Below, one piece after another: positions 1 through 64,000 of a DNA stretch of 64,000 bases. This DNA comes from a virus. The notes under the pieces were generated by a model, which made no database searches, had not been told where the DNA came from, and saw only the letters and a program-made list of their open reading frames with translations. The position numbers and the translations under genes were made by a program. Each line of letters opens with the position of its first letter. Within the stretch, counting starts at the first letter, position 1. The stretch lies in IMG/VR virus record IMGVR_UViG_3300035698_026482, positions 32,001 through 96,000 of that record, one strand, 5' to 3'.

Positions 1-109
1 GCTGTCCAGATTGACCGGCCATTGGCACTGGCTGCATCGGGGTGCCTTGGTTCGTACGCGGCGCCGAAAATGCACCCACGCCTAATCCTCTTCCTGATCT
101 ATACGCCAT
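1..109 (-). CDS. hypothetical protein, N-terminal part (runs off the window)
   Basis: Hand-translated MAYRSGRGLGVGAFSAPRTNQGTPMQPVPMAGQSGQ..., open to base 1; preceded by an ATAGTTA motif (117-123). Confidence 0.55.
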   Translation of the reverse strand, partial: MAYRSGRGLGVGAFSAPRTNQGTPMQPVPMAGQSGQ

Positions 110-115
110 TATCTT

Positions 116-868
116 CTAACTATCTTCGACGCTGTTATACAATATGTCGGCATGCGTGAATGTTGGATGTTTCGGCCGAGTTGAAAATTCGCCACACGCA
201 CATTCAAGTGCCTGCGCGGTCACACGCATTCTATGACCCTGATCATAGGTGAATCTTGTCGCATATGATAGATCAGCGGGGTACATTATGTTGTCAATAT
301 CATCAGAGTGCCCTAATCCAAGGGCATGTCCTGTTTCATGTGCCAATAGCTCGCCGGAGTCTATTGAAACTGATAGCATTATGCGATTGCACCAATCATT
401 GTTTGCAGACGAAAAGAAGCCACCATATTTTGAGTCATCATCAAAGTCGCCAATTTTCTCAACGATAAAAAGGTGCAGACTGCAAACGCTATTATGTTCT
501 TCGCCTAGCATTAGAAATTCACCGAGCTGGGCGCCGACATCAACGGCTTGATAAAAATCTTCATGCACCACAATTGAATCAATAAACAAACTGATTCCGT
601 GTTCGCCAAGATATTGATTTGCAGCAGCAAAGGTTGAATCAAGTGATCGCCTTTCAATTGTTCGATCGACAACGTGAACAACGACGGGAATATCAAAGGC
701 TGAATGATTATCTAATTCTGCTTCAAGGGCCGCATTTATTTTTCCTGTAATAAACACGCCGCAGAAAATGAATACGAAAAAACAGGCGACAACGATAGTC
801 CAGCCTATAATCCCCATATGACTAAATACACCACAGATATAAAACAGCGGGTGCCAAATTAAGGGCAC
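116..868 (-). CDS. membrane-anchored zinc metallopeptidase (metzincin)
   Basis: HETGHALGLGH (HExxHxxGxxH) followed by a Met-turn NIMYP; N-terminal hydrophobic helix. Confidence 0.8.
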   Translation of the reverse strand: MPLIWHPLFYICGVFSHMGIIGWTIVVACFFVFIFCGVFITGKINAALEAELDNHSAFDIPVVVHVVDRTIERRSLDSTFAAANQYLGEHGISLFIDSIVVHEDFYQAVDVGAQLGEFLMLGEEHNSVCSLHLFIVEKIGDFDDDSKYGGFFSSANNDWCNRIMLSVSIDSGELLAHETGHALGLGHSDDIDNIMYPADLSYATRFTYDQGHRMRVTAQALECACGEFSTRPKHPTFTHADILYNSVEDS

Positions 869-890
869 CCGCTGTTAAATTTAAGCCAAA

Positions 891-1262
891 TTAAAGTGTT
901 TCGTCGCTAGATTCATCTGTGCCGTCAAGCTCAGATTTGGCGCTAAAAACAGCAGCGCGTTCTTCGACGGCCTTTTCAAAGCCCGCTATCAGATCTGTGC
1001 ATTTCTCTTGCATGTCTTCAAATTCATGAATTGAACCATCAATCATGCCTCTAAATTTGCCATCACCAACGTAAATAGCGAGACCCTGGGATTGAATCTC
1101 ACCCACTGCGGCGCACCAAAGCAGCGACTGTGACTCTAGACGAGCCACTTCAGCCTGCAAATCAGTGACCTGGGATTCCAGTTCTGCTTGATGCGCGCAT
1201 CCTCCTGTCAACAGCGCTGCAGATAAACATGCGGCAACCAAAAAATTATTGTTCTTCTTCAT
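891..1262 (-). CDS. putative lipoprotein with coiled coil
   Basis: MKK + hydrophobic stretch + LTGGC lipobox-like site, then heptad LESQVTDLQAEVARLE. Confidence 0.6.
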   Translation of the reverse strand: MKKNNNFLVAACLSAALLTGGCAHQAELESQVTDLQAEVARLESQSLLWCAAVGEIQSQGLAIYVGDGKFRGMIDGSIHEFEDMQEKCTDLIAGFEKAVEERAAVFSAKSELDGTDESSDETL

Positions 1263-1416
1263 TTATATCCTCTGTGTCCTTTATATCGAGTGATGTCAAT
1301 TTACTACGACGTGAGTGTTTGATTATCCATGTTACGGCACCTGCGCAAAATATGGCAGCAAACAGTATCAGCGTCAATGATGCAAGAAACATGTTCCAAA
1401 ATTCTAGGTCAGCCAT
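1246..1416 (-). CDS. small single-pass membrane protein (56 aa, not in ORF track)
   Basis: Hand-translated MADLEFWNMFLASLTLILFAAIFCAGAVTWIIKHSRRSKLTSLDIKDTEDINEEEQ; TAATG coupling to the upstream gene; fills the gap. Confidence 0.65.
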   Translation of the reverse strand: MADLEFWNMFLASLTLILFAAIFCAGAVTWIIKHSRRSKLTSLDIKDTEDINEEEQ

Positions 1417-2054
1417 TAATATTCCATATCTTTTTCCATCTCGCAGGCAAGACGATCAGCCATATGAATTAAAATCGCAAGTTTTGGTTCCTTCATTCCA
1501 TATGCCTTGTTTTCTTGTGCATACGGGCCGTCATTGAGGCGAATGCCTAGATACTCTTCTTCAGTCGCCTTAATACCGTAGTGAATAAGAATATTCATCG
1601 TATGATCAACATTTGTCATGTATTGAATATTCTCGTTCGTCTTATAAAATTGTCCTAGCTTTTCGCGATGCCAATCAGATTCTTGCGTAATGTAATAGTC
1701 GGCACCGTTCGGACCAGGTTGACCCACTTTGCCGAAATCGTGAAAAATTGCCGCAAAAATAACGCTTTCATTTGACAACCCATCAAAAACATCGAATGTG
1801 TTTCGTAGCGTTAACGCATTTTTGCATACTCGTAACGTATGATCAACAAGCCCACCAGGATATGCCGCATGAAAATCTTTTCGTGATGATGCAGGTGCAG
1901 TTGCAATGCGAACGCCCATTTCATCGAGCATCACCTTAATTGCAGGTGATCGATCGCCAAGACGACTACATAAATCTTCCAGCTTGCTAAAGTTTGTAGT
2001 AATCTGCTCCTGTGTAAGATAATCATTGTCGCTCATATTATTTTTCCCAAGCAA
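1416..2054 (-). CDS. HD-domain phosphohydrolase (YhaM-like)
   Basis: HAAYPGGLVDHT ... AIFHDFGK ... HMAD motifs. Confidence 0.85.
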   Translation of the reverse strand: MLGKNNMSDNDYLTQEQITTNFSKLEDLCSRLGDRSPAIKVMLDEMGVRIATAPASSRKDFHAAYPGGLVDHTLRVCKNALTLRNTFDVFDGLSNESVIFAAIFHDFGKVGQPGPNGADYYITQESDWHREKLGQFYKTNENIQYMTNVDHTMNILIHYGIKATEEEYLGIRLNDGPYAQENKAYGMKEPKLAILIHMADRLACEMEKDMEY

Positions 2055-2076
2055 GCATTACGTCTTATAGCTTAAA

Positions 2077-2733
2077 TTAAAGTACCTTACGGTTTTTAGA
2101 TTGTTTAGACGTAGCAGATGAAATATTACTTGGGACGAAATCTATGTTGACATCAACGCTAATTTCAAACGTCGGAACATACGTGTGCTGAACCAAATTA
2201 TGGGTCTTCATATCCTGGGCCGTAAGATACCACTCAGCGTGGCCTTTTTCATGAATTAGCTTCAAAAAATAATCGTCGTTATGACCGCAGTTTGCTGCCA
2301 TCATTTTAAACACCTTCTTATTAAGCATATCGGCGTGTTCAGCAGAGGCCTTGAGTTCTTCAACCTTACCTCGAGCATGAGATGAAACATCATGAATCAT
2401 CATTACCGAATCTGGATCTGCAAACCGTAGACCTTCTGCGCCAAATGTTGCAAGAATAGATCCACAAGACATCGCCTTACCTTCAATGATTGTTGCGACG
2501 GGAAGTTCGGCGTGCTTAATAGCCGAAATCATTGTTAATAAGGCGTGAACAGATCCTCCAAATGAGTCAATAACAACGGGAATTACTTTCTGTCCTGTGT
2601 TATGCGCAGTTGAAATTTCTGCTTGAAATAATTTTGCAGACTCAGTAGTAAAATCGTTTACACGGACGACGACTGGCGGGGCTGAGAATTCAAGCTTATG
2701 AATGAGATGCGAAATGTTTTGTTTGATTTTCAT
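2077..2733 (-). CDS. clpP: ClpP-like serine protease
   Basis: IDSFGGSV, KAMSCGS (catalytic Ser), MMIHD (His), EWYLTAQD. Confidence 0.85.
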   Translation of the reverse strand: MKIKQNISHLIHKLEFSAPPVVVRVNDFTTESAKLFQAEISTAHNTGQKVIPVVIDSFGGSVHALLTMISAIKHAELPVATIIEGKAMSCGSILATFGAEGLRFADPDSVMMIHDVSSHARGKVEELKASAEHADMLNKKVFKMMAANCGHNDDYFLKLIHEKGHAEWYLTAQDMKTHNLVQHTYVPTFEISVDVNIDFVPSNISSATSKQSKNRKVL

Positions 2734-3953
2734 ACGTCGTCTCTAAGGTTTGTTGTATTAATCGGAAACTCAATATCGAAATTGTCAATCCCTGATCCCG
2801 CAGCCTCCATTAGTGGAACATACATCTTCTCGTCAGGATGTACATCAAGGATTAGCGCATCGTGCAACACAAAAAGAGGTTTCGTCTGGAGATCTTCTTT
2901 TTTAATATAGTCTACAATTTTGGTGAATCCCAAAAGAGCTACATCGACACCAGATGATTGCATGTACGAGTTATAAAGAATATGATCGACGTTTAGGCTT
3001 TCGACGCGACGCCCGTAACAATTGCGTATAAACCCATCATTTTCTTCATGTTCAGATCTCAACTTGTTCGTGAAGCCTGTCACATCAAAATGGTCACGAA
3101 GGCGATCAACTAGCCAATCTGCAGATCCGGGTTCAACGTGCTCGCTTAGCATTTTTGCGCCGCCACCGTAAATCGTTGCAAGTACAGCAAGTTTAGCAAT
3201 TTGACGAGGTACATCGCCCAGTACATGCGTTCCTATATCTGTATAAATGTCAGAAGCTGGCTTAAGACCTGCTTCATATGCAGCTATTCTTGCCTCAAGC
3301 GACATATAATCAAGCATGAGGATTTCACCATGTTCCCATCTTGATTGAATTACTTGACGATGGTCTTTTCGCAACGTTAAAATATTGGGTCCCTCGGATA
3401 CAACAAGACGACCCGTACGGGTACCGAGCTGATTATATTTGATTTGCTTGGCATATCCATCATCTAATGGACAAAACGATTTCAATGCTTCGGTGTTTCT
3501 ACTGGCAATATCAACATATTTCCACCATTTACCTTCATCGATTTTTGCCCTTACCAGAGATCCCAGGAGACGTTGTGAGGGCTCAAAGACAGAGACATAG
3601 TAACCTATATCATTACCGCTTAAAGCCCTCTTGACGTCACCAATGAGCTCGTGCAGTAGCTCACGATAGCGATCACCAGGGATAACGCGCCACCACGGTA
3701 CGTCTGCAGGCAATGCACCCAACACAGACATCGCTTTTATGTGAGGCTCATCAGGAAAAGTTGAATCAAGTCCAGATAAGCTCAGCAGCGAATCAATGCT
3801 TTTTGCGTATTCAGGACCAGCCCCAAGGATCCACGCGCCATCATCTGGAATTTTTGCCGATCGAAGCTTGCCTGTATCTAAATCCGCGACAACGTATTGT
3901 GGCGCGCCGACGGCTTGAGGCGATAGCCAAACTTCCATTCTCAAATGGTACAA
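2730..3953 (-). CDS. polA: compact family A DNA polymerase (polymerase domain)
   Basis: TRTGRL..EGPN, motif A DYMSLEAR, motif B RQIAK..IYG, NSYMQSSGVD, motif C LHDAL. Confidence 0.8.
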   Translation of the reverse strand: MYHLRMEVWLSPQAVGAPQYVVADLDTGKLRSAKIPDDGAWILGAGPEYAKSIDSLLSLSGLDSTFPDEPHIKAMSVLGALPADVPWWRVIPGDRYRELLHELIGDVKRALSGNDIGYYVSVFEPSQRLLGSLVRAKIDEGKWWKYVDIASRNTEALKSFCPLDDGYAKQIKYNQLGTRTGRLVVSEGPNILTLRKDHRQVIQSRWEHGEILMLDYMSLEARIAAYEAGLKPASDIYTDIGTHVLGDVPRQIAKLAVLATIYGGGAKMLSEHVEPGSADWLVDRLRDHFDVTGFTNKLRSEHEENDGFIRNCYGRRVESLNVDHILYNSYMQSSGVDVALLGFTKIVDYIKKEDLQTKPLFVLHDALILDVHPDEKMYVPLMEAAGSGIDNFDIEFPINTTNLRDDV

Positions 3954-3970
3954 AACATGTAGAACGTTTT

Positions 3971-6943
3971 TTAGCTTTTCATTAGTTCTGCCAATTCGGC
4001 GAGAGCGGCCTCAGTTCTATTGACTGAAGATTCATAGCGGCCGTATCCTTGAAGCGGTGTCATTTGAAACGCAGATTTGAACGCGCCTGGCTCAAGTGTA
4101 TGTTGCAGCGACGTTATTGCATACAAATTATCTAAATCGGTGCCTGTTTGCGCATCGACGAAGAACTGTTGTGTAAATGCCAAAAGAGGACAGCCCATTG
4201 TTGTTACACTCAGCTCTGCCGGCACTGTCTTTAGCGGTACACCACCTCGACCAGACCCTTCTGGTGTAATAGATCCCGCGCGGTCTGTTCGAAGCATGTT
4301 GACAGTAGACAATGCTGGGTTTTGCATTGACTGTAATCCTAGCTGCTCGACGGCAGTGTTTTGTGCGCCGTAAATAATATTTGGAGCTGTTGAGCGCACA
4401 AAATCCTTTACCGCCCGAGGGCCGCCAACAAGGCGATAATGTGTATAACGAGGGCCTTCTGGATCATTATCCGATGCTTCTGTTCCTGGCACACCTTCAA
4501 GTATACCAGTTGCAACGCCTGCCTTCACGTAAACGTTAGCCCTTAGCTGTTGCATACCCATATCTTTTTTGTCAACGCTATCTGTGAAACTAATCGCGCT
4601 TAAATCAGAATCTCTTGACGCCGCCAGCATTTGACCTTGTGTTTCATACGCCGTAGCAGCCTTGTCAAATACATGAATACGCAAAATTGTTTTTTCATCT
4701 GCAGTATGAAGATTTTGGTTTATTGATGCATCTAGCACACGGGCAGGCAGTGTTTCCATGTGGAGATCAATTTGAGGCATCTTAAAAACGCCATCTGATA
4801 CACCCATCTTGATTAACTTTTGTTCTGAATCAGTAGCCGCTCTTGCGTCTTTATCTTTGCCACGATACTTCGATGAATTTGGGCTAACTTTGCCCTCTTT
4901 ATCTTTTTTATAGATCGTCGACATACCATAGCTTATTGCAGCCATATTGTCAAGAAATGTTTGTGTGATGAAATTCATAAATTCACCAACTGCGATGCCT
5001 GCGCCACGACGCTCCATAACAAACGTGTCAAATTCTCTTCTTAATTCATCTTTGCGAATCAAAAATCCAGCAACAGACGTATTGCGAGCTGCGCCTGCTG
5101 ACGCATTTAGCGGATAGAATAATATCTGAATATCGTCGAACCTGAGCGTGTTCGCAAGCGGCGCACCCACAAATGCCATGATAACTTTGCCTAGCGAAAC
5201 ATATTCAGACTGCTCGTCTAAAATCGTCGAATACTCGCCGACGGTAAGATTTGATACGCTCTCAAAAAAATATGGATCAACTAGCGCGCCAAAATCAGGG
5301 TTCTCAATTGATTGAAATTTTTTGTTTATGACACCAGCAATCGAAGTGCGTAGTCGTTTAACAGCACTGCCTTCACCGGATTTTCCGCTACCGTATAAAT
5401 CCTTAAGCGTGGTCGACAATTCATCTGCATCATTTGATCCAAGACTTTCAAGGCGCTTAATCGTTGACGCAAGTTGCCGGCGTAATTTGGGATCTAAATC
5501 TGGACTGCCGTTTGTTGATTGCGCAGAGTCTAATACCTGGCTGCCAAGCACGCTCTTTGTACCTGCAGATCCGCCGCCTTTTTTCGAAGTTAAAGAATCT
5601 CTAAGATCTGTGACTCGTTCTTGCAATTCTGCAATATGATCAGCTGCTCTTTGTGTTTCCATATCGCTACCAATCATTGTTGAGCGATATTCATTGATGC
5701 CCTTCATTGCAAGTTCAAGCGTTATCTGAACTGATCCATCGTCTTGCAAATTAAAACTAGAGTTGACAATACCGTACTTTTCCTTGACGCGCATCGCGTT
5801 TAATAATGCGCCCCACGGATTTTGTAAATAATCATGAGGACTTTGGCTTGACATCGGGTGATGCCATCCGTACTCAAGCAGAAACTCAGTTTTTCCGTAT
5901 AAATCCGGCTTAACAAAGTCGGCGACCTCATGCAAGCGCGATCGATCATGTACAGTTAATGTAACCTGCGCAGTTTTAAAACTCATGAAGCCCGTTGTTG
6001 CCGCGACGTTGATATTAACACGTTCTAGTGACATCAACGGACGAAACGGATCTAGAATATCAGTGGGACGCAGCGAAGGTGCATTTATCTCCTGGAAATT
6101 GCCCGACGGGCCAACTGGTGCCATTGTTTGTGGCGCAAGAAATAGCTCCATACCTGCCACACCAGTCGCATCATTTCCTTCGTCAATAGTATCGTTTCCC
6201 GCAGACGCCATACTATGATCGGGAGTATCACCATTTATGGTTGCAGAACCTAAAACGAATTTGAGTGAAGAAGGTGCGCTCAGACGACCGTCGGCGCTTA
6301 AGGCGGATCGGCCAGTTTGCATTGTTAATTCAACGTAGGGAACTGCCCTGGAAAACTCAATCGCTGGAATAGCATTCATAAACAGCGTTAGCGCGGCAAC
6401 GTTTTTTGTGCCCGGTGATATGCCAATCGGATGAACCATCAATGAAGAGAGACCCGGTGTCAGCCGCGTAGGTTCTTTCGCATTGATAAATTCATCTGAA
6501 ATGTTTAGCATTTCATTTACGGACTCGACGCTGCCTACTTGTAGTTCTTTATTCGCAATATCTTTTGATGAGTTAATAGCTATTACGCGAAGAAGATTTT
6601 CTTCTGCCTGCGTTTTTTCATCACCCTCAAGACCCGTCATCTGTTCTTCAATATGTCGAACAAGATCCCGCGTTGTATATGCACCTTTTATCGTATCAAG
6701 TACAGCACGCTTAACAATATCATGAATTGCTCCCACGCCAAGGGCATCTTTATTTGCTTGCGCAGTTATAGGATCCAGCGCATTTTCAGAGCTGTCGACA
6801 ACAGATGCAATTAAATCATCGGGTGTACCAAGACTAAAAAATGGCGCTAGTCCAGTTCCGCCTTCTTGTCCTGGATTACCGCCAACGATAATGTTTAGGA
6901 TTGATTCGCGTGAATTTAAATCACCTGATTTACCTGATCCCAT
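3971..6943 (-). CDS. putative baseplate hub / late-control D-like protein
   Basis: Position after the LysM/gpX gene; C-terminal TTMGCPLL...YAITSLQHTLEPGAFKS pattern typical of contractile-tail hubs. Confidence 0.55.
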   Translation of the reverse strand: MGSGKSGDLNSRESILNIIVGGNPGQEGGTGLAPFFSLGTPDDLIASVVDSSENALDPITAQANKDALGVGAIHDIVKRAVLDTIKGAYTTRDLVRHIEEQMTGLEGDEKTQAEENLLRVIAINSSKDIANKELQVGSVESVNEMLNISDEFINAKEPTRLTPGLSSLMVHPIGISPGTKNVAALTLFMNAIPAIEFSRAVPYVELTMQTGRSALSADGRLSAPSSLKFVLGSATINGDTPDHSMASAGNDTIDEGNDATGVAGMELFLAPQTMAPVGPSGNFQEINAPSLRPTDILDPFRPLMSLERVNINVAATTGFMSFKTAQVTLTVHDRSRLHEVADFVKPDLYGKTEFLLEYGWHHPMSSQSPHDYLQNPWGALLNAMRVKEKYGIVNSSFNLQDDGSVQITLELAMKGINEYRSTMIGSDMETQRAADHIAELQERVTDLRDSLTSKKGGGSAGTKSVLGSQVLDSAQSTNGSPDLDPKLRRQLASTIKRLESLGSNDADELSTTLKDLYGSGKSGEGSAVKRLRTSIAGVINKKFQSIENPDFGALVDPYFFESVSNLTVGEYSTILDEQSEYVSLGKVIMAFVGAPLANTLRFDDIQILFYPLNASAGAARNTSVAGFLIRKDELRREFDTFVMERRGAGIAVGEFMNFITQTFLDNMAAISYGMSTIYKKDKEGKVSPNSSKYRGKDKDARAATDSEQKLIKMGVSDGVFKMPQIDLHMETLPARVLDASINQNLHTADEKTILRIHVFDKAATAYETQGQMLAASRDSDLSAISFTDSVDKKDMGMQQLRANVYVKAGVATGILEGVPGTEASDNDPEGPRYTHYRLVGGPRAVKDFVRSTAPNIIYGAQNTAVEQLGLQSMQNPALSTVNMLRTDRAGSITPEGSGRGGVPLKTVPAELSVTTMGCPLLAFTQQFFVDAQTGTDLDNLYAITSLQHTLEPGAFKSAFQMTPLQGYGRYESSVNRTEAALAELAELMKS

Positions 6944-6946
6944 AAG

Positions 6947-7240
6947 CTATCCCATCACAAGCAGTACATCGTCAAGCAGCGGGATTCGCAAATATGTGCC
7001 GGGTGGTACTTGCGAGGCCCATCCAATATTACTAGCTGCAGCAATTACCCACCAATAGCGACCATCACCGTATTCATTACCAGCAATTGTATCCAGGCGT
7101 TCGAGCCCTGAAAGCGTTGTTTCTCGAAATTGAATTGTTCCAGAGGCGATGCCAGCCCTGATTGCTTTGATTGCGCTGGAAGTTCCAAAACGCTTTCCCA
7201 GCGCCAGTACTGGAGTCCGGGCATATCTGCTTACAGACAT
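6947..7240 (-). CDS. LysM / tail X-like baseplate protein
   Basis: ERLDTIAGNEYGDGRYWWVIAAASNI...VPPGTYLRIP. Confidence 0.8.
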   Translation of the reverse strand: MSVSRYARTPVLALGKRFGTSSAIKAIRAGIASGTIQFRETTLSGLERLDTIAGNEYGDGRYWWVIAAASNIGWASQVPPGTYLRIPLLDDVLLVMG

Positions 7241-10165
7241 TTATATACCTCCATTATTGGAGCTTTTATTTTGGTGTTTATCCATAATGGCAGCAGCGTT
7301 TCCATTTACATCGTATACGTCTTCTGCAAATGTGTTCATAACCTGTCCTGTTGGGTAAACAGGCGCTCTATTAAAGCCGTTCGAGTCAAGTCCTGGCGGA
7401 ATATCGTGCACGACAGCAAACGAAATATCAACCCTACAAATTTGTGGCGCACGACTACCGTGTATTCCCGTTGACCATGATCCGTTTGCTGTTGCTTCGT
7501 TCCAATCAAAATTCATTGACGTTATAAATCCAGCCGTGCCTTTGCCTTGCACATTTTTAAACGAACGCACAATTGCATTTGACTGTCCACCGAAGTCGAA
7601 GAACTTTGTTTTATCGTCGCTTGAAGCGGGTGTGTCGGCGCGCTCAATCAGGTCCTTGGCTGTTAACCCCTCTAAATTCGCTGCAACCAGCTCTGCGGTG
7701 AGTTTCAACAAATCACCAGGAATCATCATGTGATATTTGTTTAATTCGTCGTCTGTTGTTACCGGCGATACAACATATAGTTTTGCATGTTCGCCAAGAA
7801 ATTCGCCGACGGTGTCCCTACTTTCTATTTTAACTCTTATTCCGCCCTTTCGAACAATAGCCTCTAATTTTCTTGCAGCTTTTGCGTCGTCAGACTTGCT
7901 TCCAAGGCCTGCAGACAAAACATCTTTTTTAGAAAAGCTTTTCGGGTTAACGGCCTGAAGGTATGCGAATTTACCCGTTTGCCAACCCAGGGTTTCAATT
8001 TCTTTTTTCTGCTTTTCCCACTCTTCGGCGATCTTAACAGTGTCAGGCGCCGGCGCCTTAGATGATAGAAAATCGTCCTCGTCAACGCCGAATAGGCGCG
8101 CTAGCGCAAGGTTCGAATAATTTGACTTAAACAAGTCGCCAAGTCGAAGTCTGCACAACGGTGATGCAGCGGGGATTTGCGAAAATGGTTGTCTAAATTT
8201 GCGACCGTTCGAATCAGTAACCAGACGTCCCTTTGTCCATTGCGGATATACAAGCGTAACAAGCTTATTGATTTTCACGTACATGTCATCAAAGTCTTCT
8301 TCGTTTGTCGCAACGACATGAAATGACAGACTAAATGTTCTTGCAGTGTTCACATACGTCATGATTGGGTCTACGCGACCATATGGTGACATCGTATTAT
8401 AGTTCGGCGCATAGCTTTCATTGACGCTGGCTATGAAAGCATGAAACGCTACAAACTCGTTTGTGCGAAGATCATGAAAGTAGAATGGCACGTATTCTGA
8501 ATCCAGTGCCGCTTCAATTGTCTCTGCATCCTCCTGAGAAAGTCTTGGCTTATTAAAAATTGACTTTTGTAGACCCTGTAAGTCAGGCCCCAACATCCGC
8601 TGGTGGGCGATGCCTAGGGTATTAATGCCCCTTCGCTTGCCAATATTAACGCCAGCAGTGAACATTGATCGTGGCATAATAAGCGCAGCCGGTGCTGAAC
8701 CCTGTCGCCATGCAAGCGCATTTTGGGCGGTTTGATCCCTACTTTTTCCTTGACGCGTTGTCGGATTCGTTGCTAAGGCATCAACAAGCGAACCGCGAGG
8801 CGCAATTTTTTTGCCATCGATCTTTTCAATGCCGCGCTCTTCCGCAGTCAATGCTCGATCACCAATTTGCGCAATGATATTAAGAAACGCGATGATCTTA
8901 GACGTTCTCAGGATGTCCACAAGACCCAGGACGGACTGTGCGCCGGCGACTATATTACCACCACTAATCTTCTTGAATGCATCCACGATGGACGTGATGA
9001 TTCGTGCGCCTGACTGGATTATCACTCGAACCATATTGGCATAAAAGCCAGGGCTTCTTGTTACCCTGCGAAAACTGGTGCCATCAAAGTCAAAAAAGAC
9101 CTTAAGCCCCGTCTTTGCAGCTTCGTTATAATCGCGATCGAGATGAATTATTCCAATATCAGTTAGTGAAATTAGGGCGCCCTTTTGATTATTGCTACGG
9201 CCATACTCGCCCATCGTTAATTTGTCGACCGATGATTTTACGGGTCGGCGGCCGGCGCGCGCTGCGCCGATCAATGAAAATATTCCCAAAAGCGCACGTG
9301 TTGCTAATTGCAATGCAATAATGAGAATTACTGCGAGGCCCGTCATGCCAAGCGGTAAAAAGCCGTCAAATGGCTCATTACAACTATTCATTTGACCAAA
9401 TGATGCATGTCCAGACCCGATAATATCACGAAGTCTTGAGCGACGGCCTCTAGCGCCAAGGCCAACACCCGGTGCGCCAGGCACATCTTCGGCATACATG
9501 CTGGTGCCATCTATTCGCCCGCCCAACTGTGCTTGTCCAGGAAGTAGTGATGCTAATGACACGCCAGGACTAGTCGGATCACCTTCAATAAATTCGCCCG
9601 TGGCCCTGAGCATGAGGGATAACCCGACCTTACGAAGCTCTTCGAACTGCGCGGGTGCACCCGGTTCCGACGTTCCAAATCCTCTGGGCATTACTGCAAA
9701 GGTGTCTGGAATTTTGCCATCCTTAAAGAAATGATTGCCTGGCGAAAAGCGGTTCGTTTTCAGAACGGCTGACGTGGCATTCACAATTGTCTCTGCAGTC
9801 GGATCATCTTCAGGTCTTGCGACGTCGACAATTGTCCCATTAGTGTCTGGCGAAGCACCCTTAATCGCAGACAATATGTCTAACGCTGTGACGTCTGTCG
9901 ACGTCGTTGTTTGTAGAATTTCTTGAAGTTTTGTGAACTCTGCAACGGATAAATTGCGATAAAACTCACCAAGCTCATGCTTTTCAATTTGTTCTTGTGT
10001 GGCGAATGTTTCATCGTCAAGATACTTGTTCCCTGTATCGACGTCTGTTTGTTGCTTTCGCAAAAAATCAGCTAACGTTTTCTTAACAGGTCTAATAAAA
10101 TCATCGCCATCCTTGACGTGACCTTCATTTCCTGTTTTGGTAAGCTCTGGAACAAGTTTTGGCAC
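7241..10165 (-). CDS. baseplate / tail-tube initiator-like protein
   Basis: Between tape measure and LysM; FHAFIASVNESYAPNY...YGRVDPIMTYVNTARTFSLSF tube-initiator-like segment. Confidence 0.55.
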   Translation of the reverse strand: MPKLVPELTKTGNEGHVKDGDDFIRPVKKTLADFLRKQQTDVDTGNKYLDDETFATQEQIEKHELGEFYRNLSVAEFTKLQEILQTTTSTDVTALDILSAIKGASPDTNGTIVDVARPEDDPTAETIVNATSAVLKTNRFSPGNHFFKDGKIPDTFAVMPRGFGTSEPGAPAQFEELRKVGLSLMLRATGEFIEGDPTSPGVSLASLLPGQAQLGGRIDGTSMYAEDVPGAPGVGLGARGRRSRLRDIIGSGHASFGQMNSCNEPFDGFLPLGMTGLAVILIIALQLATRALLGIFSLIGAARAGRRPVKSSVDKLTMGEYGRSNNQKGALISLTDIGIIHLDRDYNEAAKTGLKVFFDFDGTSFRRVTRSPGFYANMVRVIIQSGARIITSIVDAFKKISGGNIVAGAQSVLGLVDILRTSKIIAFLNIIAQIGDRALTAEERGIEKIDGKKIAPRGSLVDALATNPTTRQGKSRDQTAQNALAWRQGSAPAALIMPRSMFTAGVNIGKRRGINTLGIAHQRMLGPDLQGLQKSIFNKPRLSQEDAETIEAALDSEYVPFYFHDLRTNEFVAFHAFIASVNESYAPNYNTMSPYGRVDPIMTYVNTARTFSLSFHVVATNEEDFDDMYVKINKLVTLVYPQWTKGRLVTDSNGRKFRQPFSQIPAASPLCRLRLGDLFKSNYSNLALARLFGVDEDDFLSSKAPAPDTVKIAEEWEKQKKEIETLGWQTGKFAYLQAVNPKSFSKKDVLSAGLGSKSDDAKAARKLEAIVRKGGIRVKIESRDTVGEFLGEHAKLYVVSPVTTDDELNKYHMMIPGDLLKLTAELVAANLEGLTAKDLIERADTPASSDDKTKFFDFGGQSNAIVRSFKNVQGKGTAGFITSMNFDWNEATANGSWSTGIHGSRAPQICRVDISFAVVHDIPPGLDSNGFNRAPVYPTGQVMNTFAEDVYDVNGNAAAIMDKHQNKSSNNGGI

Positions 10166-10174
10166 TATCTGTTA

Positions 10175-10453
10175 TTATCCCTTTTTGATTATATCTACGC
10201 GCTCGGGATCGCGCTCTGCCATCACACCTAGAAATGCTTCAATAAAATCTGGCTTTTCAATCATTTCCAAAATGGGCTCAATTGCACCAGACTGCATTCC
10301 TGTAACAAAATCAAGTGCAAGTGACTCAACTTTTTCGCGTTGATCTTCCGGAAGGGACGCACAAATCTGCTTGTACATCGGATCATTTTTTAGCATCTTA
10401 CGAAGATCACTAATGTCCAATTTTTCTAATTGCTTTTTAATTGCGGGATCCAT
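10175..10453 (-). CDS. hypothetical protein
   Basis: 92-aa ORF filling the gap in the operon. Confidence 0.6.
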   Translation of the reverse strand: MDPAIKKQLEKLDISDLRKMLKNDPMYKQICASLPEDQREKVESLALDFVTGMQSGAIEPILEMIEKPDFIEAFLGVMAERDPERVDIIKKG

Positions 10454-10468
10454 TTGTATTCCTATCTA

Positions 10469-13400
10469 TTATGGTCGTGCCTTAGGCGCGCCCTTTCCAC
10501 TAGATCCATCGATCTTAAACCAACGGCCCTTATGAATTTGTGCTGCAATATCCTCTGTGTCCATTTTAACGTCAAGCTTGATGTTAATATTGACTTTATC
10601 ATTGGTGATTGTAAACTTATCCTTGACGCCCATTGACTTTGCCAGCGCCTTAAGCTTAGGCTTGATGTCTACGGTTTGTATATTTGCCAATGATTTGTTA
10701 GTGATGTTGACTGATTCAACCATCGAACTAACAACGGTCGCAATACCTGTGTACTTGTCCTTCACCTTGTCCAGGATTTTATACACATTATCAACTGACA
10801 TTGAAGCATTTGACATGCTAGTAATTGCATCATCTCCGAACTTCGGTAACTCCATTATCGAAAATGCATCATTGATAATGATTAGGCGTCCGTTAACGCC
10901 TTCAATGCTCGCAACCGTTTCATCTGTAATCTGACCCGTGGTTTTACCAAAGTCTACAATTGTCGTGACAAATGATCCGTATGGTGCTAGCCAATCGTTG
11001 ATCACCTTAGCGTCAACTTGACCCCTAGCTAAGATCATTTTGCCGATCGTGTCAGTTGAGTTTCTTATGACCCTGAATAGGCCCTCAAGTTTGCCGAATG
11101 CCTCAGTCAGCGCTCCTGCATCCAGCGTCTTGGTTTCGGTAAGAATGCTATTGAGTGCCTTAGGCACCAATGCGAACCCGTTAATCGTGTCTGTCAACTT
11201 TTCGAACCCAACGACATCAGTCGTTTTAAACGCGTCCATAACAGTTTCCATATGCTTTTGAATTTTAAGTAATGCAGGCTTGAGCGTTGACTCGAATGTC
11301 GACTCCATCTCTTTAAGTTTTTCTGGATCGATAGCCGTAATTTCGTTAAGAAATCCTAGATCCTTAGGACCAACAGAATCCTTTACACCCTTCAACGTCG
11401 CATCATTTATTTCTGCTGTTATTTTGCCTACGCGCTCACCAATTATTTTAGGATCGATAAACGAACCACCCATTTCGGACTGCAGTTGCGCAGCGGCTTG
11501 CTTACGAAATTCTGCGCTTTTAGCGAGGGCATCGTCACCCCGGAGCTTTGAAAAATCTGTGCCGCTATCTTTTGCGAGCTTTGCAGCTCTAGCATTCATT
11601 AGATCATCTTGCTTGCGTTGCTGGCTTTGTAGCGCAATCTTTTCATCTTCAATCGCGATTGTTACGCCCTGCGCTCGTAGTTTATTAATTTCATTTAACG
11701 CGTTGATTTCGCCTGACTGCAATTTACCTGCCAGTTCGCGATTTGTGATTTTTGCAAACTGCTCTTCGTCGAGCGCCTTCATTCGCGCGTCGTGTTGTTG
11801 GGCAATTTCCTTATTAATCTTAGCTGTCTGACCAAAGAAAACGTCAAGCTTTTCAGCCATCCATCCTGAAATGTTGAAATATTTGTCGAGTAATAGACCT
11901 ATGCCTATTCCGCTGAGCGCAGCGGTTAAAATTCCGCCAATTAATGCAGCCCCCGTAGCGCCGACGGCAGCGGCACCGATACCGATGGCCGTCGTCGCAG
12001 CTTTTTTCAAGCCCGACACAAGTACAGACCCTAAGCGCTTAATCCAGCCAGGCTTAATGACGCCGCCATTCAGGCCTTCAGCTATACCTTTTGCGCCAGC
12101 GAGGCCAACGCTTTTCGTTGCATTAAATAATATTTTTGAGGCACCCTGCAGCGCTGATACTGATAGCCCTGCAATAATAGCTTTTGTTAGCCCAGCCAAT
12201 AAAATTTTCTCAGCGACCCATGGCCACCACTCGTTAAAGAAGGCTATCATTGGCGGCTTAATTTTTTCCCACGCAGTTTCAATCATGAGCATGAAAGCGC
12301 TGGTTAATTGCCCGATGACTGGGCCTGTAAATGCATCAATTATAGGTTGGAGGAATTCTTGTATTGGCCCAGCGGCATCAATTTTGGGTAATGCGCCATC
12401 CTTAATCCAGTTCGCTATGAACATGAACGTATCACGTAGACCCTCAAGTGCCATTTTCGCCATGCCGGCGATGATATTGACCATCGCCTTACCGAATGTC
12501 TTGAGACCATTTAGGAATTTTGAACCAGCGCCGGCCCTGGAATCGAAAAAATCGAAGAACTTCTCCTTTAATTTCGCCATTAGCGTTGGAAAAGAGTTGG
12601 CTGCATCATCTCCCCCAACATCTTTGAAGAATTGCTTGAAAATGCCTACGATACCTGATGTCAGTTCTTTGAACTTCTTGGTATCAAACATCTCGCGAAG
12701 GCCCTTAACCATATCGGCGACGCCAGGAAATGCCTCAACAAAGGTTCGTCCGAGCTCCATACCAGCGTGTCGTGTGATACGAAGGGCTTTTCTAATATCC
12801 CACATCAGTCCGCGGAAATCTTTCGACCATTTGACGCCGCGCTCAAATCCCTTGAAGAATTGGGTAAAGAAGCCACCTTGCATGCTACCGGTTTTAACAA
12901 GACGTTCAATTGAATCTGCAAGTTTACCCATGGCCTCTTGTTGAGTCATGGTCTTTTTCTGGTTATTGCCTTGCTGCTTCTCGATCTGGGACATGGACAT
13001 GCCCTGATTCTTCAACGAGAATGCCATTTTTGTTGCAGACTCATCAAGGCCGGTTTGCTGGGAAAGAAGCTTTAATTCTTGGCGTGAAAGCTTTTCTGCG
13101 TCAATGCCCGCCATCGCCATTGACTTGCGAAGCATATCAACGCGCTTCGTGGGATCCTGCTCACGCATCATCTCCATTGCATCAACATTTGCACCAAAGC
13201 TTTGGGCGAGCATTGCTGCACCACGCGCCGCGTCTTCAAAGTTATCATATGCGTCGATGACGCCGATGACATCCTTAATTTCAAGGCCCAACTTACGCAC
13301 GTATACTGACGCACGAGACATCTCGTGTGCAGTCATATTGCCAAAATGGGAAACATCCTCAGTCATCTCAGTAATGTCTCTCGCGATCACCTTGTGGCTC

Positions 13401-14338
13401 ATGCCAAACGCGTCGCCCATTCCTGTCGATGCAACTGTAATTTCATTAAGGACGTCGGTCATCGTACGCCCTTGTGCTTTGGCAGTGATGCCAATGGCCT
13501 TCATTTGATCTTCAGAAATGCCAAGACCTTTCTGATAAGCTATAATAGCCTCTGCATTTTGAACAAGCTCTTCACCAAATAGATGAAAGGTGTTACCCAT
13601 ACCCTTAGCAATATCATGAACAGCCGTTAAACGCTCGGCCCAGTTGCCAAGAACGCGATAAACGCTTAAGCCAGTTTCCGCAAGCTGACCGCCGACCTCT
13701 TGATACATTCCACGAATATTCTTCGAAATATCGTCTGAGAATGATCCGAAATCTTTTCTAATCGCTTCACGAGCCCTCTGGAATTCACCGCCGCCGGGCA
13801 TTGAGTTGGCCATGTCGACCAATCCGCCAAGCATTTTAAACGGCAATGATATAATAGATTTGCCGACCTCGAATAATGCGCCAGCTATTCCCATAATTGA
13901 ACTAACAGCAGCCTGCCCAATTCCAATAATTCCGCTAAATGCGCTGGTGATGCCTGATAATCCTGCGACTACCATCGTTGTAGCAGTTGGAAACTTATCT
14001 GCAAAAATACCAGACAGTTCATTAACCGTGCTCTTGAACCCCTTGGCAGGCATCTTACCTTTCGAAAGCTCGTCAGCCAATTTTTTCACAGAATCAGTAG
14101 CTGTTTTGGATTTATCGCCTAGACCACTTGATGCTTCTGCGGCGCCCTCAAGCGCCTTATTCATTTTACCGATATCAGAAACAATCTTATCTAACTCAAC
14201 CCCCTCATGCACGCCTTGAAGGGCCTGTGCAATAGAGAGCTGGTTTTTCAGATCGTTAGTGATTTTAGCTTGATTGCGTTGCTGTGATGCAATCGCCTTA
14301 TTTAATTCAAGCTGTATTTTAAGATTATCTACGGCCAC
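10469..14338 (-). CDS. tape measure protein
   Basis: 1289 aa, A/G/K/S-rich and helical with hydrophobic segments; lies downstream of the hub chaperones. Confidence 0.8.
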   Translation of the reverse strand: MAVDNLKIQLELNKAIASQQRNQAKITNDLKNQLSIAQALQGVHEGVELDKIVSDIGKMNKALEGAAEASSGLGDKSKTATDSVKKLADELSKGKMPAKGFKSTVNELSGIFADKFPTATTMVVAGLSGITSAFSGIIGIGQAAVSSIMGIAGALFEVGKSIISLPFKMLGGLVDMANSMPGGGEFQRAREAIRKDFGSFSDDISKNIRGMYQEVGGQLAETGLSVYRVLGNWAERLTAVHDIAKGMGNTFHLFGEELVQNAEAIIAYQKGLGISEDQMKAIGITAKAQGRTMTDVLNEITVASTGMGDAFGMSHKVIARDITEMTEDVSHFGNMTAHEMSRASVYVRKLGLEIKDVIGVIDAYDNFEDAARGAAMLAQSFGANVDAMEMMREQDPTKRVDMLRKSMAMAGIDAEKLSRQELKLLSQQTGLDESATKMAFSLKNQGMSMSQIEKQQGNNQKKTMTQQEAMGKLADSIERLVKTGSMQGGFFTQFFKGFERGVKWSKDFRGLMWDIRKALRITRHAGMELGRTFVEAFPGVADMVKGLREMFDTKKFKELTSGIVGIFKQFFKDVGGDDAANSFPTLMAKLKEKFFDFFDSRAGAGSKFLNGLKTFGKAMVNIIAGMAKMALEGLRDTFMFIANWIKDGALPKIDAAGPIQEFLQPIIDAFTGPVIGQLTSAFMLMIETAWEKIKPPMIAFFNEWWPWVAEKILLAGLTKAIIAGLSVSALQGASKILFNATKSVGLAGAKGIAEGLNGGVIKPGWIKRLGSVLVSGLKKAATTAIGIGAAAVGATGAALIGGILTAALSGIGIGLLLDKYFNISGWMAEKLDVFFGQTAKINKEIAQQHDARMKALDEEQFAKITNRELAGKLQSGEINALNEINKLRAQGVTIAIEDEKIALQSQQRKQDDLMNARAAKLAKDSGTDFSKLRGDDALAKSAEFRKQAAAQLQSEMGGSFIDPKIIGERVGKITAEINDATLKGVKDSVGPKDLGFLNEITAIDPEKLKEMESTFESTLKPALLKIQKHMETVMDAFKTTDVVGFEKLTDTINGFALVPKALNSILTETKTLDAGALTEAFGKLEGLFRVIRNSTDTIGKMILARGQVDAKVINDWLAPYGSFVTTIVDFGKTTGQITDETVASIEGVNGRLIIINDAFSIMELPKFGDDAITSMSNASMSVDNVYKILDKVKDKYTGIATVVSSMVESVNITNKSLANIQTVDIKPKLKALAKSMGVKDKFTITNDKVNINIKLDVKMDTEDIAAQIHKGRWFKIDGSSGKGAPKARP

Positions 14339-14393
14339 GTGAATGCGTCCTGGTTACGCTTTAATACGTATCAAACAAGTCGCACTCTCGGAA

Positions 14394-14693
14394 TTACATT
14401 GGCCACGGAATTCCGGTCATTGCTTCAAAGTCTTTCGCCGAAGCGTTTTTAAGACCAAGTTTTTGAATAACACTTTGCGCAGTAGCACCTTCACGCCCTA
14501 ATTCGTGCTGGAACTTCTTTGAAGCAACCATTGCCGTAGCAAGCTTTTCAATCTCTTCACGATTGCCACGAATTTTAAGCCGGGTCTTTTGACCAACAAG
14601 CCACGCCGCCACGCCTGCAATAAAAAGTTTGCCAGTTGTGGACAAACGGTAAAAATGCCTTTCGTCAAGGCGTGGTGCGTCTTCTTGTTTCAT
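14394..14693 (-). CDS. hypothetical protein
   Basis: 99-aa ORF with an upstream ATATTTA motif. Confidence 0.65.
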   Translation of the reverse strand: MKQEDAPRLDERHFYRLSTTGKLFIAGVAAWLVGQKTRLKIRGNREEIEKLATAMVASKKFQHELGREGATAQSVIQKLGLKNASAKDFEAMTGIPWPM

Positions 14694-14710
14694 GCTACTA
14701 AATATACCGA

Positions 14711-14962
14711 TTATGTGAAGCGTCTTAAGCGAGCTGGTGCATGAGGTCGTTGACCTCTAAAGTTACGTTCTGATGGTGAATTATCATGCGTGCCCTTCGT
14801 ATACGCCTGTCCATCCTCACTATTTTCCGAGTGTTTTTGTATCTCTCTGTTAATTCGATTGATAAACCACCCGCGATGCTGTAGTGGTAACTTCCTCACA
14901 TCTTGGTGTGTAAAGCCAAGGTAATACATTAACAAAAATTCCTGTTCGAGTTGAACGTTCAC
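14711..14962 (-). CDS. baseplate hub assembly catalyst (T4 gp51-like)
   Basis: FLLMYYLGFTHQDVRKLPLQHRGWFINRI pattern, directly after the gp26-like gene. Confidence 0.6.
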   Translation of the reverse strand: MNVQLEQEFLLMYYLGFTHQDVRKLPLQHRGWFINRINREIQKHSENSEDGQAYTKGTHDNSPSERNFRGQRPHAPARLRRFT

Positions 14963-14984
14963 AATATAGTCAGCACCATGCCCG

Positions 14985-15875
14985 TTATGCGTCAGGCCAA
15001 AAAAACGTGGTCCCGATAGGGACCTCTACCTCGTTTGTCTCTCCGCAGGCGCCACATGTAAAGTCAGCTTTCATGTCGATGCCTGGTTGATACTGTTCAA
15101 TGTGATTTCGCAAGACGCGTGAGTCGCGGACAGGCATATTATTGATGAACTTAGTAATATACATCCTGTCAGTTTTGCCGTCGACTGACACAATCAAGCG
15201 TGCCAACTGAGAGGTTATAATATTATCAACAGCGGTCTGCAACTTCTTTTTGCGTTGTTCTGCGTCACGCGACAGCTCTTCTTCATCTCGACCAGTAAGA
15301 AAGCGAAACTGGATTCTCTTCTTTGATACTGGTAGATCAAGTGAGAATAGATTTTCGCCAGGAGCTTCTGGCGTAAGTTCGAGCCATTTGATCGGTAGTT
15401 CATTCAAATCGAATTCGCTCGTCTCACGGTTGTTACAATCTGGACACCCAACTTCAATCGCGTACTCGGCGCCGTAACCTGTAATTCGAAGTGCCACCAT
15501 TAATGCGTTACGATCGGCAAGTAGAAGATCATTTGGATTGATTTTCTTATTGCTTAAGCATGATCGCAAAAGATGAGTAATAACAGTACCCTTTTTAATC
15601 AGGGCTCTTGACGTAAGGATATCTTCATCCTTGGCTGTCATTGCCCTAATTTCAAGACCTTCGCAGTTGTGCAAAAGGCTGTCGGCGCCGTATACAAAGC
15701 CTCTGGAGGGTAGTGGCACAACATCGATAGGAATCTCATATCCAAAATCATCGCCGCTGGGCGTGCCTGCATGCATTCCTGGGATGTTTGTTGGTGGTGT
15801 ATGTTGCTGCTCTTGTCCTGGGGGTGGTGTCCCGCCCTGGAAAACCTTATTAGCGCCGCGTGTATCACTAGTCAT
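14985..15875 (-). CDS. baseplate hub subunit / tail assembly chaperone (T4 gp26-like)
   Basis: VPLPSRG..Y, IRAMTAKDEDIL, CPDC and CGAC Zn sites, VPIGTTFFWP C-terminus. Confidence 0.7.
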   Translation of the reverse strand: MTSDTRGANKVFQGGTPPPGQEQQHTPPTNIPGMHAGTPSGDDFGYEIPIDVVPLPSRGFVYGADSLLHNCEGLEIRAMTAKDEDILTSRALIKKGTVITHLLRSCLSNKKINPNDLLLADRNALMVALRITGYGAEYAIEVGCPDCNNRETSEFDLNELPIKWLELTPEAPGENLFSLDLPVSKKRIQFRFLTGRDEEELSRDAEQRKKKLQTAVDNIITSQLARLIVSVDGKTDRMYITKFINNMPVRDSRVLRNHIEQYQPGIDMKADFTCGACGETNEVEVPIGTTFFWPDA

Positions 15876-15979
15876 ATAATAGTTCCTTGAGTCGCCTCTC
15901 AGTAGATCCTACCAAAACAGGCGATACGCGTACATATAGCCTCATCTAAAACATGGACAAGACGCGTACAAATTCGAAA

Positions 15980-16678
15980 CTAGTTATTAGAATTAGGAAT
16001 ACGCTTTAGCGCAGTCGCAATTAGTTGCTTATGATTTTTGTCTTTGGTTTTTTCAACCTGCTGCTTAAAATAGTTTCTATTTTTATTAAACCAGCGTACA
16101 AATCGTTCATCGCCACGTAACGCGGTCTCAAGCCATTCAAGTTCGTCTTTTTTATCTTCTTTACTGAATTTCTTGCTTTTTCGATGGCGCTTGAATTGTT
16201 GCGCACCGCCTGCGATAAGAAGAAAGGGCAATGCAAGTATTGTCATCGATCCGTGAACAATGTTCTCTAGACCAGAATAAAGCTCTTCAGACGTATTAAT
16301 CCACTCTTCGCCAGCACGACTTGATTGACGCTCTTCCATATCATGTTTGATATGTTTAGAGATAGGCTCTAATTCATCCTGTAGCTCACCCATCAACATT
16401 TTTTGTAGATTTGCATCAGCCAAATCAATGTCGTGATCATTTGCATATGAAGCAAGTGATTGTTGCAGCTTTTTTAGTTTCTCACTCTTGACGAGCTTAA
16501 CAGCCTCTGCTGGATCCATCTTGAACGTTTGCTTGCAAATAGAAAGCAGTTGACCGATGATGCTATCCCATTCGTCAGATTTGACGATCTCTAAGGCATC
16601 TTCCTTAGATTCATTGATACGAAGACGAATTTCTTCGCGAATAATTTCGCGTGCTCTATGTTCAGTCAACTTTGTCAT
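15980..16678 (-). CDS. hypothetical protein with IIREE leader
   Basis: Probable start MTKLTEHRAREIIREEIRLRINE (track ORF begins at 16699). Confidence 0.7.
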   Translation of the reverse strand: MTKLTEHRAREIIREEIRLRINESKEDALEIVKSDEWDSIIGQLLSICKQTFKMDPAEAVKLVKSEKLKKLQQSLASYANDHDIDLADANLQKMLMGELQDELEPISKHIKHDMEERQSSRAGEEWINTSEELYSGLENIVHGSMTILALPFLLIAGGAQQFKRHRKSKKFSKEDKKDELEWLETALRGDERFVRWFNKNRNYFKQQVEKTKDKNHKQLIATALKRIPNSNN

Positions 16679-16865
16679 TCTTCTTTTCTTCCAATGCAAA
16701 ATGGGCCGCTGCAGACTTGCAATTACTAAACGCCATAAAAATGCGGCGTCGGGCCAATTTCAAATCATATTTCGTGTCGTCAGACGATTCACCAATAGCG
16801 TCGAGCTCTTGATTTGCACGAATTAGATGCTTGCACGCCTCTAAAAGGCGTATCCTCGGATCCAC
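16662..16865 (-). CDS. hypothetical protein
   Basis: 67-aa ORF, GTG start, overlaps the next gene. Confidence 0.45.
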   Translation of the reverse strand: MDPRIRLLEACKHLIRANQELDAIGESSDDTKYDLKLARRRIFMAFSNCKSAAAHFALEEKKNDKVD

Positions 16866-16942
16866 TTTTTTTGGCTCTTTGCGGCCAAAAATTAGATCCC
16901 AAAGTCTCGGTAAGGTTTTCCCAATGTCGATACCCTCCCATG

Positions 16943-17692
16943 CTAAAAGCTAAGAATCCTTCTGTGAACGTCATAGAGAACTTCCTCAAGAGTGGTGCCC
17001 GGAATGCCTACACGATTCTTGTTTTCCTCAATCCACGTTCTAAGATTATTACGTTCGGGCTCACCCATTTCACGAAGGGTGATATTAATTGCCTCATTGT
17101 ATGTGGCGTAGCTTCCATCCCACATATGTGCTAGTTCATCAATTCTAGCGATTGTCTGATTCGAAACATTTGCATCCAAATCACCTGCCACCTCAAATCG
17201 TCGTTCTGCATACACGTCATAGTTTGGGTCTAGACCAGGTGTACCGCCAAAACCGACGCCTGAAAGCATGCCTACGGTGATATTTCCGCCGGCGCCGTAA
17301 TTCGGGTTTGTAATTTGCGTAATTTTGCCGCCGACGTGCTCTGTTAGGCGTGTAACGAGCCCCTTGGCAAAATCAGCGCGCTTCTTATTATAGACGCCGT
17401 CAATATCTTCAAAGACAATTTTTACGTTGCCATCCTTGGCGTTAATATAAAAATCAGCTTCAAAACCAGCTTCTGATAATACGTCGACGCAGACGCCACC
17501 GAAATCAGACAGTTCATTTTCTGTATGAACTCGCTTGGATTCTTTTAACAATGACCTTTTTGTTCGATCAGACGTTTCCGTCATAATCTTAGTGGCAGCC
17601 TCTGATCCATCGCCGCCTGATTCACCAATAGCCCAATCGAAAAGATGAACTGGTAGATCGCTGCTGGCGCTTTCGTTATATGAATTATTCAT
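16943..17692 (-). CDS. hypothetical protein
   Basis: 249-aa ORF preceded by ATACTTA. Confidence 0.7.
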   Translation of the reverse strand: MNNSYNESASSDLPVHLFDWAIGESGGDGSEAATKIMTETSDRTKRSLLKESKRVHTENELSDFGGVCVDVLSEAGFEADFYINAKDGNVKIVFEDIDGVYNKKRADFAKGLVTRLTEHVGGKITQITNPNYGAGGNITVGMLSGVGFGGTPGLDPNYDVYAERRFEVAGDLDANVSNQTIARIDELAHMWDGSYATYNEAINITLREMGEPERNNLRTWIEENKNRVGIPGTTLEEVLYDVHRRILSF

Positions 17693-17741
17693 GAGGTCTC
17701 TCGTACCCCAGTAAGTATCAAGAAGAATCGTCTTTCTTCAG

Positions 17742-18689
17742 CTAGGGAACGTTGGGACTGGGCAGGTTATTGCACGCAGTATCAATAACCATTAACGCAT
17801 CTTCGAAAAACTGCTCATATGATGGTGCGCAGATGTCGCCGATAAACCCGTTTGTGAACATATTCGTGAACTGTGTAAGAATAGGCGCTTGTGCCATCCA
17901 CGTATTTTCACAGTCTGGCGAATCAGGTACACTGATTAACGACAAAATGACAACATTCTTTTCATCTTGTTCTAGATACAACATATGCTCAAACGAAATT
18001 GCGGCATTTTGCTGTGATGCAGCATCCTCATCGGTAATAATAACCACTACGAGTAATGCATCATCGCGATTAAAGCCTTCATTACATTGACCTGGTGAAT
18101 TTAAGAAGCCCTCTAGCGCTGCAATCGTTGCAGAAATAGGCTCTTCAAGACCACTGCCTGTGGCACCCACATTCGCTGCACATGTAAACGCAGAACTAAT
18201 ATCATCATCCTGCGTCATGTAATTATTACCTGCGACATATGGACCACATGTCGAGGTGCTTGTTGTTGTTACTAATGCACCAAGCTTTTGACATGGTCCA
18301 GGATTATCATCAAAATCGTCTGTGGTGACAACTCCAAGATGAATGCTTTCGAGTTCGACGATATAATTTTCAATCTGATTTGCAAATGCCGGAAATGACT
18401 CAATGAGCTTTTGTTGATTATCAAACATGGATCCAGAATTGTCGATCACAAAAAGAAAATCAACGTTCTTGCACGTTAATAGATTCCCGTCTGGATCAAC
18501 ATTCATGCCACCCGATCCATCGATATCAAGCTTGTCAGCAGGCGCATCGCCGCTTTCGCTTGCTTCGCTTCCAGACATAACATCTGGTTGTTTGCCAACG
18601 CTTAATGCAAATTCGGCATCGTTTGGATTACATGCAAGTGACAATGTAGCAATAATACCAAGCAACGCCGTTTTTAATTTTCTTATCAT
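17742..18689 (-). CDS. vWA-domain lipoprotein (Myxococcota-type)
   Basis: LSLAC lipobox-like site; DFLFVIDNSGSM (MIDAS DxSxS), HLGVVTTD, LLVVVIITDED. Confidence 0.75.
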   Translation of the reverse strand: MIRKLKTALLGIIATLSLACNPNDAEFALSVGKQPDVMSGSEASESGDAPADKLDIDGSGGMNVDPDGNLLTCKNVDFLFVIDNSGSMFDNQQKLIESFPAFANQIENYIVELESIHLGVVTTDDFDDNPGPCQKLGALVTTTSTSTCGPYVAGNNYMTQDDDISSAFTCAANVGATGSGLEEPISATIAALEGFLNSPGQCNEGFNRDDALLVVVIITDEDAASQQNAAISFEHMLYLEQDEKNVVILSLISVPDSPDCENTWMAQAPILTQFTNMFTNGFIGDICAPSYEQFFEDALMVIDTACNNLPSPNVP

Positions 18690-18891
18690 AGCTATTTCCC
18701 GTGCCTGTATAATAACACTACACAGTTACGGTTCACAGTAAAATAAGTTTATCACATTTCAGCACCAGAGACTCCATATGTTCATGTGAACCATCGTGAT
18801 GCGGCGCGCATCATCTGCCATCGTCTACTGTTCGCTTTTTTTATAACGAATAGGAACGTACGTGGGCAACGTGTAGATGTTAGGGTAGGCT

Positions 18892-19077
18892 TTAAAGCTT
18901 ACGACTAGAAAATATCTGTTGACTTCCAAGTAACATACTTCGTAGTTTTTTATCATACCTGATATGGGGTGCAGCAAAATAGTCCGTGTATATAAGCTGA
19001 CCCTTTAATTTGTCAAGGAAGTAGCGAGAAAAATACATATCGTCTGGGCGAATATAGCTGCTAAATTGAGATGTCAT
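18892..19077 (-). CDS. FSSR[KR]-tail small protein 12 (61 aa)
   Basis: Probable start MTSQFSSYIRPDDMYF (track ORF extends to 19257); ends QIFSSRKL*. Confidence 0.7.
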   Translation of the reverse strand: MTSQFSSYIRPDDMYFSRYFLDKLKGQLIYTDYFAAPHIRYDKKLRSMLLGSQQIFSSRKL

Positions 19078-19078
19078 G

Positions 19079-19282
19079 TTATATTTTTCTGCTTGAAAAG
19101 CATGTTTCGCCGCTGTACCATGCATCGCCAAATGTTTCTCGCAAAAATTGACCTGGAAACATAACACGAAAATAGCAAAGGTTAAGCAGTGAACCAAACT
19201 CACCGCGCAAGGAACCGCTATGTTCATTAGAATAAATGTATAAATCGCCCGTAACAACAGGGATTTTGTTATGATTTATCAT
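19079..19282 (-). CDS. FSSR[KR]-tail small protein 11
   Basis: Probable start MINHNKIPVVTGDLYIYS; ends TCFSSRKI*. Confidence 0.7.
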   Translation of the reverse strand: MINHNKIPVVTGDLYIYSNEHSGSLRGEFGSLLNLCYFRVMFPGQFLRETFGDAWYSGETCFSSRKI

Positions 19283-19541
19283 TTGGCGGACTGGTAAGCA
19301 TTTCAACTAATGCATAAACTGCTTCCTCATTATGTTTAATTAATTCTGTTCTAAGATCGATTTCTGCCCTAATAACATCTCGCGGCGGCTCAGCAGCGAT
19401 TTCATACTGATAAGCTTGTTCGTTCATGCGATGAATAATATGTCTAAGCTTGGCTGTACGAACTAGTTCCCACTCCCACGTTGCGCGACGCCCATGATGA
19501 CTAATATATTTCACCCACGTATATTTTTCTGTTTTTATCAT
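19269..19541 (-). CDS. hypothetical helical protein inside the FSSR array, lacks the motif
   Basis: 90-aa ORF coupled to both neighbours. Confidence 0.6.
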   Translation of the reverse strand: MIKTEKYTWVKYISHHGRRATWEWELVRTAKLRHIIHRMNEQAYQYEIAAEPPRDVIRAEIDLRTELIKHNEEAVYALVEMLTSPPNDKS

Positions 19542-19544
19542 TTG

Positions 19545-19712
19545 CTAAATCTTTCTTGAGATAAATCTGCGCCATAATGAATAGCCAACATCTGCATAGC
19601 TTAAAATCGTGTTCGGTGGGGCGGTTCTAAATTCAATCTCATGATGCTTCTGTTCATTATAAAACGGCAAGAAAAAGTAGAAATAATGATCTGCAGGCCT
19701 AATTTTCATCAT
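19545..19712 (-). CDS. FSSR[KR]-tail small protein 10 (55 aa, FISRK variant, not in ORF track)
   Basis: Hand-translated MMKIRPADHYFYFFLPFYNEQKHHEIEFRTAPPNTILSYADVGYSLWRRFISRKI*; ATGA overlap with the upstream ORF. Confidence 0.7.
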   Translation of the reverse strand: MMKIRPADHYFYFFLPFYNEQKHHEIEFRTAPPNTILSYADVGYSLWRRFISRKI

Positions 19713-19900
19713 GTGCGCCTTGAACTAAAAATCCATTTGCGCAACATCATTCCGTCAGATGCCAGGTTTTCACCATAACTCGCTCCCTGTGACATAATAT
19801 CGCCGAAATAAGCTTCATCACGCATGTATGAAACATGCATTCCGCTCGTCTGTATCCAATGTATCAAAAAGAAACATGCATCGTTTTTATATGGCCTCAT
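19709..19900 (-). CDS. FSSR[KR]-tail small protein 9
   Basis: Ends WIFSSRRT*; ATGA overlaps on both sides. Confidence 0.7.
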   Translation of the reverse strand: MRPYKNDACFFLIHWIQTSGMHVSYMRDEAYFGDIMSQGASYGENLASDGMMLRKWIFSSRRT

Positions 19901-20106
19901 ATCGCTAGTTTTCTTGAGCTAAAAACGTACCCAACTGAGAAGAGGTCGTATTTGCAGGCGCCCGTATAGTAGTATGTTCGGTATCTTGCAATTACGTTAT
20001 CAAGTATATCTTGGTAAAAGATAGCGTCATCATAATCCATCCATTCTCTTAGCGACATGTTTCGTTTTGGATTGAGAAGCTGTTTGTATAATTCATTCGC
20101 GCTCAT
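19897..20106 (-). CDS. FSSR[KR]-tail small protein 8
   Basis: Ends YVFSSRKLAI*. Confidence 0.7.
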   Translation of the reverse strand: MSANELYKQLLNPKRNMSLREWMDYDDAIFYQDILDNVIARYRTYYYTGACKYDLFSVGYVFSSRKLAI

Positions 20107-20275
20107 AAATTCGTCTTGATGAAAACACGTCAGATGATATTAGCGTCGACAAATCAGCCCATTGGGTAACATTGCCAGCAGTCCACGTGCGGCGGATTCC
20201 GCCAATATAATCAATTCCCGCTGCAAGCATCACGAAATCGTTATGCTTAATCAATGTGTAATTCATTTGCATCAT
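20093..20275 (-). CDS. FSSR[KR]-tail small protein 7
   Basis: Ends DVFSSRRIYERE*. Confidence 0.7.
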   Translation of the reverse strand: MMQMNYTLIKHNDFVMLAAGIDYIGGIRRTWTAGNVTQWADLSTLISSDVFSSRRIYERE

Positions 20276-20499
20276 CTATTCACCCTTCGTGATGAGAAAT
20301 AATATGCCACTAATTCATGATATCCCGTACGCAAGACAAAATTAGTACCGTATTTATATTCGTACAGTAGCGGCGCATCACCAAAAAAAGCAATCGCGTC
20401 ATCGTCGGATATCAATTTTTCGACACGACATTTTTCACAGCCACGAGTCATTATTCCTGACATTACATGGATTGAATAGTCATCCTTGTATGCAATCAT
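20272..20499 (-). CDS. FSSR[KR]-tail small protein 6
   Basis: Ends YYFSSRRVNR*. Confidence 0.7.
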   Translation of the reverse strand: MIAYKDDYSIHVMSGIMTRGCEKCRVEKLISDDDAIAFFGDAPLLYEYKYGTNFVLRTGYHELVAYYFSSRRVNR

Positions 20500-20702
20500 T
20501 ATTCGGCTTTTGTTATTATTTTTCGTGACGAGAAAACGTCAAGCATGTGCTCATACGTCCGTAGTCCGAACTTGCCTACGTAATCAGCCTGGAAATAATC
20601 GATAACTGTTCCGACAAAGTAATTGTCGGGATCTGTTACGTCAAGCTTTTCATTGCCATGAAAATAGATGTACAAATCATTAAGTTCTACGGGTACCCGC
20701 AT
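20499..20702 (-). CDS. FSSR[KR]-tail small protein 5
   Basis: Probable start MRVPVELNDLYIYF (track ORF begins at 20750); ends DVFSSRKIITKAE*. Confidence 0.7.
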   Translation of the reverse strand: MRVPVELNDLYIYFHGNEKLDVTDPDNYFVGTVIDYFQADYVGKFGLRTYEHMLDVFSSRKIITKAE

Positions 20703-20874
20703 TTGATACCCTTCGCGATGAGAAAACGTAGCAGTAATTGTTGTGTGCATAATGTGATGCGGATCTAGCGGATCTCGTGTATGTTATATGGGTGGTATAT
20801 ACGTTGCACACGTCAGCGAACTGTGGAGGGCTATACCGATACACACACGCTTTATCGCCAGTTCTGGAATTCAT
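20680..20874 (-). CDS. FSSR[KR]-tail small protein 4
   Basis: Ends YVFSSRRVSNAGTRRT*. Confidence 0.65.
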   Translation of the reverse strand: MNSRTGDKACVYRYSPPQFADVCNVYTTHITYTRSARSASHYAHNNYCYVFSSRRVSNAGTRRT

Positions 20875-21086
20875 GTTGTGCTAATCTTTCGTGACGAGAA
20901 AGTTTCAATGTGAAAACCCGAAGGCGTCCAGGCACTTAATTGTGGATTGCGTAAGGTCATCGAGTCCTTTGTTAACGGATAATATGAATACCTTGTCCTG
21001 CCGGGTCTTGATGGACATCGCCAGTAGACGATTATTCCATACGTCGGGGTAACCCTGAACACGTGATCAAGTGACGTTGACAGCAT
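20871..21086 (-). CDS. FSSR[KR]-tail small protein 3
   Basis: Ends ETFSSRKISTT*. Confidence 0.7.
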   Translation of the reverse strand: MLSTSLDHVFRVTPTYGIIVYWRCPSRPGRTRYSYYPLTKDSMTLRNPQLSAWTPSGFHIETFSSRKISTT

Positions 21087-21088
21087 TG

Positions 21089-21277
21089 TTATCTATTCGC
21101 TTTCCGTGATGAGAAAATATATTCGTCCGTGTACGAACGTTGAACGCTGCGGGACGTAGCATATGCGATATAAGCACCACCGTTCAGCGTGGTAGCAATT
21201 GAACGATCAAGTACACGGAAATTTGAATCTTCGCGTGACCAGGCTATAAAATAGTGATCGTCGAAAACTATAGGCAT
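21089..21277 (-). CDS. FSSR[KR]-tail small protein 2
   Basis: MPIVFDDHYFIAW...; ends YIFSSRKANR*. Confidence 0.7.
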   Translation of the reverse strand: MPIVFDDHYFIAWSREDSNFRVLDRSIATTLNGGAYIAYATSRSVQRSYTDEYIFSSRKANR

Positions 21278-22869
21278 GCATTCCCTTGTAATTCGAATCG
21301 TGCATTAGGACAGCCATAAATTTTAACAAGACCTCGAGCTGCGGCAACAGCCGCTTGCGACAATCCTTGTGTCTTATCTGCAGTAACGTATAATCGCGGA
21401 TATCTGTTTACAAAATCTGTCCACCAAAATCTAGAGCTTGTTAGACCGGTGTAGGTAAATCCAATATTACTATACCCGACACCTAAGCCTATTCGACGAT
21501 CTGCATAAGTCATAATAGATTTTGTATTATCGATATCGTTTCTTGCGTGCTTTAAAAGCTTTGACAATCCGCCGATAACGTATAGATTAAGTGACGTAGC
21601 ATATCGCGCTATTTCCAAGAAATTCTTTTTGTGCGTCTTTGAAATCGGTGTTCGTAACGAAAGCGCAGCAACAATTTCATTGTCATGAATTAAGGCATAT
21701 GCAGCCTTCGCGTTTCCAGTATCACCATCTAAGTGCGTCGAATTAAAAAATGTCTGGCGTTGGGCGCGCGTAAGTTTCTCGATTCGACATTTTCGTGCAT
21801 AAATTTTTGTGCAATCAACCTTTAGACGATTTCTGATCATCGATTTAACAATCTGTTGTTTGTCACGCCACTCGTCTTCAAAGATATGAAACAGGGGTAA
21901 GTCAATTGCTTCACACAACTGCGTTTTATCCCAATGCGCATCATTATTCGTTAATATTTCTTCAGAATGCCAATATAACCCATTAAATTCAATTGCTAAC
22001 GTATTCGGCACAAGTATATCGATTTCTTTAGGTGCTATTGTATTTCTATCGTTTAATATAGCGTCAGGCCTGAGGGCTTTTACGAAGTCATATACTTCCC
22101 TCTCTGATTTCCACTTTGGCATGCATGAAGGGCAATACTGGCGCCGAAGCATGTATTTGTATGTCCGCTCAAATGTTGTATCACATGTCGTGCATTTAAA
22201 TGTCGCTCGTGAATTCACGCCTGCGTATTCGTCAATTGACGAATATAATTCGAATCCTTTCATTTCAGCACATCGTTCAGCAACGACGTTTTTATCAAGC
22301 ATTTGCGACGCGCTTATTTTCGCTGCGCCAATGATCAGTCCGGGTGTATCGTCTTTTGTCTTATTACGATTCCACGGGACAGTTGTTCCATCAGCAAAAT
22401 TAGCCAGTTTTGTTTCTGACATTTGCTTTATTGATGCGCTCGTATCTTTTGTTAGTCCATTTTGCCATGGAACTAGTCTGCCTTCTGCGTATCCGCGCTG
22501 CAATGTCTCTGCAGTTTTCTTTGCGATGGCCCTAACTCTGCTATCTTGCTTTGTTAAACCCTTATTCCACGAGCCATGTATTTTACGATGCTTTGCCGAT
22601 GCTAGCGTCGCTGCTTTTCGAGCCTTGTCGCTGAATCCATTATGACCAACAACAAACTTTGAAAATGCACGATTATCATCTGTCCAGCGTTGTGCCAATG
22701 ATACAGTTTCGCCGCAGCCGCATGAACATGTGGGAACCTCACCATTATGCAACATATCTGCGAAAATTTTCGACCTAGATACATCGCGATGCGCTTTCGT
22801 GATATGACAGGCCATACCGCGCCGCGTTTTTACGATTGCGCAAATAGGGCACTTGTAATCGACTGGCAT
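21268..22869 (-). mobile_element. free-standing Hef-like homing endonuclease gene (Zn finger, W-x-K-G-L-T-K repeats, PD-(D/E)xK-type nuclease, GNAT/Mom-like C-terminus)
   Basis: CPIC..H..H; SWNKGLTK/PWQNGLTK/PWNRNKTK; EIDILVP..AIEFNGLYWH; HIFEDEW; TYADRRIGLGVGY..IGF. Confidence 0.7.
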
Positions 22870-22917
22870 CTTACATATTATACATATGTTAGATCAATAT
22901 GTTTGGTCCAGCCTGCA

Positions 22918-23151
22918 CTATTGTTTAGCAATGCCGAGACGACGGGATGAGAAAACATCGTATTCCCAATATCCCAGTATGCCTCCCGATGTTGAATATT
23001 CATGCGCGGTTGGCCACGTATCAATGAAATGGTCAAGTGGGAGGGCCCAGTGGTTATAATTCGTTAATATTAACATCCTGGATTGTGCCCAATCAGATAA
23101 AGTCACGTCGTCGAGGGCACCAATATGCGTTGCATTCTGCTTTAGTATCAT
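22918..23151 (-). CDS. FSSR[KR]-tail small protein 1
   Basis: Probable ATG 23151 (the track GTG start at 23232 lies upstream of a terminator); ends DVFSSRRLGIAKQ*. Confidence 0.65.
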   Translation of the reverse strand: MILKQNATHIGALDDVTLSDWAQSRMLILTNYNHWALPLDHFIDTWPTAHEYSTSGGILGYWEYDVFSSRRLGIAKQ

Positions 23152-23165
23152 AAGCGTTGGCGGGA

Positions 23166-23205
23166 CAAAAGAAATCCCCTTACACTGTATTACAGCGAAG
23201 GGGAT
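23166..23205 (-). terminator. rho-independent terminator after tail tube gene
   Basis: Minus strand ATCCCCTT...AAGGGGAT stem (inner CTGT/ACAG) followed by TTCTTTT. Confidence 0.65.
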
Positions 23206-23225
23206 AATGTTCAGTCTTGATACTG

Positions 23226-23245
23226 CAGCCACTTATAAGTGGCTG
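23226..23245. repeat. perfect 20-bp palindrome
   Basis: CAGCCACTTA|TAAGTGGCTG. Confidence 0.9.
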
Positions 23246-23254
23246 TTATTGTTA

Positions 23255-23743
23255 TTAGTACTGCTGGATGGCGTTGTCAAAGCGTAGGGTCAAGGCGATT
23301 TCACAGGCGTCTGGGGCGCTGTAGTCAAGGTCATTGAAGTTTGCGTCCGTGATGAACACACCTTTCAGATCCCATAGCTGCACAACAGTACCGATAGGGT
23401 CAAGCATCTTAATCTGGCAATCACGCTTGTAAAAATCGGCGTAGCCAGCGCGCCCCGAAACAGACTCATGGTGAACGCGAATCCACTCCATGACCTGTTG
23501 CGCGCCAGACGGTGCGATCGGATCATAAAGAGTAACCGACATTGGTTGAAACTCGTTCTTACCTGCAAGGTAACGAATGCTATTAAGCCAATCTATTTTC
23601 ACTTCGCCTTGAGCCATTTGCGGGCGCGCAGCTGTCTTCATAAGATATGCGTCAATACCTTCAATGTTAAAAAGCCATCGATGTTTGCGCAGTGGCTCAA
23701 ACCGATTGGGGATCATCGTTGCGACATCTAATGTTTCTGCCAT
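23255..23743 (-). CDS. gp19: tail tube protein (T4 gp19-like)
   Basis: Start MAETLDVATMIPNRFEPLRKHRW (track ORF extends to 23923); LYDPIAPSGAQQVMEW, WDLKGVFIT, LTLRFD. Confidence 0.85.
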   Translation of the reverse strand: MAETLDVATMIPNRFEPLRKHRWLFNIEGIDAYLMKTAARPQMAQGEVKIDWLNSIRYLAGKNEFQPMSVTLYDPIAPSGAQQVMEWIRVHHESVSGRAGYADFYKRDCQIKMLDPIGTVVQLWDLKGVFITDANFNDLDYSAPDACEIALTLRFDNAIQQY

Positions 23744-23751
23744 GATGCATA

Positions 23752-23758
23752 TAACTAT
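23752..23758 (-). promoter_or_regulatory. putative late promoter motif ATAGTTA
   Basis: 8 nt before the tube ATG; same motif family before most late genes. Confidence 0.5.
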
Positions 23759-23816
23759 TAAATCACCGCAACTCTCAAAGTACAATTTGTTGCATAAGCT
23801 ATATATTATAGTTAGT

Positions 23817-25442
23817 ATGCGCTCAAGTGGCACGAAAAATAATATAGCTGTTTGCCCGTTCTGCGAGTACTCATCAGGTCTATTATCGAAGTTCGAACAA
23901 CATTTATCTCGTGAACATGACACGTCATCAAAGGAATGTTGGGATCAACAAAACGGCGGGCCGGTCAAATGTGGATGTGGGTGTGACAAAGAAACAAAAT
24001 GGTTAAACTGGCACAAGGGATATTCAGAATCTTTTAAGGGTCACTGGAAGCGTGGCAAAACAAAAGAAAGTGATGCGCGTGTTGCTAGCGCCGCTGCGGG
24101 TATCAAAAAAGGCTTTGATGAAGGTAGGATTCCGTGGTCAAAGGGACTAACCAAGAAAACAGATGATCGTATTGCGAAAATGGCAAAGGCGACCAGCGAT
24201 GGTCTTAAGCGTGCATACGCAACAAAACGTCTAAAATCATGGTCAAAGGGTAAGTCTAGGGGCACACACCCCAGTCTGCAAAAAACCTCTACGACCCTAA
24301 GAAAAACATATGCAAATGGAGATCGTGTGCCTTGGGCAAAGGGTCTAACAAAAGATACAGACGATAGGATCGCAGCTCTCGCATCAAGAAACAGGCTTGA
24401 CATTGATAATATTAAGCAACGCATTGAGACGCCAGGTCTATATCAGCTATTAACAAAGCTTGATGATTATGAATCAACGTCAGACATTGTAGACATAATT
24501 TGTACAACGTGTAATTCGGTCGCGTCGAATAAAATTGGTGTGTTCATTCATGGAAATTCGCAACCAAATTGTCAAACGTGTGCACCAACAGGATCATCTA
24601 TTCCTGAACGTGAGCTAGCTGACTTTATCGAATTCGAATTGGGCGTGTCAATTTCTAGAAATGATCAGACCGTTATTAATCCCTACGAACTAGATGTGTA
24701 TGTGTCACAAAGTAACTTCGCCATTGAGTTCAACGGACTATATTGGCATAATTCAGCAAATAAACCAAGCAAAACGACGCATTCGCATAAGACAAAGCTT
24801 TGTAATCTTAGGGGAATAAAGCTGTTACACGTATTCGGTGATGAGTGGCGAGATCGTACAGAAATTGTTAAGTCTATTATTCGTGCAAAATTAGGTGCAG
24901 GCATGTCGCGCATCGACGCAAGAAAGTGTGTAATTCGCGATGTTATGTTACCCGAGCGTAGGGTGTTCTTTAACGATAATCATATTGACGGCGATACCAA
25001 TGCATCATTTGCGCTTGGTCTTTATCACGGTGATGTACTTGTACAATGTATTTCTATTCGCCGACCCATGCAACAAAAATATAGAACAGCGAAGCTACTT
25101 GAAAACGCCCGCAGTTGCTCTATACTGAACACATATGTTCGAGGGGGATTAAGCCGTTTAAGCAAAGTCGCATTGACTCGCGCCAAGGGTATGGGATACA
25201 GCGGACTTATGACCTATACCGACGAACGTCTAGGTAATGATATGGCGTATCAAAGTTCAGGATGGCAGTATACCGATAGAACTAACGATGTACGTTTCTG
25301 GTGGACAGACAATACACGTAGATATCAACGTATGCAATTTAAGGCTGATAAAAAAAGAGGCCTCTCTGAACGTCAAGTTGCAGAAGAGGCCGGTGTTGTG
25401 AAGATCTACGGTTGTTATAACAAGATCTATGTGATTAGATAA
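23817..25442 (+). mobile_element. free-standing Hef-like homing endonuclease gene, inverted orientation
   Basis: Probable start MRSSGTK; CPFC..H, four W-x-K-G-(L/K)-(T/S) repeats, ELDVYV..AIEFNGLYWH, HVFGDEW, TYTDERLG; the only long plus-strand gene. Confidence 0.75.
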
Positions 25443-25446
25443 CGTT

Positions 25447-25710
25447 TTATCCGATTAGCCATTGTCTTCCGTCCCAATGCAACGAAGGGTATCTTGGGTG
25501 GCGACCTTCGTAGCCAGTCTGTGTGATTATCCAATCATAAACATCGGGCTCTTCAGAGTCCCATCCCCGCATGTTAATCAGCTCGTTCCAAGCGCGTTTA
25601 TCGTGCTGAAGAATGTCGTAGTCATCTTCACGAGCGGTCGGCGGATCGTGAATCTCCTTAAGAAGCTCTTCGCGAATAATACGTCGTATTACTGATTTTT
25701 TGGTTCGCAT
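25447..25710 (-). CDS. IIREE-leader acidic protein (putative head-internal)
   Basis: MRTKKSVIRRIIREELLKE. Confidence 0.7.
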   Translation of the reverse strand: MRTKKSVIRRIIREELLKEIHDPPTAREDDYDILQHDKRAWNELINMRGWDSEEPDVYDWIITQTGYEGRHPRYPSLHWDGRQWLIG

Positions 25711-25714
25711 TTTC

Positions 25715-25924
25715 TTACTTCTCAGTTACAAGGCCACTTCTAACGCGAAGCAATGGATTACCCTTGACCCACCATTGAACAGCCTTAACATGATCTTCGC
25801 CTGGCTCGTCGCCCAACGCTGAAGTCAGCTTAGAAGCAACATCGTCAATTGAGTTACCGACCACACCAATCTTGCGACCATTGGCTTGTGTATCAAGCAA
25901 TTTATTTGCCGCTGCCGACGGCAC
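25715..25924 (-). CDS. hypothetical protein
   Basis: 69-aa ORF, GTG start with GAGAG upstream. Confidence 0.5.
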   Translation of the reverse strand: MPSAAANKLLDTQANGRKIGVVGNSIDDVASKLTSALGDEPGEDHVKAVQWWVKGNPLLRVRSGLVTEK

Positions 25925-26276
25925 GTGAACCCATCTCTCTGATCAACTCTTCACGAACAATACTTCTAATGCGCGATTTTTTTAATTGTGTCTTTTTAGG
26001 GGTACGTTTACCGAGGCGTCGCCTACGTGATTCATTGAGATCATCAGCGTCTTCATCCTCATCTGCCTCATCACCTTCTTCAAATTCTTCGTACATTTCA
26101 TCAATTGCACGCTGCCTTTGTTCATCGGCACGATTATTGTGACGAGTGAGATCGCCTGCGACAATATCTTGGACTTCCTCGAGGTTGAACTCGATACCCA
26201 TAATTTCGTCACGGGATTCCTGCAAAAGCTTTCGAATAACCTTTCGAAACGGGACTGTAATTTCTTTTTTCTTCAT
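25902..26276 (-). CDS. IIREE-motif acidic protein
   Basis: FRKVIRKLLQE near the N-terminus and KSRIRSIVREELIRE near the C-terminus. Confidence 0.7.
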   Translation of the reverse strand: MKKKEITVPFRKVIRKLLQESRDEIMGIEFNLEEVQDIVAGDLTRHNNRADEQRQRAIDEMYEEFEEGDEADEDEDADDLNESRRRRLGKRTPKKTQLKKSRIRSIVREELIREMGSRAVGSGK

Positions 26277-26566
26277 GATAACGCTTCCATTATAGCGGTG
26301 GTCAGGGTTTCAGCTTGACGTTCTAGCCCCTTGTTAATTACATTAACCATTCTTGTTTGGGCTTCGGGCTCACGTTTGGCCCCATTATATGCATTGACAC
26401 AACGATGTGCAATATCAGCAACAAGCGCGTCAACGTCTAACGATCCCCATATCGCATTCGATATTGTTTGGACGTCGTCAGTCGAGAGTGTTTTGTTATA
26501 CACCTCTTTAAGTTCTTGCCGAATTGTGGCACGTAGTCGTTGCTCATCGATCATGCAAATTCCCAC
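26273..26566 (-). CDS. IIREE-leader protein
   Basis: MIDEQRLRATIRQELKE. Confidence 0.7.
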   Translation of the reverse strand: MGICMIDEQRLRATIRQELKEVYNKTLSTDDVQTISNAIWGSLDVDALVADIAHRCVNAYNGAKREPEAQTRMVNVINKGLERQAETLTTAIMEALS

Positions 26567-27984
26567 TCGCCGTCGACAGACATTTCACCCACTTGAGGCC
26601 TGATCTTTAGACCAACATTTCCGTAGTTTTTTGCGGCCTTTACAATATCTTTAAATGCGTACGGGATTGCCTTAATATCTACTTCATCAAAAGGCTGCCC
26701 GTCAGGACGTCTAATGTTAACAGGCACCTGGACATACAGGTCATATTCAGTTCCTTCCATCCATTGATCAGGGGTGATCCATGGGCGGTTAGAAAGATCC
26801 TCCCCATGAGGTGCATCCTCAGGCTGCCAGCGATCGCGGCGCGATCGACCTGCCCAGATGTTGTCCATCATATACTCGCCCGTTTCGGGATCTTTGTCTG
26901 CAATCAATTCTAAAAGATCGACCTCATCATGGCGATAACCTTCGTGCACACGCTCCCACATATTTCCATCAGGTGACCACACGTCAGGTTCCGCATATTC
27001 GTCATAGTCATCCTCGAATCGAGGGTCGACATACAGATCTTCGTTATTTTCAATGGCTGCAATTGCATCGCCAACAGACATGCCTGCGTGAACCATTTCA
27101 ATTTCATCATCATCCGCATCTAGAATATAGATGTCGTTTTGAAGTTCGTCTGTTTCATTGTAGCCGCCAAGAAAGTTAATGGCATCATCATAAGACATTT
27201 CGTCTGGGTTATTAATGATGCCCTCGTGAACACGACCTTCTGTACGTCGATTGAATTTTAATTCACGTGGACGACCTCGTTGACCCATACTTGAGCCTCT
27301 AGGTAATTTTTCTGCTGGGTGAACTTCTGTGTCCCTAGGCAAACCCTTACTTCGTTTGTAATCCTGAAACTCGTATGTTTCTATATCTGCAAGGTGTTTT
27401 TCATCAGGATCTTCACGCTCAAATGCTGCGTCTTGGCTTGCGTATAGCTCATCCAGCGCTGCTTCAATTTCTTCGATTGGCGCGTCCTTATAATCATGCC
27501 AAATCCATGTAGGCTTAACGCCTTCCAATTCTTTGTATGTGTCAGAATAGATGCTAAGCAATTCGCTTCTGCGTTCATCATCTGATGGCACCTCTGTCGC
27601 GGGCGACATTTGCATTTCTTCAAGACCAGTTGTCTTGTTTGTCAATTTATCCGGCGTTTGATTGATTTCAACGTGACCTGATTCATTTAACGTCTGTTGT
27701 TGAAAATCCTTTGTCTCGTCGAGATATTCACCATCGACTAATTCTTGATGAACAACGCCTCTAATATTAGCGTCAGTTGAATCAAGCGACGCAGTATCCT
27801 GTCCACGACCAACGCTAAGCGTATCTGCAACAACGTTCAAAACAAAATCTATAACGGCAGCAGAATCGTCGCCCTGCGTTGCTTGTGGCATTACATCCCA
27901 CATCGCAAGCTCGTTTTGCTCCAGCCATTTAAGATATTTCTTTACAGCCCCGCGGACTGCACCTGCATCAACTTCTGTCTTCAA
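26551..27984 (-). CDS. large, very acidic protein with repeated xxE sites
   Basis: 477 aa, D/E-rich; YLDE, TLNE, RVHE (twice). Confidence 0.75.
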   Translation of the reverse strand: MKTEVDAGAVRGAVKKYLKWLEQNELAMWDVMPQATQGDDSAAVIDFVLNVVADTLSVGRGQDTASLDSTDANIRGVVHQELVDGEYLDETKDFQQQTLNESGHVEINQTPDKLTNKTTGLEEMQMSPATEVPSDDERRSELLSIYSDTYKELEGVKPTWIWHDYKDAPIEEIEAALDELYASQDAAFEREDPDEKHLADIETYEFQDYKRSKGLPRDTEVHPAEKLPRGSSMGQRGRPRELKFNRRTEGRVHEGIINNPDEMSYDDAINFLGGYNETDELQNDIYILDADDDEIEMVHAGMSVGDAIAAIENNEDLYVDPRFEDDYDEYAEPDVWSPDGNMWERVHEGYRHDEVDLLELIADKDPETGEYMMDNIWAGRSRRDRWQPEDAPHGEDLSNRPWITPDQWMEGTEYDLYVQVPVNIRRPDGQPFDEVDIKAIPYAFKDIVKAAKNYGNVGLKIRPQVGEMSVDGEWEFA

Positions 27985-28697
27985 TTGATATGATCCCTTG
28001 CATATTCCACTTGTTTCATTAGATCACGAACTTTTTTAATCAGATCTTCAAGCATTTTATGCGATTGCTTAAAATTTACGTCCTGAGCTTCGAATTGCGC
28101 TGATCCCAGCTTAGTCTCAGCCTTGCCTAGTGATACCCAAACATTATCAAGCTGACCACGAATGGCATTATACTTGCTAATTCGCTGTTGTTTGAATTCT
28201 GCGTTGTCTTCGTCAAGCTCTTTTATCGTGCTTTCTTCGTCAGGCAAATCGTCATAACGAGTGTCCATACGCCCGGGTGTCTTAGACATTGCGTTACGTG
28301 ACGCAGCATACCCGCCTGACATCGTTTCTGTGACAGTGTTATTAGCGCGAAACTTTTTTAGGCTTGCCGCTGCTTCTTCGATAGGCTCGTCAACTTCGAA
28401 TTGTGCCTCGTAATCGCGATCATAATCTTCATCCTCTTTATCAAAGTCTGTAAGCATGTCGACATCGGGCTTTTCGCCTATAGGCAATTCATGAAATTCA
28501 TATGTTGCATCGCCATATGACAGCTCAGTATCATCAGCGTAACGATCTGCTTCATCTTCTGAATCAAACGGGCCAATGCCTTCTGCCGTGCCGTTATCAC
28601 TGATAAGAATTATCCACCATTGCATTCCTGCAATGCCTTCATGAAGCATGATTTCTTCACGAATTATTTGTTGAAGGCTTTTATTTGTAGCGTTCAT
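27981..28697 (-). CDS. IIREE-leader acidic protein
   Basis: MNATNKSLQQIIREEIMLHE. Confidence 0.75.
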   Translation of the reverse strand: MNATNKSLQQIIREEIMLHEGIAGMQWWIILISDNGTAEGIGPFDSEDEADRYADDTELSYGDATYEFHELPIGEKPDVDMLTDFDKEDEDYDRDYEAQFEVDEPIEEAAASLKKFRANNTVTETMSGGYAASRNAMSKTPGRMDTRYDDLPDEESTIKELDEDNAEFKQQRISKYNAIRGQLDNVWVSLGKAETKLGSAQFEAQDVNFKQSHKMLEDLIKKVRDLMKQVEYARDHIN

Positions 28698-29143
28698 TTA
28701 AAGCTTCCTGCCTCTTTCCTCATGCCCATTCGATATAGGTTGGAACGAATTGCTTTTGTTTGCTTATCAGAAAGTGTTTTGCCGCGCATAACTTGATCAC
28801 GTACACTTTGAATAAAATCGTTTTCTTTTTCGGCCAATGCAAGATTTAAAATCTGTAATTGTGCTTGGTTAATGCTTGAAGCTGACTTAAGTCCACGTTC
28901 ACGATCATACTGTCCAGGCTTATCACGATATTGTCCACCGCCGCCGGATCGGGCCATATACGGTTTTGCACGTGAATATGTCAATGCTGCATCTTCAGGT
29001 GCATTACCTGTTGCGCGCCCAATATTACCTTCATCGTCCTTATACATCATTTGGCCTTTGCCATCACGATAAAAGTATACTTCCGATTCAGACAAAAGTT
29101 CTTCACGAATCATCTTGCGTAATTGTGATTCAGTGAGTCGCAT
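28694..29143 (-). CDS. IIREE-leader protein
   Basis: MRLTESQLRKMIREELLSE. Confidence 0.75.
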   Translation of the reverse strand: MRLTESQLRKMIREELLSESEVYFYRDGKGQMMYKDDEGNIGRATGNAPEDAALTYSRAKPYMARSGGGGQYRDKPGQYDRERGLKSASSINQAQLQILNLALAEKENDFIQSVRDQVMRGKTLSDKQTKAIRSNLYRMGMRKEAGSFK

Positions 29144-29149
29144 TACAGT

Positions 29150-29488
29150 CTATCCGTAAAAGCCTTCGCCGTGGCCTTGGGGCATATCATCGCCGTCATC
29201 GGCGCCCCTACTATCAGCTAGATCAAGGTAAAACTCTTCAGCACCAGACATAATACCTCTCATCGAATCAGCGTCGCCAGACATTTCGTCGGCCATATAA
29301 TCGACGTACCATTTAATCATAAAATCAGGCCCATCAGATTGATATGCATCACTGGGCATTTCACCTGAGTCATATAGTTGCTGCAAGTTTTCCATATGCC
29401 AATTTTCATCTGGTGTACTTGCGCTACCGATTTCGCGAAGAAGCTCTTCCCGAATGATTTTACGAATTAATGTTTCTGTGAGTTTCAT
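29150..29488 (-). CDS. IIREE-leader acidic protein
   Basis: MKLTETLIRKIIREELLRE. Confidence 0.75.
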   Translation of the reverse strand: MKLTETLIRKIIREELLREIGSASTPDENWHMENLQQLYDSGEMPSDAYQSDGPDFMIKWYVDYMADEMSGDADSMRGIMSGAEEFYLDLADSRGADDGDDMPQGHGEGFYG

Positions 29489-29499
29489 AATAATCCCTT

Positions 29500-29976
29500 T
29501 TAGAAACTGGACTCAATCCAGTCTTCAACAGCGTCTTGTGCGACACGGTGGCCGGCTTCGTCGTCATCCATTAAATCAAGCGCACCTGAATCAATCATCA
29601 TATCAACGATTCGCGCAGGATTATCAAGTAACCCTTCATCTTCCAGATCATTTATAGTGAAATCCTCTCGATCAAGCCACAAAAATACCTGTTCGCCAAT
29701 TTGATCTGCGCTAGCACCAGATTCAGGCGCGCCCGAAGGCTCTGTAGCGTTGTCCATTTCACTTTGCATTGCTTCCAATGACGCGGCTAGGTCACCAAAT
29801 TTGCTTGCATATGGGTCACCACCTAAAAATGATACAGCGTCCCAGAGCTTATCGATTGCGTCAAGTAAACTTTCAGACGCAGCCACACGATCAGTACCAC
29901 CCTCAAGCGGTCCTTCAGAAATTTTTTCAAAAACCTCACGAAGAAGCCTTTGTTTTTGATGTTGTTGTAACTTCAT
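29500..29976 (-). CDS. IIREE-like leader acidic protein
   Basis: MKLQQHQKQRLLREVFEKISE. Confidence 0.7.
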   Translation of the reverse strand: MKLQQHQKQRLLREVFEKISEGPLEGGTDRVAASESLLDAIDKLWDAVSFLGGDPYASKFGDLAASLEAMQSEMDNATEPSGAPESGASADQIGEQVFLWLDREDFTINDLEDEGLLDNPARIVDMMIDSGALDLMDDDEAGHRVAQDAVEDWIESSF

Positions 29977-30278
29977 ACTGTTCCGCCCTTCATCTTAGTA
30001 GTAGTATACAAAGCCTGCGAAATTCTTGCAATGTCATCTGATAACTGTTGTATACGCTTTTTAACGTTGTATGGGATTCTATTCGCTAGCGGTTCGTGGC
30101 CAGCATTAAGCGTATGGCTTAAATCAACTGAAATCGTATCAAGCTCACCAGCTAACGCGAGAAGCTTATTACCAATATTTTCATAACCTTCCGTTAATGA
30201 CGGAACATTCCGTTCATGGACAGCTTCTGCAATCGTGCTTCTAATGATGCTACGCAATCTTTCTTTAGTAATCTTCAC
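29973..30278 (-). CDS. IIREE-like leader protein
   Basis: MKITKERLRSIIRSTIAE. Confidence 0.7.
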   Translation of the reverse strand: MKITKERLRSIIRSTIAEAVHERNVPSLTEGYENIGNKLLALAGELDTISVDLSHTLNAGHEPLANRIPYNVKKRIQQLSDDIARISQALYTTTKMKGGTV

Positions 30279-30331
30279 GTTGTCTCCTAACGCCTTTTTA
30301 TGTTTACCCTATGTTTCCCAATTGGGTGGGA

Positions 30332-30367
30332 CAAAAGCCCTCACGAAGTCATGTGAGATTCGTGAGG
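30332..30367 (-). terminator. possible terminator after second sheath gene
   Basis: 9-bp inverted repeat CCTCACGAA / TTCGTGAGG (30339-30367), followed on the minus strand by a short CTTTTG. Confidence 0.35.
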
Positions 30368-30376
30368 ACGTGTGAC

Positions 30377-33364
30377 CTAGCTTAATCCGCCCTGGTTGGT
30401 AATTACGAAATCGAGATCAATGAATTCTGCGACCTTCGTAGGCTTGAGGAAGATTTTTCCTCTAATCGTATTATTTTCAATGTCTGCTTGACTGGTTGTC
30501 GTTGCGTCGATAATCACGCGGAATCCGTCGAGACCCTGTTGTTCTTGAACGCGTTGCAGAATTGGGTTTACCAACGCAGAGAATCGACGAAGCGTTTCTT
30601 CACGATTTGGCTCGAATAGGATGCTATTTGAAACTGTGCGCACTTCACGGCGAATTTCAATAAGCAAGCGGCGAACATTGATTCGATCAAGTGAGCTTTG
30701 CGCACGCTTGAGCGTCTTTTGTCCCCATGTTACAATGCCTTCCGATCCTGGAAAGCTAACGATTGGGTTAATATCAACGTCATATAGATCGTCCATATTC
30801 GCACGTGAAAGCTTGACTGCTGTATCAACAGTAGTTTCAAGCACGCCACGTTTATAACCGGCAGGTGCAAACCATGGACGGGCCACGGAGTCGTTCAATG
30901 ACATGGCACCAAGTGCAACAACCGAAGGTGGTACACGGGTCTCTAGACCATTGAATGGATCGATCATTACAACGTCCGGGTAGTACGCGGCTGCAAAGCT
31001 CGAATCAAGTGCGCGAGCCGAGAAAGCATTTGCTGTATTACCAACAGATTGTGGCTGATCAGCCGAGCTCGTGACAACATTGTTGAGGGAATCTCTTTCC
31101 TCAATATCCATGATTGCCAATGCATCAAATCGTGTTTCTGTCGTATTGATCAATTGATCAGTGATGATTTCATGACGCATACCTGGGATTGCAAGAAGCT
31201 TAACATCAACTTCTGTCGTATTACCCATCAGATCAAGGGCCTTAGTATATGCCTTAACAGTTGGGCCTTCGTTCTGGCCGCGGGCAACATATGTCATCTC
31301 CTCATTAACGGCCTTGTCATTCATTGCGGTGGCGTCAGTATCAAAGATATTAACACCATCATATCCGCCTTGAAGAAAGAATGAGAACTTGACAACATTC
31401 TTAACTGCTAGCGAAGCAAGGTCTGTATCTGCTACAAGCGCCCTTGTTTTATTTGCTGCGTTGCTAACAATGCCACCTGCACGTTGATAAGTCCAATCCG
31501 CAAGATACTTTGTTGATGCGAGACCGTCTGTACCTGTAACAACCTGAATGTTTTCAAGCGAAAAGAGATTGTTGTTATACCTGTCTGCGTCGATAATTCC
31601 GTTTGCGGCTGTATCTAGTGCACCCTCGTTATCGCCAACAAGGAAATTCTGCCATGACGCTTGAAAGTCAGGATAGTATTGCGTGTATGTTCCAACTGTT
31701 GGTTCACTTCGCTTGCCAAGATTTGGTTCTGCTGTCGAAATTTGTGCCTCGAAATGTACGCCCCAATAGAAATCTTTATTGGAGTCTTTCTTTTGTCCCG
31801 TTCCAACCGCAATTGTACGTCTATACGGTACTGGAGGCTCTGCGATAGCGTTCAATACACCTGATGTTGCGGCAAGCGAATCTGCATCATTTGCAGACGT
31901 TGCAAGTGGTGCAGACCCAGATAGTGAAAGGTGGCGAGGGCCGCGAAATCCAATTGGAAGCGCGGTTGCATCAATTTCCTTATCATCGACTTCACTTGTA
32001 ACCTCAACACGAATTAGGTTCGAGCGATTCTCAAAGTTACCGTCGACTCTAATCTTTTGACTAGCGACATTTTTGTCAAAGTCAAAGTAGATATTCATGT
32101 CACCAATTGCACGAGCAATATAACGAGCATCACCAGGATCAAGACTAAGTCCTGCAAATCGTTCTAGGACGATTTTGTCTTCGTCGGTATCATTCCAATC
32201 ACGAACAAGAAGGTCAAAGCGCCCATAGCGATTTGTACTAATATTGGATTTTGCAATTGACTCGATAGAAATCTTCAATCGCCTATTCGAAAACGCGCCG
32301 TCAGACAACGCATGAATCTTGAATAGATTCTTGTGACTGCCACCAAACTTTTGCGAAATAACATATGTTGAAGAAGGTGTTCGGAACCTATCTTCGAAGT
32401 TCTCGAAGCTAGGCGCAGTCGCTGATCCTACGTTGCGATCAAGCGCACCAGTTGTTAAGAATGCGACGGGTTGTGAATCACCAGCAACTGCATCTGTAAT
32501 AACGTTAGTGCCCGTAACAACTGCCCATTGTGAATGAATATCGTAGCGAGCGTATAGAAAGTGACCAGCTTCCTGTATCTTCGTTGGATCACGATTAAGA
32601 ACATTTGCAAAATAATTTGCTGCGGTCGGATCAAATGATGCTGTAATTGCGCGAGGATAGCTGGCATCAGTTCCCTTATGCCCGTTTAGCAACATAACGA
32701 ATTCTTCTTTAGCAACGCTATTATTAAGAAGAGTAACTGATCCTGTGATACCTCCGGCGAGACCTGCATTCGCAACAAGGCCAGTCGCAGGTGTCGCTTC
32801 ATTTGCTGCTGCAAGCATTGGCACAACCCCTGAAGCGGCCATGATGACACCCCTTAGTGTAGGTGTAGCAGTAGAAACTGCTTGACGCCCTGCTTCGCTA
32901 AAGATTGTCGAGCCAGCAGACTCTGACATGTAAGCGCCTAAAAAGTGCACACGTCCTAGTGGACCACCTGCATTTGCGTACGGATTACCACCAGGCGAGC
33001 CATCTGCATCTGGCAATTCAGCACCGACAACGTATCCCGCAGATGCTACGCGTCCTGCGTTGTCACCTGACGTCTCGCGTTTAAGACCCGTGCCGACGCC
33101 TAGAACACGCAGGAACGTAGCAGCCTGTGCATTTCTTAGCCATTCGGCAACCGCAATCGGTCCAAATAGACCGGCATTTCCTACGTCACCGTACTGAACC
33201 TTGAAATCATCAAGTGATGCAAATGTTAGCGGAACGAATGCTTTACCCTGTTGGGCTGTACCTACCACTCCGGCGGGTACGCCAACGGGTACTACATTTC
33301 CTGGTCCTGTAAGGTCTGACTCGGTTAGACCGACTCCTGCGCTTTTGAAGGTTAGTTGAACCAT
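30377..33364 (-). CDS. gp18: tail sheath protein, copy 2 (T4 gp18-like)
   Basis: FKSAGV..TESDLT, VVGTAQQGKAFVP, VPPSVVALGA, WFAPAGYKRG, INPI, WGQKTL, RINVRRLL, AEFIDLDF. Confidence 0.9.
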   Translation of the reverse strand: MVQLTFKSAGVGLTESDLTGPGNVVPVGVPAGVVGTAQQGKAFVPLTFASLDDFKVQYGDVGNAGLFGPIAVAEWLRNAQAATFLRVLGVGTGLKRETSGDNAGRVASAGYVVGAELPDADGSPGGNPYANAGGPLGRVHFLGAYMSESAGSTIFSEAGRQAVSTATPTLRGVIMAASGVVPMLAAANEATPATGLVANAGLAGGITGSVTLLNNSVAKEEFVMLLNGHKGTDASYPRAITASFDPTAANYFANVLNRDPTKIQEAGHFLYARYDIHSQWAVVTGTNVITDAVAGDSQPVAFLTTGALDRNVGSATAPSFENFEDRFRTPSSTYVISQKFGGSHKNLFKIHALSDGAFSNRRLKISIESIAKSNISTNRYGRFDLLVRDWNDTDEDKIVLERFAGLSLDPGDARYIARAIGDMNIYFDFDKNVASQKIRVDGNFENRSNLIRVEVTSEVDDKEIDATALPIGFRGPRHLSLSGSAPLATSANDADSLAATSGVLNAIAEPPVPYRRTIAVGTGQKKDSNKDFYWGVHFEAQISTAEPNLGKRSEPTVGTYTQYYPDFQASWQNFLVGDNEGALDTAANGIIDADRYNNNLFSLENIQVVTGTDGLASTKYLADWTYQRAGGIVSNAANKTRALVADTDLASLAVKNVVKFSFFLQGGYDGVNIFDTDATAMNDKAVNEEMTYVARGQNEGPTVKAYTKALDLMGNTTEVDVKLLAIPGMRHEIITDQLINTTETRFDALAIMDIEERDSLNNVVTSSADQPQSVGNTANAFSARALDSSFAAAYYPDVVMIDPFNGLETRVPPSVVALGAMSLNDSVARPWFAPAGYKRGVLETTVDTAVKLSRANMDDLYDVDINPIVSFPGSEGIVTWGQKTLKRAQSSLDRINVRRLLIEIRREVRTVSNSILFEPNREETLRRFSALVNPILQRVQEQQGLDGFRVIIDATTTSQADIENNTIRGKIFLKPTKVAEFIDLDFVITNQGGLS

Positions 33365-33412
33365 CTTTTAATATCCTCTCTGTAGTCGCCTATAAACTGT
33401 CTGTACATATGC

Positions 33413-36400
33413 TTATTGTACAAACTGAACTCCTGATGGCGTTACGATGAAATCGATTGCGATAAATTCAACAGCTCTTGTTGGAATCACTATGATTTTA
33501 CCGTTCATCTTATTGGCGTCGATATCCGCCTGAGTGTTGTTGGATTCATCCATGACGACCTTGAATCCCTCAATACCTTGTTGTGCCTGTACCAATCCGA
33601 GCAAGGGTGTGACTTGCGTGACAAATTTTGCACGAGTCTCCACATTATTTTGTTCGAATACGATTCGTCGAGCAATATCCAAAATCAAACGCTTAAGTTC
33701 AAGCATTAGACGACGAACGTTAACACGATCACGAGCCGATTTTGCAAACTGCAGAGTTTTCTGGCCGAAGATTGCAATACCCTCACGTGGGAAGCGCGCA
33801 ACTGGGTTGATGCGTGCCTCATAAAGAATGTCTCTGTCGCCACTATCTAGACGAACATCCAGACCCTTGACAAATTCAAGTGCGCCTCTGTTAAATCCAG
33901 CTGGTGCAAACCATGGATATGCAACGTTGTCATTAAATGATAGTGCTGCAAGGGCCGCAACCGATGACGGAACCTTAACGCGGCGATTATTCGTCACATC
34001 ATCAATCTTCACATCTGGGAAGTATGTTGCAACGTAATTGTTATCAATTGCACGTGACGCAAAATTGTCTGTGGTCTTACGAACATCTGGTTTCGCGGCG
34101 CTGTCTTCGAACAGGCGATTTCCGCTGTCATCGTATTGAACCATATCCATCACGTACATTGCAAGGCCGTAGTCACGCGTGCGTTGTGATGCGAAGTCGG
34201 TGATGAACGAGTCTCTAATACCTGGGATTGCAAGGATATTCGTATTGACTGTCAACTCATCAGTCATGATGCGCGTTGCCGTGCGATAACTGAAGATTGC
34301 GTTATTTGTTCTTCCCGTACCTGCTGGATTAACAGCTAATGACGTTGGGATGAATCCCGTGGCCGCACCGCCGTCTGTATCGGTGGATGCTGCCTTATCA
34401 TTTAGACGATTTGCATCGCTGTCCAAGATGTTAACGCCATCGAATCCGCCTGCCATTGGTGCAGTGAACTTCGTGAAATCAACGAACCTGTTGAATTCAA
34501 CCGAGCTTGTTAGCGATACAAGCGACGCGAACGTTAATCGATTTGTAATTGTCCCATCGGTTACAGTATATGAGGTGCCGTCTGGATTACCGTTTCTGAT
34601 ATATGCCGTTTCAAGCATGTGGGCAGACGGTGAACCAGTTAGGTGACTTATCGAAGTATTTGATAGCGCCACGCGTGCTAGCGTGAACTTGTTATCGTTT
34701 TGATCATCAGCCTGTGATCCCGTAACAGTAACATCAAGTTTTTCAAGACCTTGTAACTTACTGTATGCAATTGCAAGAGCATTTTTCTCTTGTACGCTAT
34801 TCGGATTAAGCGCATTATTATTACGCTCAAGCTTGGCGCCCCAGTAAAGGCGACCATCAACCAACTCCGTTACGCCAGGTGAACCTGCGAACACAGAAGA
34901 ATCAGCTGTACCCTTAGTGACCTTGAATCTGTATGGGAGAGGAGGAACAATTGCGCCAGACAGTGCCGCAGCTGCGCCTAATCCACCACCATTAAATGCA
35001 AGGCGCTCTGTACCGCCGACCTCATCTAATCCTGTGTCATTGGTTTTCAATGCAGCAGGACCGCGGAAGCCGAACGGAAGAATTGATTCAGGAAGCAAGA
35101 GCTTGTCAATACTCGAATTGAGCACGACGCGAACAATGTTTGATTTGTTGGCGAATTTACCATCAATCAAGAGGCGTCGCTCTTGATCATCATCTGCATC
35201 GAAATCATAGCGAACCCTCTTATCACCAATCATTTTGGCAATAAAGTTGTCAGCCTTTGGATTGAGCGTTACCTCTGGGAATTGCTCAAGGATTTCTGGA
35301 TTTTGATCCGTATCACCCCAAGCACGAATTTGAACAGAGAATGTTCCCCAGCTAGACTTAGGATCATCTGATTTACGAACTTGCGCTATCGAAACCTTAA
35401 ACTTGTTATTAGCGTAAGCGCCATCGTCAAGTGACTCGAAGTAAAACAGGTTATGTTCGGTTGTGCCATATGGCTGCGAGATGAACCATGGTGTACGAGG
35501 TGTGGTGTATCTCGTATCAAAATGACCGAATGCGTCTCGGAATGACATCGCTGTGTCACCAGACGTTTGTGATGTTGCCGCCGAACCAGACGCAATTGCA
35601 ATCGCTGCAGGACCAGCAACGACAGATGCAAGTTCATCATCAACGGCAAAATCAAGATAAAGCAAATGCTTTTCTGCGCCAAATCGCTCAGGATCTGTAT
35701 TAAGGATCTTTGAGATATAGTTCGGATTATCTGGATTAAGAGATGCAGACAAGGCGCGAAGACCGCCAAAGCCGTCAGACGTATCATACGTTGCATCGGA
35801 TGATGAAATGATTAGCTTGAATGTGCCAGCTGCATCACTTGTACCCAGTGCTGCAACGTCGTCCTCAGTTTCAAGTGCTGCCACAACGGCGCTGTCACCA
35901 TCAATAATATAAATTCGAGTGTCGTCGGCTGTAAAAATAGCAGCGCGAACAAGCTTGATATCCGAACCTGATCCTAGAGACGTCCCGTAACTGTCATTGT
36001 CGGAAAACATTGGCATTCCGAGCAACTCGTTTGAGCGCAAATCATGTGTTGCCAATAGAAATTGAACGGAGCCAAGATGACCGGCGCCCAGCGTTGCAAC
36101 AGTACCTGTAACAACAAAACCAGCATTGTTGACTTGACCCGTGAGTCGCGTCTTTTCAATGTGATCAAGTGTATCATTAGCGCCTGCGCCCAATACACGC
36201 ATGTAAGTTACGGCGTTCCTATTTTTAAGGAACTCACTTACTGCATATGGGCCGGCCTTATTAGGATCTAGGTCTCCAAACTTTGTACGAAAGTCTGGAA
36301 ATGAGCCAACTGTTACTGGCACGAACGCAGGGCCCTTTTGGGCTGTACCAATAATGCCGGCAGGCGTCCCAATCGGGGCCTGTACTCTTGCGGTCAGGTC

Positions 36401-36451
36401 GATTTCGCGCTCGAAAAATCCTGGTGATCTGAAAGTAAACTCTCTTGCCAT
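33413..36451 (-). CDS. gp18: tail sheath protein, copy 1 (T4 gp18-like)
   Basis: FRSPGFFEREIDLT, IIGTAQKGPAFVP, WFAPAGFNRG, INPV, FGQKTL, RVNVRRL, AVEFIAIDF. Confidence 0.9.
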   Translation of the reverse strand: MAREFTFRSPGFFEREIDLTARVQAPIGTPAGIIGTAQKGPAFVPVTVGSFPDFRTKFGDLDPNKAGPYAVSEFLKNRNAVTYMRVLGAGANDTLDHIEKTRLTGQVNNAGFVVTGTVATLGAGHLGSVQFLLATHDLRSNELLGMPMFSDNDSYGTSLGSGSDIKLVRAAIFTADDTRIYIIDGDSAVVAALETEDDVAALGTSDAAGTFKLIISSSDATYDTSDGFGGLRALSASLNPDNPNYISKILNTDPERFGAEKHLLYLDFAVDDELASVVAGPAAIAIASGSAATSQTSGDTAMSFRDAFGHFDTRYTTPRTPWFISQPYGTTEHNLFYFESLDDGAYANNKFKVSIAQVRKSDDPKSSWGTFSVQIRAWGDTDQNPEILEQFPEVTLNPKADNFIAKMIGDKRVRYDFDADDDQERRLLIDGKFANKSNIVRVVLNSSIDKLLLPESILPFGFRGPAALKTNDTGLDEVGGTERLAFNGGGLGAAAALSGAIVPPLPYRFKVTKGTADSSVFAGSPGVTELVDGRLYWGAKLERNNNALNPNSVQEKNALAIAYSKLQGLEKLDVTVTGSQADDQNDNKFTLARVALSNTSISHLTGSPSAHMLETAYIRNGNPDGTSYTVTDGTITNRLTFASLVSLTSSVEFNRFVDFTKFTAPMAGGFDGVNILDSDANRLNDKAASTDTDGGAATGFIPTSLAVNPAGTGRTNNAIFSYRTATRIMTDELTVNTNILAIPGIRDSFITDFASQRTRDYGLAMYVMDMVQYDDSGNRLFEDSAAKPDVRKTTDNFASRAIDNNYVATYFPDVKIDDVTNNRRVKVPSSVAALAALSFNDNVAYPWFAPAGFNRGALEFVKGLDVRLDSGDRDILYEARINPVARFPREGIAIFGQKTLQFAKSARDRVNVRRLMLELKRLILDIARRIVFEQNNVETRAKFVTQVTPLLGLVQAQQGIEGFKVVMDESNNTQADIDANKMNGKIIVIPTRAVEFIAIDFIVTPSGVQFVQ

Positions 36452-36533
36452 CTGGCGATACTCCTTTAGCTTCTCAAGGGAACTACGACATTAAATATGA
36501 GTCCTGTAACCCAAAAGCTACGATCTTGATCTT

Positions 36534-37784
36534 TCAAGGTTTCGTAATTCTCCCCAGGGTTAGTGCCTCAGTCGTTTTGCCAACCCTTTCACCCTTTTTA
36601 GAAACGCAAACAATTCGCGAAAACCTAGGGTCCCCTTCTTTGTGGGAGGCAAATGGATTAAATACGTATTGTTTTGTAACTAGGCCGTCGCCAACGCGAC
36701 CAGACTCAATTCTTCCATCAATACCAACATTTTCAACGTCACTTAATATCAAAGTCGGATCATCAGATCCGATAAGCGGCATTCGTCTTATAAATGATTC
36801 TACTAACGCGTCTGTTTCACAAACCTCAAAATCGATCTTTGGCGCTGACACGTAACTTCTTATTGAGCTTGCTTCGCCAGCGCCCATCGATGCGAGCGTC
36901 CATGCAGGAACCTTTACGGTTATTGTCGACTTGATCAATCGTTGCTGGTTAGTATAATCTTCAAAATTATCACCCGTATTCCAGGTGTCATCAAAATATG
37001 CAACGTACCAGTAGCCCTTGGTCGTTTCAATACGTGCTGACGGTATCTGACCAATTTCATACGCACTTAAAACGCGCTCGATAATTTGGTTCATTTCTTG
37101 AACATAATTTGTCCAGACAGTAATTTGGTAATTTATTGTGAAAAAATCAGGCGCTGGAATAACAATCGTCTCAACGATGTTATCGCCAATTGGGTTATCA
37201 AGCGCAGTTTGTAGTGGTTGTCCGCCCTTATCCCTACGCGATGCGACCTTGCCCTCTTTCGCCAAAGAGCCCGGCGTAGTTAAATCTTGAAGATTTTCTG
37301 ACGACGCTACATTATCTTGATTCTTTAAATTGAATCTGTTTCGTAACTGCTGATAACGGCGATCGCCCTTATGCAAGCGACGCCTAATAATAATTTCACC
37401 AGGATCAACGCCAAAAGCCAAATTAGGCTCAGAGTTTGACGTGATTTGCATTCGCTTAATTGCAATTACAGGTACAATTATAGCCCCGCGCCTATCACGA
37501 ATGGGACGACCAGATTTGGATAATGCAAACCTTTCACCACCAGCAAAAATTGTCGGTACTAACTTAATGTTATTTTGCATTTGAACCTGTAGGTTCAATG
37601 ACTTATCGAAAAAGTTAAATAACGCTTTATCAACGTCCTCAATCGTCGCCGGTGGAATATTGAAGTCATCAGGTATATTATTACCGCTATGTCCCTGCGA
37701 CACGAATGGAACACCCGTCTGTTGTTCAACAAGCGACTCACGCCTATTTGACGTGCCAATCGGTAATTTGCCATCAGTACTCAT
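36534..37784 (-). CDS. tail terminator / sheath stabiliser (T4 gp15-like)
   Basis: FAGGERF, PVIAIKR, P.FFTINYQITVWTNYVQEMNQIIE; sits between neck and sheath genes. Confidence 0.65.
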   Translation of the reverse strand: MSTDGKLPIGTSNRRESLVEQQTGVPFVSQGHSGNNIPDDFNIPPATIEDVDKALFNFFDKSLNLQVQMQNNIKLVPTIFAGGERFALSKSGRPIRDRRGAIIVPVIAIKRMQITSNSEPNLAFGVDPGEIIIRRRLHKGDRRYQQLRNRFNLKNQDNVASSENLQDLTTPGSLAKEGKVASRRDKGGQPLQTALDNPIGDNIVETIVIPAPDFFTINYQITVWTNYVQEMNQIIERVLSAYEIGQIPSARIETTKGYWYVAYFDDTWNTGDNFEDYTNQQRLIKSTITVKVPAWTLASMGAGEASSIRSYVSAPKIDFEVCETDALVESFIRRMPLIGSDDPTLILSDVENVGIDGRIESGRVGDGLVTKQYVFNPFASHKEGDPRFSRIVCVSKKGERVGKTTEALTLGRITKP

Positions 37785-37789
37785 TATTA

Positions 37790-38452
37790 TTACTCATCGT
37801 AAAAAGAGCTATCATCATCACGTGAACCAGCCCTTTTAGAAACTTCACGTGTGCCTTCGAGGGGTTCTTCTAAAACGCCCTTGCGAATCAAGTCACGAGT
37901 ATCGCCTGTTTCGCCTTCTTCATTTACAGCGAATCCACGCTGCTGATGAAATGTTTTTTGTGTGGCGTCTTCGTCTGAGAAGCCTTCCCATGTTGGTCCC
38001 AGAATTCTCGCTAGAAATTGATCTTGACGTGCTTGAACACAAGAAAGCTTCACACCCATCTCATATTCAATTTGCCCAAAAACTGTATCGGCGCCGACAA
38101 TGCCTGTAACTTCATAAAAGCTGTCGCCGTAACTAATAAAATCGCCCATTGCGACATTGATTTTCCTGTGAATCAAGTCTCGCGTGTGCAAATAAACTTC
38201 TAACTGTCGAATTGCGTCGTGACCGTGCACACCGGTCTGTAACTCTGATTGGTTCCATTTAACCAATGCTGCAACCTCGATTGGATGATCGAACATCTTC
38301 TGTGGTGCCTCTTGATATAAATCATGAACAAGTGTGCGTGCATAATCAATAGGATAGTAATAGACCTTTTGGCCGATTACATCTTTCATGATTTCGCGGG
38401 CTACGTCATTGAAAAAATCGAGCTCTCTCGACCCAACGAATAATCTAGGCAT
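37790..38452 (-). CDS. neck protein (T4 gp14-like)
   Basis: Probable start MPRLFVGSRELDFF; GQKVYYYPI, DLYQEA, GDFISYG..FYEV. Confidence 0.65.
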   Translation of the reverse strand: MPRLFVGSRELDFFNDVAREIMKDVIGQKVYYYPIDYARTLVHDLYQEAPQKMFDHPIEVAALVKWNQSELQTGVHGHDAIRQLEVYLHTRDLIHRKINVAMGDFISYGDSFYEVTGIVGADTVFGQIEYEMGVKLSCVQARQDQFLARILGPTWEGFSDEDATQKTFHQQRGFAVNEEGETGDTRDLIRKGVLEEPLEGTREVSKRAGSRDDDSSFYDE

Positions 38453-39011
38453 CGTCTGACCAGCTCCAAGTATGTCCGTATGCCGTCTTAGCATTACCCA
38501 TGGCAACGTTGCTAATTTTGCTACCTTGGCCGTCGACGGCATTCGCAGCGTCAGTCAAGGACATATAGGTCGATAATTCGCCTGTTTTAATATTTTTGCC
38601 AACGACGGCCTTACGACCGCGCGTAATTCCATGCATGATGGGCGCGTCGGATTTTTTTGTTTCGTCTCTTTTTCGACCCGTTCCGCCAACGTCGCCGTTG
38701 TATCCTTTTTCATGCGCATTGAATGCGTGAATATGCTTGACCTCTAAAAGGTCAAGCTCTTCATTCGTGCCTAAATGCTGTTCGACAACTTTAAAATCAA
38801 AGTTGCTAAATCCATGTTCACGCATCGCTTCATAAAGCTTAGACTTTTTGCCAGTAACAGCAGCCTTGATGTGTTCACGCCAGCGCGATCCCACAGGACG
38901 TGATGATTTACCAACATAACATTTGCCATCTAATTGGTTTTCAATGCAGTAAATGTAACCATACTGCTGCTCGATAGCAGAACTTGACACACCATTAAGT
39001 ATTGTGGCCAA
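38445..39011 (-). mobile_element. GIY-YIG homing endonuclease with NUMOD1-like C-terminus
   Basis: GYIYCIEN..DGKCYVGKS, RWREH, LYEAMREHG..NF, KGYN; SLTDAA...KTAYGHTW. Confidence 0.85.
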
Positions 39012-39038
39012 TACAAGATAGTGGATTAAGAACCAACG

Positions 39039-40235
39039 TTATCCTGTAAAGATGGATCCACCAGGCATAGGAATCATGCGTAACATTTTTAGCATGTTTT
39101 CAGCCTTTGCGGCATCTTTCTCTAGCAGCTTATCGTAAGTCGTCTCTTCGAGCAATGATGTTAGACGCTCTTTGATGCGCTCTTGATCGTCGCGCGCCTC
39201 TGTTTTTAGTGCCTCACCGTTAAGCGTAACTTCAGCGCCTGGAATCGGAATTCGATCGGTCTTTGTTCTGATAATTCCTAACAGCTCTTTTGAATATGCC
39301 AACGACATCTCTCGAATGAACTGTTTTCCAATTTCGTTTATTGAAGTATATGGAATAATTCCATACGGGACATTAGAAATACTGCTTACAGCTTGGACCG
39401 ACGCATCAATATCACCACCGGCGCCCGAGCCAGTGCCGGCACCGCCGTCAGCCGTTGGACTTTGGGCAAATGCTACGCGAACGAATAAATTACCGGGTGG
39501 CGACTTAGTAGGCAACGGCATAACACGTATATGTCCGTTACCAAAGATTTGATAGCTGTAATGTGAACGACGTACCTTGAACGATGTCGCCATCTGCTGA
39601 GCGCGTAAAATATCTTCAAATACTGGTAGTACGTAAAAGATAGTCTCGGGTGTGAAGCTTTCGAAAGAAAACTCGTTGTTCAAATAGTTGACTGCCGATG
39701 TGGAATCGAAAAAACGATATGCTGTCGTGGGTGAAAAATGAAACACTTCCATCACACGAAGCCTTTGTTTCGTAGAGTCAGGCTGTGTATCATACACGAC
39801 GCTACCAGATGAATCCAGAAGGTCCGTATGCAGATTGTAATCCTGTACCCCTACAGTCAATGGAAGCTTCCCCAGAACCTGCGTATATGTTCCTCCGAGG
39901 TTCGCATGAACAGCATACGGTGCGGCCTGTCTAAGAACAAATTCAAGCGTATTACGCGGATACAGATTTGATACGTCGATGCTACCCGTTGCTGATCCCA
40001 AATAATTTGTGAGATGTGACTTTGCCTGATATTGGTTAATGATGCTACCCCATTCTGAGGTTGCACGCTCCATACACGTCCAAATTTCTTTTTTGGTTAG
40101 CTCAACCTGCAATACATCGTCGCCAAGCATTCGCTTAACAAAAACGACCATGCCATCCGCATCATTTATGAAACTTGTGTCGGAGTCGTATAAACCAAAC
40201 GCCGTCGGCTGAACCGTATTTGCGAAAGAAACCAT
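39039..40235 (-). CDS. neck protein (T4 gp13-like head-tail adaptor)
   Basis: RMLGDDVLQVELT, LAYSKELLGIIRTK..IPGAEVTLNGEALK. Confidence 0.75.
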   Translation of the reverse strand: MVSFANTVQPTAFGLYDSDTSFINDADGMVVFVKRMLGDDVLQVELTKKEIWTCMERATSEWGSIINQYQAKSHLTNYLGSATGSIDVSNLYPRNTLEFVLRQAAPYAVHANLGGTYTQVLGKLPLTVGVQDYNLHTDLLDSSGSVVYDTQPDSTKQRLRVMEVFHFSPTTAYRFFDSTSAVNYLNNEFSFESFTPETIFYVLPVFEDILRAQQMATSFKVRRSHYSYQIFGNGHIRVMPLPTKSPPGNLFVRVAFAQSPTADGGAGTGSGAGGDIDASVQAVSSISNVPYGIIPYTSINEIGKQFIREMSLAYSKELLGIIRTKTDRIPIPGAEVTLNGEALKTEARDDQERIKERLTSLLEETTYDKLLEKDAAKAENMLKMLRMIPMPGGSIFTG

Positions 40236-40259
40236 TTGATATAACTATCCCCGAAGTTA

Positions 40260-40328
40260 TTACAGTTCGTTGATTAGCTTATCAAGCTCGTCGAGGGCAA
40301 TAGCGCTTGGCTTCTTAACGCTTTTCAT
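40260..40328 (-). CDS. possible 22-aa micro-ORF
   Basis: Hand-translated MKSVKKPSAIALDELDKLINEL*; starts 2 nt after the previous stop. Confidence 0.3.
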   Translation of the reverse strand: MKSVKKPSAIALDELDKLINEL

Positions 40329-40329
40329 T

Positions 40330-40887
40330 TTAATCACGCGTTGCCTGATAATTTACGCCTCGAGGCACCTTCCGGGCGATGTCATCAATTGCTGTTCCTG
40401 GCTCAAAGATTTGTGGCGCGTAGGTTAGCGTTGTTTCAGGCGCCATGGGTGGCTCGGGCTTTATCGGCTTAAACTCGAGTATTCGCGGTTCAACGTTCAT
40501 CCTACTTGAGAAATTCGCGAATCTCCAAAATGGACTCATTGCGACGCCGCCGCCTTCCATCGATTCAAATGGAAACTCGTGCTGCATTAATTCTGCATGT
40601 ATCCACACTCGCTTACAGTGTGCATGAAGATCCTGTGCGGGTAATTGGGCATCAATATTGACTATTTTTTCAATTAAATCAATTTCGATAGTTGCGTCAC
40701 CTACGAATAAAGTGAAGCCTAGCCCATCATTGAGCTTGTAATTTACTTCATGAATATCTGGTGCGGTCGACATGAGTTCTTTTTCTTGTTCATACATATC
40801 CAGCCACAATACTTTAGTGTCTCTCACGACGTCACGTATGTCTTCTAGTGAAGGGAAGTATGTACGTAATAATATACAATAAATCAA
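40330..40887 (-). CDS. hypothetical protein (internal FSSRM)
   Basis: 185-aa ORF, start uncertain. Confidence 0.6.
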   Translation of the reverse strand: MIYCILLRTYFPSLEDIRDVVRDTKVLWLDMYEQEKELMSTAPDIHEVNYKLNDGLGFTLFVGDATIEIDLIEKIVNIDAQLPAQDLHAHCKRVWIHAELMQHEFPFESMEGGGVAMSPFWRFANFSSRMNVEPRILEFKPIKPEPPMAPETTLTYAPQIFEPGTAIDDIARKVPRGVNYQATRD

Positions 40888-40890
40888 CAG

Positions 40891-40920
40891 AAATAAAAAA
40901 GGGACCCCGAAGGGTCCCTA
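40891..40920 (-). terminator. rho-independent terminator, UUCG tetraloop
   Basis: Minus strand GGGACCC-TTCG-GGGTCCC-TTTTTT. Confidence 0.9.
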
Positions 40921-40939
40921 ACGCTGTTGGGCTTGCGTC

Positions 40940-41308
40940 TTAAACTTTGATTACTTTGTTGATGATGCTTCTTACAGCTTCACGAATTACAGCTTCATCC
41001 ATGCTGGCGAGTCCTTCTTTATCCAAAAGCTCTTGAAACTTGATTAATCGTGTATTGCTGATCGTGGCTCGCCCAGTACCTGTTTTCTCCCAAAAAACAA
41101 ACTTTGAATTTGTCTGTGCAGGATCAACATCAAAAAAACGCTGCGATTTATGCCCGCTACGATTAAATTGAACTTCGACGGCCCAAGAACCCGGAAATAC
41201 ATCTGAGGGTTTCACAGCTCGTACGCGCATTATGCGATAGCCTGCGTGTTGGCCTGTTAACGCCTGCTCGCCCTTCCGCTTGGTTAGATAGTGGCCCTTG
41301 AGCTTCAT
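40940..41308 (-). CDS. hypothetical protein
   Basis: Probable start MKLKGHYL (track ORF begins at 41392); ends EAVIREAVRSIINKVIKV. Confidence 0.6.
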   Translation of the reverse strand: MKLKGHYLTKRKGEQALTGQHAGYRIMRVRAVKPSDVFPGSWAVEVQFNRSGHKSQRFFDVDPAQTNSKFVFWEKTGTGRATISNTRLIKFQELLDKEGLASMDEAVIREAVRSIINKVIKV

Positions 41309-41321
41309 ACGCTTAATTACG

Positions 41322-43109
41322 TTATGCCAATTCAAACTTGGCGACGCCGCAATCATAAATGCGAAAAAGCCCACGTGATAACGCAACGTCACGTTCTGTT
41401 AGTCCGTTCTTTTTGTCTGCTACACATCTTGATCGATGAAGTCGTTGACCACCGCCGTGTGTCCAAAAGAAACCGTATTTTGTCTCATCAAGCTTCTTGA
41501 ACCCAACGTTAACATATCCTGCACCTTCGCCATGTCTGAGATGCACATACGTCATCAATTTTGGCTTACTGGTGTATATGGCTTCGATCTTGGCACGTTT
41601 TATTAACTTGCCTAGCCCTCCTCGTACAGAGACATTTAATAGCGATGCAAATCGTTTAACTTCAAGATGATCTGGAAAGCGTTGGCCCTGTCTTGGCTTG
41701 CCTAGCGTCATAACCGATACTAGACAATGTTCCTCTGAAGTGAATAGACCAAAGCGCAGTGAACATGGCGTCGATCCGTCAAGATGATTGGTGTTTAAAA
41801 ATTCTTTAGCGATTTCTGTTGATATTGGCGCCACATAACATTTGCGCGCGTTTGCTTTTGCTAGTGGTTTGCCTAGTCGTCCTCTTATCATTGATTCAAC
41901 GATGTCACGCTTTTGTAACCACTCGTCTTCAAACACGTGAAATACGTTGATACCCGCATTTCTGCATTCGTCTAGTTTTGTTCGCATATAATCCTGGCCA
42001 CAACCGTTAGCTTCACAATGCCACCATAGTCCATTATATTCGACGCCAAAATTCATTGACGGTACCCATATATCAATTTCCTTACCACCTAGCACGGATC
42101 GATTATTGCGCTCAACATCAAATCCAAGCGATTCAATAAATGCGGCAACTTCTTCTTCACCAATTGATCTGCCCGTAGGATAACATTTTTGACATCGACC
42201 GATATCACGATCTAGATTCTCAAGCGTCACATCAAATTCAATTTGACATTGTTGACATCTTGTTTTTAGAGGCGTCTTGCGTGTTTCATATTCTTCGTAC
42301 GACGATAATACAACGTATTCTTGAGGTTTTCGCGTTGTTCTAATCGTGAATTCTTCTAGCGACAGGCGCTTGTAGTCAGCCATCTTCTTTTTGCTTTCGT
42401 CTGTATGACTCTTTCCGAAAAAGGGATTGCCAGTGTCGGCATATCGTTTTGATTGTTCGACAAGGTATTCGATACCGTCGCTTTTTGTCTTTCCGTTATA
42501 TGGATTTGCAATGGCGCCGCCTTTTTTGCCACCTTCGCTTTCGGCAACATGTGCGTGGTTCTTACAGTATTTCTTGAATTTGGTTACATCAAGCCGTGTA
42601 AACTCATTACATCCATCAAAATGACATACGGGCCTAACACCTCTATAATGATGCTTCGTGATATACCCGTCGAATTTCATGCCGTGTGTGTTACCTAGAT
42701 GTACAGATAGAGGATGGTGTCCCACAAATCCATCACACCCGCATTCTTTACATGTTATATTTTCAATTGCCAAAGTCTGCTGACGGCGCCTGTGCTGGGT
42801 GGCCGACTTTTTTGTTCTACGATTATGTCCAGCAGCAAATGCTGCGTAATGTCCACCTGGATTCCATCTGGTAAACGCTGCATTATTCACATCCATAATG
42901 CACTTGGGACATGCGCAGCCAGGTATCTTACCACCAAAAATGATATTGCGATGATATTGCTCCCGCTTTATTCCGTCATGAAGTGAGCGCAAATGATCTG
43001 CTAGTGTCTTGCCGTATTTTCCATTTTTTGCAGGTGGAATGCTTTCACTGCACAAATGACATCTTGATTCGAATTCATCGCCAAAGTTATCATATGCAGG
43101 ATGTTTCAT
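41322..43109 (-). mobile_element. free-standing Hef-like homing endonuclease gene
   Basis: Two C2H2-like fingers, NUMOD3-like NPFFGKSHTDESKKK, EIDIWVP..GVEYNGLWWH, HVFEDEW, TYVHLRHGEGAGY..VGF. Confidence 0.75.
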
Positions 43110-43254
43110 GATTATATTATATTGTTAATTAACATGGATGTATCAATAACGACGAAAATAATATGGTTACATATAGAAGACAAATGACTCTTTGCGGAAG
43201 GCAAATGAGACCAAAATGCTATGAATTGTCAACTATCGATGTCTAAATTTAGGC

Positions 43255-43283
43255 AAATAAAAAGGGACCCCGAAGGGTCCCTA
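43255..43283 (-). terminator. rho-independent terminator after major capsid gene
   Basis: Minus strand GGGACCC-TTCG-GGGTCCC-TTTTT; hairpin identical to the one at 40901-40918. Confidence 0.9.
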
Positions 43284-43311
43284 GTTAATCTAAGTTGTTG
43301 TAATCGTTAAC

Positions 43312-45210
43312 TTAGATGACGTTGAGGTCCATGACGTTAACAACGCCGTAGAAGTCAGAACGTACCATTTGCTTGCCGTAGCGAGTCATAACACCTTTGC
43401 GCGGTGTGAAATCGTCCGGGCCGTAAATGGTTGGCGTGACGATAAGTGGCACGTACGGAGCGTACACGTAGCCTGTCTCAAGGTAGCTGCCACCCTTGTA
43501 ACCGATAAGAATACGGTTGCGCGGGAAGAAGGGATCCTTGTACACAGTGAAACGGTTGGAAACCGTGCCAATTGCCTCTGCGCCAATCACGAAAGGAGCA
43601 GCTGCTTGACCCGAGCCATCAAACTTAATGGATGGCTTGTACATCACCGAGCTCTCCAGAATCGTGCAAACGTCCGGTGAGGTGACAAGGAAGTTCGCAG
43701 AACCTCTCAATGTCTTACGATGAATCTCATTGGCTGCATCGATGATGGTCTCAATCAAGACACCATACCACTCTGCCACGTTGCCCGTGAAGCTTGGTCC
43801 TGTCGAAAGGGTGTTTGCGAGATTCTGAACGTTACCGTTCGTCTTATCAACAAATACGCCTGGCTTACGTGACCAGTAACGGATTGCTCCATTAGCTTGT
43901 CGGACAAGATCACCAAGAACTTCGCGGTCGATCTCAAGAGCGATCTGTTGCGAGAGGATCTGGGTAAGCTCAACCTCTGCGTCCAGCGAGTGGTACGCGT
44001 TGAGGTCCTGAGCAAGCTCAGGGGTCCAACGGGCACGTAGCTTACGGGAATCAGCTGTTACAGGAATAGCTTCAATCTTGATATCGATCTCTGGGATAAC
44101 AGCCGAAGGCGGGTTACCGAAATCAGACTCGAATGATGGGATGGTCAAAGACGTTCCATCATTGGAGTTAACATCAAACGAATCGCGAAGCATGGTGCTT
44201 AACTTGGAGGTACCTTCAGCTGGGACAGGTAGCGCACCACCATTTGCCAGACGAAGAACAAGTTGAACGTGCGTGCCGTTCTCTGCATTCTCAGTGAAGT
44301 TGACACCGTCGAAATCACCGCGCTTGTTAAGGCGACGGAGGTTTAGGACGCCACGACCATCTTGATAGCTTGAACCCCAAGCCAATGCAGACCCATTGGA
44401 TCCAAGATCGGTCAATGTTACTTGGCTGATTGCTGATCCACGAAGGTCAGCGCTTGGGATTGCTGCTGTCAACGCCGATGCTGACACATGCACGAATGCA
44501 ACGTCAAAGGTACCAACCTCAAGTGCTGTCACAAGATCAGCATCGAAGTACAAGTGGCGACCATTGGAGCCCGTTGCTCCGACTGCATCCGTAAGTGCTG
44601 AGCCCGAAAGCCAAGCGCCATTAGTTCCACCGAAGTGACCGACATCGTTGTTCAACGTAAACGCCGAACCAGAGTGGACCTTGGTGTAACCAATACCTGC
44701 ATGATCATACATGCCGCCGGCTGCAAGGGAGCCAGATTGAACTCCCTTACCTGTTGGTTGACCATAAATGGATGAACCAGCAGCGTACGTTGCGTCTGTT
44801 CCTGCAGTTGCAGTTGCATCAGGACCATAATCACCACCGACATTACTGCCGTAAGTGTAATCCAGATAGAAAAGCAAGCCAGAGGGAAGACTCATTGGTT
44901 GAATCGAAACCAGTTCATTGGCGACGAGGCCACCGAAAACCTTACGGACAATCGGGAAAGCGATATTAGAGAAACCGCGAATCTGACCACTCGATGTGAG
45001 TGCACCACCGCCTGTCGAAAGAGCATTGCTCTCTCTAAGGACTTGCGCCATCTGGTTTTCCAGAAGGCGAGCCATGGTTGATCGCTTACGCGATGAAAGG
45101 TTCTTAAGGAGGCCTGTGCGACCCCATTTCTCGACGAGACGTGAATCTTCGTCGGCGACGTTACGCTCGCGAATACCTTCGGCGAGCTGTGATAGTGAAA
45201 ACTTACGCAT
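43312..45210 (-). CDS. gp23: major capsid protein (T4 gp23-like)
   Basis: RLVEKWGRTGLL, FPIVRKVF..LVANELVSIQPMSLPSGLLFY, SRKLRARWTPELAQDLNAYH, YVYAPYVPL, PRKGVMTRYG. Confidence 0.97.
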   Translation of the reverse strand: MRKFSLSQLAEGIRERNVADEDSRLVEKWGRTGLLKNLSSRKRSTMARLLENQMAQVLRESNALSTGGGALTSSGQIRGFSNIAFPIVRKVFGGLVANELVSIQPMSLPSGLLFYLDYTYGSNVGGDYGPDATATAGTDATYAAGSSIYGQPTGKGVQSGSLAAGGMYDHAGIGYTKVHSGSAFTLNNDVGHFGGTNGAWLSGSALTDAVGATGSNGRHLYFDADLVTALEVGTFDVAFVHVSASALTAAIPSADLRGSAISQVTLTDLGSNGSALAWGSSYQDGRGVLNLRRLNKRGDFDGVNFTENAENGTHVQLVLRLANGGALPVPAEGTSKLSTMLRDSFDVNSNDGTSLTIPSFESDFGNPPSAVIPEIDIKIEAIPVTADSRKLRARWTPELAQDLNAYHSLDAEVELTQILSQQIALEIDREVLGDLVRQANGAIRYWSRKPGVFVDKTNGNVQNLANTLSTGPSFTGNVAEWYGVLIETIIDAANEIHRKTLRGSANFLVTSPDVCTILESSVMYKPSIKFDGSGQAAAPFVIGAEAIGTVSNRFTVYKDPFFPRNRILIGYKGGSYLETGYVYAPYVPLIVTPTIYGPDDFTPRKGVMTRYGKQMVRSDFYGVVNVMDLNVI

Positions 45211-45230
45211 GTTCGTTTTTTCCTTGCAAA

Positions 45231-45237
45231 TAAATAG
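45231..45237 (-). promoter_or_regulatory. putative late promoter motif (CTATTTA) upstream of capsid gene
   Basis: 20 nt before the ATG, with an AAGGA Shine-Dalgarno between. Confidence 0.45.
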
Positions 45238-45264
45238 TGTGTTAGTAGTGCAAAATGCTCAAAA

Positions 45265-47454
45265 TTAATCAGCTAAGCCGGCATGCCTCTTCCAGAGGTC
45301 CAGATCAATTGATTCGCTTAGTAACGGAGAACTTCCGTCACTGGACTGTACTGTGCCAGCTTTATCAAGGCGTCCTCTAGAGGCGCCACCAGATGTGCTG
45401 ACCTGAGATGCTGAACCGATTGGGCGATGACGTCCTTCGGATAGCCTACGTGACTTACGTTTAAGCGAACGTGTCAGGTTACGGTACAGGAGCTGTGCTT
45501 CTCTAAGATTTCTCGCTTCGTCGATGGCGTCAGTGATTCGCTCTTTTTGTGAACGAGACAATTCTTCCATCGTGAGAATCCTATTAGTATAAAGAAGCTT
45601 GGCTGCAAGAAGACTTGATTCTGCTTGCTTTTGCTTACTTTCGACCAAACTACGTCGAAGTGTTGCCACCTCGCGTGCAGTTGGGCCAGCTGTTGGGCGT
45701 GTACAACGACCTTCAGCGACTCTGTTTTGTGTTCTACGTGATCGAGCTCTTGCTCGCATCCGTGCACGCGCTTCATCGATTACGTCTGTGTCAGATGAGT
45801 CAGTAAATGCCTCACCCTCCTCGTCTGCATCGCCAAAGTCTTTTACGCCCTTGCCTGGGCCAGGTGTTGGTGTCTTATGATATCCGGTATCCATTTCGCG
45901 AAGCTTAGAGCTTCGACCGCCACGAACTGCGTTACGAACTGCTTCGGCAACGTCTTCCATGTCGATATCGACGACGTCATCATCATCTTCGCCAAATTCG
46001 CCACCCATGTCAAATTCTTCGTCATCAACGATTTCAATTGAAACAGAGCCAGCCTCTAGCGCGCTAACAACCTTATCTAATGCTGATGCAGCCTCTGATT
46101 CGGATTCTTCTGCAACATCGAAATCAAGTTCATCGCCACCATCTTCGCCACCGTCATCATCACCATCATCGAGATCACCGAGGTCTACATCTGATTCGCC
46201 CTCGTCTTCATCATCATCTTCGAATAGGCGACTTAGTTGACGGGCGATCGTAGTCTCTTCGACCATTTCATCATCCATGTCATCGCCCATACCACCTGCA
46301 TCGTCAGCATCATAGTCGAATTCGTTACCTTCATCCTCATCGTCAAGAAGAGAATCAAGGTCATCATCGCCGCCTAGGTCATCATCACCTAATGCAGATT
46401 TAAGATCCTGTGCATCCTCATCTTCGTCAAAAGAAAGTCTAAGAAGTACGTCTTCCGTCTCCTGTAGTTTGCCACGGCGCTTAGTAGTCATATTATTGAT
46501 CTCCTTCATCAGAGTCGACATCCTGGTTTTAAGTTTCCTGGCATCGCCAGGATTTGTACGATCGACAACGGCTTCCAGGACGCGACCCAAGCCTTCGATC
46601 TTAGTTGAAAGAACTTTACCTCTTTTGATTCGTGAGGACTCACTAAGTCTTTTAAGAGATTTTGCATTGCGTTCGTAAGCTGAAACTTGGCGGGCGATTC
46701 TGTTACAAACAGCGACGCCTAGTGCTTCATTAACTGTACCGTAAGTACACTCGAGCTTTGAACAAAGCCCTTCACGAATAGATTTTTCAATTTTCGCGTT
46801 GCCCTTAAGCATCATGTAAGACTCATTAATGAAACTTGCAAGGATTGTTAATCCAGCAACATTTGATCGACTAATGTTCTTTTTATTCGATGTTAGGGTT
46901 TCCGATAATTTTTTAAAGGCGCCTGTAAGCTTACTATAAGCGGCTGCCTTATCTTCAATGGCTTCGGCGATTTTCATCACATTACGAAGCTTATCAAGCG
47001 ATTCTTTAACGTCGGCGTCGGTTAAATCGTCGATAACGCCGTCGGGCGATGGAACCTGTACGTCTGCAGATTCAGGATCGATTTCTTCGACATCATCCTC
47101 TTCGGGAACGACAACATCGTCTAGATCCAGCGTCCAGGTGCCATCAGTATTCATGCTGATACCGCCAGCATCACCTACATCATTACCTGCAGCTTCATCT
47201 TCTATACCTGCCGCTACATCAGCAGCGACGTCGTCTTGACCATCAAGTGCCTGGGCGGCGTCATCGGATGCCATTTCAATATCCGTAAGAATATTTTCAT
47301 CGTCATCGCCGTCGTCATCTTCGAGCAAGGCTTGCTCGATATAACGCTCAACTTTAGGGGCAAACTGCTCCATAATTTGGCGATGTGCATCTTCACGCGC
47401 CTTTTGTCGAAGTCGCTTAGCATCGGCGACGGCCTCTTCATAAATGTTTGACAT
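45265..47454 (-). CDS. prohead core scaffold protein (T4 gp22-like)
   Basis: Directly upstream of the capsid gene; EEAVADAKRLR, LLAAKLLYTN; long acidic linkers and many LxE sites. Confidence 0.8.
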   Translation of the reverse strand: MSNIYEEAVADAKRLRQKAREDAHRQIMEQFAPKVERYIEQALLEDDDGDDDENILTDIEMASDDAAQALDGQDDVAADVAAGIEDEAAGNDVGDAGGISMNTDGTWTLDLDDVVVPEEDDVEEIDPESADVQVPSPDGVIDDLTDADVKESLDKLRNVMKIAEAIEDKAAAYSKLTGAFKKLSETLTSNKKNISRSNVAGLTILASFINESYMMLKGNAKIEKSIREGLCSKLECTYGTVNEALGVAVCNRIARQVSAYERNAKSLKRLSESSRIKRGKVLSTKIEGLGRVLEAVVDRTNPGDARKLKTRMSTLMKEINNMTTKRRGKLQETEDVLLRLSFDEDEDAQDLKSALGDDDLGGDDDLDSLLDDEDEGNEFDYDADDAGGMGDDMDDEMVEETTIARQLSRLFEDDDEDEGESDVDLGDLDDGDDDGGEDGGDELDFDVAEESESEAASALDKVVSALEAGSVSIEIVDDEEFDMGGEFGEDDDDVVDIDMEDVAEAVRNAVRGGRSSKLREMDTGYHKTPTPGPGKGVKDFGDADEEGEAFTDSSDTDVIDEARARMRARARSRRTQNRVAEGRCTRPTAGPTAREVATLRRSLVESKQKQAESSLLAAKLLYTNRILTMEELSRSQKERITDAIDEARNLREAQLLYRNLTRSLKRKSRRLSEGRHRPIGSASQVSTSGGASRGRLDKAGTVQSSDGSSPLLSESIDLDLWKRHAGLAD

Positions 47455-47740
47455 ATGTGTGAGTCTCCCTATTTTGGGTGCCGACGATAACTATTGTTAG
47501 CATTGTGAAACTTTTCAGTCATCGCGGCGCTTATGTTTTGTCATAGTGTACTTTCGATGCATTTGAACAAGCTTATGTTTATATGCATATGTGATAATTT
47601 TCTTTGCACGCACCAATTTTAAGGTGCAATTATTGGCGATACGATCGGTGCAATTATGCAGCCTAATACATCGTGTGGCTAACTGAGGTACATATCGGGA
47701 TGAGCGCAATGACAGCTGTCTGTTTGCTATCATTTCCATG

Positions 47741-48322
47741 CTATCCCTCCAAGACCTGTCTAATGAATTGTCTAAGAACAGCTTCTTCAATGCCATAATG
47801 GCGAGCAGACAATTGGTCAAATTCTTTTTCTTCGTCGTCATCAATAATATCAAGATATCGATAATTGTCAGAATTTGCTTTTTTCGGCGGCTTATTCCAC
47901 TGCGGCGCACGCGACCAGCCGTACATTGTACCAGACCCAAATTCAGATGATTTAGGTCTCATTCTAATTTCAGATTCAGCGAATACAGGCACGCTTGGAA
48001 ATCCATTGGAGCTTGTATATGTCCGTAGATCTTTAACGCCTTTCGTATTAGAATTTTTTGAAAGTCTAGACTTCGAAATTCTCATTGACATATCGACGTC
48101 ATCGGGATCACCAGCCTCATCCTCTTCGTCATCCTCATACCCAGTTGATGCTAAATCATCCATATACGGAAACCCCTCAGGATATCCGCGCATTTGATTT
48201 AGCGAACTGTTTCCAGTTGAAGACGCATATCCATGCCCCTGTCTTCCATCAGCTCTTCCTGCACCAGCGGCGCCTGCCCCTTGAGCAAGGCCAGCAAATT
48301 CAGTAAGTTTTTTACGTCTCAT
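47741..48322 (-). CDS. hypothetical head-associated protein
   Basis: Probable start MRRKKLTE (track 48349); ends EEAVLRQFIRQVLEG. Confidence 0.6.
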   Translation of the reverse strand: MRRKKLTEFAGLAQGAGAAGAGRADGRQGHGYASSTGNSSLNQMRGYPEGFPYMDDLASTGYEDDEEDEAGDPDDVDMSMRISKSRLSKNSNTKGVKDLRTYTSSNGFPSVPVFAESEIRMRPKSSEFGSGTMYGWSRAPQWNKPPKKANSDNYRYLDIIDDDEEKEFDQLSARHYGIEEAVLRQFIRQVLEG

Positions 48323-48385
48323 GCGTTGTGTACTAATAAGGGGATGCATTTACACGCATCCCCTCGTTAGAGTGAAATTAAATCA

Positions 48386-48772
48386 TCAAGTTGACGATTT
48401 GCCGAAAATGTAGTCACCAATTTTGTGTTTTGAAATTACCGTTGTAGATTCAGCTGGCGACGTAGTGGAGCCTGCACCAGACGATTTAGCCGCAGGGCCT
48501 TCAGTGATATCTTGCGGATTAGTAGTTCCGCCTGCGGGCCACCCACGATCTGGAACAAACTTTTCAATCTCTGGGGCATCCGAGAAATCCATTGAAATTG
48601 CCCCTAGGTCTGGATTGCCAGATTGAACACCGTCGATAACGGATTGCTGTAATGCTAAAGCAGTCGCAGGATCATACCCAACAAGCGTGGTTGCAAATTG
48701 TAGTTGCAAATTACCATGGCCTGCTGTGCCTAATCCGTACTGTGTCTTTTTTTCAACTTCTGTAGTTGCCAT
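48386..48772 (-). CDS. hypothetical protein
   Basis: ATG 48772 with GAGGA SD and ATATTTA motif. Confidence 0.7.
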   Translation of the reverse strand: MATTEVEKKTQYGLGTAGHGNLQLQFATTLVGYDPATALALQQSVIDGVQSGNPDLGAISMDFSDAPEIEKFVPDRGWPAGGTTNPQDITEGPAAKSSGAGSTTSPAESTTVISKHKIGDYIFGKSST

Positions 48773-48808
48773 TATCAATCCTCACTAGGTAAATATGCTA
48801 AACTTATT

Positions 48809-49135
48809 TTAGCGACGGCGACGACGAGTTGCTGGACGCCTGCGTGCTGCTTCGTCTAGGCGGATTTCTTCGGAACGAATAGCGCGACGGCATTCGCGAA
48901 GGCGACGGGAAAGTCGAGCTGCTTCGACGCGTAGGCGACGAATTCGTGCTTCTTTTTTCACGCCCTGAGCGGCAAGTTGATCAACATCTTTAACGCCTGT
49001 TTCCTCTTCCCAAGGCTCTTCCTTGGCGTTGACGTCTTCAGCCTGACCGGTCGCAAGGCCTTCGGCCTCCTCCTTGATCATCCTACGAAGTTGTTGCATA
49101 GAAAGGGTGCGAACTGTTTGTCCGGATTTTTTCAT
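48809..49135 (-). CDS. IIREE-like leader protein, Arg-rich tail
   Basis: LSMQQLRRMIKEEAE; C-terminal RRRPATRRRRR. Confidence 0.7.
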   Translation of the reverse strand: MKKSGQTVRTLSMQQLRRMIKEEAEGLATGQAEDVNAKEEPWEEETGVKDVDQLAAQGVKKEARIRRLRVEAARLSRRLRECRRAIRSEEIRLDEAARRRPATRRRRR

Positions 49136-49230
49136 TGTAATTCCTCTAAAAGGGCACGTTGTTGCCGCGCCTACAGATGCTACTTATCACGCTCAAATGC
49201 GTTCTGTCGCTTTGATAATAATTTTCTATC

Positions 49231-50052
49231 TTATAGACCATTATTCATTTCTGCAGCAAGGGCAGCAAGCGTAGGATCTATATTGGTCGATGTAACCTGC
49301 GTGGGCATATCCAGATGGCCACTCATATCACCAATACCGAGCATTGCTAAATCATCTGGCACTGCAGGTAATGATTGTTCGCGTGATCTGGTTGGTGGTC
49401 CACCCGCGTTCATATGTTGAAATTGTTTTGCCAGTTGGCTCGGACTTGGTGCTGCCCCATCGCTAAAAACAGCTTGTGCCGGCGGGGCCAGTTGTGACTG
49501 TCTATGCGTGGTAGGCTGTGGAGGCGCAGCTTGACCATTCATGGCTGCAGCCTCAAGTTGCCGAATATAAGCTTGTTGTTGCGCATGAATCGCACCTGGG
49601 CTTTGGGTAGGTGCAGCGTGTTGTGCCTGCTGCATTTGGGCCAGACGCGTCAGCGGACCCTCTTCGGTAGACATGCTATTAATTGTTGCCCAGCTCGTTA
49701 AGCCCTTTTCGGGCATATTACTGGTATTACCTGCCGGTTGGGATTGAAGAGTCGTATTCAGTGTGTCAGTAGCGAGCGATTCCCATAAATCACCTGGTCC
49801 TGCAAGATCATGTCCACTTGATTGCTGGTGATCGGCGCGCTGCAATGCTGGAACATTTGTTCCGCGAGGGCGTCTCGTCTGTCTGGTCGGCGTAGACGCC
49901 GTAGCACGCTTAGTTGACTTGTTTTTTGATCGCATGGTCAACTCGACCAAGCTTTCCCTTACGAGTGCCTTCATAAGACGCGGATCATCATCATATAGTT
50001 CAATAATGCACTCTTTGATGAGTGACTTGAGCATAGATTTATTAAGCTTCAT
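49231..50052 (-). CDS. IIREE-like leader protein, Q/P/A-rich
   Basis: MKLNKSMLKSLIKECIIE...LVRESLVE. Confidence 0.7.
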   Translation of the reverse strand: MKLNKSMLKSLIKECIIELYDDDPRLMKALVRESLVELTMRSKNKSTKRATASTPTRQTRRPRGTNVPALQRADHQQSSGHDLAGPGDLWESLATDTLNTTLQSQPAGNTSNMPEKGLTSWATINSMSTEEGPLTRLAQMQQAQHAAPTQSPGAIHAQQQAYIRQLEAAAMNGQAAPPQPTTHRQSQLAPPAQAVFSDGAAPSPSQLAKQFQHMNAGGPPTRSREQSLPAVPDDLAMLGIGDMSGHLDMPTQVTSTNIDPTLAALAAEMNNGL

Positions 50053-50092
50053 TTATAGTTCCTCGTGACGATATAATGCCTAATCAGCCCAA

Positions 50093-50500
50093 TCATCCAA
50101 CGCCTTGCCATTCGCCGCCGGGTGCGTTAGTAAATGCAGCAGATCCTGTAAGGAATGGAACACCATCACGCTTATCGATCAATGTAAGCCCAGCAAACAT
50201 ATCCATAGTAGCCACGCCACCGACGCCCTGAACATATACTTCTAATACACGTACGTCAAACGTCTCAACTGTTCCTGCTGGTACGTCAAAGTAATTAGAC
50301 CCAGTTATGCCGTTTTCAGTAAAGCCTACACGAAGAGGCGAGCCGACGGCACTAATTTTCAGATATTTCGTCACCTTCGGAAAGGTGAATCGTTGTGTAA
50401 CGCTGTCGGCTACAGCCACTGATCCTGTTACCCACGGAAGAGCAGCAGTTTGATATGCAGCAACAAATTGAAAACCATTGCCTGTATTTCCTAGACTCAT
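50093..50500 (-). CDS. hypothetical beta-rich virion protein
   Basis: 135 aa, YQ..ALPWVTGS, LRVGFTENG; located in the head module. Confidence 0.6.
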   Translation of the reverse strand: MSLGNTGNGFQFVAAYQTAALPWVTGSVAVADSVTQRFTFPKVTKYLKISAVGSPLRVGFTENGITGSNYFDVPAGTVETFDVRVLEVYVQGVGGVATMDMFAGLTLIDKRDGVPFLTGSAAFTNAPGGEWQGVG

Positions 50501-50503
50501 GAC

Positions 50504-51136
50504 TTATTTTCCCCACCTAAGCACTTCATTCAGGATCCTATCAACGCGAACGTCCTTCGTAAAGCGTTCTTTCTTAAGTTGCTGAATTTCTGCAGATGTA
50601 ACCTCGCGACCCTCTTTCATGATGAAAGCATTTGGTGTACTGGGCTCTGACACTACATCCCAACAAATTAGTTGAAAATCATCCTGTACGATTGTCCTGC
50701 CGCCCTCATCTTTTGTTGAACCTACACCTCTGCTAGAAATACCAATCGTTACACCTGCTTCGACAAGTCCCTTCAGGATGTTTCCAGCGGGAGTAGGTAA
50801 TACCTCAACGGCGCCCCAAACAACACCCTCAGAGTCAATCGTCGCTTCACGTATGATGTGTGAAGCGTTCTTTAGCTCGACAACGCTAGAATCTGGATGA
50901 TCTAATTCGCCCAGGGCTCTATTTTCAACAATGAACTTTTGATAGTTGGCAATTTCTGCCTCCAAAACAGCACGTGGATAAATTCGACCGTTTTGATTTA
51001 GGACATCAGCTTTTTGCAAAATGCCCCGCATAATGAAAGGACCCCCTTTCTTTTTTTGCTCATCGATACGCTCGTATTTGAATGGTGACCATTCCCTAAG
51101 AATGCGCATTACATTTGGTTTATCTGTGTCACTCAT
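50504..51136 (-). CDS. gp21: prohead core protease (T4 gp21-like)
   Basis: NQNGRIYP, ALGELDHP, ASHII, IGISSRGVGS, DVVSEPSTPNA. Confidence 0.93.
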   Translation of the reverse strand: MSDTDKPNVMRILREWSPFKYERIDEQKKKGGPFIMRGILQKADVLNQNGRIYPRAVLEAEIANYQKFIVENRALGELDHPDSSVVELKNASHIIREATIDSEGVVWGAVEVLPTPAGNILKGLVEAGVTIGISSRGVGSTKDEGGRTIVQDDFQLICWDVVSEPSTPNAFIMKEGREVTSAEIQQLKKERFTKDVRVDRILNEVLRWGK

Positions 51137-51990
51137 TTCTGTAACTCGTCCTTTAGTTCACAAAGCTTAAGAAATCGCGCAATTGAACCATCATCCAACT
51201 TGTTGATATCGAGAGCTGTAATATTGTCACATGCTTCGTTGATCTTCTTTAACGAAAATTTATCGCTAGTGGGAAGCGTGCCAGCATAATGACTAAGCGC
51301 CTTAAGCGCCAGTTCTCTCATCTCCTTAAGATCTGACTTAAGCTTGTCTGTGACACCTTCAAATGTGTAACGGCCTAAAATTGAACGTTGTTCAGCATTT
51401 AACTTATTTGCATAATGCTCATTCAATTTTTGAATCATAAGCTTAATAACAAGCGCATCGGCCTCCGGGTCAGGCTTATGATCTAGTACAACGGCCTGTT
51501 CAACCAACAGCCGTTCATGTAACTTTTTCTCATAGTCGGCAATTCTACCGATATTCGGGACACCGGTAGTACGCCAATCCTCAAATAGCGTTTGAATTGT
51601 AGCATAGGTTTTGTATTCAGGTACACCTATGCTATAAAAATCCATTCCAAACGTATGATTTAGTTCACGAATCAAAAGCGATTTTTCTCGATCAAGTTTA
51701 ACTCGATCATAGCGCCGAACGGCATCCCTTGTTTCGCGAATAATCGCATTTGCAACAGTTTCATCAACGCCAGAGGTTTTCACAAGCGCATTCATAAGGC
51801 GCCACTCACGATAAAGCTCTGTGCCAGGCTTAAACCGTCGTCTAATGATTGACAACGCACGATCAGATGTAGGTTTATGCTCCTTAAGCACACCATCAAT
51901 CATATGTCGAATGAGAAATTCATAGAGAAGCCCACTGTTTCTCTTTTTCTGGTGTTTTCGGCCCTTATAATGCAGTTTATTCTTTGACAT
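51133..51990 (-). CDS. hypothetical head-module protein
   Basis: Probable start MSKNKLHYK; KRNSGLLYEFL; between portal and protease. Confidence 0.7.
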   Translation of the reverse strand: MSKNKLHYKGRKHQKKRNSGLLYEFLIRHMIDGVLKEHKPTSDRALSIIRRRFKPGTELYREWRLMNALVKTSGVDETVANAIIRETRDAVRRYDRVKLDREKSLLIRELNHTFGMDFYSIGVPEYKTYATIQTLFEDWRTTGVPNIGRIADYEKKLHERLLVEQAVVLDHKPDPEADALVIKLMIQKLNEHYANKLNAEQRSILGRYTFEGVTDKLKSDLKEMRELALKALSHYAGTLPTSDKFSLKKINEACDNITALDINKLDDGSIARFLKLCELKDELQK

Positions 51991-52092
51991 AATCGTATTA
52001 TTTCCCGGCTCCTGCGGCAAACGATTTTTTATTAGAAATCATTGTTATATATGACTCGATATGGCAAATCGTGTTCGTTGTATACTGCATCG

Positions 52093-55000
52093 TTAATCAT
52101 CCGATAGATCTAAATCAAAATCGATGGTAAAATCAGACCCATCGTTCGTATCATTTTCATCGTGCTTGCCAAGCTTTGACTCATCAGAACCTTCAATTAG
52201 TTGATTAACTAGATCAGTGGTTGAATCTGATCCCTCAGTGAGAAGTCCCTCTTCCTCATCACCTTCACGCATTCTGGCTAATTCCGGCGCGAACTCTTCT
52301 TCTAATTGATTAAGCACTGACTGTAGCGCCCCTGTAATACGAGGGGCAGCTGGGGCCCTATCATCCTCGGCACCAATAAGGTAACCATCAAGCTCTGCAA
52401 GGGCAGATAATTGTTGCTCTAATAGACGTCGAGCCGGATCATTGGGATGCATTTGCTCAAGCTTTATGCTGAGGGCGTTCTTGAACGGGCTTTCAAGTGG
52501 ATTACCAAATGGATCTTGTTGCGGATCGTCAATTATATTAACCATCTTTCCAAAATCGGGCGTAACCATTGCCTCAGCGCCATGCCGGCGATGACGTGAA
52601 CGATTATATTGCTTCTTCTTCATTTCTGGACTTACGTTAATAGGCCTGTCGTCATCGCTATCCGTCAATGAAGGTTTTTTCTTTTTATCTGTTTTTAGCG
52701 GATCCTGTTCGCCTAGAATCGATCCTGCCTTAACTTGACCAGCAAAAAGATCTTCTTCATCATCGCCACCAGCATCATCAACGGCTTCATCATCGCCACC
52801 GAGATCATCGCCGCCAAAATCGTCACCGCCGAGATCATCACCGCCTTCGACGTCATCTAAACCATCTTCTGGCATATCGAAATTGCCGCCGTCAAAGCCT
52901 CCACTCCCGGCGCCACCGAAGCCAACGCTTTCCGGAACTGCGCCTTCGCTGATCTTTGTAAGGGCCGCTCGACGCTGAATATCATCAACGACTTCTTCTG
53001 CAAGCTCCTTCTGTTGCTGTTCAGACATATCCATAAGCGTTCTCAACAGGTATTGCTGTGAGAATACTTGGCCGTCGGCGATGCCCAATGCGTTGCCAAT
53101 CACTTCAAATTTGCGATTGTATAGCTCTAGTTTCTGTTGCTGCGCAATTGTAGATGGGTTATTGAGGCGCAGCTCGAAATCAAACATATCGTCGCCCTCA
53201 TATCCGTTAAGGAAGAGGTGCACGTATGCAAGCATTTGTAGTTCTGCGGTAATAACCTTTTGAATCGCCTGTACGGTTCTGGAAAAACGAATGTCTTCGG
53301 CCGCAAGCGTGGCTTTCGATGATAGCATCTCGTCGTATCCCAAGTATGCTCTAGGGATCTTTAATGCGGCGAAAAGCTTCTTTTGAATATACTCAACGTC
53401 CTCGGTGGCCGAGACATGTTGACCGCCTGCGAGGGTCGTGATCTCTGTACCGCTTTCTGTGCCACGCCGAGGTACAAAATAATCTTCGTCAACAGAGTTG
53501 TGTAAGTATATGAAATCATTACATTTTTCAATATCATCCACACACTCGCTAGAGGGCCCTGCAGCAAAATTATGCCACTTTGTAATTGTGACGCAGCCGG
53601 TGTCTTCACGATGTTCGAGCCTTTCAACTCTTACGACCCTATGATTCTTATATCCTTCTGACGCTGTGTATCTAGCATTTCCAGGCATATATGTCTGTCT
53701 AAATTCATCAATATCGCAATCTGACTCACGAATTAATGTTTCAAGCATATGTCGAGACATATCGAATTGTCGTAAAACATCTGCACGGCGACAATTTTCT
53801 GTTGCTTCACAAAATTTTGTAATCTCCTTAATTTCAAATCGATTGCTTAACCAAGATTTTTTAAGATCAGATAGTGCTCGAGGAAAACCGGCTGATTTTA
53901 GTCTTGCCTGTAATGACGATCGTGTAAATCCTACTTTTCCATTTTTGAATATTGGATTTGTATTGTGCAGATGTTTCCCAAACTTTTTATGCGCATTGAG
54001 CAACGCAAGTAGTGTCTTTTCTTTCACAGAATATCCTGTTTTGTCGAGAATCTCAAAATAAGCAGAAATAAAACGATTGTTGTCAAATTGCAGTGTTAAT
54101 TTGTCGATTCGTTTTTTTCGAATATCAACATCTTTCCACAGATTAACAAACGTTTTAGGTGTAATAGACCCCTCTTCCCATGTTTTTTTCATCCTGCGGG
54201 CTGATGCTTTGCGACCCGCGGGGGATCTGTTGCGTTCTGCGGCAAGCTCACCATGCAAGCGCATATGGTCACGCCATGTCATAGTCTGCAAATTTTGAGG
54301 ATTATTGTTCATCTTATCAAAATCTATATGATGAACGATCTTGCCTTTTATCGTTTCAAATCCTTCTGTTTCAATAACATTATTGCGGTGTGTCGACACA
54401 TATTTTTTTGCAAAGGGATCATAGAATTTTTCATATCCCGTGATTTTATGACCATCCTCTTTTGATGTACGCGCAAGATATAGTGGCATTAACGGATCTC
54501 CTGCAACTAAATCCTCTGCCTTTCGATATGATCCATCACGAAGCATGAATCGATGATCAGGTGTGCAATCATACCATGTGCCGGTGTCAATATGAACACG
54601 AACAAGTTCTGCATTTTTACGCGTAATACCCGCCCATTCAATTTTGCCCGGGACAATCTTTTTATTCTCAATGTCAACAGAATAAACCCATTGATCCTTT
54701 TTTCCATCATTCCATTCATCAATCAATGTGCCAAGGGTTATTACCCTGCCATCCATCAATTTTATTAATGATTTCAAGCTGTTACAAAGCGGATTGTAGC
54801 GAAGATCAACGCGGCCTGTCGAACGATCAATGATTGTGTTAGAGCGCAGCTTAGCCTCCTGCTGCTTCATGTAGTTTTCGACTTCTTCTGGTGGCACACC
54901 ACCGACGTCAACATAAAAAATGCGACGTTCAGGTGAGCGTACAACGCGATAAACCATCATGGCATCCTCAATGAGGATTAGCTGCCGCCAAATTCTGCGA

Positions 55001-57150
55001 GCAGGCTCAATAACTGATGAACCATATGGTAGAAATGCATCGTTACCAAGCATCCTGAAGTGTGTCATTTGCCAGTTTTCTAAGGCGACATTACCCTGCG
55101 TGACCCAACGGAATCTAATGGCTTGAGGATCTTCTGGATCAAAGCCTTCCTCTCGTTCGATTTCATTTACAGGTACTGGAAAAGCTTGCAATACGCCGAA
55201 ACCTGGCGCAACATCATTGAACAGAAAGAAGTCACCATACTTGACAAGATTGCGGACCCACATGCGCAGGTTGAAATCAACGTTTAGCGTGTCGAAGAAT
55301 AGTTCTTCTAGTAATGATCGGATCTTACGATTGTCACTAAAGATGTGAAGGACGTTTCCCTTTTCATCTTGGCTAACTGATTCGTCTGCATAAATGTCAA
55401 GCGCGGCGCTGATCTCCGGTGTATATTCCATTTCGGAATTGTGTACAATAACGCCACTATTATCTTTTAGGATAATGGAGAAGTTATGATGTACTGGTAC
55501 TTCTATATCATAAACTGGTACAATATCGCCTGTTAGGCGTACCGCAACAATTTTGTGATTTTGATAACGTTCTGAAAAATCACCAAAATGCTTGTACCCT
55601 TCCCATTGAAGGCGCTTCCTAACTTTCCACGTGCTAGCATCAAGCTCTGAAGCTAGTTCGGCAAGCGTCATACCTTTTGTATAGTGATTAGCAATGCGCT
55701 GAAACGTTAATGTTTTATCGGCGTTGCCATTTTGAAGCTGAACCTGATCAGTTCTTCCCTTATTAAATCGACCGGGTTTAAATGTTTTATTGTATTCAAT
55801 AACACCATCGAGGTCCCTTCCAAAAAGATGGTTACCGTGTTGTGCACGCTTTTTCTGATTTAAATCATTATTTTCTCGAAGGTCTCCACCCGGAAGCCAG
55901 CGACTAGACATTATTTTTGATTGTTTCGCACGCTCAGCAGGATCTTCAAATCGTTTATTATTGATTTTAGCATGTAACGAAAGATGATCATGCGCAGTCA
56001 TAACACGCAAATTTTTATGAGTATTGTTATGAGGGTTAAAATCAACATGATGTACATGCATGTCACTTGGTTTTCCAAGCTGTTGACCAGACATCGACTC
56101 GGCAACAAGAACGTGTTCAGGCCTAAATTTACCAGTCCGTGGCGATCTTAACCAACGATATGTGCGATCACTTTTACCTTTTGATCCAAATTCCTTACGG
56201 GTAAATGGCATAATGGCCATATCTGGCTTAAGCTCGTCTACTCGTCTATATTCACCGCCACGAAGAAGGAACGGATGATTGCCAGTCGCACGAATAATCG
56301 ATCCGTCATCAAATTCAACTTCATAAACCCGGCGTTCGCCAGTCTTCCACGCTTTGGTAGGCGTGGAACTTACCAAATCGCCTGTTGCGTGATTATATGA
56401 AAAAACATCAATCTCTTCGCCATCGTTGAATCGCCTTACAAATTCATCAATACGAATTGAACCTTCTTCAGTATTTGTTGCAATTAATGTTTCGCTTGCG
56501 AGGCAAAAGTCGGCATAACGTGAGTTATGCACGATTATCGAATCAGTTGCAAAATTTTCATGGCCATCGACGGTTAGATCACCACAAACTTGCGTCGTGC
56601 AAGGTTCAACTGAAATAATCGTGTGATTTTGATACTCCGTCTTGAACTGTTTTCGATAAAACGGCATCATCGATTCACCAGGTCTTAAATCTTGTGCTTC
56701 TCGATAAGTTCCGTCACGAAGCATACATTCATGATCAGGCGTGCAAATTAACGTGTTACCGTCGTCGAACGTAACCTTTACGGTTTCTTTAATGCCGGAA
56801 CTGCGCGGGTGATGGGCCCATGCGGGAACAATTTGTTTTTTCTTATGATCATATGCATAAACAAGAAACTTTTCGCCCGAGTCGCCGAACTCAGCGATCA
56901 GTTGTTCAAGCGTTTTAAACTTCTCGGGGCCAGGAATAGCGATTTGTGTACTCAATGATACGCACAAACGATCGTATTGACCATATGCATTGATTGCGTT
57001 GCTATAGATAAAACTTTGTGTCTTACTAAAAAGCTCTAACGCTGTTGAAGTTGGAGGTTGTCTATAGTCTCGTACACGCCTCTTTACCGAAGTGGGAGAC
57101 TTGAAGATTCTACTGACCCGTGCGTACCAATTATTTTTAGCTTTGCTCAT
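52093..57150 (-). CDS. gp20: portal protein (T4 gp20-like) containing three inteins
   Basis: Exteins PEISAALDIYADES, KYGDFF, QLILIEDAMMVYRVVRSPERRIFYVDVG, EDYFVPRRG..GTEITTLAGG, KLFAALKIP; about 752 aa after splicing. Confidence 0.95.
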   Translation of the reverse strand: MSKAKNNWYARVSRIFKSPTSVKRRVRDYRQPPTSTALELFSKTQSFIYSNAINAYGQYDRLCVSLSTQIAIPGPEKFKTLEQLIAEFGDSGEKFLVYAYDHKKKQIVPAWAHHPRSSGIKETVKVTFDDGNTLICTPDHECMLRDGTYREAQDLRPGESMMPFYRKQFKTEYQNHTIISVEPCTTQVCGDLTVDGHENFATDSIIVHNSRYADFCLASETLIATNTEEGSIRIDEFVRRFNDGEEIDVFSYNHATGDLVSSTPTKAWKTGERRVYEVEFDDGSIIRATGNHPFLLRGGEYRRVDELKPDMAIMPFTRKEFGSKGKSDRTYRWLRSPRTGKFRPEHVLVAESMSGQQLGKPSDMHVHHVDFNPHNNTHKNLRVMTAHDHLSLHAKINNKRFEDPAERAKQSKIMSSRWLPGGDLRENNDLNQKKRAQHGNHLFGRDLDGVIEYNKTFKPGRFNKGRTDQVQLQNGNADKTLTFQRIANHYTKGMTLAELASELDASTWKVRKRLQWEGYKHFGDFSERYQNHKIVAVRLTGDIVPVYDIEVPVHHNFSIILKDNSGVIVHNSEMEYTPEISAALDIYADESVSQDEKGNVLHIFSDNRKIRSLLEELFFDTLNVDFNLRMWVRNLVKYGDFFLFNDVAPGFGVLQAFPVPVNEIEREEGFDPEDPQAIRFRWVTQGNVALENWQMTHFRMLGNDAFLPYGSSVIEPARRIWRQLILIEDAMMVYRVVRSPERRIFYVDVGGVPPEEVENYMKQQEAKLRSNTIIDRSTGRVDLRYNPLCNSLKSLIKLMDGRVITLGTLIDEWNDGKKDQWVYSVDIENKKIVPGKIEWAGITRKNAELVRVHIDTGTWYDCTPDHRFMLRDGSYRKAEDLVAGDPLMPLYLARTSKEDGHKITGYEKFYDPFAKKYVSTHRNNVIETEGFETIKGKIVHHIDFDKMNNNPQNLQTMTWRDHMRLHGELAAERNRSPAGRKASARRMKKTWEEGSITPKTFVNLWKDVDIRKKRIDKLTLQFDNNRFISAYFEILDKTGYSVKEKTLLALLNAHKKFGKHLHNTNPIFKNGKVGFTRSSLQARLKSAGFPRALSDLKKSWLSNRFEIKEITKFCEATENCRRADVLRQFDMSRHMLETLIRESDCDIDEFRQTYMPGNARYTASEGYKNHRVVRVERLEHREDTGCVTITKWHNFAAGPSSECVDDIEKCNDFIYLHNSVDEDYFVPRRGTESGTEITTLAGGQHVSATEDVEYIQKKLFAALKIPRAYLGYDEMLSSKATLAAEDIRFSRTVQAIQKVITAELQMLAYVHLFLNGYEGDDMFDFELRLNNPSTIAQQQKLELYNRKFEVIGNALGIADGQVFSQQYLLRTLMDMSEQQQKELAEEVVDDIQRRAALTKISEGAVPESVGFGGAGSGGFDGGNFDMPEDGLDDVEGGDDLGGDDFGGDDLGGDDEAVDDAGGDDEEDLFAGQVKAGSILGEQDPLKTDKKKKPSLTDSDDDRPINVSPEMKKKQYNRSRHRRHGAEAMVTPDFGKMVNIIDDPQQDPFGNPLESPFKNALSIKLEQMHPNDPARRLLEQQLSALAELDGYLIGAEDDRAPAAPRITGALQSVLNQLEEEFAPELARMREGDEEEGLLTEGSDSTTDLVNQLIEGSDESKLGKHDENDTNDGSDFTIDFDLDLSDD
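52786..52845 (-). repeat. 4 x 15-nt coding repeat (GGDDL/GGDDF/GGDDL/GGDDE)
   Basis: Read directly in the portal C-terminal tail. Confidence 0.85.
53497..54786 (-). mobile_element. intein 3 in portal (430 aa, HNH endonuclease)
   Basis: NPL|CNSLKS...CTPDHRFM...IVHHIDFDKMNN...IYLHN|S. Confidence 0.9.
55438..56505 (-). mobile_element. intein 2 in portal (356 aa, HNH endonuclease)
   Basis: ADF|CLASET...ATGNHPFL...HVHHVDFNPHNN...VIVHN|S. Confidence 0.92.
56524..56964 (-). mobile_element. mini-intein 1 in portal (147 aa, no endonuclease)
   Basis: DRL|CVSLST...CTPDHECM...IIVHN|S. Confidence 0.9.
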
Positions 57151-57160
57151 GACGGACTTT

Positions 57161-57167
57161 TAATTAT
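57161..57167 (-). promoter_or_regulatory. putative late promoter motif ATAATTA upstream of portal
   Basis: 10 nt before the ATG, no SD between. Confidence 0.45.
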
Positions 57168-57192
57168 ACCACGTCTGGATATGTTGGGTATA

Positions 57193-60087
57193 TCAGTTGA
57201 GCCAGTTTAAGCCGCCTAATCGCCGACGAATATGTTCTGGTAATCTTGCACCGTAATCTTTTTCAGCTTCGGGGTTTGTTGATTGGCGCTCTATTAACTC
57301 TTTTTCAGTCTTTGGTAGGTTGATTTTATCGAGCTCGGAAAACGCGCTCAAATATTGTGAAGATACAATCCCGCTATTTTTGCCTGGTGACTCATAAATT
57401 CCAGATGATTTATTTGTGCCATTCAGCATTGCATATGCCATTGCACGTGCAGATTCGTCAATATTTCCTAGCTTAAGAATTCTGACGCCGATTGCATAGC
57501 TCATTATGAGGTCATCGTGTTCGCCTCTAGAAGCTGCAGCCCTACCTTCCGCCTCAACGTTTTTACCTGGTTGCCAGACAAAGCTTTGCAGCTGATGAAT
57601 GAATCTTGCAGAATAGCTGCGAATCTGGCGATTACGAATAATGCCCTCCATATTCGATAGAAGTTCATTTCTTTTTTTCTTGCCCTGGTTGTTATATCCA
57701 GGAATATCATCAGGACCAGGATAAAAATTGGGGTTTCGTTCTTGTTGCTCGTAATACATCGACGGATAATCACGATGTTGTAGGACCGTGATCGTGTGAT
57801 GCCCGTATGTATTTTGCTCAGGTGCCATTAGGGCGTTGTTAAAGTGCCGTCCCCAATGATCCAGCAACTTACCAAAGCCATCTGGACGAATATGCCCCAT
57901 AAATTCTGCGACGACTTCGCCCTCATTGCTGTCAAACACATGAAATGTTGAATAATCACCGCCGCCATCGCCCCTTGCAACGTCTGCCGATATGATGTAA
58001 TGATGTCCCTGGACAGGTTCTTTCCAAATCCACACTTGACCCGCTGGTCCATCACGCCTAATTGGTGGTATAGCCATCGATTTCAGCCAAGCAATATCAT
58101 CACCTGACACGTATGTATCGCCAGAGCCTAGGAAGTCACAGTTGTGAACAATTAAAGATTCAACGATATATGTGTGATCGTCTTTTACTTCAAAGTTGTA
58201 AACGAAGCCATTATATTCTGACGGTGTTATTTGCACACGTCCTGCAAACATTTCATTAGATGTTGTCTTAACCAGCTTCGTTCTGCTACCCGCTTTTGTT
58301 TGATGCTTCTTTTGTGCAAGTATTTCGTGCATTTTCATGCCATCAACATTATTCAATTCTAGACACCATGGTTGATTTTTTACATGATGAATGCGCGGAT
58401 AACATCTAAACATTGACATCAATGTTCGCATTTGATATAGCAGCTTGCTCGAAGCAGAAGCTATTACAATTTTGTTTTCTGGAAAATGCGTCCCATCACC
58501 GTCTGCCCAACCTGCGATTAGTCCTCTTACAAACTCAACGTTTGTCTTGAGTAACAACTGCATATCGATTGATTTCTCAGTAGCATATGATCCCTTAATG
58601 AAGTATCTACATAATGCAGCAATGTAGTAATTGTGTGTTTGCAGATTAAAACTATTTGATTCGTTTGGTCGAAAATATTCTCTTACTCGGGTACCCAACG
58701 ATTTCATAAAGTTGCTCGCCCAGCCACCGTGTGTTGTCTGTTCATCTGCGTGAAATGCAAACTGTGTACACCACCCCGTCTTGTTTGCGCGTGTTATAGA
58801 CCCTTCTGCAAGGTACAATCCTATAAAGCGACCTAAGTCATAATCAATACCAATAAAACGTTGTGTGTGACCACGCTGATTTTCATAATGCGTTTTGTCT
58901 TTTGTTACAGCAGATGAAGGGTATAATTTAGATAGATCGATTTCGTGTAGTTCATTACTGAACTGAGTCTCTTTAAGTACAGGCATTAGCGCACATGCAA
59001 ATCTCGCACCGCGTGATGATTTTTTGTACTTCTCTAGTTTCGTATTTAGCGAATCAATTGATTCAAATTTCCAATCTAAATCTCCGCTTAAATCTGCCGT
59101 TCTAACGATACCGGCGCCTGAAGACATTAATATTGGGTGATTTCCTGTAACCGTAATATTAGCTTTACGGTTGCCAGGTACTGACACATCCCATACTGTT
59201 TCGCAAGGTTTTATCCTTCGCTTGTTTACCTTAACAACAGGGCGATAGTGTCCAGTATGTGTCAAGACGTTGTCGCCAACAGCAATATCCTCAACAAACC
59301 TATATCCTGTATCGGTGACAATCCTGGCGCCCTCGCCGACGCAGTCATACTCTTGTGCATAGTATCTTTTACTATACATCTTGCGCGTTTCTTCTTCCCA
59401 CTTTTCATCGCGCTCAGGATGGACATCCCATTTCAATTCAAACGGAACAAAATCATTCTTTTTTGAAACTGCGTCAACGTATGTTTTGTAAAAAAGGCCC
59501 GCAGCACCATTTGGTGATGAAAGCATGACTGCCGATCCACCTGCAGAAATGGATGGAAGAAGGGCAGCCCAGATTTTTTCAAATCCTTCAATGTGCGCAG
59601 CCTCATCAATGATGATAAATGAAGCCGCAATACCACGTCCCGCAGACTCAGAGCGCGGAATCGCGCGAATCTGTGAACCATTGGCAAACTTTATATGCTG
59701 TCGTGAATCGCCAGTCTTGGGTTTTAGAATAAGCCACTTTGGAAGTGATGCAAATGCAACCTTCACCTTATCCATAAACTCAACAGCTGTCGCTAGTTTT
59801 GTAGCGATACAGATGATGTTTTTATCTCGATAAAATATTGCAAGCCATAACGCGTATGCGGCAGTGGTTGTTGAAATACCCAGCTGACGTGACTTAAGAA
59901 TAATATTGAAACGTTTTTTTACTAACGAATCAATTACATCATCCTGAAAATCAAACGTGTTAAACGCAATTGTGCCACGCTGCGGATGCTGAATTTTTAC
60001 GTATCGATTGATAAAATACTTGGGATCTTTACCACACTTCAGAATCTCTTTTACTTGGTGATCCTTACTAAGGATTGGTGAAGCCAC
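57193..60087 (-). CDS. gp17: terminase large subunit (T4 gp17-like) with one intein
   Basis: LKSRQLGIST (Walker A), FIIIDEAAHI (Walker B), SSPNG, YIISADVARG, HDDLIMS; about 563 aa after splicing. Confidence 0.95.
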   Translation of the reverse strand: MASPILSKDHQVKEILKCGKDPKYFINRYVKIQHPQRGTIAFNTFDFQDDVIDSLVKKRFNIILKSRQLGISTTTAAYALWLAIFYRDKNIICIATKLATAVEFMDKVKVAFASLPKWLILKPKTGDSRQHIKFANGSQIRAIPRSESAGRGIAASFIIIDEAAHIEGFEKIWAALLPSISAGGSAVMLSSPNGAAGLFYKTYVDAVSKKNDFVPFELKWDVHPERDEKWEEETRKMYSKRYYAQEYDCVGEGARIVTDTGYRFVEDIAVGDNVLTHTGHYRPVVKVNKRRIKPCETVWDVSVPGNRKANITVTGNHPILMSSGAGIVRTADLSGDLDWKFESIDSLNTKLEKYKKSSRGARFACALMPVLKETQFSNELHEIDLSKLYPSSAVTKDKTHYENQRGHTQRFIGIDYDLGRFIGLYLAEGSITRANKTGWCTQFAFHADEQTTHGGWASNFMKSLGTRVREYFRPNESNSFNLQTHNYYIAALCRYFIKGSYATEKSIDMQLLLKTNVEFVRGLIAGWADGDGTHFPENKIVIASASSKLLYQMRTLMSMFRCYPRIHHVKNQPWCLELNNVDGMKMHEILAQKKHQTKAGSRTKLVKTTSNEMFAGRVQITPSEYNGFVYNFEVKDDHTYIVESLIVHNCDFLGSGDTYVSGDDIAWLKSMAIPPIRRDGPAGQVWIWKEPVQGHHYIISADVARGDGGGDYSTFHVFDSNEGEVVAEFMGHIRPDGFGKLLDHWGRHFNNALMAPEQNTYGHHTITVLQHRDYPSMYYEQQERNPNFYPGPDDIPGYNNQGKKKRNELLSNMEGIIRNRQIRSYSARFIHQLQSFVWQPGKNVEAEGRAAASRGEHDDLIMSYAIGVRILKLGNIDESARAMAYAMLNGTNKSSGIYESPGKNSGIVSSQYLSAFSELDKINLPKTEKELIERQSTNPEAEKDYGARLPEHIRRRLGGLNWLN
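58141..59343 (-). mobile_element. intein in terminase (401 aa, LAGLIDADG)
   Basis: EYD|CVGEGA...VTGNHPIL...FIGLYLAEGS...LIAGWADGDG...LIVHN|C. Confidence 0.92.
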
Positions 60088-60476
60088 TAGCCTACCTCAA
60101 CAATACCGTGGCACTTATAATACGCTGTTCTTACGGCCCGCAAAGGCGAAAACGTATTAATATCGATTTGTTCAACAACGGCCTCTAGATTTACAAGCTT
60201 AAGCTTGAGCGTTTTGCCGGTCGCTTCTTTAAATTGCTTTTTGACCTCCTTGAGATAGGCGTCAATCGCTTGTTCGCCGACGGCGCGCTGTTGTTGTAAA
60301 TGAGTTTGATGTAGATTGCCTTGATACGTGACAACTGTCGTGTACGTAATAAGAGCTGCTTCATCATCAGCCAACCTCATTTTGACGGACATTGTAGGCG
60401 TAGGGTTCGTCGAGCTGCGCCCCCAAGTCGTATCAAGGATTTGTCCTAATGCGTTTGTTTCTTCGAATGACAACAT
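60087..60476 (-). CDS. hypothetical protein
   Basis: 129 aa, coupled to terminase, ATACTTA motif upstream. Confidence 0.7.
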   Translation of the reverse strand: MLSFEETNALGQILDTTWGRSSTNPTPTMSVKMRLADDEAALITYTTVVTYQGNLHQTHLQQQRAVGEQAIDAYLKEVKKQFKEATGKTLKLKLVNLEAVVEQIDINTFSPLRAVRTAYYKCHGIVEVG

Positions 60477-60527
60477 CTGGTGTAACCTTCGTTGTCAATA
60501 AGTATCAAGTTTTTAGCAGTACGTACA

Positions 60528-60794
60528 TTATATCATTCCTAGCGCTTGAAGAACTGTCAGCACGTGTTCGTCTGTAGGCCTTTTGCCTTCATGCCATCTT
60601 GCTTCGGCAATCGCACCTCTAACAAACATATCTTTGCACCATGTGCAACAAGACCACGAATTAAAGGTCGCAAGATCTTCACGTGTTCCCATAACAAATT
60701 TGCACACAGGACAAGCTATCGGAATGCATTCACCGACATTCGCTGGTGTAACAACGATATATCCGTCGCATTTTTCAATTTTACGGTCTGTCAT
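60528..60794 (-). CDS. small Zn-binding hypothetical protein
   Basis: CPVC...CCTWC. Confidence 0.6.
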   Translation of the reverse strand: MTDRKIEKCDGYIVVTPANVGECIPIACPVCKFVMGTREDLATFNSWSCCTWCKDMFVRGAIAEARWHEGKRPTDEHVLTVLQALGMI

Positions 60795-61071
60795 GTGTCA
60801 AACTTCTACTGCTAAATGCGCAAGCATAAAAAATATTGGTGTCGTAGTTTCGTCTAAATGAATGGCGCCCCATTTTATCAGGATTATGATATCGAAAGCA
60901 CCATCTAAGTGAGTCAACATTACGCGAAGTAAGTGCCTTAATTTTCTTCATGTGTCCGAAAAATCCAAGCGTATTCTGCGAAGATTCAACGTATGCATAA
61001 TCTTTTTCCCGCACCCACATAAGTGGCCATGGACGTGCGCTCGGGTGAGGCGCATTTCTTGCTTCAAACAT
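60781..61071 (-). CDS. small protein with FSSRS near the C-terminus (possible orphan member of the FSSR family)
   Basis: Ends CAFSSRSLTHDRP*; overlaps both neighbours. Confidence 0.5.
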   Translation of the reverse strand: MFEARNAPHPSARPWPLMWVREKDYAYVESSQNTLGFFGHMKKIKALTSRNVDSLRWCFRYHNPDKMGRHSFRRNYDTNIFYACAFSSRSLTHDRP

Positions 61072-64000
61072 GCGAAACCTTAGCGTCCTTGCCTATGCGA
61101 GCTATATCGATTACGTTGTCAACGACGTCCTTAAGCGTATCGATATGCGTGATGATAATAATATTCTTAAACCATTGTGTAAGTGATCTTAACAATTGAC
61201 CACACGCCTCGATATTATTATCATCAAGCTCGCTAAATCCCTCATCAATCATCAACATGTCTGTCTTCGGAAGGCTTGATACGTTGATTAGTGCAACGCG
61301 AATAGCGATTGATGCAACCATCTTCTCCATACCGCTACCTAGTTCGATAATACGACGACTATCGCCGTAATTGATGTAAACATCCATCGATGTAGAATCT
61401 TCAGGTAATTCAAGCTCGATTGTGAACTTTACAATGCCATTCAAAATCGAAGCAATTTCGTTATTGATAACAGGTACCATATGACGTAACAATTGAGACG
61501 GGATTCCCTTTTTCGAAGTAGCCTTAATTAATAATTCGTATGCTCGCCAAGATTTAGCAAGTTCAAGATATTCGATGTGCTCACGTTTCAATGTTGCGGT
61601 GAGCTCTTGTAGCTGTCCCAGTTTTTGAAGCTTTAATGAGCGTTCGCCGTCAAGATCATTAATAACAGATTCAATATCGTCAATATCGTCCTTCAATATT
61701 CTCTGATCATGCGAATATGTTGCACGTTCAGCCTTCTTGAATTTTTGTTCTATATCGGCCAAGGTGCCGCGTTCACGATCTAATGAAACTGAGATGTCGT
61801 TGTTATCACGTTCAATACTGTCTTGTTGATGTTGTAGACGAGCGAGCGATAGGTTATATTGATCCTCTTTTGCAATAATACGTCGATATCGCTTAAGCCG
61901 TAAAGCAGATCCGTCCTGCATTAGCGAATCAAATACGGTCTTCTTACCGCTGAGATCATTTAGTAGTTCATCAACGAGTTGTTGTAGATCAGGCAGGTCT
62001 AGTTTATCCTGATGTGAATCCTTAATGAATTTGCAGCTAGGAAAGCTATCACCACAAGGAACCTCAGCAAGTTTAAGTGTTGATTTGCGCTTACGATCCA
62101 GTCGCTGTTTTTGTTCGGTCAGACGTTGTTCAAGTGCGAAGATCCATTCAGACAGATCCTTGCGTTTTTCTTCACGCTCAAGATGCGATTTAAGTGAAAA
62201 ATTTTGCTTAACACGCGAAACAATTTCGATTCTGTGCTCGGCTGCTTCCACACGTTTTTCCAATGCGTCTAGCTGAATTACGCTTTGCTTCATTTTGCTT
62301 TCAAGTTCTGCAATGCGCAGCTTTTGTTTGCTAATATCAGCTTCCGTTACAAGCTCACCATCCCCAAATCCAGCAAGCTTTGTGCGCTTATCTTGTAACG
62401 TATTGCGAGATGTATTAAGCTCTGCTTCAAGTTCATGTATACGCGCTGCTGTATTTTGGGTTTCGTCGATAAGGCGGGTCTTCATGCCTTCCCAGTCACG
62501 CTCGGGCATGTCTTTGATTTTCCCCTTAAGCTCAAGCGAATCAGCTTTTACTTTTTCATGCATCCAATCAAAGATATACATGTCAAGAAAACGTGACAAA
62601 ATTGCCTTACGTTGCGAGGCGCCCTCTGAAATGAATGACTTGAGACCCCCTTGAACAGCGAGTGATGTCAACATGAAATCTTCTGGTGATCCAATCGACC
62701 GACGAATTCTCTTTTCTGTTTCGCGTCTTTGTGTACCATTAAGATTCACGTTGGCGTCTGGCTGATAAAAGTCTAATGACGTCGTCGAAGTAATCTGTCC
62801 CTTGCTTGTTGTTTGTTTGTTGGAGCTTCGCTTGATCTCATGTCGACGACCGTTGACAGTAAGCAATGCCGTCGCTTCACATGAATTCTTACGAATATTG
62901 ATAACGTGCTGGTTTTTCATTGGACCGCGATCGGTCGAGTTGAAAAGCGCATACATCATTGTTCCAATAATCGATGACTTGCCCATTGCGTTGGCAGCGA
63001 AAATGCCGGTGATACCAGATAACGACGCAAAATCGATTTCGTTGTCTTCGCCGTAAGCAAACGTATTGCTAAAATTTAATTTCTCTAGCGTCCATTTCGT
63101 ATGACGTGCTACATCATCGCTTGCGGCGCACTGCGTGATATATGAAGAGACAAATCGTTCTAAATCTTTCCACGTATCATCTGATATTTCGACATCATAA
63201 AAATCCCTAAGCAACTTCATATGTGTCTTGGGATCACGAAGATCATGAGACATCTCCATAACGATATTAGAGCGAGTTGATGTATAATCATCAATCACTT
63301 CAACCTTTGGAACAACTTCCTTGGCATTTTTATTATCACGAAGCTTCTGGCTTAGCGAGCGCCAGTCTGCTTGTGCAATTGTTCCATGCGATCGCACGCG
63401 AAATCGAACGCCATCAGGATATTGCTTTGCATCATCAATAAGTGCATCTACGTCGCCAGTCCAGTCAAGCGTTACAAATCTACTCGGGTTCGGAAGCGTG
63501 ATAAAATCAACAGTAAAATCATCTTTTGACTTGATTTGCCAGAATAAAAACCCGTGGTCTGGATCTTCTGCATAGTTTTGTTGAATAGTTGATCCGCAGT
63601 ACGCCAACCAAGGACGACGTTCACCGTCAATACAATCACGATATGCAAGAAATTGCATTTTATGAATGTCGCCAAGAAGGCCAAAGTCATAGTCTTCAAA
63701 AAAGTCGACGCCTACCTCACCCTTCAGTTCAAAATCAGCTTCAGTTTTAGATCCCCAAACACCGCCATGAAAGACAGCTAGATTAATTTCGCCAGGAACA
63801 GGCTTAACATCTGCCCAACCTTCTTCATCAAAACACGAAAAGACGCACCAGTTAAAGCCTGGTACTGTCGCAGGATATGTGCCAGAGTCCTTAAACAGTG
63901 TGATATTAGGATTGTTGATTAGCTTTAGAATTGGTGAAATAGCATCCTGACGTCCCTTATTCATAAGGTTACCGTCATGATTGCCTAATGTAACAACCAC
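61064..64000 (-). CDS. fused SbcD(Mre11)-SbcC(Rad50) / gp47-gp46 recombination nuclease, 5' end outside the window
   Basis: GNHD, VFHG, LGDIHK, YCGST.QQNYAED (phosphoesterase), then in the same frame AANAMGKS (Walker A), coiled coil with CGDSFPSC, GSGMEK, MLMIDEGF, IITH. Confidence 0.88.
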   Translation of the reverse strand: MVVTLGNHDGNLMNKGRQDAISPILKLINNPNITLFKDSGTYPATVPGFNWCVFSCFDEEGWADVKPVPGEINLAVFHGGVWGSKTEADFELKGEVGVDFFEDYDFGLLGDIHKMQFLAYRDCIDGERRPWLAYCGSTIQQNYAEDPDHGFLFWQIKSKDDFTVDFITLPNPSRFVTLDWTGDVDALIDDAKQYPDGVRFRVRSHGTIAQADWRSLSQKLRDNKNAKEVVPKVEVIDDYTSTRSNIVMEMSHDLRDPKTHMKLLRDFYDVEISDDTWKDLERFVSSYITQCAASDDVARHTKWTLEKLNFSNTFAYGEDNEIDFASLSGITGIFAANAMGKSSIIGTMMYALFNSTDRGPMKNQHVINIRKNSCEATALLTVNGRRHEIKRSSNKQTTSKGQITSTTSLDFYQPDANVNLNGTQRRETEKRIRRSIGSPEDFMLTSLAVQGGLKSFISEGASQRKAILSRFLDMYIFDWMHEKVKADSLELKGKIKDMPERDWEGMKTRLIDETQNTAARIHELEAELNTSRNTLQDKRTKLAGFGDGELVTEADISKQKLRIAELESKMKQSVIQLDALEKRVEAAEHRIEIVSRVKQNFSLKSHLEREEKRKDLSEWIFALEQRLTEQKQRLDRKRKSTLKLAEVPCGDSFPSCKFIKDSHQDKLDLPDLQQLVDELLNDLSGKKTVFDSLMQDGSALRLKRYRRIIAKEDQYNLSLARLQHQQDSIERDNNDISVSLDRERGTLADIEQKFKKAERATYSHDQRILKDDIDDIESVINDLDGERSLKLQKLGQLQELTATLKREHIEYLELAKSWRAYELLIKATSKKGIPSQLLRHMVPVINNEIASILNGIVKFTIELELPEDSTSMDVYINYGDSRRIIELGSGMEKMVASIAIRVALINVSSLPKTDMLMIDEGFSELDDNNIEACGQLLRSLTQWFKNIIIITHIDTLKDVVDNVIDIARIGKDAKVSHV

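Follow-up and report, generated by a model that had tools for sequence, protein, structure and literature searches.

Tandem arrays of over 30 genes have been described from phage G and coliphage 121Q (Hua et al. 2017, PMC5646251), and a zinc-ribbon family of phage G has about 35 copies (Iyer et al. 2021, PMC7824862). At the level of single proteins, C-terminal degrons read by ClpX, such as ssrA LAA and MuA RRKKAI, are located at the extreme end of the polypeptide (PMC5143411). The locus described here has in common with jumbo-phage expansions a large tailed-phage genome, tandem homologous small genes, duplication and lineage restriction. It lies in a 64-kb window (the whole stretch of DNA that was analysed) from a large uncultured bacterial virus; the record is 182,840 bp long and 53% complete, and the contig carries T4-like capsid, portal, terminase and protease genes together with tail tube and baseplate genes.

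An earlier note on this DNA reported an array of 12 ORFs with C-terminal F-S-S-R-[K/R]-type ends. All 12, including the one at 19545-19712, were present on the minus strand at 18892-23151 (array B), where they terminate in F-[S/I]-S-R-[K/R] (Table 1). The array itself proved less simple than described: two non-members interrupt it, a 13th member is found at 60781-61071 and the window does not include about 30 of the approximately 43 members on the 183-kb contig, most of which are located around dnaE and among sugar-modification genes. The family (44-100 aa) is organised head-to-tail in arrays of 17, 12 and 9 members plus 5 singles, and about 5% of the contig is devoted to it. The 533-aa gene that interrupts array B has paralogs elsewhere in the same genome. 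Starts at 20702 and 19077 are the likely ones, in preference to 20750 and 19257, respectively.

Table 1. Features in and around array B and the solo member of the window.
Feature	Position	Strand	Remarks
Tail tube gene, upstream flank of array B	23255..23743	-	
Family member, 77 aa; first of array B, immediately follows tail tube gene	22918..23151	-	FSSRRL; Asp anchor in IGALDDVTL
533-aa Zn-finger/Mom-like gene interrupting array B, non-member	21268..22869	-	Pfam Mom E 4.6e-5, below cut-off
Family member, 62 aa	21089..21277	-	C-terminal motif; SD-like AAGGGA upstream
Family member, 71 aa	20871..21086	-	C-terminal motif
Family member, 64 aa	20680..20874	-	C-terminal motif
Family member, 67 aa from ATG 20702 (83 aa from 20750)	20499..20702	-	Identical copy: ENA contig L083
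Family member, 75 aa	20272..20499	-	C-terminal motif
Family member, 60 aa	20093..20275	-	C-terminal motif
Family member, 69 aa	19897..20106	-	C-terminal motif
Family member, 63 aa	19709..19900	-	C-terminal motif
Family member, 55 aa, FISR variant	19545..19712	-	C-terminal motif
90-aa ORF inside array B, without motif, non-member	19269..19541	-	
Family member, 67 aa	19079..19282	-	C-terminal motif
Family member, 61 aa; last of array B	18892..19077	-	C-terminal motif
vWA-like lipoprotein gene, downstream flank of array B	17742..18689	-	
Solo 13th window member, 79-96 aa, just after SbcC-like gene	60781..61071	-	E 1.3e-5, family profile (profile includes this member)

The C-terminal consensus is h-F-S-S-R-[K/R/P]-[V/I/L]. 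In 1000 dinucleotide shuffles of the region, a mean of 0.003 ORFs carried the motif (maximum 1) as compared to the 12 observed, and genome-wide 27 strict matches were found against 0.2 by chance. The codon usage confirmed the earlier proposal that the constraint acts on peptide rather than DNA, both serine families being mixed. Among 42 genome members the second Ser is encoded by TCN in 32 and by AGY in 10, and the third positions of the Ser and Arg codons carry 0.05-0.24 bit. Across 67 rows from six sources (one row being a chance match), all six Ser and all six Arg codons are used; TCN and AGY are exchanged with perfect coupling of first and second positions, and every motif copy is in the coding frame. 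Since synonymous Ser and Arg codons vary freely, the motif is constrained as a peptide. It is followed by 0-13 unconserved residues ending in 15 different terminal residues, which are acidic (Glu or Asp) in 6 of 62 members. A Trp...Ser-Ser...Cys tail was absent from the consensus F-S-S-R-[K/R]-V, and F-S-S-C was found in only two array-C copies.

The remainder of each protein had been described as barely alignable. This holds for the middles, but a conserved N-terminal block was overlooked. The second anchor, M-K-h-x-x-[G/D/E]-D-h-h, contains an Asp found in 62 of 62 members, preceded by Gly (19), Asp (15) or Glu (7), with hydrophobic residues at -4, +2 and +3. With some starts chosen by the analyst, the pattern was matched by 53/62 members versus 4/41 other small ORFs of the genome. 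In the 62-sequence alignment, Asp and Ser are invariant and mean column identity is 11%. Because the N-terminal Asp anchor is also common to them, the members are paralogs with two fixed ends, and not unrelated payloads bearing one constant C-terminal tag as first proposed. The idea of a variable portion joined to a constant end was borne out, as the middles have diverged and F-S-S-R is kept.

The region between the anchors spans 28-67 residues (a 2.4-fold length range) and is unalignable except in two recent pairs. It is rich in Tyr, Trp and His. Tyr makes up 8.7% and Trp 3.2% of the residues, about 3-fold more than in large phage proteins (2.9% and 1.2%); shuffled array DNA would give 4.1% and 1.5%. 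A transmembrane-like stretch was found in none of the 62 members, which by pI comprise 13 acidic, 17 neutral and 32 basic proteins. The two ends appear to change together. In array C, Arg is replaced by Ala or Cys in 9/9 members and the anchor-position Asp is, on the analyst's reading, missing in 8/9; this counts as one event. The residue that follows the Arg is non-basic in 6/7 members with Glu before the Asp versus 8/55 (p 0.0003), an association spotted by eye; the best p value in a systematic covariation scan was 0.0035, which fails correction for 110 pairs.

Recent duplicates are represented by units of 99 nt (97%) and 184 nt (79%), the second starting at the motif. An older duplicate pair gave a dN/dS of 0.41, and strain SNPs comprised 4 synonymous changes, 2 non-synonymous changes and 1 in a putative start; the family is under purifying selection. 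The best explanation for the arrays is that one lineage-specific family expanded as whole genes were duplicated in tandem, giving translationally coupled arrays. A promoter scan over array B returned 21 matches versus 14.7 +/- 3.9, not clearly above chance.

In the relative G016 the tail tube gene abuts the baseplate gene, and in the relative G004 a single nuclease-type gene lies between them. Since this interval lacks the array in both, array B is a lineage-specific insertion. The family was not found in G004, G016 or 28 related, incomplete records, and no motif array was detected within 10 kb in eighty tail-tube relatives (about 70% identity). Neither the six DNA patterns of the motif searched in IMG/VR nor the one searched in GTDB genomes returned an array; this absence is weak evidence because the patterns are codon-limited. 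Conservation of the motif in other sequences, which the earlier note had proposed as a test, was observed: members occur in seven other metagenome sources, one with 22 members in 4.7 kb, on contigs that are short and without a phage hallmark gene. Other lineages appear to keep equally large, non-overlapping member sets. Members have unrelated genes as neighbours, in regions devoted to replication, tail, packaging and sugar modification; these neighbours differ from site to site, and no constant partner gene travels with the arrays. In one other source, members lie on both sides of clpS, a gene not found in the present 53%-complete genome. A Pol-beta-type nucleotidyltransferase-like gene, with weak matches to Pol-beta families and not to DUF1814, lies directly upstream of array A; a homolog with 43% identity is present in G016, where the family is missing, and no such neighbour was found beside arrays B and C or in other sources within the available DNA. 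The vWA-like lipoprotein gene flanking array B had no relatives in the collections searched.

In agreement with the earlier note, which recognised no named family with this motif, Pfam, PHROG, PDB and fold searches gave no match. Members searched singly and as alignments against Pfam and PHROG returned nothing at cut-off, and no family was matched by more than one member; PDB sequence profiles gave chance matches only. A profile search of 1.84 billion representatives retrieved the query member itself and two repetitive false matches, the ESM Atlas returned unnamed viral clusters at 0.86 or less, and the motif strings were not found in a literature search. Judged by its sequences, the family appears to be without a catalogued relative. 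AlphaFold produced two low-confidence models (mean pLDDT 56 and 65, pTM 0.34), in which pLDDT was 72 and 76 for the ends and 51 for the middle. Strands are placed at both anchors in the first model, but end-to-end pairing is not directly visible. In fold searches with these models the top score was first Z 2.8, subsequently nothing reached Z 2, and BFVD had no match below E 1; because the models are of low confidence, these searches decide neither for a new fold nor for a known one.

Some likeness exists to SH3/KOW-like M-K-x-G-D-L-V families of the same clade, which have weak Pfam SH3_2 and SH3_CYT4 matches (E 0.02-0.08). G004 is without the present family but has about 27 of these small-barrel paralogs, which account for 7 of the 12 best G004 matches of the family profile, all 12 non-significant. 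Both groups have in common their size, array organisation and a first strand with a Gly-Asp/Asp-Asp turn, the N-terminal h-x-x-G-D-x-h strand of SH3/KOW being present. Unlike those barrels, the family has no conserved G-I-h-L or K-V-L core strands; no conserved middle columns corresponding to SH3/KOW internal strands 2-4 were found in the 62-sequence alignment, and the invariant C-terminal F-S-S-R has no counterpart in the M-K-x-G-D-L-V proteins. An hhalign comparison with the clade G-D-L-V family gave a probability of 4.7% over 13 N-terminal columns only. The likeness thus seems confined to the first strand, although descent from these small-barrel expansions may account for the family.

We hypothesize, at about an even chance, that each protein is a head-to-tail clasp with a variable binding loop, and that the copies form a tandem-duplicated host-interaction repertoire. 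The N- and C-terminal ends would pair as beta-strands and close the chain head-to-tail, the anchor Asp probably being held by the motif Ser or Arg, and the middle would be displayed as a variable binding surface. The copies could then act as soluble binders or inhibitors whose targets, host proteins or small ligands, are involved in defence or takeover, forming a repertoire that differs between phages. An anti-defence or host-takeover effector role is suggested by size, copy number and composition. The joint changes of the ends, Arg with Asp in array C and Glu-Asp with a non-basic residue after Arg, favour the clasp. Against it, a stand-alone fold would have little to rest on with two 10-residue strands, and a binding or modification site would explain the strictly conserved polar Ser-Ser-Arg no less well than a structural role. 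Of the options raised earlier, this reading comes nearest to a diversified effector fold with a conserved strand.

A clearly less probable but serious alternative is that both anchors form a composite docking site for one phage or host machine, through beta-strand addition, while the middle recruits cargo. The polar S, S, R and D are nearly invariant across eight sources and no core position of the middle is conserved; the M-K-x-G-D-L-V family, in contrast, retains core positions. The earlier proposal that the tag is read by one partner can still be accommodated, but no partner gene accompanies the arrays and the neighbours differ at every site. As for candidate partners, clpS was not found in this incomplete genome, and ClpP and the upstream nucleotidyltransferase also occur in family-free relatives. 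In array C, Arg and mostly Asp were lost together, a pattern harder to reconcile with a single conserved partner. Somewhat less probable again is a combination in which the clasp, of roughly 20 residues, docks members on one shared machine, or lets them co-assemble, and dozens of unrelated Tyr/Trp-rich inserts in each genome capture one different host target apiece. Such a version would be an antibody- or adaptor-like library diversified by duplication instead of reverse transcriptase.

It is unlikely that the genes are nearly neutral filler, duplicates kept for capsid filling whose motif is a remnant of descent or the ribosome-binding site of the next gene. The R-[K/R]-V codons are often AAGGTG or AGGGTG about 8 nt before the next ATG, 38 of 67 copies stop exactly two residues past Val and dN/dS is only moderately low. 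However, F-S-S-R is kept despite free synonymous change while the middles diverged beyond alignment, the SD is missing at many array-B junctions, the composition departs from random DNA and the strain SNPs are mostly synonymous. Marginally less plausible still, Ser-Ser-Arg could be a site of nucleotidylation or phosphorylation by a phage enzyme; the invariant Ser and the enzyme gene upstream of array A fit this idea, but that enzyme has its homolog in the family-free G016 and no equivalent accompanies the other arrays or sources within the available DNA.

A C-terminal ClpX degron or protease decoy is improbable. The basic-then-hydrophobic ends recall the MuA tail RRKKAI (PMC5143411), and the phage does encode ClpP as the earlier note stated, although relatives without the family encode it too; the degron option fits poorly with a motif that is internal and followed by almost any last residue, Glu and Asp included, leaves the N-terminal Asp unexplained and does not account for array C, which lacks the basic pair. 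Interchangeable virion decoration or internal proteins are just as improbable: array B is flanked by the tail tube gene on one side and baseplate genes further along, but most members (30/43) are located elsewhere, relatives with the same virion genes lack the family and the members are without the N-terminal IIREE motif of several putative head-associated proteins. Least likely of all, a DNA or RNA element (recombination site, promoter or hairpin) mimicking a peptide motif would fit the 17-18-nt repeats (74-94% identity, six copies) and the duplication unit beginning at the motif, but is largely refuted by the codon data, with their coupled first and second positions, free third positions and uniform frame.

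Should a terminal clasp of 20 residues accommodate any 28-67 residues, the family would be a natural minimal display scaffold, and it would also offer a defined, cheaply synthesised gene set for anti-defence or host-takeover screening. If all copies dock on one partner instead, they would represent a new kind of phage adaptor system. Either outcome would assign a role to some of the small ORFs that jumbo phages carry.

Like the jumbo-phage tandem arrays, the family consists of dozens of small duplicated paralogs restricted to one lineage of a large T4-like phage. The arrays of Hua et al. consist of 'very similar genes' (PMC5646251), whereas here only two terminal anchors of about 10 residues are common to the members; the phage G family has a recognisable domain, whereas here no catalogued family is matched and the middle is unalignable. 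As in ClpX degrons, basic residues are followed by a hydrophobic one near the C-terminus, but the motif is non-terminal, the residues at the very end vary freely and can be acidic, and the C-terminal motif is coupled to an N-terminal anchor.

Array B consists of 12 tiny ORFs, all on the minus strand, that end in the F-S-S-R-[K/R] motif as first described, against 0.003 expected from shuffles. The ORFs are packed head-to-tail, neighbours either overlapping (ATGA/TAATG) or separated by just a few bases. The motif is constrained at the protein level, as the earlier note had argued: among 42 genome members the second Ser is encoded 32 times by TCN and 10 times by AGY, third positions are free, and across six sources all 6 Ser and all 6 Arg codons are used. 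Those 12 members stand, but the family is bigger than that note proposed. It comprises about 43 genes, together 4.6% of the contig, in three arrays and five solo copies, the latter set among nucleotide, packaging and sugar-modification genes. Nearly all genes in the arrays are members: array A has 17 in an unbroken series, and array B has a single non-member among its 13 small ORFs. One of the solo copies carries the variant F-S-N-R. In array A, a portion of the R-[K/R]-V stretch also serves as the Shine-Dalgarno (SD) sequence of the following gene; in much of array B it has no such role. One array A member is probably frameshifted, with an intact Asp anchor in one ORF and the FSSR end in the next fragment, in different frames. 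Where the second block of array C and array A begin, the first ATG has no SD and is preceded at a distance of a few bases by a -10-like hexamer (TATAAT and TACAAT, respectively), a layout resembling a leaderless transcript. A perfect 20-nt palindrome directly past the tail tube stop, before array B, scores terminator-like on the plus strand.

When 62 members were aligned, only two columns proved invariant, one towards each end. The first holds an Asp near residue 7 and the other the second Ser of the motif, whose invariance is partly definitional since the search patterns demanded it. The N-anchor M-[K/R]-[I/V/L]-x-x-[G/D/E]-D-x-h-h was present in 53/62 members as against 4/41 of the remaining small ORFs, some member starts having been chosen with this pattern in mind. 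The middle (28-67 residues, median 45) is alignable only in two recent duplicate pairs. Tyr (2.9x), Trp (2.6x) and His (1.6x) are over-represented in it and Lys, Val and Leu under-represented, and its composition differs from that of random array DNA. Members range from acidic to basic, and a search for transmembrane-like stretches in them found none. AlphaFold models built with the family alignment were fairly confident at the two ends only and gave no usable fold. The two ends appear to change together. In array C the Arg is lost and, in our reading, so is the Asp in 8/9 members, a joint loss counting as a single evolutionary event. Glu-Asp starts were paired with R-[P/L/S] ends (6/7 versus 8/55, in two independent sources), an association picked up by eye; an unbiased covariation scan of 110 pairs gave nothing significant after correction.

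Array A contains duplicates of 99 nt at 97% identity and of 184 nt at 79%, the latter starting at the preceding gene's motif. An older duplicate pair has a dS of 0.51 and a dN of 0.21, and seven SNPs across the three samples of the SRR17165146-8 source fall mainly at synonymous sites, indicating that the genes are under selection yet fast-evolving. In 38/67 copies the gene ends two residues past Val in an ATGA-type overlap; this common ending allows a duplicated unit to insert with translation coupling kept.

Seven sources other than the present phage contain the family. A paired-motif scan of metagenomes identified an independent series of six complete members and one partial member on contig L119, and a profile including them found more. 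SRR17165146-8 holds 22 members within 4.7 kb straight after a clpS gene, and one further motif upstream of it. Three members were found in GCA_900162855.1, two in ERZ27251120 and one each, amid small ORFs, in three further ENA samples. A tblastx comparison of the present genome with L119 and four of the contigs above gave no match; each lineage therefore has its own member set. None of these short contigs has a hallmark gene, and we infer that they are viral. On contig L226, immediately upstream of clpS, the motif lies in frame within a longer ORF that goes on to encode a hydrophobic, membrane-like protein, possibly a read-through or fusion. No family match was found in 28 related, incomplete phage records. 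In the syntenic relative G016 the baseplate gene abuts the tube gene, and in the relative G004 a single nuclease-type gene separates them, indicating that array B is an insertion.

Tyr/Trp enrichment is typical of variable binding surfaces, such as those of antibodies and the targets of diversity-generating retroelements. The reading we favour, with about half of our confidence behind it, is that the two chain ends would pair as strands, closing the chain, and the middle would be displayed as a binding surface. Every phage would hold a private repertoire of soluble binders against host defence or takeover targets. The strongest rival, which we regard as rather unlikely, modifies the earlier idea of one partner: both anchors would form a bipartite docking site for a single partner. 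The near-invariant polar residues and the absence of any conserved core argue for docking, but no gene co-travels with the family. ClpP is indeed phage-encoded, yet its gene also occurs in relatives without the family; clpS adjoins members in one source only and was not found in the present genome (53% complete); and G016, itself without the family, carries a homolog of the nucleotidyltransferase-like gene found upstream of array A. A degron is very unlikely, as motif position and terminal residues do not fit one.

The window spans positions 32001-96000 of the virus record (182,840 bp, estimated completeness 53%), whose genes include those for a T4-like major head protein, portal, terminase, head protease, tail tube and baseplate protein. 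No close cultured phage was found, the best capsid matches being only 35-49% identical; tail-tube relatives from IMG/VR reach ~70% identity at best. The several dnaE ORFs all match one single gene in G004/G016. The portal ORF contains insertions of HNH type, and the terminase ORF is likewise greatly enlarged. Zn-finger/nuclease genes occur repeatedly as insertions within conserved operons, one copy within array B; some of them, if not all, have a Mom-like C-terminal region. The start M-K-L-T-x-x-x-L-R-x-I-I-R-E-E, common to several otherwise unrelated proteins (also six in G004 and three in G016), is possibly a signal for capsid targeting or for the prohead protease; the proteins tested had no Pfam match. 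Two lipoprotein-like genes are reminiscent of myxobacterial lipoproteins in style; no relatives of them were found, so a host assignment was not possible.

Coordinates of family members and other features
Feature	Coordinates	Strand	Remarks
Array A	genome 12224-15596		17 genes; runs into HTH gene and split dnaE
Array B	window 18892-23151	-	12 genes
Array C	genome 840-2489		9 genes; ends F-[S/V/I]-S-[A/C]
Solo copy inside window	window 60781-61071
Probable frameshifted member	genome 12473-12625; 12406-12534		Asp anchor; FSSR end
Hexamers	genome 2040; 15590		array C second block; array A
Palindrome	window 23225-23246
Motif in longer ORF	L226 2-487
M-K-L-T-type starts	window 15980-16681, 25447-25710, 27981-28697, 29150-29488 and neighbours	-	also genome 105497-105742
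dnaE ORFs	genome 2482-11777
Portal and terminase ORFs	window 52093-57150 and 57193-60087
Zn-finger/nuclease genes	window 21268-22869 (-), 23664-25442 (+), 41322-43109 (-); genome 5625-7247, 7957-9576, 100749-102449
Lipoprotein-like genes	window 17742-18689; genome 168474-168905		one vWA-like
M-K-x-G-D-L-V genes	G004 1-5700 and 264000-278100 (regions L254, L267); G016 215600-222700; genome near 165500-170600

The family is real and undescribed; as the earlier note had suspected, none of the libraries and literature searched names the motif. A parallel expansion exists in G004, itself without the family: ~27 small proteins of the M-K-x-G-D-L-V type, whose Pfam hits to SH3 families are weak. The present genome has two or three such proteins. 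Their first strand is common to both groups but their core is absent from the FSSR family (hhalign 4.7%), which we therefore did not file as SH3/KOW; descent from an SH3/KOW-like barrel is plausible. Tandem expansions of small genes are known in jumbo phages (PMC5646251; PMC7824862), and the family matches that description. Unlike the usual case, it keeps only two short ends across lineages, with everything between them replaced.
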